This document shows, piece after piece, positions 1 through 64,000 of a stretch of 64,000 bases of DNA. The stretch lies in NCBI RefSeq assembly GCF_026210795.1, contig NC_089432.1:2232001-2296000 (forward strand), written 5' to 3'. Position 1 is the first letter of the stretch; each line of letters starts with the position of its first letter. This DNA is from Rhizophagus irregularis. Taxonomy: Eukaryota. Below the pieces are notes generated by a model, which was not told the DNA's origin, did no database searches, and was given only the letters and a program-made list of their open reading frames with translations. A program made the position numbers and the translations under genes.

Positions 1-146
1 TCTGTGATACGTAACAATTAATAAAAGGCTGAAAATGATCGACAAGTGACTGTTTTGGTAATAAAAGCCAATACTGTGAATACAAAATTTTTTTCACAGA
101 TATATTGTTACTAAAGCATAAGTCTTCTAACTTCTGCAATTTCAAG

Positions 147-869
147 ATGTCTGGATCTTTTACACCTACAATAGTTACCAGAAATTCATATAATGAATAT
201 ATTAATTGGATTGAAGAAGCTATTACGAAACAATACTTTAAATACTATGAATATAATAATTTTAACAACATTGAAGAAGGAAGCTTCGGAACAGTCTACC
301 GTGAAAACTGGAAAAATGCTTCAAGTTATATAGCGTTAAATCTTTTTTTAATTTAAACAATGTTACAATTAAAGAAATTGTTAATGAGGTAATAATAACG
401 TAATATAAGTAGCTAATTTAGGAAATTGCTATTGGAATGGAGACAGAACTGATGTCGATAAAAAGAAGGCATTTGAATCATATCAAAAGGCAGCAAACTT
501 AGATGATGCTAATGGAATATTTAATTTAGGATATTGTTACCAATATGGAATTGGAACTGATGTTAATAAAAAAAGGGCATTTGAATTATTTCAAAAGGCT
601 TCAAATTTAGGAGATTCATCTGGAATATGTGGTTTAGGATATTATTATGATAATTGAATTGGAGCTGATATCAATAATAAAAGAGCATTTGAATTATATC
701 AAAATGCAGCAGATTTAGGAAATAGTATTGCTCAATATAATCTTGCTTTAATGTATGAATATGATATTGGAATTGATAAAAATAAGGATCTAACACTATA
801 TTAGCTTAAAAAATCTGCAGAGCAAGGAGACAGTATATTGCTCAGAAGAGACTAAAGAAATTTAAATAG
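147..869 (+). pseudogene. Kinase-Sel1 paralogue 1, pseudogene with the kinase core deleted
   Basis: Exon 1 ([18 protein letters not shown]..) is homologous to 17920-18162 but has a 9-nt deletion in the Gly loop and a frameshift. Intron 1 runs directly into Sel1 repeats at ~408, and those repeats contain in-frame stops. Confidence 0.85.
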
Positions 870-1459
870 TATGTTTATTAATTCAATTTATAAGACTTTT
901 GTAATTAATATATTGATGTCTTTTTAAGAAATAATATTTTATTTTATTTTATTTTGACTAATAAAGTTTACAGTTTATTTGATGATAATATCAAATAAAA
1001 GTAATGATTAAATAAGTTCCAAAATAATTAACATTATACTTTATACATGCAGAATTAGGAATATTAACTGTCAGTTTCAAGTTTAAAACCATGGTTTTCA
1101 ATCAAAACAAAACTGACCTCAAAACTGACTGATAAAAACTGAACTGCAAAATTGATCTACAAAACTGAATAAAAGTATAACTTTGTTTAATCATGTTCTT
1201 TGAATTTACTTGATTTTCTTTACAATGGTAATACAGATCATGTGATTTTTTGGTGATGCAACCAATCACAAAATCAACACACTTAACGACCATAAAAGCA
1301 GGATTTGTTTCCTGATTTGTGCACATGACCCGGATGATTATTTTAAACTTTTTTATTGATCTATCAAACAATCAAACAACACCACCTTTTCTTTCTTTTA
1401 CCAAATTTATATAACTAAAAAAATTTGTCTGACGTTTGGATTAGTCTCTGTATCAGTAA

Positions 1460-2205
1460 TTTGAATTGTGTAACTTGAAATAATTAAACCCCGTGACATG
1501 CCTCCGCTTGATCTATTTATTGTCAATAACTGTGTGCATTCCAATCAACTAATCCGATTTCAGTTAATAAAATATTACCTTAATCGGAATTTTTTTTTTG
1601 ATTCCCGTTAAATAATCCCTATTATTTTTTTTCGATCTTTTTTTTTAGACCGTATTGTTATTTTTCTTTAAAAAAATTTTTTTTTCACTCTTTTTGGATC
1701 GGATTATTGTCCTTTTTTTCAGAATTTTTTTTCGTACTTATTTTTTATTTTCGTACTTATTTTTTATTTTTGGATTCCTTTTTTCGGAAATTTCCCTTTT
1801 TTTTAAACTGATTTCTTTCTTTATACTTTTTCTTCCCCCAAATTTTTTTTAAATTCATTTTATTATTAAATAAAAAATAAAATATTATATTAAATATATT
1901 TACAAAATTATTATTTTTTTTTAAAAAAATCAATATAACATATGGGAAAATTGACCGACGTTGATGGAAAGATGAGTAAGATTTTTTAAATTAAATTGAA
2001 TGCTGGATAAATAGTTTTATTTTCAAATTCATAAAAATCAAAAAAAATTGATTTTTTTACATACTTTATAATTAATTAATTGAAGAATTTGTTGATTTAA
2101 TAATAGATTATTATAACCAAATCCATATCCAAAATTCTCTAAATAATCACCAAATTTTTGAATAAATATTTTAATTCAAGTGGTTTAGTTAAATTAATAA
2201 TTTTT
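1460..2205 (+). repeat. Dispersed non-coding repeat; diverged inverted copy at ~41772-42533
   Basis: Shared blocks such as TGTGCATTCCAATCAACTAATCC and ATTATTATAAxCAAATCCATAT appear as reverse complements at ~42470 and ~41850. Confidence 0.75.
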
Positions 2206-2359
2206 GGGCAAAATGAGTACCAAAAGAATAATAATAAATGAAATGAATAGATTCTAATACATTTAATTATACAAATATTTTTCCTAAGTTGGTTATAAGT
2301 TTAAGATTGACGTAATATAAAATAAGAAATAATTATAAAAGGGTTTAAAATTTAAACGC

Positions 2360-3563
2360 TGAGATCCCCCGATTCCCCCTGTCATCAATTTACAAGGTTG
2401 CCACATCGAACGGGCATTCTCATGGTCGAACGAACGAATGAGAACAAACAAACGAACGAACGAACAATTAAACGAACAAGCGATTAATCAACAACATAAT
2501 TAACAAGCGACACAATCACCGAACAATACACGTCAATATACAACAACATTCTTGGTTCACAACATAAATAGCGTTAGTAATATAAAACGTTGAACGGTAT
2601 AAAATAAAATTAACTTCTCTGAATTTTCCTCAATTTATATCCACTTTTACCTTTAATTTCAAACTTCGATAGCTCTCGCTACGAATTATTACTCTTCAAA
2701 AACATATATTTAATTCATCTTAACATTTTCATTTATTTAATTAAAATTAATTAAGCGAACATTAATTAAAGTTTAGGGCGAACCTATTACCTTTAATTAA
2801 CATTAAACTTCATTAACAAATAATTAAATGAAACTTATATTTTTATTGAGTTCTGTGGATGAGAACTGTGGAATTACTTTGAATTCCGTTCTCTATATAT
2901 ACAATTTTTATGCTACTTTCTATTCTATCTATATACTATCTTTTATGTTCTTTACATATTATCTTTGAACTATCTTTCTAATATACTATCTATATTTTAA
3001 ATACGCAAATATTACATCGTAAAGAAATAATTTATAACCCATCTTTTATGGCTGTGCTATCTTTTCTTTAAAATAATCTTTCAAATATTATGTCGTAAAG
3101 ATATAATTCATCTTTTGTGGCTGTGTTATCTTTTATATATGTTCTTTTTAATATGTTATCTTTTATATTCCATCTTTATGCCATCTTTTCATATTATCTT
3201 GTATATTATTTTGTGTTCTCCAATCTTTCCGACATTATTTTATATATTCTTTTAATCCACTTTATGTGTTTCGCTCATAATCTACCTTTTGTGGCTTATA
3301 ATTATTCTTTCTTGTCGTTCTCATTGTTAAAGATCGCTAAGCCGCAAATGATCGACTCTATTTATCCTATTGGTTCTTTGTCAATCATTCAATAAATATT
3401 ACATCATGTAGATCATTACTCTTCTTAAATGTTTATCCTTTTCGGCTAATTATTTATCCATCCACGCCAATCCACGATTAATTCGTTCGTTCTTAATACT
3501 TGATAATTACATTTGGTGGTTGAATTTTATCTTCTTTTCGTACTTGATATTTGGCCGTTTACA
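2360..3563 (-). repeat. 3' LTR (1204 bp)
   Basis: Direct repeat of 11643-12846 at a constant offset of 9283. No differences seen by eye, and the internal ORFs at 3117 and 12400 translate identically. Confidence 0.97.
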
Positions 3564-3577
3564 TTATCCCCCTCTTC
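3564..3577 (-). promoter_or_regulatory. Polypurine tract
   Basis: The minus strand reads GAAGAGGGGGATAA immediately before the TG of the 3' LTR. Confidence 0.85.
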
Positions 3578-3639
3578 GCTATTTGTGACCTCACAAATAA
3601 CTTTAAAAGAATCAAACTCGGGTCTCGTTCATAATAATT

Positions 3640-3870
3640 CTAATTGAATCGAACTCGGGTCTTATCGAATACCTCTTTTCCTTTGATTACTATTTTTGGT
3701 GTAAATTCCCTTCGATCATAAAATTTCTTTAACCATTCTCCATTTTGTGGTGTTTTCAATATTCTTCCGTCTAATTCTTTGAGTTTATATGCTCCATTTC
3801 CAAATTCTTCGTGAATTAAATATGGTCCTTTCCATTTGTTCTGTATTTTTAGTTCTGTGCTCTTCTCCAT
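3640..3870 (-). pseudogene. Integrase C-terminal (GPY/F, SH3-like) remnant
   Basis: KWKGPYLIHEEFGNGAYKLKELDGRILKTPQNGEWLKKFY is the Ty3/Gypsy GPY/F module. No HHCC or DDE core lies upstream. The frame is -1 relative to pol, with a TAA five codons before the ATG. Confidence 0.8.
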
Positions 3871-5963
3871 TTCTCCACCTCTTTAAATACTTTTCTCCAA
3901 CTACTATTGTCGTTTTTAACTTTTACTCGACTGTATCTTTTAGTATCTTTGTACACGCCCTGATTTTCTTCAAACATTCTAACCATGTCCAAATATTCAT
4001 CCTTCTTTAATGTTGGATATGATGATTTTTCCGTTTTCTTTGTTTCTCTTCCAATGTAATTTTTCCAACATACGTCGCCATCTTTTTCTAAAAATATCAC
4101 TATTGATTTATCTATTGTTTCTTTCAATCTGAATATTTCTTTTTCCATCTCATGATTTCCATGCGGAGTAATTAATCCTCTGTCAAAACTTTTCGTCTTT
4201 TGATAATAATATTCACAATATGGTGATTTGTCTAAAATTATTATATCTGTATCTTCATCGTATTCTACCATTCTTCTATTTATTTGTTCCACTACTTCTT
4301 TTCTGAATTTCCATTCTGTATCCATCTTCGATTCGTGAAATTCATCTTTATCTTTTCTTCTTCTTTTATAAGTATTGAATCTTACTTTTAATCCTTGTTC
4401 TTCCCATTCTTTAATTAAATTTTGTACTATACTTGTTTTTCCCAATCCGTCTACTCCATCGATTATTACTATCTCTGGTTGTTCCTCCACTATCTTCAAT
4501 AATCTACTTAGTGCGTCGGCGTTCGTATTTTCTTTTCCCGACCTATGTACTACTTCGAAATTATATTGCTGTAATTCCATTACCCATCTTGCTCTTCTTC
4601 CTTTCGGTATTTTTGCGTTCATTAATCCTTTTAATGCACTGTGATCTGTTATTACTTTAAATTTTCTATCGATTAAATACTTATGAAAATGTTGAATTCC
4701 CCAAACTATTCCTAAACATTCCAATTCTGTTATCGGGTAATTTTCTTCTGCTGGTAATAAACTTCTACTTGCATATGCTATTACTACTTCTTTTCCTTTT
4801 TCATCTTTTTGACTTAATACTGCACCTAATCCTTTTCCTGATGCATCTGTTATTAATAGAAATTCTTTCTTCCAATCTGGATGTCGCAATATTGGATATT
4901 GTATTAACTTTTCTTTTAATTTTTCAAACGCTTCTTGTTGTTCTTTTCCCCAAATGAAAGGTACTCCTTTCTTTCTCAAGTCGCTTATTGGTCTTGCTAT
5001 CTTTGAAAAATTCTTCACAAATTTTCTGTAATATGAACAAAGTCCTAAAAATGATCTTACTTCTTTCACCGTTGTTGGTGCCTTCATTTCTTTTATCTTT
5101 TCTATCTTTTTATCGTCCGGCCTCAATCCATCATTTCCTACTATATGTCCTAAAAATTCTATATTTCTTTCCAAAAATCTACATTTCTTTAATTTTATTA
5201 TCAAATTATTCTCCTGTAACTTCTTTAATACTTTTTCCACATGTTCCATATGGTCTTTCAAATTTCCTGAATATATCATAATATCGTCAATATATACTAC
5301 CACAAAATCGTTTATGTATTCTTCTAATATTTCATCCATTAATCTTTGAAATGTTGCTGGTGCATTCGTTAAACCGAACGGCATTACATTATATTCAAAC
5401 AATCCTTTCGAACATACAAATGCTGTTTTTTCTTTGTCTTCTTCTTTCATCTCTACTTGATTAAATCCTGCTGCTAAATCTATACTTGAAAACCATTTTG
5501 CTTTTCTATATTTGTCTAATAATTCATCCATTCTTGGTAAAGGAAAACTATCCATTATAGTTATCTTGTTTAACTTTCTATAATCAATACAGAATCTATA
5601 TTTGCCCGTTTTCTTTCCTGCTAACGTAACCGGTGAACTCCATGGACTTTTTGATTTCCTTATCCTTCCTTGTTTTAACAATTTATCCACTTCTTCGCTT
5701 ATAAATTTTGCCTTTTCATCTGTTTCTTTGTATCTTCTTTGCTTTATTGGTTCTACCCCCTCTTTTATCTTTATTTCATGTTGTGCTGCTTTTGTTCTTC
5801 CTTCTATTTCCCCGTCATATTCCAAAATATCTTGGTATTCTAATAGTAATTTTACCATATTTTCCCAAATTGGTTCTTCTACTTTCCCTATACTTAGTTT
5901 TTGCATAAATTTTTCACTTGGTTCGAGCATCTTTTCCGTCTCTCTCTTCAGAGCCAAGACTCT
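3849..5963 (-). CDS. pol: Pol: reverse transcriptase - RNase H - P-loop NMP/deoxynucleoside kinase-like domain
   Basis: RT motifs SPWSSP, RFCIDYRKLN, MPFGLTNAPATFQ, YIDD (5283-5294). RNase H motifs LITDASG, ELECLGI, TDHSAL, NADALSR. These are followed by IVIIDGVDGLGKTS (Walker A, 4431-4460) and IIILDKSPYCEYYYQ. Confidence 0.93.
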   Translation of the reverse strand, partial: RVLALKRETEKMLEPSEKFMQKLSIGKVEEPIWENMVKLLLEYQDILEYDGEIEGRTKAAQHEIKIKEGVEPIKQRRYKETDEKAKFISEEVDKLLKQGRIRKSKSPWSSPVTLAGKKTGKYRFCIDYRKLNKITIMDSFPLPRMDELLDKYRKAKWFSSIDLAAGFNQVEMKEEDKEKTAFVCSKGLFEYNVMPFGLTNAPATFQRLMDEILEEYINDFVVVYIDDIMIYSGNLKDHMEHVEKVLKKLQENNLIIKLKKCRFLERNIEFLGHIVGNDGLRPDDKKIEKIKEMKAPTTVKEVRSFLGLCSYYRKFVKNFSKIARPISDLRKKGVPFIWGKEQQEAFEKLKEKLIQYPILRHPDWKKEFLLITDASGKGLGAVLSQKDEKGKEVVIAYASRSLLPAEENYPITELECLGIVWGIQHFHKYLIDRKFKVITDHSALKGLMNAKIPKGRRARWVMELQQYNFEVVHRSGKENTNADALSRLLKIVEEQPEIVIIDGVDGLGKTSIVQNLIKEWEEQGLKVRFNTYKRRRKDKDEFHESKMDTEWKFRKEVVEQINRRMVEYDEDTDIIILDKSPYCEYYYQKTKSFDRGLITPHGNHEMEKEIFRLKETIDKSIVIFLEKDGDVCWKNYIGRETKKTEKSSYPTLKKDEYLDMVRMFEENQGVYKDTKRYSRVKVKNDNSSWRKVFKEVEKWRRAQN

Positions 5964-6473
5964 CTATTTAAAATTCTGGTGCATTTTGAATACCTCTCCT
6001 TCATCGTTGCTTTCATATTCTTCATCGTCTTCGCTCTCCTCACTTTCATATACCTCCCTTTCGTATCCTACTGGAATTGTTATTATTTCTCCCTGTTCTT
6101 CCATTCTTAAGGTATGATCTTCAAAATTTATTTTTGCATTATATAACTTCCATATATCATTTCCCAAAATTAGATCCTCTTCTTCTGAATCGATTACTTC
6201 AACTTCTCTTAGTATTTCCAATTCATCTTTGTATCTCAAAGTTATATTTGCCTTTCCTAACGCTGCTATCTTTTGCCCATTTGCTATTGTACATCTAAAT
6301 TTACTTTTTCCAAATATAGGTATATTCAATCTTCTTCTTAATTTATCTGTTATCACGCTTACTGCTGCTCCGGTATCTATTATTACGCTCACTAATTGAT
6401 CTTCAACTTCTAATTCTGTTCTCATTGCTGTAGTTTTCTTCTCTTCATTTTTCATAGTTCCCACCGAGTGTAG
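5964..6473 (-). CDS. Retropepsin aspartic protease, in frame with both gag and RT
   Basis: VIIDTGAAVSVI catalytic motif and LILGND motif. Bounded by the gag TGA (6474-6476) and a TAG (5964-5966) in the same frame. Confidence 0.9.
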   Translation of the reverse strand, partial: LHSVGTMKNEEKKTTAMRTELEVEDQLVSVIIDTGAAVSVITDKLRRRLNIPIFGKSKFRCTIANGQKIAALGKANITLRYKDELEILREVEVIDSEEEDLILGNDIWKLYNAKINFEDHTLRMEEQGEIITIPVGYEREVYESEESEDDEEYESNDEGEVFKMHQNFK

Positions 6474-8117
6474 TCAATTTTTTTCGTTTATACTTCTTGG
6501 TCTATATGTTCCTTCTCTCAATTGTTTATGATACTTAACATTCCCGTTTATTAATTGTCCATATGTTATATTCGCTCTACAATTTTTCACGTCTTCCACA
6601 ATATCATAAGGTGGTATTCCGTCAGTTAATCTTGGTCCATACTCTCTGGGTTTTGTTGGTCCTCCTGCTTCTCTCCATTTTCTTAGTCCTTCTGTTGGGT
6701 CGTAATAAGCTTGTCTTTTATTACTCCATCTCATTCCTTTTGGTCCTATTGGTCTACCCCCATTTTGTTCTGTGCGTTCAGGTATATAATTTGGTGCCGT
6801 TGTACCACTTGGCATTTCTCTATCATCCATTCTATTTCCTGCTTCCCTTAATTCTTCTTGTAAATTTCCCTCTTCATTATTATTTTTATATCCCACTATT
6901 GGACTCGTTCTTCTTGATTGTCTTCTTCCTTTTACTGCGTCATCTTTTGCGTATAATTCATTATGATAATTTAATTCTCCATCTTCATAATCATCGTAAT
7001 AGCCTTGTGTGTAATATATTCCGTTATATTGTGGTTCCTCGTATCCATATTCATCATAATAATATTCTTCTTGATCATCATATTCGTCTATCATATTTAC
7101 TCTTGCATTCCTTCCTTCGGGACAATTATTCTTGTAATGCCCCACTCTATTACATCCGAAACACGTTGGTACCCTATTCTGATTTGGTTGATAACTATTC
7201 CTATTACCATTATTTAATCTCCTTCCCATATTTGGTCGATACCTATTCCTATTATCGTCATTTAATCTTCTCTCCATATTTGCTACCATTCTTTCTAATT
7301 TACTAATTTTCGCCTTCTCTTTAAACATTTCAGCTAATTCGTCCTCATAATTTTCGTTCAATGGTTTTGCGAACATATTTTGTCTATTGTCATCTTTTCC
7401 GATATCTATCTTCGTACTAATTGGTATTCCTATTGCTTTTCTTAAAAATTCGTCTTTTGCACCTTCTTCTCTTACTGCTATTTCTATCGCCCCATTTAAG
7501 TTCGCTGGATTCTGTCTTCTAACTTGATATCCTATTGTTGGTTCTAATCCTTCGATGTAAAAATCTACTTGATATTCATCTGCTAATGCATGTCCTCTAG
7601 TTGCTATTCTTAATATTTGTCTAAATCTTCTTGTATATTCTTCAACACTTTCATTTGTTTCTTGTCGAGTTTTTCTTAATTCTAGCATTTTCTTTCTTCT
7701 AACATCCTCTCTGGTAAATCTTCTTTTTATTCTATGCTTTAAATCATTATCATTATCTGCATCTGCCCAATTCACTAAGTGACCTGCATTTACTTCTTTC
7801 ATTTCATTATACCATTGTGCTGCTGCTCCTCTTAAATGTGCTGCTGCGTATACCGCTTGTCTTACGCCATTAGCTCCCGCTGCTTTTCCGACTGCTGCAA
7901 ATGCTACATCGAATTGTCTAACCCAATCAGTAACATCTTCATCTTCTCTTCCATAAAAGAGTGGTATACTAATTGTTCCTCCTGCTTCATTTCCTGCATT
8001 TTCGATCCTATCTATCAAACTTCCTCCTGCTCCTACTGCTGCGTTCAAAGTATTAGCCGGATAGCCTAAAGCGTTCTCTATCAATCTCTTTACTTGATCC
8101 TCGGTTGCCATATTCAA
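6474..8117 (-). CDS. gag: Gag (capsid-like domain + CCHC zinc knuckle)
   Basis: Capsid-like motifs FYGREDED..WVRQF, HLRGAAAQWY and QETNESVEEYTRRF; knuckle CFGCNRVGHYKNNC. First ATG at 8111. Confidence 0.92.
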   Translation of the reverse strand: MNMATEDQVKRLIENALGYPANTLNAAVGAGGSLIDRIENAGNEAGGTISIPLFYGREDEDVTDWVRQFDVAFAAVGKAAGANGVRQAVYAAAHLRGAAAQWYNEMKEVNAGHLVNWADADNDNDLKHRIKRRFTREDVRRKKMLELRKTRQETNESVEEYTRRFRQILRIATRGHALADEYQVDFYIEGLEPTIGYQVRRQNPANLNGAIEIAVREEGAKDEFLRKAIGIPISTKIDIGKDDNRQNMFAKPLNENYEDELAEMFKEKAKISKLERMVANMERRLNDDNRNRYRPNMGRRLNNGNRNSYQPNQNRVPTCFGCNRVGHYKNNCPEGRNARVNMIDEYDDQEEYYYDEYGYEEPQYNGIYYTQGYYDDYEDGELNYHNELYAKDDAVKGRRQSRRTSPIVGYKNNNEEGNLQEELREAGNRMDDREMPSGTTAPNYIPERTEQNGGRPIGPKGMRWSNKRQAYYDPTEGLRKWREAGGPTKPREYGPRLTDGIPPYDIVEDVKNCRANITYGQLINGNVKYHKQLREGTYRPRSINEKN

Positions 8118-8218
8118 TATATTCTCTTGAAATAAATCTTGTAAATTATAATCAGATAATTCACTTTCGTTGTCAGAATTTTTAATATTTAATGAACTAT
8201 TCGTATCTGAATTTTGAC

Positions 8219-10066
8219 TTAAATCGCTATCCCTCTATTTATACCATTTTCAACTTCATCTTCAAACTCTTCTTCGTTAAAATTTTCAATATCTTCATCC
8301 CATCTTTCATCCGGACTTAGTATTTCTCCAATCTTTTCTGAATCATCTGTATTATCTTCTTCTGATTCTTCATTATCGCTTCTTTCGCCACTTTCTTCAC
8401 TATCTATTATTCCCGCTTGTTCTTTCAACAACTTATCTAATTTTTTCTTCAATTCTTTTTCCAACTCATCTTTATTTTCTTGAAAGATTTCAATGAATTC
8501 TTTATCTAAAATTTCTCCATCTGTATATCCCATACTAGTTAATCTCAACAATTCTTCTTCAGTTATTATTGTTCCAATATCTTCAAAAATCTTCTGTAAT
8601 CTTTTTACCCGATCATCAATTTCATCGATATTTTCTTCTTCACAATCTTTGCATACCATTCCTCTTACTCTAGACATATCATCCATCCATCCCAATCTAA
8701 ACATATCATTCATCCATCTTATTTCACATCTTTCACACCAAGTTGTATTCTTGTTTAACCACTTATGAATTTCTTTTCTTAATTCTTTATCTTCCAAATC
8801 TATCATTTCCATATATTCTTCCACAAATTCTTTAGTTACTATTATTCGATTATTTACCCCAAAACTCTTCATTCTTTGAATTTCTGACACATCTATTTCA
8901 TATCCCAATTTTTCTAAGTTGTTTCTTAATTCTATTAGCTCATCTTGTTCATTCTTCTGCGCTTCTTTAACACATTCCCCGCATTCGCTATCCGCTTCGT
9001 CCATTTCAAACCTTCTATTACCACATTTTTCACATCTTATTGTTTCTTTTTCTAACCATTCTTTTATCCTCAATTCTTTTTCCCTTTCATCCAATTCCTC
9101 TATCTCTTGAATTTTATCCATAAATATTCTCGTTACCAATATATCCATTTCTATCATCAACTTTATTCCTATTTTCCAAATGTACCTCAGTTGATCTTCA
9201 TCCATAACATTTGACCTTCTTCTTAATTCACTAAATTTCCATGATTTATCTCCTATTATTATCTCTAATTCTTCCTCGGAATCATTTTCCAATTCGTAAC
9301 TTGCTGGACTATCTTCACTTTCTGAATCTTCTGGCTCTTTTGTAAATCCCCTAGTATCTATAAATATTCTTATTATCTTTTGCATCATATTCTTGTGATA
9401 TTCGTGAACATTTTCTATATGTATGTTCTCATATTCTATTTTGGACATTAGTTCCTTTACTTTCTCCTCATTCATAGCTATTCCTTCTTCTTCATATAGT
9501 AACTCCCTAAACGTCTCTATTGCTCCTGTCTTTACTCGTAATGGTCCAATTTCTTTTGATGTGATTCTATACCATTGCCAAAATTTCTCAAACCTTCTTT
9601 CAACATCCCAATCTTCCAAAATATATTTGTGTTCTATTAATTCAGGATTTCCAATTAATCTATCAAATACTTCATTCCCCAGATTTCTTTCAATACAGTC
9701 TCTTACAATTACTAATATAATTGTTCGTAATCCCCTTTCTTTCATTTTTGGTTGTATTCTATATCTTATTGATTCCGTTATTCTATCCATTATGTCTCTA
9801 CATTTCCCTTTATGTATTGTATCTTCCCTTTCTGAATTATTCATACTTAATAAATCTAATACTCCCTTAATCGTTACGTCATTGTATATTATTATTGCAT
9901 CTTCAAATTTAAATAACGCGTCCCAAAATTTCTTGAATACTATTGGTTCATTTACTATTGGATAACATAATTCACAATTTAAACATTCATCCAATTCTTC
10001 CGTTCCCAATTCGTGTTCCTCTTTATGTGTTCTATATTCGCTTTCCCATTGATGGTACCATTCCAT
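8219..10066 (-). CDS. Extra ORF upstream of gag (615 aa, acidic, CxxC pairs, internal ~100-aa repeats); function unknown
   Basis: Long open frame co-oriented with gag inside the LTRs. Contains CLNCELC, CEKC..CGEC and CERC..CKDC. Confidence 0.8.
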   Translation of the reverse strand: MEWYHQWESEYRTHKEEHELGTEELDECLNCELCYPIVNEPIVFKKFWDALFKFEDAIIIYNDVTIKGVLDLLSMNNSEREDTIHKGKCRDIMDRITESIRYRIQPKMKERGLRTIILVIVRDCIERNLGNEVFDRLIGNPELIEHKYILEDWDVERRFEKFWQWYRITSKEIGPLRVKTGAIETFRELLYEEEGIAMNEEKVKELMSKIEYENIHIENVHEYHKNMMQKIIRIFIDTRGFTKEPEDSESEDSPASYELENDSEEELEIIIGDKSWKFSELRRRSNVMDEDQLRYIWKIGIKLMIEMDILVTRIFMDKIQEIEELDEREKELRIKEWLEKETIRCEKCGNRRFEMDEADSECGECVKEAQKNEQDELIELRNNLEKLGYEIDVSEIQRMKSFGVNNRIIVTKEFVEEYMEMIDLEDKELRKEIHKWLNKNTTWCERCEIRWMNDMFRLGWMDDMSRVRGMVCKDCEEENIDEIDDRVKRLQKIFEDIGTIITEEELLRLTSMGYTDGEILDKEFIEIFQENKDELEKELKKKLDKLLKEQAGIIDSEESGERSDNEESEEDNTDDSEKIGEILSPDERWDEDIENFNEEEFEDEVENGINRGIAI

Positions 10067-11626
10067 TATATGCTTTAGTTAAATTACTATGAATATCCAT
10101 CCAGAATCTCAATCGGATTCCTCTCTCTATATATATATATTTCACTCTTATCATTTCTATTTTTGATCTTCTAAACATTCTTTCATCTTTAAATAGATTA
10201 CTTCTTTCAATCTTAGATTCCATCTTTCGGTTCTATATATTTACTACGTCATATTTTACTATTAATTTTTTTGCTGCGCCTCGAAATTTCAAAAATTTTT
10301 CTAAGTCCACGATCTCCTCAGGCTGCGGAGGTTTTTTACTGCGCCATAAAATTTATCTTTTATCACCGATTTCCCTAATTTCACATGTCACATCTTTTCG
10401 TCACCGTGATTCATAGTTTCACTTATCACCTCTTTTTGTCACATCTTTTTGTCACATCTTTTTGTCACCAAGATCCATAATTTCACATATCACAAACTTT
10501 ACGAAAATTTTGGAGTTTCAAGGTTTGCGAATTTCCAATCTTTCTTATCGTCCACATAAATCCTTCTTACTATATATTCTATATTATATAAATTAATCTA
10601 TAACACACAAAATGTCGTTCTTTTCAGATAAATGTCTTTCTTTTCAAATAAATGTTCTTTTTCAAATAAATGTCCTTCTTTTCGGATTTTACTCTATTAT
10701 TAAATACTGCACGTAATGTTCATTATACGGCTCGTTAATGTGTAAATATCCTTCTATTTTTTCTTCTTTTAACGGAACATTGTAATGAAAGCGTGAACTA
10801 GGACACTACACCAGGAACCCTCATCTGAAATGTAGCCTAGGACCTGTAACAATACAACGTATCCGTCTTTTCCTTCTTCGTTGGCCGACTTGTTTCTCAA
10901 CGGGTGAATCTAACCTTCCAAAATCCAGTTTCGAAAGTCATCTGCTATCCTCAAAACTCATCTAACCAACTTTCTTAAATTGGTGGACCTATACTGGGCT
11001 TATCTCTATCTTTTTCCCATTGGGTAAAAGCATGATAGTTTACAGGTTTGTCCCATTTTATCCATTCAATGTTTCTTGATAGTAGGTGTCTTTACAATTT
11101 TCATTTCCCGTCCCCAAAGCAATTCGCGCGTTATTGAGCTGGGTATCCAGATTTGACGTAACCCATACGTTATAATCTTTAATGTCGAAGAATAAAAATT
11201 TTCCAATCTTGAGCATTTATCTAAAATCCAAACTCAGAGGTAACCCATACCACACAGATGAACCCCGGATAATACATTGGTGTTCTCCCATTATTAATCT
11301 TTATTCCAAAATTTATCTTTCGCTTCCACATCTCCTTATGAAATTTCTCAGGTACTTTATTCCCGAAAGAAACATTCTTGTGCTTTCTATCGATTAAGTG
11401 ATTACTTGCACAACTCCAAACTCCAATCTTTCGCCTTTTCAAGTTTTTAACTCGTTAAATCCTCATTGATTTATTGGTTCCTTTTGAACTCGTCAAAACC
11501 TGAAATCTAAAAATAAATTCTAAAATAAAATATTGATTAATAATACCTATCAGTGACTTACTAACGAAATTAAATTTTCATATTCATTATAATAATAATC
11601 ATGTGATGATGATCATTTCCTTTCTT

Positions 11627-11640
11627 GCGAGCATGCACCA
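11627..11640 (-). promoter_or_regulatory. Primer binding site, possibly tRNA-Gly
   Basis: The minus strand reads TA-TGGTGCATGCTCGC right after the 5' LTR. TGG pairs with tRNA CCA, and ...AUGCACCA resembles eukaryotic tRNA-Gly 3' ends. The tRNA identity is tentative. Confidence 0.75.
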
Positions 11641-11642
11641 TA

Positions 11643-12846
11643 TGAGATCCCCCGATTCCCCCTGTCATCAATTTACAAGGTTGCCACATCGAACGGGCAT
11701 TCTCATGGTCGAACGAACGAATGAGAACAAACAAACGAACGAACGAACAATTAAACGAACAAGCGATTAATCAACAACATAATTAACAAGCGACACAATC
11801 ACCGAACAATACACGTCAATATACAACAACATTCTTGGTTCACAACATAAATAGCGTTAGTAATATAAAACGTTGAACGGTATAAAATAAAATTAACTTC
11901 TCTGAATTTTCCTCAATTTATATCCACTTTTACCTTTAATTTCAAACTTCGATAGCTCTCGCTACGAATTATTACTCTTCAAAAACATATATTTAATTCA
12001 TCTTAACATTTTCATTTATTTAATTAAAATTAATTAAGCGAACATTAATTAAAGTTTAGGGCGAACCTATTACCTTTAATTAACATTAAACTTCATTAAC
12101 AAATAATTAAATGAAACTTATATTTTTATTGAGTTCTGTGGATGAGAACTGTGGAATTACTTTGAATTCCGTTCTCTATATATACAATTTTTATGCTACT
12201 TTCTATTCTATCTATATACTATCTTTTATGTTCTTTACATATTATCTTTGAACTATCTTTCTAATATACTATCTATATTTTAAATACGCAAATATTACAT
12301 CGTAAAGAAATAATTTATAACCCATCTTTTATGGCTGTGCTATCTTTTCTTTAAAATAATCTTTCAAATATTATGTCGTAAAGATATAATTCATCTTTTG
12401 TGGCTGTGTTATCTTTTATATATGTTCTTTTTAATATGTTATCTTTTATATTCCATCTTTATGCCATCTTTTCATATTATCTTGTATATTATTTTGTGTT
12501 CTCCAATCTTTCCGACATTATTTTATATATTCTTTTAATCCACTTTATGTGTTTCGCTCATAATCTACCTTTTGTGGCTTATAATTATTCTTTCTTGTCG
12601 TTCTCATTGTTAAAGATCGCTAAGCCGCAAATGATCGACTCTATTTATCCTATTGGTTCTTTGTCAATCATTCAATAAATATTACATCATGTAGATCATT
12701 ACTCTTCTTAAATGTTTATCCTTTTCGGCTAATTATTTATCCATCCACGCCAATCCACGATTAATTCGTTCGTTCTTAATACTTGATAATTACATTTGGT
12801 GGTTGAATTTTATCTTCTTTTCGTACTTGATATTTGGCCGTTTACA
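11643..12846 (-). repeat. 5' LTR (1204 bp)
   Basis: Direct repeat of 2360-3563 with TG...CA ends. Confidence 0.97.
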
Positions 12847-13274
12847 ACGCACCTGCGTTTGAATGCACACCCCATGGTATAAGTCAAAAATGAGGTTTTA
12901 ACCCTTTTTGTCACAATAAGTAAAGTTGTAGAGGAGGCAAAAATACGCATATAACGTGAGGTTTCAAGGTTTATTTATAAGTGTATAAGGTATAAACTGC
13001 GTTTTATTCAATTCTCTGGTAGCATTTTTATTATATAAAAATTTCCAAAAAGGGGGTGCGTTTAAAACGCAGGCGCGTTCAAATTTTAATCCCTTCATAA
13101 TATTAAAGTTTTTTTGAAAATACTTCTAAAAATTTAATCAAAAAAATGAGGGTGAATGAAAAAATAGGGAGAGTAAAAGGGAATAAAAGAAATGAGGGGG
13201 AGTGAAGAAGGAACGAAATGGAGCAAAGGGGAATAAAAAATGAAAGGAACAAAGGGTAGTGTAAAATTGTGAAC

Positions 13275-13620
13275 ATGTCATATCAACAACAAAATAAGGC
13301 TTGCAAGGGATGTCATTGTACTAGAGAATTTTTTAATGAAAAAGGAATGATTTTGAAAAAATGTTGCAAACACTAAAATAATATTGCAAAATCACATTCA
13401 ATAAAAAATAAAAACAGTAACTTGATATGATTATTAGTTATGCAGGATATAACAGAAACAATATATAATTAATTCCTAAGTAATACTAATGAACTTTATG
13501 AAGGAGAAAATACTGAACTAAGCATGAGTTTTGATATTGAGCTATCAACGTTAGCTAATAGTGAAAGATATTGATAATTCTTGACAAAGAAAATATATCA
13601 GAGGAAAACGTGATTGATTA
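13275..13620 (+). pseudogene. Decayed Cys-containing gene or TE-gene relic; homologue at ~20270-20805 (minus)
   Basis: MSYQQQNKACKGCHCTREFFNEKGMILKKC followed by stops. The second copy reads LSYQQQNKTCKGYHTIRE..NKGIVLQKC. Confidence 0.5.
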
Positions 13621-15127
13621 TATTAACGAGTTAGAGTTTTGGTGTTTAAAGATCAAGACGTGATAGAAGTGGACGATCGCAACTTCTGGAATCTGTTATC
13701 AAAACAATTAACTGAATGTGAGATCGTAACAAACGATGTCATTCTGACGTATCGACAGTATTATCTTTTTTTTTTAGGGCAAGGTTTTTTTTAGGATAGT
13801 TTTCGTGTATATGGATTTTTTGCTATATATCGTAGATAGTAATTTATTTTACAAAAATGTACGTGGTGCACCACGTTGTCAATGCAACTAGCAAAATAAC
13901 CATTACAAATCTTTATTTATTTTGGAACAGTTAATTTATATTTAGAGTCCAACAGTATAAAGGGGTTAACTGTTAGTTTTTACAAGTGACTGACTAAAGG
14001 AGAAGGTTGATTAACTTTGTTTAGTGATGCGAAGAATAACAAAGGTTGGTATGGCAGAAGATTACATTTTTAATTCTAGAATTTTAAATGTAGTTATACA
14101 AACATTTTGTATAAGTTTTCTTCACCTTATTCAAATAAAATCATAACGCTCTTACCAAAAAAAAAAAGAAAATATTAATTGTAAATTGGGCGTTATATAG
14201 TATCTCTTGTATCAGAAGATGATGAGTACATATGGGTTTACCATATTAAGAACTAGAAAAAGCACACTCTTCTTTTGACATAGCATGTTTAATATTTGTA
14301 ATATATAAGAACAAACTATTTAACGAAAATCAAGTTAACAATTATAATATTCGCAAATAAAATACATAATCTGTTAGGCGAAAGTAAGTAAAATGTAATA
14401 TCTTAATAGCTTATTTTAATAAATAATAAAATTAAAAGTAATAAAATATTTTTGTTAACAGACTATACAACTTATATTTGTTATAATATGTAAATAATCA
14501 AACAGATCATGTGCGCAGATCAAGTTTAACCTATCGACAAATCCGGCTACCATTTTTTTATGGTAATGTTAGGGTTTTTTGGAATTGTACATTTCCCTAT
14601 ATCCTTTCAAGGACTATTATGATACGTAAAAACATATCCAATTTTTTTATAGGGAAAGAACTAATCATTTTTATTTCGCAATGTATTATTTCATTGATTA
14701 TAGAAATGAAAATAAATAATTAATAATTAATATTCTATTTATTCTAAAAAGTATAAATATTTTATCTACAAAATCAGTAATATATCATATTATTACTATA
14801 TCAATGTTTTAAACTGTAACCATGATAAAAAATTGATTTATTATTAATATAAATATCTATATTTTATCTTTGGAGCTGGATTATAAAGCCTTAGTTTGTA
14901 ATTTATAATGTTAGTCATTCCATTAAAATAATTTAAAAACTAATTGACATAAAATTATTGTATACAAAGTATAGATTATCTATAGCAGAGTGTTTGAACC
15001 CGCGGTAGGGATTAACATAGATTAACCAAGTGCGCAACGTAAGGTTAGTGCTTTTACACTTTATTACAATAAAAGCAATTTTAATAAGTAAATAAACAAA
15101 CATTAATTTTAATGAAATGGTTTTGCA

Positions 15128-15992
15128 ACCTCAACCGGAATGGCTCATCCTCAATGTAATTTAGCCAGAGAATATTTGGACCATTTGTGGACATGTTCTT
15201 GCACTCTTCCCTCGTTCAATCATAAAGAAACACATCAATTGCTTGTAGATGCTCTCCGCACTAATTTGCTTCAGGCACTTAAAAGTACCACATCTTTGAT
15301 ACCGCTACCTGATAATTTCGCTCATGAACTGCTGGATTGTTGGAATATGCGCCCACCTAACAACAATTGTTTATGGCTTACTAGAGGGTTGATTCCGTCT
15401 CCTTTGGCCAACTTACTTCACACTTATTTTTCTTCCAACACAATTATTAAGTGTTTGGCTCCGCTTATGTACGACTTCCATTTTAAATTGTATGTGGAAA
15501 TTTGGATGTGCAGTTGTGCCTTTTTTCACCATTGGAAGCGCTCATTGTGACTCTCTTCAAAGAAATCGAAACCAACACAACACAAACCTTCTCCCTCTCC
15601 TTCTGCTCCTCTAAGAATAGATACATCACTTTCTAGTTTCTCCGGTGGCAGGGCATCTGGACTCCTGATGGGTTTCCTGGGTTTCCTCTTCTATAGTTCA
15701 AGGTGGATCATGGATTTCACATTTGGATTTTCTGCACCGCTTAACAGTTCAGCCTCTTGGTCTCAGGGCTTCTTTCGGATCGGATTGATTCTTTAGGATA
15801 TGCTGGATAGTTGACTCACACTGACCTTTGGATAAAGTTTGGGTATGCGATTCTGTAATTGATTACTGGTTTTAGTCTAGTTTTCTTTATTGTATGGGTC
15901 GTGAAGCTACCCTTTTATTTTTATTTTGTTAGAATGTTTAATTTCGTTTTATTTAAAATTTAATAAAAATATTGTCGATAGACTGTTTGCAC
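15128..15992 (+). mobile_element. 5'-truncated LINE 3' fragment
   Basis: 16-bp TSD ATGAAATGGTTTTGCA (15112-15127 and 15993-16008). ORF 15140 contains EYLDHLWTC and LYVEIW, matching the ORF2 C-terminus (ETNEHFWTC, IYELLW). Confidence 0.8.
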
Positions 15993-16300
15993 ATGAAATG
16001 GTTTTGCATAGGATAAATTCAGTGCTGACAATTTTGTCAATGTTCTAACAATTTTGTCAGCTCAGTGCTGATCTTTTTTCAGTAACGGAGGACATTTTGT
16101 CAGCGCCGAGCTGGTATATTCCATTTTTTCCGTAAAAGCCCATATTTCCGGAATTAATAACCTTATATCACGGAATTTATCGAATTATTTACATTTTCCG
16201 TGAATGGATCAAATCCAGATATCAGAACTGTGAAAACCTGTATGGTACGCCTGATCACCTATATTAGGCACGGAGTATTCAATATGGAGGTGTGTGTCAT

Positions 16301-16595
16301 TAGCCCTGTTCATTTCTAGATTGGACCGGATTGATCGCAAATTTGTACCCCAAAATAATTGGTTACTGATGCGGTCAGCGGTCGGTCAAGCCGATCTACA
16401 AAAATTGGTGTTTTTCCCTGATCAATTTTATAATAAACATAATCATAAACAACAACTACGTGTTTTTGCCCTATAAGCTATTATGGATATATAACCAATC
16501 CAATCAATCAAAAATTGTGCTCAATTGTAACTATGATCTGATTGGTTATACATTTTTTCAGTCAATCTGATATGATCTAGAAATGAACAGGGCTA
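16301..16595. mobile_element. MITE
   Basis: Perfect 21-bp inverted ends TAGCCCTGTTCATTTCTAGAT. The TSD can be read as TA or ATT. Confidence 0.8.
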
Positions 16596-16602
16596 TTGTT
16601 GG

Positions 16603-16690
16603 AACTACCCCAAGAGCACCCCAAAAATTCTGCGTAAATCATGTGATCATCACATATCACATGATTTACGCAGAATTTTTTGGGGTAGTT
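16603..16690. repeat. Short hairpin / mini-MITE
   Basis: AAAAATTCTGCGTAAATCATGTGAT (16623-16647) and its exact reverse complement (16656-16680), with an outer pair AACTACCCCA/TGGGGTAGTT. Confidence 0.75.
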
Positions 16691-17919
16691 GTAGTTGCTG
16701 GTTATAAATAACTTTTCTCTATATTTATTTATTTATTTATTATAATTTGTCGTTAATTCACTTAAAAGTAAATGTATATAATAATACTATATATTACTAA
16801 TATCATACTATAAAACTAACAAACTTATATAGCACCTAACTACTAATACTAACTATTTTTATTTTTCCTTTATTATACGTTGGTAATTTTTCACGATCTT
16901 CTCTAATTCTTTATCATCCTCTTCGTTAACATCGTTTTGATTATTACCTATTTCATCCTCATTTTATAATCTACTTCGAAAAGACACGTTTAAATATTCA
17001 TATTCTTGAACTTTTTATGTTAGAACGCCTCGTTTAACTGCTTCTTCTCATTCTTTCCTTGATATAACAATCTTGTAATTGCTGGTCTAAAACGTTTATG
17101 GAACCATCCGAAGCTCTTAATATCTTTTGGATTCCTATGAACTTTCCAAACTTTTTCAAGTCCTCCTTGTTCTATGGAATTCGTTATCTCTTCTATTCTT
17201 TCTTGATTTGTAAAAGTCGCCAAGAGTACTACTTTCCATTAAATCTTACTTTTTTATCCTTTATAGTCTTGTTTCCATAATCTCAAGCTCCTGTTTTATT
17301 CTCTCCTTTTTTTTAAGAAATTTATATTCTTGTCACTTGTATGCTTCTTTTTTGTCCTCGAGCGAATTATTTCTATTGAACCATTTAAACATATGCGGGG
17401 TCCCGTTTATATTCAATCCAATGAAACGACATTCCTTTGGCTGCGAAATCATTGTTGTAATCTTTCAATGATTTCATTTCAGCTTTAACGGTTTGAAATT
17501 TATAAAATTTTTTAATCTTTAGACTTTTAAATATCCTAATGCTTTTAAACTTAAGTGGCTACAACTTGTGCCAGAATAATAAATTACGTGATTCTTTTAC
17601 TGTACATATCTTCCTTTGCTAACCAGAATAATTTCGGTAAATTATTTATGCGATTTCTTAGATTTTTAAGATTTACCGCAATCTTTTTTATGCACTCCTG
17701 AAGTTTATATTTCACAATTACGTCTTTGCTTATTTCTGTGTAACAATTCTCGTGAATTATTGCCGATCATGAAAATGAATATTTGGAAAATTTGGAAAAC
17801 AAATGTACTAATTAAATGAATGATCGACACGGAGACACGCGACATCTATAAATATAATTTTTTTGTTTCACAAATACAATTTCACTAATTCTTAAGTTTC
17901 AAACTTTTGTAATTTAAAT

Positions 17920-19880
17920 ATGTCCGGATTTACTCTACCAACCGGAGATTCATATAATGAGTGTATTAATTGGATTGAAGAAGCTATTGGTAAAAAACAT
18001 ATTAAATATTATGAATACAACCAATTTAACAACATTGAAGAAATTGGTTCCGGGAGCTTTGGAACTGTCTACCGTGCGAAATGGAAAAATTCTCACAGTT
18101 ATATAGCGTTAAAATCTTTTTTTAATTTAAACAATGTTACAATTAAAGAAATTGTTAATGAGGTAATAATAAATGTAATACAGTATAATATATCATTTTC
18201 ATTTATTGTTAATTCTAATTTAAAATTATATTCATGATTTAGCTTAAACTTCAGCGTGAAGTGGATTTCCATGAGAATATTATTCATTTTTTTGGCATTA
18301 CAACACGTATGATAAATATTATATTATGTAATATCAGCTTTATAAAATTTGAACTAAAGTTAAATGATTATTTTTTTTAATAGAAAATCAAAATGATAAT
18401 TTTAAAAAATATTGGTTAGTAATGGAGTATGCTAATAATGGTACTCTTCATGAATATTTGAAGAGACATTTTGATACTCTTAATTGGAGCGATAAATTTA
18501 GTCTGGCACTTCAGTTAGCTCATGCTGTATTATGCCTTCATGATGAAGGAATCGTTCACCGTGATCTGGTAATTTATTTATATTTACTAATTTATATTAT
18601 ATTAAATTTATATATTAATTCATTTATTTAACATATTTAAATATTAAATAGCATTCTAAAAACATATTAGTCCGTCAAAATACCATCAAGTTGGCAGATT
18701 TTGGACTGTCAAAAAGGATTGATGAATCATATAGGACGCGATCAGATTTACTTGGTGTAGTTCCATATATTGATCCAAAAAAATTTAATATACAACCATA
18801 TTCTTTAGATAAAAAAAGTGATATTTATAGTATTGGTGTACTTCTGTGGGAGATATCAAGTGGTCAGCTGCCTTTTGATGAAATATCATCTTATGGTTTA
18901 ATTGTACGAATTCCACAAGGTCTTAGAGAAATACCTGTTCCCGACACACCTACTGCTTATGTTAATCTTTATACTGGTATGTGTTATTATCGAATGTTAT
19001 TAAATTATCATTATTTTGATCAGATAAAAATTAATTATTTTTTTTTTTAGAATGTTGGGATGGAGAACCAGATAATCGTCCGACTATTAGCCAAGTAGTT
19101 GCCAAGTTAAAAGTATTAAATAGTAGTAGTCAAATTAACAATGATTTTAGTAAAATTGTTGATGAGATAATTAATCTCCCTAATAAGACTGGGGATGAAG
19201 TAGAAAAACAAGAAATTCTTAATTATCTCAAAAATCATAGTGTGACTTTAAAAGAAATTTATAATTGGTTATTAAATGATCGAAATAATACGAATTCTAT
19301 TGTTCTACTTGGAGATTTTAATCTTTTTGGAATTGAAATTAATGTTGATAAAAAAAAAGCATTTGAATTATATCAAAAGGCTTCAAATTTAGGGAATACA
19401 GATGGAGTAGCTAGTTTAGGAGATTGCTATTGGAAAGGAGACGGAACTGATGTTGATAAAAAGAAGGCATTTGAATTATATCAAAAGGCGGCAGATTTAG
19501 GAAATGCAACTGGAATAAATAATCTAGGATATTGTTATGAAAATGGAATTGGAACAAACATCGATAAGAAAAAAGCATTTGAATTATATCAAAAGGCAGC
19601 AAAATTAGTACTTTCAGCTGGAATAAATAATTTGGGATATTGTTATGAAAATGGAACTGGAATCAGAATGGATAAGAAAAAGGCATTTGAGTTATTCCAA
19701 AAGGCAGCTAATTTAGGAGATAGTATAGCACAATATAATTTTGCTTTAACGTATGAATATGGAGGAAGAGTTGCTAGAAATATAGATCAAGCAATTTATT
19801 GGTATAAAAGATCTGCTGATCAAGGATATCAAAAAGCTCAAAATAAATTGAAAAAATGCTTAAAAAGAAAGAGGGAGTAA
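17920..19880 (+). CDS. Protein kinase (TKL/tyrosine-kinase-like) with 5 C-terminal Sel1 repeats; 5 exons, ~548 aa
   Basis: Exons 17920-18162, 18243-18306, 18384-18568, 18652-18976, 19051-19880, all GT-AG, total 1647 nt in frame. Motifs [37 protein letters not shown]. Confidence 0.92.
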
Positions 19881-20269
19881 TATAATTTATTTTTTTTATT
19901 AAGTTATTAATGTCATGGCCATCATGTTCGACTTTCAAATGATTATTTTACCAGTTATAATTTAATAAATAGAATCCATTTTTAATTTATCATTAGCAGT
20001 GCCACAATTTATGGAAATATTCTAGTATATAAAATAAAAGTACATATAAGTCATTTCTTACATTAAATGTTTTAACTAATACATATATAAATTTGTAAAT
20101 AACATTAACAAACTCCAAAATCGACAAGTCATGTTATTACACGCTTTTCTTTGTCCTGTTACTTGTTTAACATGTCTTTTATTAGCTAGTACATTTATAA
20201 TTTTAATTTCACCACTTTTCATTTATGACACAGTTATATACAGTATATAATGCTGCAATACAATACATA

Positions 20270-20805
20270 TAAATTTTTTGTCCTAATATTCAGTAGTATC
20301 AGTAATAACAAATGAAAGCTACAATATTATTCCCAATACATCATTGTGTTATTCTTGGTATAGTTTTGCAATTTTTTAATGTTGTAATATCAACATTCAT
20401 TTTAATTTTCCAACAATTTGAAATTTGGCCGAATTTTCTTTAATCACCTTTTGGTTATTGCATTCGTCTTAAATAGAACAGTAAATTAAATAATTATAAA
20501 TAGAATTTAAAAATACCTTATCGTTACCCAATATTCCATCAAATAAGCTAAATCAGTTTCGCAAATACGTTATTCTCCATCATCATTTTCAATAACTAAT
20601 ATAATTATCACCACTATCGAAAACTTAATTACATATTAGTGAAAAATTTGAAGTTTTACGCTCTAGAGAATACCATATATTTTTTTATGTTATCCCAAGT
20701 ATTCCCAACATTTAAGACACTTTTGCAATACAATTCCTTTATTATTTAATGTTCTCTAATAGTATGGTACCCTTTACAAGTCTTGTTTTGTTGTTGGTAC
20801 GACAA
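20270..20805 (-). pseudogene. Decayed homologue of the 13275 relic
   Basis: N-terminal similarity to 13275, with frameshifts and stops. The left boundary is approximate. Confidence 0.4.
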
Positions 20806-20902
20806 TGATTATGTTTGAAAGGAAAATGAAAAAAAGTTTACGTGGCTTGTAAACTGTAAAGTATTATATATGTTTACCAAAAATCATCATCCGGGTCATG
20901 TG

Positions 20903-21130
20903 CATAGTGCTTCGATCCGTAGCGGTTTTATCCGGATTTTCATCCGGATTGAATTTCATTAAATTTCGCTGGCACTATGAGTTTGGCCAGAATTAGTATG
21001 AATTTTTGGGATAATAATACTTTAATGTTGGTTTAAATTATAGTCTGTTTAAATCTGAAATTCATAATCTTTCTCAGCCATAATCGTCACATGAAAATAT
21101 TCAAGTTTTCATCCGGATCGAAGCACTATG
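20903..21130. mobile_element. MITE with 17-bp TIR and 5-bp TSD
   Basis: TIR CATAGTGCTTCGATCCG (20903-20919 and 21114-21130); TSD ATGTG (20898-20902 and 21131-21135). Confidence 0.85.
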
Positions 21131-21456
21131 ATGTGCATAGATCATGCGTCCCAACAATTTATCTTTTTTCATGGGTTTGTTCCGGAATCCATTTACCCAC
21201 CAAATTTCTACCCACGTGACTTTTTGCCGGCATTATGGAATTAAGATATTATCCATGTATGTGATGAATAATTGAAAAGTTTTGCCGAAAAAACTTTTTC
21301 TGCCGATCGCTCAGACCAAAAAATTAGTGAAAGAAAATTTTGATTTTACAGTTTAACTATATTTTTAACCCATAAATTTTATTACAAAATCACACTCCTC
21401 AGCATAAAAAAGTTTTATTTTTGATATAAAAATATACATTTTAATATTTTACAATC

Positions 21457-23808
21457 ATGTCAAATATTACTACTCGTTCAAAAGCTAAAACAGCTGATAA
21501 AAGATCTTTAGACGACTCTGAAATTGTTAAAGAAGTTTATTCTGTTGATAAAGATATACAAAACAACACAATAAACGAAGAATTTAATAGGCCCAATAAG
21601 ATTAGAAACATAGAAACTCTTGATAATACAGAAGCAATGGAAATAGAATTTGAAAAAAATTCTTCTTCGTCTCAATCATCAGTATCACATGACTTAAACA
21701 AAGGATCTACAAGTGAACCAATGGAAACAGACAAAGAAAATATTACTCCTTTGAGTGATCAACACAATAACTCTAATCCCAATAAAGGAAAAGCAACGGA
21801 GACATTACAAATTGAACAAATTGACTACAACGACTCTGAAACACAAAATTCAGCCACAGAATCTTTTTCAGTTTTCATCGCAAAAGATCAATTTCCAAAT
21901 GAAGGAAATAACTTCGAGATAAGAAAAAAAATAAGGGACGCATTTTCCAACCATATTAATGATATCAATAAAATCAATTGGGAAAAACACCAATATCTCA
22001 CAGTCTTTATTATAGAATTTTCTAGAAAAGAAATTTTTGAAAAATACGTTAGTAAACGTCACCTTATTTTAAATGCTATTATACACCCATACGACTCCTC
22101 AAACATTGAGGCATATATACAAAGAGATGTAGAAAATCAAGCAAAAAATTCAGTTAAACTAATAGATGTTCCGATATTTTATGAAACTGAAGCACTCTTA
22201 AAAAACATAATTAATATAACTGGAAAAGAAATCAAAAATTTTCACTCAAATGAAAAAAAACTTATACAGAAATTTGAGTTTGAAATGAAACGATACAGAA
22301 ATAACAACCAAGGCCGTAGAAACGGCAGATTTGCCCCCAAACTACCACAATATAAGACAGTATATATTGAATTCAAAACTGCAGCAGGTGCTAAATACTT
22401 AATGGACAAAGGATGGTCCTTAGATATTGAAGATTTTAACATTAGAATCTTACCAACTAACAATAATCACGAGGCTTACTTAAAACGTACGTCAAAAGGA
22501 TATAAAATAACTGGTCTTCCTAATAATACGAACGTAAAAGATATGACTAAAATAATAACCCTCATAAATGGAGAAACTTGTTCAATTCCCAAAGCCAAGA
22601 CTAGATTTTGTTCTAAAATAGCATACGTCATGGTTGATCCCAAAAATTTTGAAGATAAAATTAAAAAAATCACCGCATTCAATACATCATTATATATTAT
22701 TCCACTTGATAATAACGTTAAAACTTGTATACAATGTGGCTCACCTGAACACATGATACAAGAATGCAACTCTGAACATACTATTTCGCCTAATGGACAA
22801 AAATTCTTCAAACCCATCAATATCCCTCGTAACACTGCTAAAATAGTGGTTAGTAAAAGCATATCCGAAAATTATGGATCTCTTATGAAGATCAATGAAG
22901 ATTTCAATAGACAAAAAATTTCAAAAACATCAACCAAACCTAATCAACCAACCAATAGAAACTCAAACCAACAACAACAATGGGCCCAACGCCAAATGAT
23001 TTATAACAATCAACCAATTTCTCCTACACGCCCTAGACAGAATATCAACAATCAACCAAATAATAATAACAATAACAACGATTGTAACTCAACTCAAATT
23101 TCTCTCGATATTGCTACCTTAAATGACAAAATGAAATGGGCTGAAAAAATGATTAAAGATTTAGAAAAACAGGTAGACGATCAAAAAAAAGAAATTGAAC
23201 AACTTAAAGTATTTGCGAAAGAAGTCTCCGCACACAATAATTACGTTAAAGAATCCATGGATAAAATGGTTAATTTCCAACAGACTATGTCTGAAAGAGA
23301 TATTGTTAAAGACGCTCAACTCAAAGAAATTTTAAATGCAGTCAGAGGACAATCACACCATCAACCTCAAGAATATCATCACCAAGAAGAGCAGTTACAA
23401 ATACAATACATCCCTGAACAAAATCTGAATCCTCAAATGCAATCGAACCAACCAAGACGAAATTCCAAAGAAGGAAGAATTTCGCCATCATACCAACAAT
23501 ACAATACGCCACAACACAAAATATACCAGTTCAATAACTACAATCAAGAACATCATGAAATGATTAATAGCGAATATTATAACGCTAATTCACAATCGAA
23601 TGAAGGATGGGACGAAAATTATGGTAGTTCATCATCCTTACATACACCTTCTTCTGCATCTTATAATAATGAAACTGAAGATATATCACAAGAAGAGCGT
23701 TTAAGTCAATACGGCAACGAATACAATAACCACGATCAAGATAATGACGTTTCATCACAAGAACAAAGCAAAGGATTTACAGGATATATAAAATCCCTTG
23801 TCCGTTAA
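21457..23808 (+). CDS. LINE ORF1 (RNA-binding/gag-like; CCHC knuckle, coiled coil, N/Q-rich tail)
   Basis: 783 aa; CIQCGSPEHMIQEC; heptad-like segment LNDKMKWAEKMIKDLEKQVDDQKKEIEQL. Confidence 0.88.
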   Translation: MSNITTRSKAKTADKRSLDDSEIVKEVYSVDKDIQNNTINEEFNRPNKIRNIETLDNTEAMEIEFEKNSSSSQSSVSHDLNKGSTSEPMETDKENITPLSDQHNNSNPNKGKATETLQIEQIDYNDSETQNSATESFSVFIAKDQFPNEGNNFEIRKKIRDAFSNHINDINKINWEKHQYLTVFIIEFSRKEIFEKYVSKRHLILNAIIHPYDSSNIEAYIQRDVENQAKNSVKLIDVPIFYETEALLKNIINITGKEIKNFHSNEKKLIQKFEFEMKRYRNNNQGRRNGRFAPKLPQYKTVYIEFKTAAGAKYLMDKGWSLDIEDFNIRILPTNNNHEAYLKRTSKGYKITGLPNNTNVKDMTKIITLINGETCSIPKAKTRFCSKIAYVMVDPKNFEDKIKKITAFNTSLYIIPLDNNVKTCIQCGSPEHMIQECNSEHTISPNGQKFFKPINIPRNTAKIVVSKSISENYGSLMKINEDFNRQKISKTSTKPNQPTNRNSNQQQQWAQRQMIYNNQPISPTRPRQNINNQPNNNNNNNDCNSTQISLDIATLNDKMKWAEKMIKDLEKQVDDQKKEIEQLKVFAKEVSAHNNYVKESMDKMVNFQQTMSERDIVKDAQLKEILNAVRGQSHHQPQEYHHQEEQLQIQYIPEQNLNPQMQSNQPRRNSKEGRISPSYQQYNTPQHKIYQFNNYNQEHHEMINSEYYNANSQSNEGWDENYGSSSSLHTPSSASYNNETEDISQEERLSQYGNEYNNHDQDNDVSSQEQSKGFTGYIKSLVR

Positions 23809-23856
23809 ATTCCATTCAGTACAAGTATATATCTCTCAAACTATCAGGGTGGACTA

Positions 23857-26800
23857 ATGATGGACAACAATATTAATAATACCGATCAGCCTCTAAACCT
23901 GATCACTGATTCAAATTCTTTATTTTCTTTATCTCCTTCTCTTCCTTATTCTCAAAATAATTCACAAAATCTAAAAAACTACAAAAAAAATTATTATAAT
24001 AATTATAAAAATCAAAAAAATAATTCTTCTTATTTTTCTTCTTTTAATTCACATTCGCACATTAATTTTGCAACTTTAAATTTACAAGGATCCTTTGAAA
24101 AGAAAAAAAGAGATTTAATTTCATATATGATTGAGGCCGACATTCATTTCTTATTTTTAACAGAAACACATCTAAAAGACTCTAAGAACAAGTCAAACAA
24201 AAAATTAAATCCTATAAAATTATCGTACCCTACAAAACACAAAGAACACAAAAATTTTTACATTGTACACAACCCTGCAATCGATCATTCTGCTAGTGGT
24301 GTTTCGTGTATAATTTCCTCCCTTTTATACAAACACATTCAAAGGATCGATCATATTCCTGGTCGATTGTTACATGTTACTTTCTTTTTCAGAAAACAAG
24401 AACAACTACATATAATAGGCTTATATTTACCGCCTATTACATCCGCTAAAGACAACGAATCAACTTTAAAAGAGATTATTTCTTATTTAAAAACTTATTT
24501 CTTTACAAAAAATAATTACAAAAAAACTATAATCATGGGAGATTTTAATATAAATCCTCATAAACCAAATTCAACTTTTACAAATGTTCAATTAGACGAC
24601 CCTATAAATTCTAATCACGTGACTTCAGCGTATTATCACAAAAGCATTTTAACCATCCTTAAAAATAATCGCTTTAAAGACATTGTCAAATTTTTTAATG
24701 ATACACCATCTTATACCTTTAGCAATACCTCTGGAAATACGTCTTATATTGATATTATTTTTGTTTCACCAAACTTTTTATCACATTGTTTATTTGGTAC
24801 TATAGCTACTGAACCAATACGTACTGATCACCGATTAATAGTGATCACTTTGAACAACAAATTTTTTTATTCCCCTAATCAAAATATTTTAAACGATTCT
24901 CTCAATGAAATTGAAATGTGTAAAAAGAATTCACTTTCTTATAATGAAAGATATAATTATAAAAAAATAACAAAAGAACAGTGGGTAGACTTTAAAAATT
25001 TTGTATGGAATAATTTTCAATCAATTTCGACACGTTCACAAACACACATTAACCCACAAAAACATGTCAACATTGTTTTTGAAAACATAGTACAAAGTAT
25101 TCACAAAGCTATAAACGCTATAGGATTTCCTATAATTAAACAAAACATGCATCAATACACTTATTCTTATTCGATTAGAATTTTAGAAAATGATCTTTAT
25201 TATATAGCATCCCTTATTAATAGATTAGAAAATTATTTTAATCCTAAAACACATCGATCACGATATTATTTCTATGATACCACTTTTTGGGAGGGACCTA
25301 AAAAATTAAATCGATTAAAAAGAATCGTTTCAAATTTAGACTTACGAAATTTATCAATTAATACACGTGATGTCGTGTGGCCAACTTCTTTGACTGCTCC
25401 TTATTATTTAACTATTTTGAATACTTTAATTAAAATCAAAACATTCATTAATAATTCATTAAATGAACAAATTAGTCATTTTCAAAAAAATAAAATAGAA
25501 AAATTTATTAATAGACGTGACGATGATCTAAGACTAAACCAGAAAAGGATGTTAACATCTTTATTAGACCGAGTGCCAGAAAAAATCAAAATGGACAAAT
25601 TAATATTTAAAGATGAATACGATATCACAACTTTTACAACAGATAAGGATGAAATAGAAGAAAAAGCAATAGACCATTTCAGCAACATTGGTAAAGTAAT
25701 ACAATCACCTTTATCTTATGATCCATCATCACCTTTACGTGAGCCCTGGAAGTCTATATATACGCCTATTAATGTGGCATCACAAGAAAATATTAACAAA
25801 TTAAATAGATTGATCACAATGGACGAGTTGCAGGAAGCAATTAAAGATTTACCGACAAAAAAGTCTGCTGGACCTAATAAGATCAGCTATGAAATTATTA
25901 AACAATTACCTTTACAAATTTTAGAAGTCATTTTATCACTTTTTAATTATATACTTATCAATGAAGTTACTCCAGAACAATTTAAACTCGCTCTCCTTTA
26001 TCCAATTCCAAAACCCACTTGGTGGAACTACGATATTAATCATACGCGTCCTATTATATTATTAGATTGTTTTCGCAAACTTTTAGTTAAAATTATTAAT
26101 TCAAGACTTAATTTATATTTAAGCACGAATAACATTCTCCAACATAATAATCAAGCAGGTGTACAAGGAGCATCTTGTAATGAAATTATTTTATACATTC
26201 AATCTATTATAGAACATCAAAAAGATACAAATAACCCGTTATATCTTTTACTCCAAGATCTTAGTAAGGCTTACGATAGAATAGATATTCCCTTGCTTTC
26301 GTTAGCTTTAAAAAGAATTAACATACCCCCTAATATAATCAAATTCATAGAAAATCTTTTTATAGGACATCACAATAGAATTATATTAGCTGATACTTTA
26401 TCTGATCCTTATGAATTAAAACAGGGTATAATTCAAGGAGAAATAATTTCACCGCTCTTATGGGTCATTTATTACGACCCAATGTTCGCCGCCATCAATG
26501 ATTCCCCATACGATGGATATAAATTACATGCAACGCTCCCGATGAATATTTATCGAAAAGATGATTATCATGAAGAAAAACTAGAGTTAAAATTGATTGG
26601 ATACCTGGACGATACCACTTGGTTTGCTAATAAAATCGATGACCTAGTAGCCAATTTAGCAATAGCAGATGATTTTTATTCATTAGCTAATATCAAAATC
26701 AATAAGGAGAAAACAAAATTATTAACGAACGATAAAACACTTTTAGCAAAAGATGACAAACATATTCCATTTTATTTTGGTAATGATCTTATTAATATAG

Positions 26801-29736
26801 AGATAGTCCCGAAAAATAGTAATGAAAGAATTTTAGGTATATATGTTAATATCAACAACTCACCAACTTTTACCTACAAAAAGATCAAAAAGATGTTACA
26901 TTATATTTGTTATAATTTACGAAAGAAAAAAATCACGCACGATCACGTGATTTACGTCATTAATAAGGTTCTTCTGCCAAGGATAGAGTATTTAACGCAA
27001 CATATTTTAGTTCCACCACATATTATTAATGAGTTTAATAGAATTATTAGGTCTATCTACAAGCATTCGTTATCCTTACCAAAATCTTTTTTTAATTCTG
27101 TTATACATAATCCTATTTACCCGAATATATTAAATATTTGGGATTCACAATTGCGCGCTCAGGCGTCTTTATTAAATGCTCAAATTAATAACCCTATAAC
27201 TTCTCCTTTAATACAATTTCTTATCCTAACATCACAAAATCGATTATGGACAAATGATATTGGTGAAACAACCAAATATTTCCATAAACCTATGAAATTA
27301 TTTAATAGATTAGAAAATCTTTTATGTATTTTCCACTATTATAATTTATCGTTCTTTCACTCAACTAAATACCATGTTACTGGTGGTGCACATCCTATAA
27401 GTTATTTTATTTCAGATCCAAAACAATATTTTAAATTTTTACGTTCTTTAAAACATAAAGATATATTCTTTTTAGACCAAATAATTAGTAATGATGGCGC
27501 TTTTTTAAAGACATGGAAAGAAATCAAGAAAACACTCAAATCGAAAAGTGGGCGGCGTCCCAAATGGTATGATTTTTTAAAGGAAAACATTGTACTCAAT
27601 AATAATACAAATAGACTACAATTTACAACAAATAATAATAACCCTTCACCATCACAAAATTTTACAAGACCTAAAATCATCAAAAGTAACAACCGTAGTT
27701 TACCATGCAAAAATCAATGGACAAGCTTTTGGTCTCCCCGTTACTCTGACATTATATATATCAAAATAATAGAAAAATCACATTTTCCTTCAGATGTTCC
27801 CAAAGTCTATGGTGAACATCATATTCCTTTTCGCGACCCTATACCACAAGATCCTAGTTTAACCCCTCATTCTATGCCTAATTTACTAATACCTTGTCCA
27901 GGTTGTGATTTACATGATTCCTTTTACATAGGAGATATACGTCCACGATGTATTATTAGTTTCCCTTCAAATAATACAATTTCAGTACACGCTAATATAT
28001 ATAGAAAAAATAATAATAGACAAAATAACATTTTTATTGTACACAAATCACACAGTGAAACACGTGCTGATGTTTTTATAGATTACAATGAATGCATTAA
28101 CCCCAATTTTAGACAAACAGAAAATATTATTCAACACTCTCCTTTGTTTAATAACATTTCACAAAAAAATTTTCAATTAATTAAAACAATTTTATTACCT
28201 TTTTCTATTCATAATTTTTTTTTCTCTTTCGCAAATTTAATTTCATCTTTTAATAGTTTAGAGTTTTACACTGATGGTTCTCTGTTAAGATATAATGATT
28301 CTTCCATCATGGGTTTTGGATGGATTTTAACTAATGATATTAATTTAGATCTAAAATTTAGTGGAAAAACAGTTGAATGGGCCAGCTCTACTAGAGCGGA
28401 AATTTTTGCAATCTTAACATGTTTAATTATCTGTCCACCTAATAGTCACGTGACCATATTTACTGATAGTCAATGTGCGATAGACACGTACTACTCACTT
28501 CAACATTATAAAATGACACCTCGAAGATTACAAAAACTCAATAATGTTCTTTTATGGCAAGCGATAAAGTGGATAATCCAATCACTTAATTTAACAATAA
28601 AACTCAACAAAGTACAAGCACATTCAGGAAACACTTATAATGATATAGCAGACACATTAGCTAAAGCAGGTTGTGAACAACCGGACATAATATCTATATC
28701 ACCAGTAGGAGTAAAACCTCAGAAAGGCTATATAAAATTTAATGAAGAGTTTATCATAGATCGTAATATAAGGAAAACATTAAAAAAACCAATCAATTTT
28801 AGAAATATCGAACGTCAAATATCGCATCGCTCTCTACATATTATCAAAACATTTACTCTAGAACACCGCATCAATTGGGAATACACACAGTATTGGATGT
28901 CTTTTAACCCATTTCACAAGGCAACATCACAAACATATAGTAAACATGTTAGTTGGCGGATGAAATGCTCTAATTACGCCTTACCCACTTTAGACGCTTT
29001 AAATAGAAATTACCCAGATATACTAAAAGGTTTTGATACCTGTTTCCTATGTTCTAATTCAACAGAAACTAATGAACATTTCTGGACTTGTTCTGAATCC
29101 ATAAAGATTTTGAAAAATATTTTTAGAAAACACGAATCAATATATAACTCGCTTATCATTAACAACATCAATTATGATAAATTTAAAAATGAAATTCCAA
29201 CAATAACCGAATCTCCAGTTTTTACTTGTTTTAATTCAAATATCTCAACTATCTTTGACGCTCCAGATCTTCATTGCATATTAATCAATATGATTCCCTT
29301 CTCTATTATTAAACCTTTCCAAGACGCAAAAATTTCAAAAAAAGAAATCAAAAAATCACTTTTAACATTCCTTTTCGACTTGCACAAAGATATTTATGAA
29401 CTTTTATGGAAAGTTCGGACCTCTAAATGGAAACAATATAAATTGGATCATGGTATTACAAAATCCACCTTCACCAAACGAATTAATACTAGACGGGAAC
29501 GTAAACGTCAAAATAATTTTGATATATCTCATAATAATCCATTGAATGACAATATACTTAATATTGGATATTCCAATCCTTTTATGACTTCTACTAGAAA
29601 CTTAGATGATTCTGTTCTTTGGATCTATTTAACTAGTTCGAATTTCAGACATAACCTTCCATGGATTAATTCATTATATTTAACGATAATAGACTCTATT
29701 CAATTTGACACCAATTTATTTTATTATAATATATAA
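23857..29736 (+). CDS. LINE ORF2: APE endonuclease - RT - RNase H - C-terminal zinc motif
   Basis: 1959 aa. APE: TLNLQG, LTETH, MGDFN, IDIIF, TDH. RT: DLSKAYD, GIIQG, YLDD. RNase H: FYTDGS, RAE, FTDSQ, AHSG..N..AD. C-terminus: CFLC..ETNEHFWTC. Confidence 0.95.
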   Translation: MMDNNINNTDQPLNLITDSNSLFSLSPSLPYSQNNSQNLKNYKKNYYNNYKNQKNNSSYFSSFNSHSHINFATLNLQGSFEKKKRDLISYMIEADIHFLFLTETHLKDSKNKSNKKLNPIKLSYPTKHKEHKNFYIVHNPAIDHSASGVSCIISSLLYKHIQRIDHIPGRLLHVTFFFRKQEQLHIIGLYLPPITSAKDNESTLKEIISYLKTYFFTKNNYKKTIIMGDFNINPHKPNSTFTNVQLDDPINSNHVTSAYYHKSILTILKNNRFKDIVKFFNDTPSYTFSNTSGNTSYIDIIFVSPNFLSHCLFGTIATEPIRTDHRLIVITLNNKFFYSPNQNILNDSLNEIEMCKKNSLSYNERYNYKKITKEQWVDFKNFVWNNFQSISTRSQTHINPQKHVNIVFENIVQSIHKAINAIGFPIIKQNMHQYTYSYSIRILENDLYYIASLINRLENYFNPKTHRSRYYFYDTTFWEGPKKLNRLKRIVSNLDLRNLSINTRDVVWPTSLTAPYYLTILNTLIKIKTFINNSLNEQISHFQKNKIEKFINRRDDDLRLNQKRMLTSLLDRVPEKIKMDKLIFKDEYDITTFTTDKDEIEEKAIDHFSNIGKVIQSPLSYDPSSPLREPWKSIYTPINVASQENINKLNRLITMDELQEAIKDLPTKKSAGPNKISYEIIKQLPLQILEVILSLFNYILINEVTPEQFKLALLYPIPKPTWWNYDINHTRPIILLDCFRKLLVKIINSRLNLYLSTNNILQHNNQAGVQGASCNEIILYIQSIIEHQKDTNNPLYLLLQDLSKAYDRIDIPLLSLALKRINIPPNIIKFIENLFIGHHNRIILADTLSDPYELKQGIIQGEIISPLLWVIYYDPMFAAINDSPYDGYKLHATLPMNIYRKDDYHEEKLELKLIGYLDDTTWFANKIDDLVANLAIADDFYSLANIKINKEKTKLLTNDKTLLAKDDKHIPFYFGNDLINIEIVPKNSNERILGIYVNINNSPTFTYKKIKKMLHYICYNLRKKKITHDHVIYVINKVLLPRIEYLTQHILVPPHIINEFNRIIRSIYKHSLSLPKSFFNSVIHNPIYPNILNIWDSQLRAQASLLNAQINNPITSPLIQFLILTSQNRLWTNDIGETTKYFHKPMKLFNRLENLLCIFHYYNLSFFHSTKYHVTGGAHPISYFISDPKQYFKFLRSLKHKDIFFLDQIISNDGAFLKTWKEIKKTLKSKSGRRPKWYDFLKENIVLNNNTNRLQFTTNNNNPSPSQNFTRPKIIKSNNRSLPCKNQWTSFWSPRYSDIIYIKIIEKSHFPSDVPKVYGEHHIPFRDPIPQDPSLTPHSMPNLLIPCPGCDLHDSFYIGDIRPRCIISFPSNNTISVHANIYRKNNNRQNNIFIVHKSHSETRADVFIDYNECINPNFRQTENIIQHSPLFNNISQKNFQLIKTILLPFSIHNFFFSFANLISSFNSLEFYTDGSLLRYNDSSIMGFGWILTNDINLDLKFSGKTVEWASSTRAEIFAILTCLIICPPNSHVTIFTDSQCAIDTYYSLQHYKMTPRRLQKLNNVLLWQAIKWIIQSLNLTIKLNKVQAHSGNTYNDIADTLAKAGCEQPDIISISPVGVKPQKGYIKFNEEFIIDRNIRKTLKKPINFRNIERQISHRSLHIIKTFTLEHRINWEYTQYWMSFNPFHKATSQTYSKHVSWRMKCSNYALPTLDALNRNYPDILKGFDTCFLCSNSTETNEHFWTCSESIKILKNIFRKHESIYNSLIINNINYDKFKNEIPTITESPVFTCFNSNISTIFDAPDLHCILINMIPFSIIKPFQDAKISKKEIKKSLLTFLFDLHKDIYELLWKVRTSKWKQYKLDHGITKSTFTKRINTRRERKRQNNFDISHNNPLNDNILNIGYSNPFMTSTRNLDDSVLWIYLTSSNFRHNLPWINSLYLTIIDSIQFDTNLFYYNI

Positions 29737-30425
29737 CCCCTTCGCACGTAGTTGCTTTTAATAGTCTATACTACTCTAGAACTATTGATTTTCTATATAT
29801 ATAATTTTTTTTTTATTTTTAGGTTCTCTCGTTACGGATGGGTCTTTAGGTTTTATTTTTTTCTTTTCCCCATTCGAAGTATTAGCGTAGTTCTAGTAGT
29901 TTGAATAGTATTGTTCGAAGGGTGGGGTCCCGTAGGGGATTAATTTCCAAAATTCTATACTAGCCTATTTGTACCATCATGTAAATGATGTTTTACTCTT
30001 ATTTTGTAATAGTTTTGGGAGTACTACTCTTTTAGTAATAAAATAAAATAAATAAAATAAATAAATAAATGTGATGAATAATTGTGACAAATAGGTTCTT
30101 TAACCACTGAAAAATTCTAAGTCCCAGAATACATATGAGAAATGGAACTTGAAGAGGGTGACAAATATTTTATTATGATCACGTGGGTAGAAATTTTGAT
30201 GGGAAGATCAGCCTAGTCACAAATCTGGAAAATAAACAAAATAAAGTAAAAAAAAAGAATAAAAGAAAAAAAAATAACAAAAAGGAAAAGAAAGAATAGA
30301 AAGTAGATAATATTAATAATAAGAGAAAAAAAAAATAGTCAATAAAGCATTATTCTACAAAAATCGTAAAACCAGTGTTAATTTGTAAAATTTCGCTATC
30401 TCACATTTCAGTTCAGCAAAAAAAA

Positions 30426-30569
30426 GAGTATTGCTAAATATCACCGCTGGTGATTCCAGAATTAGGGTAGAATTTTGGGCAGAATTAAAAATGTCATGAA
30501 ACTCTGCCCGTTAATATTTGCTAATGCTGGTGCGGTGAAAATCACCTGCGGTGAGATTTAGTTATGCCC
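30426..30569. mobile_element. Degenerate MITE
   Basis: Imperfect TIR: GAGTATTGCTAAATATCACCGCTGGTGATT versus the reverse complement of the right end, GGGCATAACTAAATCTCACCGCAGGTGATT. Confidence 0.55.
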
Positions 30570-32035
30570 CCAAAAAAATATATTATATAAATACTGTTTG
30601 ATAAAGTGGGTAGTAGATGAGAATGGTTATGTTAAGTTCAATCCATTTCGTTTCAATGCGAAATATTAACGTTAACGTTAACATTAACAGCAAACGTAAG
30701 ATTAGTTTTCGATTTTTTGGCATACCCTAATCAATCTGTATCAATTTATTGATTTAAATTTCATCTTTTCTCTTTTAAATCCAAACCTTCCCATTTTAAA
30801 CAATGACCGTTCAAGTAATCTTTTATTATTGTAAACCTTCAGATTCCATCTCATTGACCTGTCTGAAATATTCAAACCAATTTATTATTTTAATTATTTG
30901 TATCGTATAATTTTTAAAAATTATTTTTAATAATTGGAAAAGAATATCATAGAGAGAGGTAAGTATATGTTACTGTACAATATAAAAGTGAGGTGCAATT
31001 ATACTAATAATTCATAGCAAATAATTTGATAATAAGCCTACTCAAAAGGCAGGTAGTTCTTAAAAAAAATAATTCAATTGTTTCTTAGTTTATTTAAACC
31101 ATTGTAAGCTTTAGATATTAGTATCATTGCTTTATTATCGAATGCTTAATTAATTATAGGACTTATTTAAAATAAATTGTTTTGCAAAATTTTCTGAATA
31201 GTCCAATCAGTTAATCAAAGCATTAACTTTCAATGTAATAAATCATTTTTTTTATCCTATAAAATAAATTAAATATGTTGCTAAAGTAATATATTGTTCT
31301 TAAAAAATTTTCGCTTTCATATTCTTGCTATTAATATCCTTTCATCTGAATTGACTTTTTAACGTCTTATAATCTTATTAATTATCAAAAAAATTTACTG
31401 TTAAAATTTCAATTATTTGAGTAATACATTTAAGGAATATAGTTAATTTACGATAAACTGAACTCTATTTATAATTACCACAATATTTAAAATTTCAATT
31501 TTATATAATTTTAGAGAAAAATTGAAAAATTACCATAAAATTAAACGAAAAGAAATATAAAATTTATTAGGCTAGTGATTTCTATTATTAAGCCAGTACT
31601 ATTATATACTTTTCCAGCTGAAACTTTGTTATTTTTATTATCACGGTGATCATATCTTCAGTAATATAGATTTTACCTTTTTTTTTTGTTAGTAATACGC
31701 ATTTCTTTATTAATTTATTATAATAAATACATGTGTAGAAATACATAGGATTAAAATATAATGTTTTAAAACTATCAACTAACACTATACTTGATTTTAA
31801 TTTTTATCTATTTTTTTTTTTCAATGATTACGAGTACCTGAAATGATCGACATTGAAATGATCGACAGATTACATATCATAGTACTTTAAAATGCATAAT
31901 TACGTTTTAGTAATCCCATCGTTACCTGACACGACAGATTACATACTTTAAATGCAAGAATTACGTTTTAAGTAATACCAGCTTCGGACTTAGTTGTTTA
32001 ACTTCCTCAATAATAAAAAAATTTCAAATTTAACA

Positions 32036-34029
32036 ATGTCTGAAACTACTGTTCCCATAGCAATTACTGGAGGTTCATATAATGAATATATTAATTGGAT
32101 TGAAGAAGCTATCGATAAAAAACATATTAGATATTACGAATATGAAAATTTTAATAATATTGAAGAAATTGGTTCAGGAAAATTCGGAATAGTTTATCGT
32201 GCGACTTGGAAAAATTCTCATAATTATTTAGCTTTAAAATCCTTTTTTAATTTAAACAATATCACAATTAAAGAAATTGTTAATGAGGTAATAATAATAA
32301 TAATTAATATAAGAAATGTATATATATCTTTTTTCTTTATTATAATTCTAATTTAAAAAATTATACTTATTGATATAGCTTAAACTTCAACGTGAAGTGG
32401 ATTTCCATGAGAATATTATTCATTTTTTCGGTCTTACAAGAGGTATGTTAAATATTATATTTTTTTATAATATCACATTTGTTAAATTTGAATTAAAGTT
32501 AAAATTTTTTTTTTTTTAATAGAAAATCAAAATGATAATTCAAAAAAATATTGGTTAGTAATGGAGTATGCTAATAATGGTACTCTTCAAGAGTATTTGG
32601 AGAAATATTTTAATACTCTTACCTGGAATGATAAATTCAACATGGCACTTCAGCTGGCTCATGCTGTATTATGTCTTCATGACGAAGGAATCATGCATCG
32701 TGATCTGGTAATTCATTTACATTTTATTATTTTATATAGTATCATATATGTTAATTAATTAATTTATTTGATGTAATATTAATAGCACTCTAGAAACGTA
32801 TTAGTCAATCAAAATACCATCAAATTGGCAGATCTTGGACTATCAAAAAGGATTGATGAAGCAAATAATTCACGACTAGAATTTGGTGTACTAGTTCCAT
32901 ATATTGATCCAAAAAAATTCGGGTTTCAACCATACTCTTTAAGTAAAAAGAGCGATATTTATAGTATAGGTGTACTTCTGTGGGAGATATCAAGTGGTCA
33001 GCCACCATTTAAAGACTTATCATCCTATGATTTAATTGTACAAATTTCGCAAGGCCTTAGAGAAACACCCGTTCCTGGTACACCCAACACTTATTTAGAT
33101 CTTTATACTGGTAATTATATGATTTTTTAATATTATTACGTTACTGCATCATTATATAGTCTAATGAAATAATTTTTTTTTTAGAATGTTGGAATGGAGA
33201 GCCAGATAATCGTCCAAATATTAATCAAATAGTTGCTAAATTAAAAGAATTAAAATATAATCTAACTAATGATGATTTTAGAGTAATGGTTGATGAGATA
33301 GTCGATCTTTCTAGTAAAATAAAAGATGATGATGAAGAAAAACAAAAAATACTTAGTTATCTTGATAATAAAAATGTAACATCACAAGAATTTTATAATT
33401 GGATATTAAACGATCAAGATAATACAAATTCAATTGTTTTACTTGCAGATTTTAATTATTTAGGAATTGGAATTAATTCTAATAAAAGAAAAGCATTTGA
33501 ATTATATCAAAAAGCTGCAAATTTAGGAAATATATTTGGAATAATTAGTTTAGGATATTGTTATCAATATGGAATTGGAACAATTATTGATGAAATTAAA
33601 GTATTAGAATCATATCAAAAAGTAGCAGATTTAGGAAATTTATATGGAGTAAATAGTTTAGGATATTGTTATGAAGTTGGAATTGGAACTAATGTTGATA
33701 CAAAAAAAGCATTTGAATTATATGAGTCGGCAGCAAATTTAGGAAATACAACTGGAATAAATAATTTAGGATATTGTTATCAAAATGGTATTGGAACTAA
33801 TATTGATAAAAGAAAGGCATTTGAATTATATCAACATGCAGCAAATTTAGGAGATAGTGAAGCCCAATATAATCTTGCTTCAATGTATGAAAATGGAGAA
33901 GGTATTGCGAAAGATATTTACCAAGCAATTTATTGGTATAAAAAATCTGCCAAACAGGGAACTAAGATTGCACAAGATCAATTAAATAAACTTCTGGCAT
34001 CTGAAGATATTCAATTATTTTATTCTTAG
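32036..34029 (+). CDS. Protein kinase with 5 Sel1 repeats, paralogue 3; 5 exons, ~556 aa; DFG reads DLG
   Basis: Exons 32036-32287, 32379-32442, 32523-32707, 32786-33110, 33185-34029, total 1671 nt in frame, with the same intron positions as the 17920 gene. Confidence 0.92.
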
Positions 34030-36171
34030 TTAATGAAACTTATATTAATAAACAAACTTGTGAGTATTTTATTTTTTACACTTTGTGGTAATAACTAATA
34101 AAATAGAAAATCCAAAAAATTAACTTAATGTATAATTTCAAATTTTGTAGTATATCAAGTTTAAAAATTGAGGGATTTAATGAGTGACGTTTATCTGAAT
34201 ATCAGAATATCAGAATATAGTAAATTAAATTATTTAAATGGTGCGCTTCTTAATTAGCTAAATCTCGTCCTAACGAACGGTATTTAATACACGTGTAGTA
34301 CACTCTGACTCTCACTACGTAAAAAAATTATGATAGATTTATGGTTAATAAAAAAATAAGTGTAATTGGTAATATAAATAATATAAATAAATAATAATAA
34401 AAACTAGCTTATTTTAATTGCTGTGCTAATAAAAGTTTGAGTTATTAATATTGCATAGGAGGTACGGTACGTCAGAGCTGAACTTTGTAATATCCTGGTT
34501 TTTAATAATATTGATACTGCGTTCATTTTAAATTCAAAACAATTAATCTTTCCAAATTAAACGATAAAATTGAATTATTCTAACTATTTAATAACTAAAT
34601 AAAAATTTGTTGTGTGTATCACATTATAACACTTAAATAATTAAGTATAAATCGTACTGTCATAATATTTTTTTGAATTATTTCTCTTATTTTAAATTTT
34701 ATTTTATTTAAAAAATATTTCGTTGTATAACTTTTAATGTTGCAAAAATATTAACCAAATGTTGGATACTTCGTTCTTTAATACATAAAATATCGTTGAT
34801 TTCGCAATCCAACTTCTGAATTTATTTCGGGTATATTTTAAGTGAACTATTTGACTATCAAAAAGGTTAAGGTAATTACTGTTTATAACAATATATCAAT
34901 TTAATAATTTTGATTTAGTAAATCTTGTATATATTCTTTAGTTTATTTTACAAAGAAATCGAATTGAATAACGATATGAATTTAATAATAATCTTAACTT
35001 CATGTATAAATGGTAATTTTCAGTTTATATTATGAACCTAATTTCTTTTATTTAAATGTGGAATATGTTATCAAGATTGATATTATTATTATCGAAATTT
35101 ATAAGAAATGATATTTATTGAAGCAAGATATTATCACTATTAATAATTGGTTTTATAATATTCGTATTAAATGTAGTCAATACTTATAATTTGCGTAGTA
35201 GTATAATTACATTTCCTTTGTATTTTTTTTCAAAAAATTTTTCTTATCATACTTTAAGAAATAATATATAATTTATAGAATCATCAACTATCATTCCAAT
35301 AATCAGAGGAATTTTTGAACGTTTTTCAAACGATAAATGTTTTGTTATCATAATTCAAGTAATGCCAAAATTTCCTTTGGAAATTCATAAATACTGTACC
35401 ACAAAATATGAAAAATTTTTTCTTTTTAAATGATGAATGGTGATATTAAATTATTGTTATTTAAAATTAAAATAAGACAAGATTCATTTATTAAAATAAT
35501 AATAAATTTAAATAAATAAATTATCTATCAAACTATTTAATCTGAAAACGTTATGATCGTTTGCATAGCAAGTAATTATTTGCGGATGATATTAATAACG
35601 GGACTTGCCAATAAAGGAAAAATGAGAAATATTACCTAAAACCTTTACATATAACTCAATTTATCTATCGAAAATAGTAAAATATGTTCAAATAAATTTA
35701 CATCTAAGGTTTAAATTTAAATGATATTTTTTTCAATTTTACTTGCGTCTTTAGATATTGAAAAGAAAAATAAAGTTTTGAATAAATTGAAATTGCGTAT
35801 TTTTTTTATAAGTCTATTTCCATTATTAATTGTTTATGAAATTATTTTTTCTAATATAAGTTGAAATAAAAAAACATATGCAGGTCAGAGAAATCGATAA
35901 TTTATTTAACGGATGTTCTAGAAACGTCTACATTGTAATAAATCATATTACGATATTAATAAGGTTTTTTCAAAAATAAAAAAAAAAAATTATGGAAGCC
36001 AGCTGCCAACTAGTTGCATTGGCTTTATTAATAAAATCATATTATTCATAGATTGACTAATTACATTACACATGGGATATGATACAATTACAAAAATTTT
36101 TTGAATACTTCTCATAATAGTATATTATAATAAATTATTTATCTTATCCGATAAAACAATTTTAGACAATA

Positions 36172-37437
36172 CTAGAAGTTACCTGTTGCTCCGCACCGGG
36201 ACCAATAAGTTGTTTAAATAGAAAATTTTAGTATTATAATGTAATACTAAGTAAATTAAAGATGGTTACAGCAGTTTTTTGTTTTATAATTAGGAATTTA
36301 ATATAGGTAATATTTTTTTTTATTTTTTTTAGATTTAATTATAGTATCCCAGGTAACAAGATACTTAGAGCGGCCTGTACAAATCTAATATAGGTAATAA
36401 TTAGTTAACAAAAATTAATAGAATAATATGTATTAAATTATAATTATAATATTAGAATGATATAAATTATATTTGGAATTGGGGTCTTCGATCATGCGGC
36501 AGATTTAATATTTTTGATTGGCCAGATTGGCCACATGATCGCGCATGATTATTTATTTACCGAATCTCATTTTCATTACAGGTTAGAGGTTCGTTTCATC
36601 GGTTCATTCGGTCTTGAGGTATTTTTTCTTTTTTCTTTTTATTTTTATTTCTAACTTACATTCTTACACTTTGTTTCTTACTAACTCTATTTCATTACTT
36701 TTCCTTCCGGTTCTGCAATAAAGGCTCAGTTGTTTTCACTTTACATTTCATTTCTTATTTTTTTATTTTTTTATTTTGTTTCTGTTTCATATTTCGTTTT
36801 TCACTAATTTTATTTCATTTTTTTTAGATCTTTTAGTTCTTTCGGTTCTACAATTAATAAAGGCATGTTTTTTATTTTTATTTATTTTACTAACTTCACT
36901 TTTTTTACTTTATTTTTTACTTGATTTCCTATCATTATCTTTTGCTACCCAATCTCCTATCATGATCATTTTTTTTATTTTTTGTCTCTCATCATTTTTC
37001 ACCTCCTATTACTTCTCATTATTCCATTCTTTTCGTCTCCCATTATTTTCTATTACATCTTTTCATTTTCCATTATTTCTTTTTCTCTCCTGTTTACTTC
37101 CCATCATTTCTTTTTGTCTCTCATCACTCCTTTTCGTCTCCCATCACTCCTCTTCATCTTTCTATCACTCCTCTTCATGTCCTATTTCTCCTTTTTGTTT
37201 CCTATCATTCCATTACTCTTTTTTACTCCTTTCATCTTCTATTCCATTGTTATTTCATTTTTTATTAGCATCTTTTTTCTTGATTATAATAATTTACTTT
37301 TCTTTATTTGTATCACTTTGATTTTTTTCTTTAAAATCATAAATGTGTGATTTAAATTTAATATTTGCAAATAAAATATCATTAGATAAGATTATTTTGG
37401 ATAAATATGTTTGCAAAATTTTTTTTTTTTAAATAGA
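36172..37437 (-). mobile_element. Non-autonomous Helitron-like element
   Basis: Minus-strand 3' end with GC-rich CCCGGTGCGGAGCAACAGG followed by CTAG|T. Shares a CT-rich block (~36990-37420) with 38205-38790. The 5' A|TC at 37437 is tentative. Confidence 0.55.
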
Positions 37438-37745
37438 TCTTTGCGATAAAACTTTTAATCAGCCGTTAGCCGATTAATAAATTTACTCTTAATATATTGT
37501 ACATCATGTGGCATATTTAAAAAAACCCAGGCGACAATCGTCCAGGCGACGTTTAGCAATACCCAATTATGTTTACAATAATGTAGCAATTTATATTAAT
37601 GATTTGACGTTTGAGTGTAGAATGAAATTCGGATTAATTAAGGAATTGTGAAAAATAATTATCAATAAAAATTGATTAATTTTTTAGAATTATTTTCAAA
37701 AAACTTTAATGTCATGTAAATACTACAAATATTTTTATTAATTAA

Positions 37746-38790
37746 CTAGGTGTAACCCGTCGCGCTGCGCCGGGGATAAAACTTGTCAAGAAAAGTAACA
37801 ATGGTATAGCTATATTTTAGAAATAGGCTTAGTATTTTAATAATATTATTTACAGTATGATAAAAATAATCTAATAAATTTATATAATTTACATATTTAT
37901 ACTAATAAAAGTGAATTGTGTATGAATGTTATATATAAAATATTACATATGAAATATTGTTATACATACAAAATGTTATTTTTAAATGTGAAATCTATTT
38001 ATAGAATGAAATATTTCACAGTATTCAATGTTTCTTGTCTTGCAGTTCTCACCATTATCTATAAAAACCTTAACATATAATTGCTCATGTGTAAAGACAG
38101 GTTCAGGTAGGTAAACACCAACCCTGCTCAGAGTTTGCCCTTGTGATTTATTAATTGTTATTGAGAATGCAACACATACTGGAAATTGACATTGATTCAA
38201 AGTAAAGTCTCATTATTTTTCACCTCATATTACTTCTCATTATTCGTCTCCCATTATTTTCTATTACATCTTTTCATTTTCCATTATTTCTTTTTTCCTC
38301 CTGTTTACTTCCTATCATTTCTTTTTGTCTCTCATCGCTCCTTTTCATCTCTCACCACTCCTCTTCGTTTCCCATCACTCCTTTTTGTCTCCAATCACTC
38401 TCTTCGTCTCCTTTTCGTCTCTCATCACTCCTCTTTATCTTCCCATTACTTCTTTTCATCTCTCATCACTCTTTTTCATCATCCATCATGTCCTATTTTT
38501 CCTTTTTGTTTCCTATCATTTCTCATTACTCTTTTTTACTCCCTTTCTTCTTCTATTACTTTCCATTACTCCATTGTTACTTCATTTTTTATTAGCATCT
38601 TTCTTCTTGATCATTGTAATTTACTTAACTTTTTTATTTATTGTTATTGTTTTTTTATTTGTATCACTTCATTAAAAATAAATACAGTGATTTTTTCTTT
38701 AAAATCGAAAATGTGAGGCTTAAATTTTAATATTTGCTTCATTAAATAAGATTATTTTGAATAAATATATTTACAAAAATTTTTTCTATA
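37746..38790 (-). mobile_element. Helitron remnant with PIF1 helicase C-terminal fragment
   Basis: Minus-strand hairpin CCCGGCGCAGCGCGACGGG followed by CTAG|T (37746-37749), downstream of ORF 37982-38200. Confidence 0.8.
37982..38200 (-). pseudogene. Helitron RepHel PIF1-type helicase fragment (motifs V-VI)
   Basis: [39 protein letters not shown] matches the PIF1 consensus QFP...[11 protein letters not shown]...VG.YL..PVF.HGQLYV. Confidence 0.85.
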
Positions 38791-39065
38791 TGTTATAATG
38801 AAAAAAAGTATAAGAAAAATTTTAAATCAACTAAAAAAAAATATATAATCTCGCAAAAATCTGTAAACTTCAATTTAACCAAATAATAATAATTGTACTG
38901 AAAAAATAACAAATGAGATAAATATTAATTGATTAAAAAAGTGAGATTAATACTAATTAGTATTAGCAAAACGCCAGTAATAGGGAACTAAAATTATTTT
39001 TTTTATACTTTAGTAATTAGCATTTGCTGATCAAATCATCTTAAAATAAAAATAAAAATAATACC

Positions 39066-40425
39066 TTGAACGCACACTGCACCCTATCACGTGATTTATA
39101 ATATTTTAAATTTGATTGGCTGATCAGTGTTATCGTTTATTTATTCATCAAATAATCTTATTCATTATTTAATTTTTTTAAATGAAAAGGCTTTTTTAAA
39201 GTTTTTTTTTGAAACAGTTAATAAACTGATATAACTATATAAGTCTTATTGTTTTCTATTACCTTTTTCTGTTGTTAAAATTTATTAATTGTTTCCAGGA
39301 GTCCATTTCATCTCCAGGTGGTGTTCCTATAAAACCATCAAAAGAATGTTAGGAAACATTCTTAAACAAAATTAGCAAAAGAATACAAAAAATCTTTTGT
39401 CTCCAAGAGTCTCTGGGAGGCATTCCTATAAAAAAATTATTAAAAGAACATTAATAGAACATTCTTGAATGAAATTAACAAAAGAAACGAAAAGAAATTT
39501 ACTTTTCGTCTCCAAGAGTTTCCAGGAGACATTTCTATAAAAAAAAAATATTGAAAGAATATTGGAAACATTCTTAAACGGAATTAACAAAAGAGACGAA
39601 AAAATAAAACTTATCTTTCATCTAGGGGATGTTCCTACAAAAAAAATTATTGAAAGAACGTTAGGAACGTCCTTGAATGAAATTAACAAAAGAAACAAAA
39701 GAAACTTACTTTTCGTCTCCAAGAGTCACCAGGGGCGTTCCTATAAAAAAAAATTATTGAAAGAACATTAGAAACATTCTTAAATGGAATTAACAAAAGA
39801 GACGAAAAAAGAAAACTTATCTTTTATCTAGGGGACGTTCCTACAAAAAAAATTATTGAAAGAATGTTAGGAACATCCTTAGTTGAATGAAATTAACAAA
39901 AGAAACAAAAAGAAACTTACTTTTCGCCTCCAAGAGTCACCAGGGGCGTTCCTATAAAAAAAATTATTCAAAGAATGTTAGGAAATGTTCTTAAATGAAA
40001 TTAATAAAAGAAACAAAAAAAGAAAACTTACCTTTCATCTCCAAGAGTCACCAGGAGGTGTTCCTATAAAAAAAATTATTGAAGAATGTTAGGAATGTTC
40101 TTAAACGAAATTAACAAATATAAATGAAAAAGAATTTTACCTTTTGTCTTTAAGAGTCTCCAGGGAGTGTTCCTATAAAAAAAAAATTACGAAAGAATGT
40201 TAGGGACGTTGTTCTTGAACGAAATGAATGGGAAAAAAAATTGAAAAAAACACACCTTTTATTTTTAGGGGTCCATTTCATCTTCAGGGTATTCCTACAA
40301 AAAAAGAGTAATTAAAAAACGTTCCTAAACAAAGTAAAAAATAAAAAATAGATTGATTATCACCAATAAAATTTTAAAATCATGTCACGTGAGTGGGTGC
40401 AGGTGCATTCAAATTTTAAACCCTT
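39066..40425. mobile_element. TIR element containing an array of about ten ~100-120-bp tandem repeats (39300-40330)
   Basis: Left TTGAACGCACACTGCACCC..TCACGTGA pairs with right TCACGTGAGTGGGTGCAGGTGCATTCAAATTTTAAACCCTT, the same TIR type as 2339/13095. The repeat anchor TTCCTAYAAAA recurs near 39324, 39423, 39533, 39632, 39738, 39838, 39949, 40061, 40170 and 40292. Confidence 0.7.
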
Positions 40426-41285
40426 TTATCTATTATTTAAAAAAAATGGGTCATATTTAGATTAGTCATATAAAAAATTTTAAAATTGTATAATGATATA
40501 ATGTTTATTTGTCTGTATTATTGATTTATTATCTGTTTAAATTTTTGGATCGGTAAACCAATATCATGAATACCGATCATTACCATTTATTTATATCATC
40601 ATTTTATCATTAGTACTATGAATGCCGATCATTTTATTATATAATAAATCATTAAATCGTACTATGAATGTTAATCATTTGAAATTATCGTAACTTTATT
40701 ATCAAATTACCAAAAAAAAATATTTTAAAAAAGCTATTATAAAATTAAAATTATCTATAATATTATAATTTCGTATGATTTTACAATTTTATTTGTAATC
40801 TGTAATAAAATTAGTAGACACACATAATAAAATATATTTTTGATCTCTGTTTCATATGATATATCATATAATTTTTTCATTATATAGCACATATTAAAGT
40901 AAGTTAAATTAATATCATAAATACATAAATACTGTTCATCTATATAATTAAAAAAATTCTGTAACATTTAGATTATCTTGTATAAATAATTTGAATTGTG
41001 TAATGGATCTATATTATTATGGTTAAAATTCATTAATCAGTAAATTATAGCATTAATACAAATTGCTAATCATTGCTATTTTATTACTGAAATTAAAAAA
41101 ATTAATTAGCCCATTTATTGATTACAAATACTTATTATAACTATGTACTCTTTTCATAAGTATTCATGTCAGATATTTACTAATTACTCTAATGCACTAT
41201 AATTATATCATTCTAAATATAATTTATATCATTCTACTAATCAAAAAACTGTAACCATTTTTAATTTACTTAGTATTACATTATA

Positions 41286-41469
41286 CAGTCTAACCTCGAT
41301 ATACCGATATTCGATATATCGATATACTATTAAAAACTTGATATACCGATAAAATTTTATTTTCCCACTATATGTGAGGACATATAAATATCGGTATACC
41401 ATTGATATAACGATATTTTCTAAAAATTTCATATATGTCCCGACATATCATTATATAAAGGTTTGACTG
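41286..41469. mobile_element. Tc1/mariner-pogo type MITE
   Basis: TA|CAGTCTAACCTCGATATA ... TATATAAAGGTTTGACTG|TA, with internal CGATAT repeats. Confidence 0.8.
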
Positions 41470-41510
41470 TAATACCAAATTGTTCTTGGCCTATTTAAAC
41501 AAACTCATTA

Positions 41511-41541
41511 GTCCCAGTGCGAAGCAACGGGTAACTGCTAG
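41511..41541 (+). mobile_element. Helitron 3' terminus
   Basis: GTCCCAGTGCGAAGCAACGGGTAACTGCTAG|T, nearly the reverse complement of 36172-36203. Confidence 0.7.
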
Positions 41542-41771
41542 TATATAATTAGTAGTACTGTTAGGCGCAGATGAATCATGCATTACACAATTCAAAGATG
41601 ATTTATACAGGCTAATCTAAACGTTAGAAGATCGACATGAATTTTTTTATTATATTATATAGATTATAAATTTTATAATGATTTCTTATAATTTTATATT
41701 ACATCAATCTTGAATCTGATCATTTCATTTATTATTATTCTTTTGATATCCATTTTACTCATTTTACTTGA

Positions 41772-42533
41772 TAAATTATTAATTTAACTAAACCAATTGA
41801 ATTAAAATCTTTACTCAAAAATCTGGTGATTATTTAGAGAATTTTGAATATGGATTTGATTATAATAATCTATTATTAAATAACAATTTCTTCAATTAAT
41901 TAATTATAAAATATTGTAAAAATATCAATTTTTTTTGATTTTTATGAATTTGAAAATCAAACTATTTATCCAACATTCAATTTAATTGAAAAAACCTTAA
42001 TCATCTTTCTATCAACGTCAAATAATCTTCCTATATGTTACTTGATTTTTTTTTAAAAAAATAATAATTTTGTAAATATATTTAATACAATATTTATTTC
42101 TTTATTTAATAATAATAAAAAATTAAAAAATTTGGGGAAAGAAAAAGGATAAAGAAAGAAATCGGTTTAAAAAAAGGGAAATTTCTGAAAAAAGAAATCT
42201 GAAAAAAAATAAGTACCGAAAAAAATTCCGAAATAATTCGGTCCAAAAAGTGAAAAAAATTTTTTTTTAAAAAATAACAATATGGCCTAAAAAAAAAGAT
42301 CGAAAAAAAATTAATATAAAAAAATCAGTCTTTACCTAAATGGGAAAAGAAGAGAAAAAACAAATTTTTCAAAAAATGAAAAAATTCAAACCAAAAAAAA
42401 GCTAAAAATATTTGGAAAAAAAAAATTGGATAAAAAATTAATAATCAAAAAAAAATTCTTAACTGAAATTGGATTAGTTGATTGGAATGCACATGGATCT
42501 ATGGCATGGGATTTTCAAGTTACACAATTCAAA
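41772..42533 (-). repeat. Inverted copy of the 1460-2205 dispersed repeat
   Basis: Colinear reverse-complement similarity to 1460-2205. Confidence 0.75.
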
Positions 42534-42639
42534 CTATTTATACATGCTAGTCTAAACATTACGGTTACACATTATATTTTTTTTTTTTTTTTTTTTGTAA
42601 ACGCATTTAATTATTTTATTAGTAATTATAACGCATCAT

Positions 42640-43351
42640 TAGAGCTCCAAATGGTCGAGTCGAGTCGAGTTATATGTAAACTCAATTCGACTCGAGTTAA
42701 ATCGAGTCGAGTCGAGTCGAGTTAAAATTATAAAAATATAAACTCGATTTGATTCGAGTCGAGTTGGCCCGTCAAACCAAATCGAGTCGAGTCGAATTAA
42801 ATCACGTGATTTTATTCAGCTATGCCGATCATTTCCTTTTTTGGGGATAGCCATTCCACAAAATTCCATTTTTGTAATTTTAAAAAAATTCCATCTCAGA
42901 TTTTGTGTAACATAATTTCCAAAAAAGGAAATTCCATAAATTTGGCCAGAATTATGTTTAATTCGGCTTAACTCGACTTGACTCGATTTTATTAAATTAT
43001 TAACTCGACTCTAAGGTTGCTTGTCTAAACCTCTTCAAAATCCTACGATTAGTTTCGTCAAAATTTTACTATAGATTTATTATAGTTTTGGCAGAGTTTT
43101 GGCAGTTTCAGCATTTATAATAAGTTTTGGCAGTTTCGCCTTTCTCCAAAGTTTTGCCAGTTTTTTAATATAACTTTAATATAGTTTCGGCAGAATTTCG
43201 CTTTTCGGTGAAATGCCATCTTGCCTAAACCTCTAGGTTTCGGCAAGCAACCTTACTCGACTCGAATCGATTCAATTTGATTATAATTTTCAACTTGACT
43301 CGACTCGACTTGACCAACTCGCGAGTCAACTCGACTCATTTCGGAGCACTA
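42640..43351. mobile_element. hAT-like MITE with (TCGAG)n subterminal repeats
   Basis: TIR TAGAGCTCCAAATG versus reverse-complemented right end TAGTGCTCCGAAATG; 8-bp TSD CGCATCAT (42632-42639 and 43352-43359). Confidence 0.85.
43012..43255. mobile_element. hAT-like MITE nested in the previous MITE
   Basis: TIR TAAGGTTGCTTG; 8-bp TSD CTCGACTC (43004-43011 and 43256-43263). Confidence 0.85.
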
Positions 43352-43374
43352 CGCATCATAATACATAATAATTA

Positions 43375-43918
43375 TATGGTGCCAGAACTCTATACTCAAA
43401 AATGTTTCAAATTTTTAATTTATCACGTGAGAAGCACAATAGCCAATAAAAACCCACAATTTTAGACAAAAAATAGAAAAAACAGATACGAGCATGTACA
43501 AAAAAGGAAAAAAAAGGAAATCGGCTAAAGAATAAAGCAGAAAATAGTATTTATTTAAGAACAATCAAGCTAAAATGGGGTTGAATTTGGACTTTTAAGT
43601 AAATTAAGGACATTTTAAGCCATTTTAAGCCTTAAAATAATTAAATGTCAATACGATTTATGTAAATTCTCATAAAATAAATGCATTTATGTGACTTTTT
43701 GTTTCAAATTTGGGCCAATCATATAAAAATAACCAAATTTCAAACGCTTATAACTTTTTATGTAGATATTTTTTTGAAAATCTGACCGGTAGTTTAATAG
43801 TACTTGTCTTGTAGAACAAAGTTACCGGTTTATTTCTTTGAAATTCTATTCTATTAAAGTGTTGAAAGATTTATAATTATCACAATTTTATTTTTGAGTA
43901 TAGAGTTCCGGCACCATA
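43375..43918. mobile_element. MITE with ~28-bp inverted ends
   Basis: TATGGTGCCAGAACTCTATACTCAAAAA and TTTTTGAGTATAGAGTTCCGGCACCATA. The outer TA is the probable TSD. Confidence 0.85.
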
Positions 43919-45683
43919 ACAATAATACATTGAAATTCAAAAATTATACAATCATGAATCTCTTCATACAAAAGCCTAGGGGTATCTAGTAACTAAGACG
44001 TGAATAAACATAACCAAAGTGAATTAACTAACTAATATAACCTATGATTACTATGTATAAACTAAATTACTAATAACATTATTACCTATTTTATGTCTAC
44101 TAGAGCTTTCTAAATTAAACACATCATATTTCATATTATTTTCTAGATCTATTTTTATTAAATTTTTTATTTTTTTCCTGTTATTTGTTTTTCTCAATTT
44201 TACTACGCCTTCGTCTATATCGTCATCATCTGTAATAGCAGCTTCCGTACTTTTTTTCCTTTTAAGGTCTCTGAAAATCCCCATTTGTTTTTCTATTTCG
44301 ATCGCCTCGTTACATCATTCCACCCATATATGTTTTTGTATTTTAACCAAATATAAGTCAAAAATATCACGTAACACTGACTTATATGACACTTTTTTGC
44401 AACTAGTCATCCACTTTTCATTTATAATTCCTTTCGTAACCTCTCTAAGCATATTATCTAATATCATGATATTCGATTTAATAGTCACAATATCCAATAA
44501 TGTTAATCTAAAATTATTAATCTCATTATCGTCTTCATCTATCATCACATAATTTAGAATTTCCTCGATACTATCTTTGAATAATTGGAATTCGTTGTCT
44601 TTTGCATTATTTTTACCACATGTCTATAAATGATTCCATGACTCAACTTCCAATATACATCTTGGACATTTGTTATTTGAAATTCCCCAGACTTTCCTTT
44701 CATATAAAACTTCATAAGTTGGAAGTATTTTAAAAAAATTTTTAACTCTAAATGACCTAATCGAAGCATCTATGCTATTTGTTATGTTCCTATTCGTTGA
44801 TATTTCGTTATTTATAAGTTTAAGGGATTCTTTCCAATCTATTGTTACGTTCGCACCATTACATTCAATAATACAATCTTTGACGTAATCAAGTAAGACA
44901 ATATCGATCCTGTTTATGTTATTACTAATCTCCTTGAAACATTTTCTATAAGCACCTTCTATAGGATTATAATTCCATCTTAACGCGTATTCATCTATCA
45001 CTATATTGGTATATTTGATGACTACTTTTTTAATTGAATGTTTACATCTAATCAATTCTTTTTTTAGAAATGGTAATTTTACATCCCTCATCGTTACCAT
45101 GGTACTTGTTTTCTTGTTGTTGATTAGTAATTTGATGTTTTTTAGATCTAACATTGTATTAATACAATTAAGAAACATATAACATTGATCATCCAATTCA
45201 TGTCATACGCTTCCTATCTTACTATACTCTATCAACCAATTTAATATTTTAACATCAGTCCTTAAATCTACTATTGTATTATCAGGTATAATAATTAACG
45301 CTATTATTATACCTATGGCATAATTTCTTGTTTTAATAATCTTTCCCTCTACACTAAACTTTTCTATATTACTATTCTTCGCAAATATTTCGATCCCAAA
45401 AAAACCATCTAAATTTAAATCCAACCCTTTTTGTATAATACCTCCTATTTGTAATATAATTTCTTTTCCTATAAAATCAATAAAATTAGTATTCACAAAG
45501 TTTTCTAAAATAGTATATATTCCCATTTCTTCTAATATATTTTTTAACCATAATTTAGCACTTGATCGTAAGATAATATCTTCTTTATCAATAATCATAT
45601 CGTCTATTGGATTACTTTCATTTTGATTTATTGATTTTTTAAAATTATTATCATTTCTTTTGTCAATATTTTGAAGTGTAAAA

Positions 45684-45981
45684 AGGACCCCGGATATCTA
45701 ATATAAAGGTCATAATGGACTTTTGGCCAAAAACACCCCTTTTTGCTGAAACTCAAAAAATCGTTTTTTGTAAATATCTCAGCATCCAGTAATTCAATTT
45801 TAATGAACTTTTTTTTTATTTTGTAGCCCTCATTTAGCTCTACAATATAAAAAAAAGTTCATCAAAATTAGACCACTGGATGCCGAGATATTTACAAAAA
45901 ACGATTTTTTGAGCCCCTGAAAAATGGGCCAATCTGCCGAAAGTGTGACTTATGACCTGTTTTGGAGATATCCGGGGTCCT
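45684..45981. mobile_element. Palindromic MITE with 8-bp TSD inside LINE ORF2
   Basis: TIR AGGACCCCGGATATCT; TSD GTGTAAAA (45676-45683 and 45982-45989); long internal inverted repeat. Confidence 0.88.
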
Positions 45982-48356
45982 GTGTAAAATATGGTTTTAT
46001 ATATTTCATTCCATCTTCATCTTTTTCCCATCTTCCTTGTAATGTTGAAGCAATATCTTTTTCTATATATATAAAACAATATGACTTATTATTATTTTTC
46101 CTACTTATATTGTATTCACAACCTTGACAGTTAATTAAGAAAGGAGAATTATTTGAATTGTTATTATTTTGTAATTTATCATATTCTACCATATGTTTAC
46201 CGATTTCTTCATAGTAATGATGTCATGATTTCTTTGATCTTATACTATAAATACTATTTATGTCATTTTCCTTTTTCCACGTTATTACTTCTTTGTTACT
46301 TTCTTTTCTACTTTTTTGTTTTTCATCTTTACGTATATTTACTATTTTTTCTTTTTCCAATTTTTTTATCAAGATCTCATTATTTAACTCTCATTTTAAT
46401 ATACCATTAATTGTTATATGATCTTTAACAATTTTAAACCACTTTGGTTTAATTCTTAACAATAAATTATTAGTTTTCAAAAAATGTGTCCATTTCATCA
46501 TCTTATTTGTATACGGCTCTAATAATTGTTCAACAAATAAAACACCACAATTTCTAATTCTATTCTTATAAAATTTATATTCATTTTCTAATACTTCTTC
46601 TATTAAGATGTTACCACCTTTGATTCGATGATTTTTAAATAAATCATCTTGATTCTCGTGATCACATAATCTAAAACTTTTCTTCTCTAAAGTTATCAAA
46701 GCGTCTCTGATAAATCTTTTCGTTGGAAATTTAATTTGAGATACTTTTTCAGCGTAACATAATGGCGTCCACACATCTTGTTACAACTGTTCCATTTGTA
46801 TTTTAAATAGTTTTTTTAATGTTTCATTACCATTAGCCATATACATAATATTTTTACTTAAACTTTCTAGTTGTAAACTATATAAATCTTTCACACTGTA
46901 CAAATCTTTATCGTAAATAATACAATTTGGTAATGAGCTGGACATCTTACATTTGTGTTTAATTAACATATTAACTGGAGCCATTAAATGTTTCGCTTCC
47001 GTTTCTATAATCACTACTCCCAATAATTGATATTCCAATGCCGGTATCATATTAATATTCCACAATTTACATACTTGTTTATCTGTCACCACTTTTCTTT
47101 TCATTATCTTCACGAAACCTTCGATCATGTCTTTAATCTTTTTTATATGCACTAATCTATTATTATTATGCGTGAAAAATATTCCAAGAAATCTATTACC
47201 ATCCTTTAAGTTGATTTTCTCTATTTTTTGTCCTTCTATAATCATATTACATTTTTCTGTGTCGTTTATTCTAATGATTTCATATTTTTTGGATTTGCTT
47301 TTATATCATTTAATTTATAGAAACTATGGCATATCTCCAACATGTCCGTCATTTGATCATGTGATCTACTTATAAGTGTGGTATCGTCCATAAACGCGAT
47401 CGCGTTGATTTTAATACTATGTTTCATTATTTTGTCTTCCATTACATCTTCTTTAAATTCTACATCAATTTCATAACCATAATCTTCTCTTTTGTCATTT
47501 AATTTGCATAATAACGGGTTGTAAAAAATTCTCCAAAGTAATGGAGACCATACCTCTCCTTGGTCGATACCGTCTTCTACTTTATATTCTTCAGTTAGAT
47601 CATTATTTACTATTACTCTATTAAACCTATTGTGAGATATATCTAAAACTAAATTAATCCATTGTTCCAGTAATTTGATACGTTCCATAGCTTTCTTTAA
47701 ACTAATCGAGCTGACTGAATCATACGCTTTGCTTATATCCATCAGAACTATCCACATTTCTTTTTTGTTAATGTTTGCATCTTCAATAATAGCCTGTAAA
47801 ATTTTTATTGGTTCAAATGTACTCTCAAATTTTAACGCCGCGTAATTCTTTCCTCTTAAAACTCCATTCTTCGTAATTATATCACTGAGTCGACTAGTCA
47901 GAATTTTTATCGCAATTTTCCTCGCCGTTTCGATTAACATTATAGGACGTGTTAATTTTAGGTCCCTGTTCCATTCCATTGTTTTTTTGATCGGGTATAT
48001 AATTCCATCTTTCCATTCTTTTGGCCATATTCCTTCTTTAATTGCTACATTGATTATATCAATTAACAACTTTTTTGTACTATTTCCACTTTTTTCCAAA
48101 AATCATAAGGGATACCACTAGCTCCAGCCGCTTTATCATATTTAATACTTTTTAAAATTGTGTCATATTCTTGTACTGTTACTTCATCACACAAATGATC
48201 GTAAATATGATCGTCAATTTCTTCTATATGGTCATAATATCATTTCCAATTCCTCTCGTATTCCTCATTATCAAATTTTTTTTCACGAGTCCAATTTTTA
48301 TAATTTTCTTTGACTTCATTTTTTATTTCTTCGTGATTTGTAATCATCTTAATTCT

Positions 48357-48555
48357 CACACGTTAAATGATCAAAAATAGGCAAAAAAAATGGCGCAAAT
48401 CGCATAAACTATTCGCAAATTTGTATAAACTATTTACAAATAGTATAGGTTAATTCGTAAATAGCCAAAAACAGCCAAGAATAGCCAAGAATAGCCAAGA
48501 ATAGCCACTGCTTTTCGCGCCATTTTTTTGCCGATTTTTAGCATTTCGACCTGTG
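48357..48555. mobile_element. CACTA/CMC-like MITE
   Basis: CACA...TGTG ends, imperfect ~40-bp TIR, 3-bp TSD TCT. Confidence 0.78.
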
Positions 48556-48665
48556 TCTATCGCTGTGTTTTTGTTGGCAACTGTCTATTTTGATTTGTCC
48601 TTTCCTTTTATCCATTATTCTAATGATCATTTCTTTTAAATCTGTTGTCATCATATTTTCACGTT

Positions 48666-49201
48666 CACAGGTCAAAAAGTGAAAAATCAGGCATCAATCA
48701 GTCACCAATCGGTCACCAATCAGGTATCTGATTGGTGACCGATTGGTGCCTGATTGGCATTTTCGCCAAATACCGTCACCAATCAGGCAGTTTGCTAACA
48801 TTTGATCCAGTGATCAGAAAAAGATGAAATATAGCTCATTAGAATCGTCTCAGCAAGACGAATCTAATGGTAGTAAAATCGCATTTCTAGGATTAATACC
48901 TGATGAGAAATTAAGTAAAATATAAAAATAAAAATGTATCATTTATATTTTATTTAATTTTTATTAACTATTAATCCTAGAAATGTGATTTTACTACCAT
49001 TAGATTCGTCTTGTTGAGACGATTCCAATGAGCTATATTTCATCTTTTTCGGATCACTGGATCAAAAGTTAGCAAACTGCCTGATTGGTGATGGTATTTG
49101 GCGAAAATGCCAATCAGGCACCAATCAGTCACCAATCAGTCACCAATCAGCTACCTGATTGGTGACCGATTGGTGCCTGATTTTTCACTTTTCGACCTGT
49201 G
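48666..49201. mobile_element. CACTA/CMC-like foldback MITE (536 bp, nearly fully palindromic)
   Basis: CACAGGTCAAAAAGTGAAAAATCAGGCA ... TGCCTGATTTTTCACTTTTCGACCTGTG; 3-bp TSD GTT; CACCAATC subterminal repeats. Confidence 0.9.
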
Positions 49202-52200
49202 GTTGTTCGATATTTTTATCAATTTCTAAACTTTATTCGTGTAATTTTACATTTTATAAGTCACTATGTAGCCTATTTTTCTCCTTTTCCAGATAAGATT
49301 TAACTTGATCTAGTTTTTTTGTATCGTCTAAACTGTCATACAGTTTTTGTCCATCTTTAACACTAAGCGTTACTCTAGCGTTAACTATATCTGTAAATCT
49401 GTAAACTAATTTTTTGTAATTTGTTATCACTTTCCTTTCTTTTCCGCTAAATTTTATCATAAAATCTAGATCTCGTCTCATATTCGCATTGAAACTATTT
49501 TTTTCTATAACTAATTTGTCCCATGTCTTTAAACATTTTTCTAATTCTATTATTATATTTAATTTAATTTTTACACGTTCACATTCTGACATATTCTTTA
49601 TATCCGTTTCATATTTCTTTTCCCCAATCATTTGTTTATCCTTTACTTCTTTTCTTGTATTTGTTATTTCATTGACTATTATATTCTTAAGAGTTACCCA
49701 CTTCTTATCTATATCTCTTATATCTTCTTTGTTGTTGTTTTCATTTTCATCAATATTCATGTGCTTTTCAATATTGTCTTCAACCTTTTCCGCTATAAGT
49801 TCCCAATCTTTGACTGATAATTTACTTTTGAATATTCCCATATCATTATTGCCTTTGTTGTTTGTTGTGGTTGTCTCATTATCAATTTTAATCGTAATCG
49901 TTAACGCTTTGTGATCTGTCATTAATCTTTCTTCTATATTTAATACTTCATGTTCCTCGATTCTATTTAACAATTCATTATTGACAAAGATATAATCTAT
50001 TCTTGTACATATATTTCCATTTGACCACGTATCCATTGGTTCGTCATTATTAAAATATAGATGTATGTCTATCATATTATTGTCATCTAACATATCAAGA
50101 AATATATTTTTATCTTTTTTCTTGGTGGTTTATCTCCTTTCATTGAAATCTCCCATTACTAGTATTACATCTAGATCATTATGTTTTGCATTAACAATCC
50201 ATTTTTCTACCGTTGTTGTGATTTCGTTCTTACGATTTTTATTGTTTCCAATCATATATATATTTATGATTCTAATTGATCTCTTTTTTCCTTTAAGTAG
50301 TACGTCTATAGATTGCGCATAACCTTCTAATTCTTGGTAATTTATCATGCATAATTTAGTCCAAAGTTTTTGTATAAGTAATTGACTCCCTTTACTTTTA
50401 TCTTCTTCTGCGCTATTATTTCTAATTTTCATATTTTGCCAATCTCTGTATATATACTTTCCTTTTGATTTTTTAATTTTCATTTTGTTGATACCATCTA
50501 TATCCCAATTTTCTTTTTCAATAAATTCTTTTAATTTTTGTTGTTTGTTATTTTTCCCTTTTTCATCGTTTATTCCTCTAATATTTAAACACCCTATTTT
50601 TATTTTGTTGTTGATTTTTGAATTATTTTTACCTTTTTTTGAATTATTTATGTTTTTATTTTTTTTAATATATTGTGTTAAATTTTCTTCATCTTCTAAT
50701 TCGAAATCCATCTCCTCCTCCCTTATTAAAGGTAATGAAGTTGGTTCAATATCTATGTCCATAATGGATGTCGTTCCCTCTTCTTCTGTTATTACCGTAA
50801 TCTTGTCGTCTATAATTGTATCCATTTCCATTTTGTCTAAATCCGTTGGTGTCATTGTTGATGTCATCTTTATTGTATTGGTTGCTTCGTCTTGTATCGA
50901 TGTCTCTTTCGTGCGTGGTTCTATTATATCCATTACACATTGTATTTTTTTAGTTATATAGATTAGTTATATAGATAGTTGCGGTGACTGTTGCGATGTA
51001 CAGTAGTTGCTCATGTAACGTTAGGTTTTTGCAATCAAAATAAATTATAAATTTTAATTTTTAATATATCGCAGATACTGTATATTAAAATTATGATTAT
51101 ACAATGTTTTAAAAAATGATTTTTTTTTAATCATCCCAAATTGGGATTTTTTTATAATAATTTAGTTTAAATTTTATTCATATTGTAATTTTATGTTGAG
51201 TCTTACTACATTGAATTAGTATTATTCCCACTTCTAGATGGCACAGATGAGTCTTTGATTATATTATCGAAACTTTTTATTGCATTAATATCTTTGTCTT
51301 TATAGTGACGAACAAAGGCAGTTCGAACAAATTTAGTAAATTTTGCCATATTAGTATTTGTTTAAAAAGTTCTTATCTGTTGCCAGAAATCCATTGTGCT
51401 AAAACGGCAATCGTCACATTATCATTACTAATAAAGTCAATGATTTCTTGTTGATTTATGACGGTGATCAATTTGCTTTCCCTATATTTTTCTGGATCTG
51501 AATTTATATCTCAAATTTTTTTAGGCCGATCACGAGCCATTTGTAAAAATTGCAGAATAATTATTATAAAACAACACTTATTTATAATTTATTGATAAAC
51601 TTTATACTAATATATTGACATAAATTTTAAATAGTTTATTTATGTTAATAAGCTCATTTAAGGAAAATTAGACTTAAAATAATTAATTCACCGATCAACA
51701 AATTCTAAACTTTATACAATTTCTTTGAATTTTGTAGTTTTTAAAAAAAAAATAATGTCATTTATTTTTAAAAGATTTAATTGTAAGTTATATCAAATTG
51801 TTAATTAACTATAATAAAAGTCTAATAATCTAATTATTATGTTTAATATTATATTATATTTATCATATTAATTATAAAAAAAATCTATTTTCATCTAGTC
51901 ATTATTATTTTTTATCACAATAATTATGGTTTGATACTTTGAACCATTAATGCCTGTCTTCATGTCGTGCATAACTACCAATCAAATTTTAAGATCAGGT
52001 GTGTAACTATTATAACAGATAATGATAAGCTTTTATGTTACGTTACGTTACGTTACTATTATAATAAATTCATATCTTGAGACACGCTAACAATTTCTGT
52101 TTCCCTAATTTTAAACCACTTTATTCACTTCTTTCTCAGCGAAATGCTTCCAAAAAAGCAACTAATAAACATATTTTTAATTTAAGAGCTCGATACATCA

Positions 52201-52480
52201 ATAATAACACTCAATTACAAACTTTAATTATCAATTACTAAAAGTCTAAAATATTTATTATAAACGATCAACACTGCGGATTTCCTCCGGAATTTTTTCG
52301 GGTCGCTCTGATTTTAGAGAAATGTAGTATAATTAATGATCGACAAAATACATTCATGCACAATAGTAATACCTGCTGTAGCACGTAACACAATTGACAT
52401 ACTTAAATGCGCAATCACGTTTTAGTAGAACCAGCCGTAATACTTTCATAAAAAAAAAAAAAACTTTAACAAATTTAACA

Positions 52481-54603
52481 ATGTCTGAACCTATTGTACC
52501 TATAACAGTTACCGGAGTTTCATACAATGAGGATATTAATTGGATTGAAGAAGCTATCGGTAAAAAACATATTAAATATTATGAATTTGAGAACTTTAAC
52601 AATATTGAAGAAATTGGTTCGGGAAGCTTCGGAAAAGTCTATCGTGCGAACTGGAAAAATTCTCATAGTTTTTTAGCTTTGAAATCCTTTTTTAATTTAA
52701 ACAATGCCACAATTAAAGAAATTGTCAATGAGGTAATAATAAACATAAAAAAGTGCATGTCTTTATTATTATAATTCTAAAATTTTAAAATTATACTCAT
52801 GATTTAGCTTAAACTTCAGCGTGAAGTGGATTTCCATGAGAATATTATTCGTTTTTTTGGTGTTACGACAGGTATGATTATTATTTTATTTGTATAATAT
52901 CACTTTGTAAAATTTATCTTAGCGTTAAATGATTTTTTTTTAACAGAAAATCAAAATAGTTATAATGGTAATTCAAAAAATTATTGGTTAGTAATGGAGT
53001 ATGCTAATAATGGTACTCTTCAAGCGTTTTTAAGAAATCATTTTAATATTCTTACTTGGAATGATAAATATAATATGTCACTTCAGTTGGCTCATGCTTT
53101 ATTATGCCTTCATGATGAAGGAATCGTTCATCGTGATCTGGTAATTCATTTACATTTTATTATTTTGTATCATATCATATATGTTAATCAATTAATTTAT
53201 TTGATGTATATTAATAGCACTCTAAAAACGTATTAGTCCATCGAAATACCATTAAGTTGGCTGATTTTGGACTATCAAAAAGAATTGATGAAACATATAA
53301 TTCACGATCAGATTTATTTGGTGTAGTTCCATATATTGATCCAAAAAAATTCGATTTTCATCCATACTCTTTAAACAAAAAAAGTGATATTTATAGTATT
53401 GGAGTGCTTCTGTGGGAGATATCAAGTGGTCAGCCACCATTTAGAGGAAAATCATCTTATAGTTTAATTGTACAAATTCCACAAGGTCTTAGAGAAACAC
53501 CTGTTCCTGATACACCCACCACTTATGTAAATCTTTATACTGGTAAATATTAATTTGAAATGTTATAAAAGTCAATGTATCATTATTCAATCTAATAAAA
53601 TCAATTTTTTTTAGAATGTTGGGATGGAGAGCCGGATAAACGTCCAATTATCAAACAGATAGTTGCTAAGTTAAAAGCATTTATCTTTAATGTGATGATT
53701 GATGAAATAATTAATCTCCCTAATAAGACAGGGGATGAAGTAGAAAAACAAGAAATTCTTAATTATCTTAACAATCATAATGTGACTTCAAATGAAATTT
53801 ATAATTGGTTATTAAATGATCAGAAGAATTCAAATTCTATTGTTCTACTTGCAGCTTTTAATTATTTTGGAATTGAAACTGATATTGATAAGAGAAAAGC
53901 ATTTGAATTATATAAAAAGGCTGCAGATTTAGGAAATGCAGATGGAATAAATGATTTAGGTTATTGTTATCATTGGGGAATTGGAACTGATATTAATAAA
54001 ACAAAGGCATTTGAATTATATCAAAAGGCAGCAGATTTAGGAAATAAATATGGAATGATTGGTTCAGGAATTTGTTATGAATGTGGAATTGAAACTGATA
54101 TTGATAAGAGAAAAGCATTTGAATTATATCAAAATGCTGCAGATTTAGGAAATTCATCTGGAATGTATTATTTAGGATATTGTTATCATTATGGAATTGG
54201 AACTGATATTGATAAGAGAAAAGCATTTGAATTATATCAAAAGGCCGCAGATTTAGGAAATGCATTTGGAATAGATTGGTTAGGATATTGTTATGAAAAT
54301 GGAATTGGAACTGATATTGATAAGAGAAAAGCATTTGAATTATATCAAAAGGCTGCAGAATTAGGAAATGCTAATGGAATAATTAATTTAGGACGTTGTT
54401 ATCAATATGGAATTGGAACTGATATTAATAAAACAAAGGCATTTGAATTATATCAAAAGGCTGCAGATTTAGGAAATGCATTTGGAATAGATTGGTTAGG
54501 ACATTGTTATGAAAATGGAATTGGAACTGATATTGATAAGAGAAAAGCATTTGAATTATATCAAAATTCTGCAGATATAAGGAATGCTAGTGGAATTTCT
54601 TGA
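52481..54603 (+). CDS. Protein kinase with 7 Sel1 repeats, paralogue 4; 5 exons, ~607 aa; terminal capping repeat lost
   Basis: Exons 52481-52732, 52808-52871, 52947-53140, 53218-53542, 53615-54603, total 1824 nt in frame. Degenerate Sel1 DNA continues to ~54880 after the stop. Confidence 0.88.
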
Positions 54604-55607
54604 AAAAAAGACATTTGAATCATATCAAGGACTTGAAGATTTGGGAAATGCATCTGGAATAAATAATTTATAATATTGGTGTAAAAATGATATTGATAAG
54701 CATTTCAATTATGTTAAAGGTAGTATATTTAGAAACAGATAGAATGTATAATTTAGGAAATTAATATGAAAATAGAGTCAAAAATTATATTGATAGAGAA
54801 AAAGTATTTGAATTATTTTAAGGTAGTAAATTTAGAAATTATAAATATATATAGATCAAATAATTTATTCATTTTAAAATCTTACACAAATGAATTTGAA
54901 ATTTTAAAGACTTTGTAATATGCTATCAGTTTTGATGGATGGTGGGAAAAATTGGTTATTTTTATTTTATTTTTTTTTTGTCAAAAAATAATATATTTAT
55001 TTGTAACTATTAATCAATTTTGAACTTATTTTAAATAGGAACTTTTTTACTTTTTTTTAAAATAATTATATCTAAAAATTAGGCTAATTTAAAAGAAATA
55101 AAAAGTACCAAATGTATAAAATAAATTATGTTTTAAATATAATTTATAAGTTCTACTTAATCATAAATGTTACTGAACTTGTAAGGTAAAAATATATATG
55201 ATTTAAAAATGTAACTGGAAAGGTGGTAAAATTAAACAGTAGAAAGAAAATTTGGAGTAAGGTAAATTTACATGTAAATCTTAAATATTTTATGGTGACC
55301 TCTATTAGAAGTAAGCGGGTCCTACTCTAATATTGAAGTAAATCATTTTTATTAATATCATATAATTATTTGTAAAGTAAAAAGCTAGCTAAAATCCAGC
55401 CACCAATACGCAAGATGAAGATTTATGGATTGATTCCATATATCACTAATTATACCCTATATAAAATATCCAACTTCAATATAGCAATTTGTAATCTGTA
55501 GTTAAAAATTTAGCATATTTAAGTGGTGGTTATAAACTAAAATTTAAAATATTCATGTATTAAATCCTTCTAGTATGGTCAATATTGGTGTAGTATCCAT
55601 GGTACTA

Positions 55608-57158
55608 CCCTATAAAAAAATCGGGATACGTTTTTTATAAAGTTTTTATACGATTTTTTTTCCTTAGAAATAACGTATCATAATAGGATATGGAAAAATG
55701 CACAATTCCGTATCACTAAAAATATGGTTTGGATACAGAATTTGCATGGAATTCATATGGAATTTACATGATTTGATCACTGATTTTATCACGAAATTTA
55801 TACGATTTGGTCACTGAATTTACTATTTGTATTACAGTTTACTATAATATATTTACATAAATTTAATTTTACTTTATTAAATTAAATAAAAAATAAAAAA
55901 TAAACAAAATACAAATACATTATGAAAATTCCCTCCTTATTAAAACCACCTATTGCAACCAAAATTATCTATAAGTTCAAGTTCATTTGGAGTCAAACAA
56001 CCTAAAAAAAAAACAAAAAAAAGAAACATAAGAATGTCTAACTTAATTGAAAACAAAACCCCCTTCATATAGTATCTGCAATCGTCCAAGTCACCAAAGG
56101 TCAGCATTCCTACAAAAAAAGAAAGAGAACTCCAGAATGTCTGACCTACATAAATGAAAAGAATTATGAAGCATCTGATGAAAAAGAAACCAAAACAACA
56201 AAATAAATCCAAAACTGACCTACAAAAAAAGAAGACTCTGAAGCAACAAAACTGAAACAACCTACAAAAAGAAAAGAATCTGAACCCAACTTACAAAAAA
56301 AAAAAAGAAAATTTGAACTGACCTAAAAAAAGAAAAAAAATCCTAAACAATCCTACAAAAAGGAAAGGACTCCCAAACTGAATCTGCTGGCCTATGAAAT
56401 AAAAAAAGGGATATATATACAGTATATAAATAAAAAAGAAAGGGGAATAAAGAATAAATCAAAAAAAAATATTTTTTTAAAAAGAGGGTAACGAAGTTAG
56501 GAAAGTTAAAAAAAAAAATTTTTTTTTTAAAGGGAGGACGTCAAAGTTAGAAAAATAAAAAAATTTTTATAAAGAGCAGAAAGAAGAAAATTTTTTTTTT
56601 AAAAAAAAGAAGTGTGGGAATAGTGGGAATAAAAGAATAAAATCAAAAAAAAATTTTTTTTTTTAAGGGAATGACGAAAAAAAAATTTTTTTTTAAAGGA
56701 GAGTGATGAAAAAAAAAATTTTAAAGTGAGGTACGAAAAAAAAATTTTTTTTTAAAAGGAGGGTGATGAAAAAAGAAGATAAATTTAGAAAAAATAACAA
56801 AAATAAGACAAGAGAAAAGAGAAGAAAGGGAAAGACAGAAAGATCAAACTCATCAAAGTAAGGGTTTATATAAAAAACAAAAAACGTATCATAACAAAAC
56901 AATAAACAATAACGTGATCTTGTGTTATGATACGAGATTTTTGTAAAATTATTTTCTAAAAATATTAAGTTTAAAAATTCCGTATACATTCCGTATGATT
57001 AATTTTTTCCGTATACATTTCGTATATATCGGTTTTTTTAAAAAATGTTCAAAAATGAATTGCTTATTAAATATACGGAATTTGTATACGGAAACTATAG
57101 AAACGTACATAAAATGTATACAAAACATATACTTTCCATATACATATTTCTTATAGGG
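55608..57158. mobile_element. Non-autonomous TIR element (1.55 kb)
   Basis: Ends CCCTATAA...TTATAGGG, 3-bp TSD CTA (55605-55607 and 57159-57161), many subterminal ATACG/CGTAT motifs, A-rich non-coding interior. Confidence 0.65.
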
Positions 57159-57519
57159 CTATATTATTTCAAAGCAGGCATTTTGTATAATACTCGGGAT
57201 TCTATACAGTAATTTTCATTTTATAATTGAGTCAGGTTGATAGGATTGTTTTAATTGAATATATATGATTGCGAAAGAGATTATTATAAAAGATGATCAT
57301 CAGTATATGATATACTCCATACAGTATAAATTATGTCTTTTGTTTATAATTGCACCCCATTCGGGTGATCATCAAAGGTTATAACCTTACGATTTATGTC
57401 ACAAATGCATAGGTTATAACCTTATATGGGCGGCCCATGGGCCATAATTTAATGTCACGTGACCCGATTTTTAATTCTGGCCCAACATGCGCAATTTTGG
57501 CATGTTAATTTTGGAACAC

Positions 57520-58420
57520 ATTACATACGCTAATTACTGTACATGTTACCCAAATGTAACATGCGGTGATTCAGACGCATGTTATTCATCCGTAACATGC
57601 GATAAATTGGGCGCATGTTACCCATCTGTAACATGCAGTGATTCAGACGCATGTTACGGATGGGTAATATGCGTTAATTCTGGCGCATGTTACTCATTCA
57701 TAACATGCGCTAATTTGGGCGCATGTTATGCTTCTGTAACATGCGTTAATTCTGGCGCATGTTACTTATCCTTAACATGCGTTAATTCTGGCGCATGTTA
57801 CTCATCCGTAACATGCGTTAATTCTGGCGCATGTTACTCATCCGTAACATGCGTTAATTCAGATGCATGTTACGCTTCTGTAACATGCGTTAATTCTGGC
57901 GCATGTTACTCATCCGTAATATGCATTAATTCTGGCGCATGTTACTCATCTGTAACATGCATTAATTCTGGTGCATGTTACGCATCTGTAACATGCGTTA
58001 ATTCTGACGCATGTTACTCATCCGTAATATGCGTTAATTCTGGCGCATGTTACTCATCTATAACATGCGTTAATTCTAGTGCATGTTACGCTTCTGTAAC
58101 ATGCGTTAATTCTGACGCATGTTACTCATCCGTAATATGCGTTAATTCTGGTGCATGTTACGCTTCTGTAACATGCGTTAATTCTGGCGCATGTTACTCA
58201 TCTGTAATATGCGTTAATTCTAGCGCATGTTACTCATCCGTAACATGCGTTAATTCTAGTGCATGTTACGCTTCTGTAACATGCGTTAATTCTGGCGCAT
58301 GTTACTCATCCGTAACATGCGTTAATTCTGGCGCATGTTACTCATCCGTAATATGCGTTAATTCTGGCGCATATTACTCATCCTGTAATCATGCGCTAAT
58401 TTGGGTACATGTTACTGGCG
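57520..58420 (+). repeat. 36-bp tandem repeat, left arm (23 core units plus flanking variants)
   Basis: Unit GTAACATGCG-TTAATTCTGG-CGCATGTTAC-TCATCC. Confidence 0.95.
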
Positions 58421-59269
58421 CATGTTTCCTACAGTAACATGCAGTAACTCTAGTTCATATTCCTTACTGTAACATACAGTGATTTTAGTACATATTTTTA
58501 TATCCAAAATACCAAATATTTAATACTGAGTATTACCAAAATCAATGCATATTATATTATAGAATATTGCATATTATGCATTAGAAATATATATAACTTT
58601 ATTAAAGATGGCCATTTTTTTAAAATCAAAAAAATAATAAAACAATAAAAATAACAAAAAAAAAATAAACAAAAAAAAATAAACAAAAAAAAAATAAATA
58701 AACAAAAAAAAAATAAACAAAAAAAAAAATAAACAAAAAAAACAATAAAAAAAAAAAATAAACAAAATAAAATAAAAATAACAAAAAACAAATGATTTGC
58801 ATAGTATATTTTAAAATTTATAAGTAATTAATTTTATGATCATGTAAATCACTTTACTGATGCAAATATAATAATCATTTGTTTTTTCTTATTCCTATAT
58901 ATTTAATTTTTTCTTTTTCATTTTTCATTTTTTTTATTTTTTTTTTTGTTAATTTTATTTTTTTTTATTAATTTTATTTTTTTTTATAATTTTATTTTTT
59001 TTTTGTTTATTTTTTTTTTGTTTATTTTTTTTGTTATTTTTATTGTTTTATTATTTTTTTGATTTTAAAAAAATGGCCATCTTTAATAAAGTTATATATA
59101 TTTCTAATGCATAATATGCAATATTCTATAATATAATATGCATTGATTTTGGTAATACTCAGTATTAAATATTTGGTATTTTGGATATAAAAATATGTAC
59201 TAAAATCACTGTATGTTACAGTAAGGAATATGAACTAGAGTTACTGCATGTTACTGTAGGAAACATGCG

Positions 59270-59915
59270 CCAGTAACATGTACCCAAATTAGCGCATGTT
59301 ACGGATGAGTAATATGCGCCAGAATTAACGCATATTACGGATGAGTAACATGCGCCAGAATTAACGCATGTTACGGATGAGTAACATGCGCCAGAATTAA
59401 CGCATGTTACAGAAGCGTAACATGCACTAGAATTAACGCATGTTACGGATGAGTAACATGCGCTAGAATTAACGCATATTACAGATGAGTAACATGCGTC
59501 AGAATTAACGCATGTTACAGAAGCGTAACATATACCAGAATTAACGCATGTTACAGATGAGTAACATGCGCCAGAATTAACGCATATTACGGATGAGTAA
59601 CATGCGCCAGAATTAATGCATGTTACAGAAGCGTAACATGCATCAGAATTAACGCATGTTACGGATGAGTAACATGCACCAGAATTAACGCATGTTACAA
59701 AAGCGTACCATGCGTCCAAATTAGCGCATGTTATGAATGAGTAACATGTGCTAGAATTAACGCATATTACCCATCCGTAACATGCGTCTGAATCACTGCA
59801 TGTTACAGATGGGTAACATGCGCCCAATTTATCGCATGTTACGGATGAATAACATGCGTCTGAATCACCGCATGTTACATTTGGGTAACATGTACAGTAA
59901 TTAGCGCATGTAACG
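59270..59915 (-). repeat. 36-bp tandem repeat, right arm (16 core units plus flanking variants)
   Basis: Reverse complement of the left-arm array with 7 fewer core units. Confidence 0.95.
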
Positions 59916-62739
59916 TGTTCCAAAATTAACATGCCAAAATTGCGCATGTTGGGCCAGAATTAAAAAATCGGGTCACGTGACATTAAATTATGGCCCATGG
60001 GCCGCCCATATAAGGTTATAACCTATGCATTTGTGACATAAATCGTAAGGTTATAACCTTTGATGATCACCCGAATGGGGTGCATAATTATCATGCACAT
60101 CTTAATAAGGTTAACTCAGGGCATACTATTGAATAACTGTGAAGCTCTATCTCTTTACAGACGAAGGTCTATCGTAAGTATGGTTGTCATACCGTAACTA
60201 CCGGCAAGTAAATGGTAAAACATGTAAAAATAATTATGAATTCCCTATACTATATAAATAAAATATTTCAGTTTATGATATACATTAATAATTCCTTGTG
60301 ATCTTTTTTTTCTTTACACTCTATCTCAAAATATTACATAGAGCCATTTCTTAATACGTTATAATTTTAGAAGAAACTTTTTCTTTTCTTTTATTGGAAG
60401 TAACAAGTTAATACCTGATACCATAATTATACCATTAAATAAATGAGCCATTTTTTAGGGATAATATTTTTGAAGATAAATACATGTTTATTTATTAATA
60501 AGTATCTTATTTATTAAAGTTACAAACTTGGTGAAACTTTGAATAATAATAATGTACCTAATACTTACCTAATTATAAGCATTGCTAATGAGTGTAAAAT
60601 TAAACTATATAATGTTGATTCCTTAATTTAATTTCTGAATATATTTGGGTATATTTTAGTTTATATTTTTACTTTATTTTTTTTATTAATTAATGCAAAG
60701 AAATATTCTTGAAACAATAAATTAATCACACAAATCAGTCAAGAACAGGTCTTTACCAAACAGGAAAATGATTTATATTTAAATCTTTTAAATCTTATTG
60801 ACCTATTTTTGAGTAAAAATATTAAAATTCAATTTAACTAATCATGTTTTCAGGACTGGAATATAATTAATAAAATTTTGAAAGATATAAAATTGATTAA
60901 AAAATATGAAATATCAAAAGTTCATAGAAAACTGACAGTTGCATTAAATTATTTTTCTGAATGATTTATATGTTAATTATTTAGTTATATCTGTTATAGC
61001 AACAGATCATGATCTTTTGATGTAAAGAAATGGACGTATTTAAATGAATTGATCTCATTTAATGTTCAATTGTTGGATTTTCATAGAATATTTTATTTTA
61101 TCATAAGTTTAATAGAAAATAAAATTTACTGAATGTTTTATTTAGTAAGTAATAACTACTTAATCATAAAATAAATTATAATGTTTTATTTAACTTTAAC
61201 TGACTGCAGTTTAATTTTATATTTATTTATGATTTAGTATTTCTTACTAGTAATTTATATTATCAAATTTATTATTTAAATTTGTTTTGCAATTAAATCT
61301 TGTGTAACTATTTTTCGAGTGCTTTTGTCTATAAGTGCTTAAACAAGATTCCTAACCAGAAGCTAAAACCTTGGTTCAAAAACTGGTTTGAAAGCTAACT
61401 TTTTAACGAAACTTATATCTGAAACCCAATCTGGATTCTGGAACGATCCGGTTATATCATGTGATGCCGACAAGCAATAAAATTTTCAATTATCAAATAT
61501 AATATATTAAAGCAATATCATTAGAGTAATTTATTATTATAAATAATACTGCAATTATCTCAATTTATTTCAATCGATGTCTATTCATACATTAGTTAAA
61601 TCATTATCCTTCAAAAATCTTAGTTCTTTAATTAACCCTGTTACGAACCAAGTTTTAAGACAAAGAGCTGCACGAACCTTGTAAACTTTGCTACATTATA
61701 CATTTGTTCACTTGGAATACTTGCTGCTTGAACTATCAGATAATCGTGTGTCATGTTGACAAGTGGAATCCATTATTGCGGATTTTACCTCCCAGTACGG
61801 AGAAAACTATTTCGACTGTTATGACCGGATACACGCCACAAGATAAGGCCAATGTTCGGGAAATAAATATGATTGTTGATCACATATAATATTCACTGGA
61901 AAAGTAAAGAATTAAAGTGCACTATTTTTTTATTTTCATGTCTCTTTCGCCGGTTTGCCCTACAGTATTTATATTCTGTTGCACCCATTCATCTTTGTGA
62001 TTTATCACAACAAAATGCCTTTAATTGTACTGATTCCTGATTTATTACTATATTTTTGTTGACATAAATTGCAAATATTAGATATCTACATTGCATGAAA
62101 GATATTACCAAGTCAGATAACATACATAACTCTTTCACTCATTCATTAATAATTATGGAATTGGGCAAAAAACGTGATTTAGATTAATTTCAATCCCAAG
62201 CTAATCATGATTGCAATTATATATGAATTTTCAATCTTACTCAATGAGTAAGATTGAGATTGAAATAGCTTGTCTGAGTAAAGCCTTTGCTTAGCTACTT
62301 CAAATTTCAACTGAATACAAATTATCCTAAATGAAAATTATGCATAAACGTGCATAAACTTGCGTGAATTTACCATAACCCTGATCTGAATTTCATGTGA
62401 ATTAAAGTTGAAATACTAATCCCAATCTCAAGCTGATCTCAATCTCAATCCCAATCCCAATCTCAATCATATTTTTATGAAGACACTCATTGTTTCATTT
62501 ATATTTAAAAGCTATTTTGTGAATTATCATCAGTATTAGGAGAATAAAATAAGTGTAGATCTATAAAATATTACACGTGTGAAAAAACAATGAATCTACA
62601 CCACTCATGAGTCGTGTCAATAAACAATATACGAGTGTGAAAAATTTAGAGGAATTTTCAATAGTATAAAATAATTGTATTTTAAAATGGCGTAATTTTT
62701 TAAAAATAAAAAAATCGTATAATTATTTCAATTGTAGTA

Positions 62740-62885
62740 AAAAATCATGTAATTTATTTTAATAGTATAAAATCGTGTAACTTCAACAATAAAAAATCAT
62801 GTAATTTATTTTAATAGTATAAAATCGTGTAACTTCAACAATAAAAAATCGTGTAATTATTTCAATAGTATAAAATCGTGTAATA
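62740..62885. repeat. ~51-bp tandem repeat
   Basis: AAAAATCATGTAATTTATTTTAATAGTATAAAATCGTGTAACTTCAACAAT repeated between two and three times. Confidence 0.75.
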
Positions 62886-63769
62886 AATTTAATAGTAAAA
62901 TTATATTTATTTTTTAGCAATAGCATATTTTTTTAATTGTAAATAATAACGTTATTATCAATATATCAAATTTAATAAGAAAGTTCTTTTTTTTTTGTAT
63001 TGTGAAAATTCAATCTATATTATAAATACATAATTAATTACACGTTTAAAATAAAGCTAACATAAAATAAAGCTCACCATTTAATAATAACGCGTTAATT
63101 AATATAAGTGTTCTAATAAAATAAAAAATAAGATAATATGATAATAAGTGATAAGTAAAGCAGAAGTGAGCCAAAATATTTGAGCATACGAAGAAAAACG
63201 TTAATACGTTTCTCAAAATTAAGAAAAAGGTTAAGTTTTGCAAAGTTTACAAAATTTACCATTCTAAAGTCCCACGAAAAAAAGATATACACAGTGTAAT
63301 TCTATCCCAATAAAACTATCAGTAAAAAAGTTTTCAATTATCAGTTTTCTTCCCCTATGAAAAAAGTCTGTGTGATTTTTGTTGAAAAATCATTCAATTA
63401 AATTCACTACGATTTCTGTATATTTGACCATACAATAATTGTGCTAAAAATTGCAATAAATCACACAATTATTGCATGGCAATTCATTCAATAATTATCC
63501 TATTTTTGACCTGAATTTATACAATTATTGTGTGATTTTTGAGCCAAATTTTAGGCCATATTTTAGGAATTATAGGTTAAATTTTACAGTAATAACAGGC
63601 AATTTATAAAGTGAAATTATGAATTTTTATTGACTTAAAATATAAAAAATATACACAATATTTCATAAATAAAATACTAAATTTGATATAATCATAAATA
63701 TAAAAATTTGTAAGAAAATAAAATAAAATAAAGTATGTTAGTAACATGAAAGTAAATTAGTAATATCAA

Positions 63770-64000
63770 AGAAGAAAGTAAATTATTAGTGTGAGTAAAT
63801 TATTAGTATTAAATAAAAAAGTATGAAGTTAGTGAAGAAAGCAAATTAGTAGTGTTAAAAAGTAAATTATTAGTGTTAGTAATAAAAAAGTATGAAGTTA
63901 GTGAAGAAAGCAAATTAGTAGTGTTAAAAAGTAAATTATTAGTGTTAGTAATAAAAAAAAAAGTATGAAGTTAGTGAAGAAAGCAAGTTAGTAACATTAA
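63770..64000. repeat. ~70-bp tandem repeat running to the window end
   Basis: GTATGAAGTTAGTGAAGAAAGCAA at 63821, 63890 and 63963. Confidence 0.8.

Follow-up and report, generated by a model that had tools for sequence, protein, structure and literature searches.

Non-autonomous derivatives of LTR retrotransposons that are moved by the proteins of autonomous relatives are known from the LARD, TRIM, BARE-2 and Dasheng/RIRE2 elements and from helper-donor Ty1 assays. Defective copies are commonly produced by internal deletions during reverse transcription, and complete LTR ends next to a short, clean target duplication are the signature of insertion mediated by integrase. In the non-primate lentiviruses, a dUTPase lies between RNase H and IN, and termination-reinitiation with overlapping stop and start codons is used in influenza B M2, the caliciviruses, the victoriviruses and the SART1 LINE. 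A passage of one report (PMC2864245) gives it as an assumption that dUTPase permits replication in non-dividing cells. Gypsy elements are placed among the recently expanded repeats of Rhizophagus irregularis in a part of another report (PMC8647823), and telling autonomous from dependent copies therefore matters for the genome dynamics of this fungus.

The copy described here occupies positions 2356-12850 of a stretch of R. irregularis DNA of 64,000 nucleotides (the window) and is oriented on the minus strand. It is a Ty3/gypsy-type element in which ORF0, gag, protease and RT-RNase H-kinase are all open and about 1 kb of integrase sequence has been lost, and it was probably inserted by the integrase of intact members of its family. 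Along the minus strand, ORF0 is followed by gag, PR, a fusion of RT-RH with a P-loop kinase, and a 66-aa GPY/F remnant. The Ty3/gypsy type of the RT-RNase H was confirmed by the RVT_1, RT_RNaseH and RT_RNaseH_2 families and by Ty3 structures, a profile that includes the RT-RH columns giving E-values of 1.7e-124 with Ty3 Gag-Pol (7q5b) and 1e-123 with Ty3 RT (4ol8). The features are listed with the evidence for them.

2356..2359, no strand: target-site duplication ACGC (left on the plus strand); a paralogous empty site has a single ACGC
2360..3563, minus: 3' LTR, 1204 bp, TG..CA; 0 differences from 11643-12846
3564..3579, minus: polypurine tract region (GCGAAGAGGGGGATAA on the minus strand), adjoining the 3' LTR; from the sequence
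3609..3661, minus: 16-nt motif GACCCGAGTT(C/T)GATTC, two copies (3661-3646 and 3624-3609); read directly
3640..3882, minus: tail ORF of 80 codons between stops, in frame -1 with respect to the kinase ORF
3643..3849, minus: integrase C-terminus remnant (GPY/F module, KIQNKWKGPYLIHEEF...RVRFN); 64 of 66 residues as in the protein P0116
3837..3851, minus: deletion junction, CTAAAAAT followed by ACAGAACA on the minus strand; loose contig ends at 3850 and 3837, and comparison with loci L001 and L002
3849..5963, minus: RT-RH-kinase ORF, 704 codons, open
3852..4511, minus: P-loop kinase domain, deoxynucleoside/thymidylate-kinase-like fold, C-terminal on RT-RH; TAA at 3851-3849
4563..4952, minus: RNase H domain, pol ORF residues 338-467; RT_RNaseH 1.2e-37, RT_RNaseH_2 6.9e-37
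5139..5615, minus: reverse transcriptase domain, residues 117-275, with YIDD; RVT_1 2.4e-44
5964..6473, minus: protease ORF (DTGA), in the frame of gag and RT; TAG at 5966-5964
6474..8234, minus: gag ORF (Retrotrans_gag, Ty3_capsid, CCHC knuckle); TGA at 6476-6474
8219..10078, minus: ORF0, 619 codons, acidic, CxxC pairs, no family match
10079..11623, minus: leader of about 1.5 kb, with no minus-strand ORF of at least 80 codons
11624..11640, minus: primer-binding site TGGTGCATGCTCGCAAG; 2 nt past the 5' LTR
11643..12846, minus: 5' LTR, 1204 bp
12847..12850, no strand: target-site duplication ACGC (right on the plus strand)

The gag ORF lies in the -1 frame of ORF0 with a 16-nt overlap, and its stop stands in the context TGA-CTA-CAC-TCG-GTGG, the same sequence being present in the metagenome locus L002. 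ORF0 gave no Pfam match and no Atlas lead, and its comparison by blastp with the terminal partial ORF of L002 returned nothing at E<=1e-3. Within the tail ORF, an ATG at 3870-3868 would yield 76 aa. Of the two copies of the 16-nt motif, one closes the tail ORF and the other lies in the 3' untranslated stretch; in L002 the motif likewise occurs twice, after the integrase stop.

Both LTRs begin with TGAGAT and finish with TTTACA on the plus strand, giving TG..CA ends, and in their alignment the identity ends exactly at both borders. A 4-bp match like that of the two ACGC copies is expected by chance in 1/256 of cases. Run X2 contains a diverged paralogue of the flanking repeat in which 2359 is followed directly by 12873, the element being absent and ACGC present once; we read this as an uninterrupted paralogous empty site. 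The primer-binding site (11640-11624) begins 2 nt downstream of the 5' LTR and the polypurine tract GAAGAGGGGGATAA adjoins the 3' LTR. So the identical LTRs of equal length, clean TG..CA ends, perfect 4-bp duplication and intact PBS and PPT that the first-pass annotation had described are all present. Entry independent of integrase, for example by cDNA recombining with a resident copy or by capture at a DNA break, is highly improbable: nothing specific speaks in its favour, and the complete LTRs, the clean duplication and the empty site together carry the mark of integrase. Because the LTRs show 0 differences over 1204 bp, little time has passed since insertion, and the copy is a fresh one. 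A tRNA scan of the 64-kb window revealed no tRNA gene, and an Rfam search of 2000-13200 gave nothing at E<=0.1.

When all six frames of 2356-12850 were scanned with Pfam, stops being read as X, no rve, Integrase_H2C2, zf-H2C2 or chromo domain was recognized at E<=1, in agreement with the earlier statement that the element has no DDE integrase core. When four integrase-bearing relatives were compared with the whole window by tblastn, the only match was at the tail (3643-3867). The HHCC zinc finger and DDE core of the integrase are absent, and the GPY/F remnant alone is left, in a tail ORF (3882-3640) that overlaps the TAA of the RT-RH-kinase ORF (5963-3849). The first-pass annotation was right that this tail is the sole remnant and overlaps the kinase stop, but its being out of frame is no effect of the deletion: because the relatives carry their integrase ORF in the -1 frame after the same kinase, the frame of the tail is the ancestral integrase frame, which the deletion did not shift.

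Such relatives, with the same kinase and behind it a complete -1-frame integrase ORF (about 408 aa), were found in R. irregularis, R. clarus and soil metagenomes, and seven of the 39 proteins with a kinase region have integrase domains beside it. In the locus L002, gag-TGA-PR-RT/RH/kinase precedes an integrase ORF of 410 aa (-1 frame), after which comes an LTR. By blastn, L002 positions 195-2996 correspond to window positions 6653-3863 and L002 positions 4032-4222 to 3850-3660, the copy being without L002 positions 2997-4031 (about 1035 bp). The L002 LTR has no blastn similarity to the LTR type of 2360-3563. The integrase ORF likewise occupies frame -1 with respect to the kinase ORF in L006 and in L001, whose kinase is 88% identical. 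The intact relatives have a separate integrase ORF, about 408-410 aa long, that begins no more than a few bases from the kinase stop. An integrase is recognized in L002, P0036 and P0116, and that of the relatives finishes directly after the GPY/F module. What the copy has lost extends, in frame, from the first codons of the integrase through the residues just before this module. The kinase-integrase proteins and the layout of L002 support the earlier suggestion that the copy is a deletion derivative of an RT-RH-kinase-IN parent.

P0116 is an integrase of 408 aa that has H2C2 and rve domains and belongs to a cluster of 68 R. irregularis DAOM 197198 sequences; it differs from the tail at two of its last 66 residues. 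P0116 is known from the protein, and the P0116-type integrases of R. irregularis and the integrase-bearing material of runs X2 and X5 are seen as ORFs and contigs. Integrase variants of 301-304 aa (P0113 and others) were considered as amplified defective forms and not used, since the missing part of the core, known from gene models, could be a predicted GT..AG intron. A possible division of labour, in which this copy would supply the kinase, had been raised in the first-pass annotation; its partner would be a kinase-less element that supplies the integrase. The copy does have a kinase and no integrase, but the kinase lies directly upstream in every integrase-bearing relative (L001, L002, L004, L007, L008, L009, L010, L011, L013, P0028, P0032 and P0036), and the proposal is rejected because these relatives own the kinase themselves; it is the least credible of the explanations weighed here. 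Being conserved in all family members, the kinase is not a speciality of this copy, and it is ancestral to the family.

The kinase/GPY junction, previously put at about 3850-3885, is corrected to 3837-3851. In the copy, ...GAACTAAAAAT is followed by ACAGAAC, and on the left side of L001 ...GAATTAAAAAT is followed by GGAACAA, a comparison that gives AAAAAT as the direct repeat at the breakpoint. This repeat is possibly 14 nt long (3850-3837), if the contigs leaving at 3837 represent the left side of the parent. Three contigs of X2 and one of X5 follow the tail to 3850 and then enter sequence encoding WREKQWSG, which is found ahead of the tail in the integrases P0036, P0041 and P0116. The family is highly repeated, with 12837, 10733 and 9429 contigs matching the element in runs X1, X2 and X5, and the integrase region might on that account have been collapsed out during assembly of the repeat. 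However, a 179-nt contig of X4, a run with a different study and organism label and the only one that bridges the junction, spans 3752-3930 with 0 differences, and the junction, like those of real deletions, is placed within a direct repeat, and it leaves the integrase ORF in frame; an assembly artefact is thus very unlikely.

In run X1, only another base is found at several sites (for example 4473), and the X1 genome may lack the exact copy. The exact matches in X4, which cover 3574-4930 only, would fit RNA of the copy, but this reading was set aside, the run type being a guess and contigs being unable to show transcription. Gene-model C-termini ending in ...EKWRRAQN were rejected as recurrences of the junction: they are not a mark of the deletion because their stop lies upstream of the breakpoint, and they are present in the integrase-bearing L001 and L006.

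We propose that reverse transcriptase switched templates, or slipped, between the direct repeats, and that the shortened cDNA, with its normal TG..CA ends, would then have been integrated by the integrase of an intact copy to give the 4-bp duplication. That a partner supplied the integrase is plausible, since intact integrase ORFs with a near-identical tail exist, and intact family members are its most likely source because R. irregularis is rich in integrases that share 64 of the 66 tail residues. The enzyme could have been present in the very particle where the deletion occurred, or, if the copy belongs to an established non-autonomous lineage, could have come through the shared cytoplasm of the coenocytic fungus; we rate the two versions about equal. 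As in a non-autonomous element, an essential protein is missing and the ends and cis signals are kept.

Alternatively, a complete autonomous copy may have been inserted by its own integrase and have lost 1 kb afterwards, through slipped replication or repair involving the same short repeats. Short direct repeats fit such a chromosomal deletion as well as they fit template switching, and no other copy of the junction, with a different target duplication, was found: a protein search with the 80-aa tail returned 11 proteins, none of them spanning the junction (all were integrase C-termini or other shortened forms), and viral_contigs contained no exact match to it. Against this, the undiverged LTRs leave little time for a later deletion, all the other ORFs are still open, and deletion during reverse transcription is a common origin of defective copies. 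Although none of these points is decisive, we consider a deletion after insertion unlikely, and prefer insertion of an already shortened cDNA by the integrase of intact members. Because no new mechanism is needed, the integrase-less state is ordinary, and the kinase-carrying family is the more interesting part.

The AlphaFold model of the kinase (pLDDT 84.6) has an NMP-kinase-type fold with a lid, and its best folds are deoxyadenosine kinases, the Drosophila dNK and thymidylate kinases (probability 1.00, TM 0.6-0.73). An alignment of 16 sequences shows no variation at the D, the K and both G of the P-loop G-V-D-G-x-G-K-T/S, and slight variation elsewhere in it; a conserved Asp-x-Ser motif follows strand 3, and there is a lid-like Gly-Arg-Glu motif. 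The conserved motif L-D-K-S-P-Y has Lys (DKS) where thymidylate and deoxynucleoside kinases have the Arg of the DR(Y/H) or ERS motif. The Thymidylate_kin Pfam score of 21.7 bits is below the 27-bit cut-off, and comparison with solved kinases gave no significant sequence match. The dN/dS of the kinase is 0.054-0.061 in three comparisons versus 0.091 for RT-RH, which points to strong purifying selection, stronger than that on the RT.

Matches to the kinase at E<=0.001 are confined to 48 representative clusters of 1.84 billion. No relative of it was found in viral_contigs, nor in a scan of bacterial and archaeal genomes with the NUDIX-kinase protein P0071. Look-alikes in the Atlas are bacterial NUDIX-kinase fusions, which are leads only. 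The domain is predicted to act as a kinase on nucleosides or nucleotides and so would raise the local dNTP supply for reverse transcription, and no description of a kinase of this sort in LTR retrotransposons turned up in our literature search.

Counted from the first base of the kinase stop, the ATG opening the next ORF falls at -8 to +6 nt in 10 of 13 related loci, in the forms AUGA, UAAUG and UAA-NN-AUG. These overlapping ORFs suggest, at the sequence level, translation by stop and restart, a strategy that to our knowledge has not been shown for any LTR retrotransposon. Next to dUTPase, the kinase of this family would be a second type of nucleotide-metabolism enzyme captured by LTR retroelements, and purifying selection that is stronger on the kinase than on the RT points to dNTP supply as limiting retrotransposition in arbuscular mycorrhizal fungi. 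Tentatively, and at rather less than even chances, a Glomeromycotan Ty3/gypsy lineage might have captured a nucleoside or nucleotide kinase (with NUDIX-kinase fusions as its nearest relatives) to feed reverse transcription in a coenocytic, largely non-dividing host. Its pol would be expressed from successive cistrons linked by short-range stop-restart, the integrase being made by a restart of its own, and this modular layout would ease clean loss of the integrase cistron, giving rise to RT-competent, integrase-dependent parasites of the family such as the present copy.

Compared with Ty3/gypsy elements (Metaviridae), represented by Ty3 of Saccharomyces cerevisiae, the copy shares TG..CA LTRs, PBS, PPT, the CCHC knuckle of gag and the order PR-RT-RH-(IN with GPY/F). 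It differs in the 619-codon ORF0 before gag, in the P-loop kinase after RNase H, in the integrase being a separate ORF in its relatives, and in the missing zinc finger and DDE core. Unlike chromoviruses, it has no chromodomain, and the integrase of its relatives stops right after GPY/F. With dNK (PF01712) and Thymidylate_kin (PF02223) the kinase shares the fold, the P-loop GxDGxGK[ST], Asp-x-Ser and the lid-like Gly-Arg-Glu, whereas Lys replaces the motif Arg, the Pfam score is under the cut-off and no solved kinase is matched significantly. The dUTPase-carrying Gypsy elements of Postia placenta, Phanerochaete chrysosporium and Tuber melanosporum, and the dUTPase retroviruses, likewise have a nucleotide-metabolism enzyme in pol, but the enzyme of this family is a P-loop kinase of the dNK/thymidylate-kinase fold. 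The likeness to stop-restart systems such as influenza B M2 and SART1 would be the proximity of stop and start at the kinase stop. With LARD, TRIM and other non-autonomous LTR derivatives the copy has in common the intact ends and cis signals and a missing essential protein, and the P0116-type integrase ORFs of R. irregularis may belong to a related autonomous family in the same genome; unlike them, the copy lacks the integrase only, and its gag, PR and RT-RH are open.

The element is a Ty3/gypsy-type LTR retrotransposon (window 2356-12850) whose coding strand is minus, and its parts follow one another as listed here.

Parts of the element, in coding order
Minus strand: 5' LTR; PBS TGGTGCATGCTCGCAAG, 2 nt past the LTR; leader of ~1.5 kb
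8219-10078, minus strand: ORF0, 619 codons, acidic, with several CxxC pairs, preceding gag
Minus strand, -1 frame of ORF0: gag (Retrotrans_gag, E = 1.6e-13; CCHC knuckle), then a TGA stop
Minus strand, same frame as gag: protease (DTGA), then a TAG stop
Minus strand, same frame as protease: RT-RH-kinase ORF, 704 codons, with RT (E = 2.4e-44), RNase H (E = 1.2e-37) and a P-loop domain; TAA stop
Minus strand, -1 frame: tail ORF, 80 codons, GPY/F motif; then the PPT and the 3' LTR

ORF0 has no Pfam family match and no Atlas lead; the gene model P0005 shares the first 90 residues of its N-terminus at 100% identity. The first-pass annotation had seen no DDE integrase in the element, only the GPY/F tail, and this was borne out: a six-frame Pfam scan of 2356-12850, with stops read as X, gave no match to rve, the integrase zinc finger or the chromodomain at E<=1, and tblastn with four integrase-bearing relatives over all 64 kb matched only 3643-3867.

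The signs of recent insertion held as well. The LTRs (2360-3563 and 11643-12846; 1204 bp each) show 0 differences, with identity ending exactly at both borders; both start with TG and end with CA, and ACGC stands on either flank (2356-2359 and 12847-12850). In sequencing run X2, 2359 is connected directly to 12873 in a diverged paralogue of the flanking repeat, which has a single ACGC and lacks the element. The duplication is therefore real, and the element is nested in another repeat; summed depth is very high in the flank bins. The insertion site (2330-2359, 12847-12875) is a near-palindrome, TTTAAACGC ... GCGTTTGAA, within another high-copy repeat, and these flanks are joined without the element in several contigs.

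With the P-loop region (residues 485-704) as query, 39 of 877 candidate proteins matched at E<=0.001. Where a source is named, it is nearly always Rhizophagus irregularis DAOM 197198, and for some R. clarus; the closest protein is 98% identical, and none of the 39 reaches 100% identity. Integrase zinc-finger and/or core domains adjoin the kinase in seven of them (P0028, P0029, P0030, P0032, P0033, P0036 and P0040). A metagenome contig scan gave 14 loci out of 142 pattern matches. In one of these, L002 (6288 bp; kinase 81% identical to that of the window copy), the end of gag is followed by TGA, protease and an RT-RH-kinase ORF of 709 codons. Its integrase ORF comes next, 410 codons long and in the -1 frame, and has HHCC, DDE and the GPY/F tail; beyond it lie non-coding sequence about the size of an LTR and a last ORF resembling the beginning of ORF0. 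L001 (88% identical) and L006 likewise have their integrase ORF in the -1 frame, where it overlaps the kinase ORF at its end. Therefore the frame of the tail in the window copy, which had been described as out of frame, is the normal integrase frame of the family. Of the two origins initially proposed, the layouts of these proteins and of L002 support descent by deletion from an RT-RH-kinase-IN parent, and a division of labour between a kinase-supplying copy and an integrase-supplying partner was rejected.

By blastn, two blocks align: L002 195-2996 with window 6653-3863, and L002 4032-4222 with window 3850-3660. The window copy thus lacks 1035 bp that are present in L002, and the aligned blocks are separated by 12 nt. 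The deletion preserves the reading frame of the integrase ORF, leaving ~12 codons of its N-terminus and 66 codons at its end. At the junction, GAACTAAAAAT is joined to ACAGAACAAATGG, whereas the left side in L001 reads GAATTAAAAAT and then GGAACAA. Contigs of X2 (three) and X5 (one) track the tail to 3850 and then run on into sequence encoding WREKQWSG, the integrase residues ahead of the tail in P0036, P0041 and P0116; the breakpoints thus have at least AAAAAT in common. Three contigs of run X1 match along the kinase side as far as 3837 and diverge there. Should these represent the parent's left side, the breakpoint repeat would be 14 nt (3850-3837); otherwise they may be further copies carrying the junction. 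An artefact of the window's assembly is argued against by run X4, from another study and with another organism label, in which a 179-nt contig bridges 3752-3930 with 0 differences. A shared protein end, EKWRRAQN, was considered as a sign that the junction recurs, and is uninformative, as it sits ahead of the breakpoint. Other shortened gene models exist, such as P0005 (ending EKWR/MVKEIL) and P0050; the P0005 end is consistent with the joining of two copies of a 10-nt repeat that the window copy itself contains, and both forms may be gene-model artefacts.

When P0041, the C-terminal integrase fragment of a close relative, was used to look for longer proteins, 78 of 239 candidates matched at E<=1e-10, led by a group from R. 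irregularis DAOM 197198. P0116 (408 aa; H2C2, rve and rve_3 domains) belongs to a cluster of 68 sequences, and its C-terminal tail has 2 differences from that of the window copy over 66 residues, so integrase ORFs that look intact are plentiful in the sub-family to which the window copy belongs. The normal ends and the 4-bp duplication suggest that a P0116-like protein integrated the window copy, and intact family members are the most likely suppliers of integrase.

The ORF junctions bear on translation. The gag stop context, TGA-CTA-CAC-TCG-GTGG, is identical in the window copy and L002 despite saturated synonymous sites between the two, which suggests programmed read-through. At the PR/RT boundary (window 5925-5995, minus strand; L002 855-926), TTTTAAATAG...AGTCTTGGCTCTGAAGAGAGAGA is kept at the nucleotide level; the two copies read it in different frames because a GA repeat differs by one GA dinucleotide, leaving an in-frame TAG in the window copy and the need for a frame change in L002. 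Among 13 loci (L014 was left out, its match ending inside the domain), 10 have an ATG opening an ORF of at least 40 codons at -8 to +6 nt from the first base of the kinase stop; the ATG is at -16 in L011 and +41 in L010, and L009 has none. The ATG 2 nt past the kinase stop in L001 and L007 is ATA in the window copy, which keeps an ATG 19 nt upstream of that stop. In a more distant clade (kinase ~60% identical), a conserved mini-ORF of ~50 aa is placed between kinase and integrase.

Mini-ORF positions
L003 2224-2409
L005 854-1009
L007 649-828
L010 959-1117
L013 613-777

It has its own frame and the consensus M-T-I-E-N-I-G ... Y-H-C-V-L-F-E-D ... P-F-E, with stop and start codons near those of its neighbours. 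Together with the kinase-stop/ATG pattern, these junctions suggest stop-restart translation. A 16-nt motif, GACCCGAGTT(C/T)GATTC, resembling a tRNA T-arm, occurs twice in the window copy (3661-3646 and 3624-3609, minus strand), where the integrase tail ends and in the 3' untranslated stretch, and twice in L002 (4243-4310).

The neighbours of the element, four Sel1-repeat paralogues and one LINE, and the GC content of ~27% fit R. irregularis, for which the available part of PMC8647823 reports Sel1-like genes among expanded families and Gypsy among recently expanded repeats.

Other features of the window
138-815, 17884-19880, 32009-34029 and 52454-54603, plus strand: Sel1-repeat paralogues with 108-bp internal repeats, 66-92% alike, upstream regions included
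21445-29736, plus strand: LINE (non-LTR retrotransposon), 787-codon ORF1 and 1975-codon ORF2 (endonuclease, RT, RNase H) in one frame with a single stop between
44600-51000, minus strand: series of broken ORFs, RVT_1 (E = 1.8e-21) at 47266-48102; probably a degraded retroelement
57415-58470 and 59240-59966: 36-bp tandem array and inverted copy, arms 694 nt, 91% complementary, 1111 nt apart; no family match for the open frame across the array

No solved relative of the kinase domain was found by sequence alone, and Pfam Thymidylate_kin scored 21.7 bits, under its 27-bit cut-off. The structure predicted from a 16-sequence alignment (pLDDT 84.6, pTM 0.83) was matched best by Foldseek to Giardia and Mycoplasma deoxyadenosine kinases, Drosophila dNK, many thymidylate kinases and archaeal adenylate kinases (E down to 2e-7, TM 0.5-0.73). 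Across the 16 sequences (48-95% identical) the P-loop, FN-T-x-KRRR, EW-x-FRK, LDKSPY-x-EY-x-YQ, SFDRG and CW-x-NY-x-GRE are kept. Kinase dN/dS is 0.061 for window copy/L001, and 0.059 and 0.054 for window copy/L002 and L001/L002, in which synonymous sites are close to saturation; RT-RH gave 0.091. Only 48 cluster representatives of 1.84 billion match the kinase at E<=0.001. Two of ten more distant matches examined, P0071 (cluster of 71) and P0078, are metagenome NUDIX-plus-kinase fusions, 36-37% identical, and P0112, a longer member of the matched cluster P0077, has the same layout, judged by its likeness to P0078. These three, on metagenome contigs of AT-rich-type composition, are the nearest non-retroelement relatives of the kinase; a search of bacterial and archaeal genomes with P0071 gave no match.

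Loss of one protein with reliance on relatives is a known lifestyle of LTR elements, so the integrase loss, as posed, is ordinary. Our literature search found no description of such a kinase in any LTR retrotransposon, and in the available part of PMC8647823 kinases figure solely among host gene families. The kinase may serve in nucleotide supply for reverse transcription, as the analogy with retroelements that carry a dUTPase suggests (PMC2864245). RT-RH places the family in Ty3/gypsy, the Ty3 structure being matched at E = 1.7e-124; the kinase is carried in addition.
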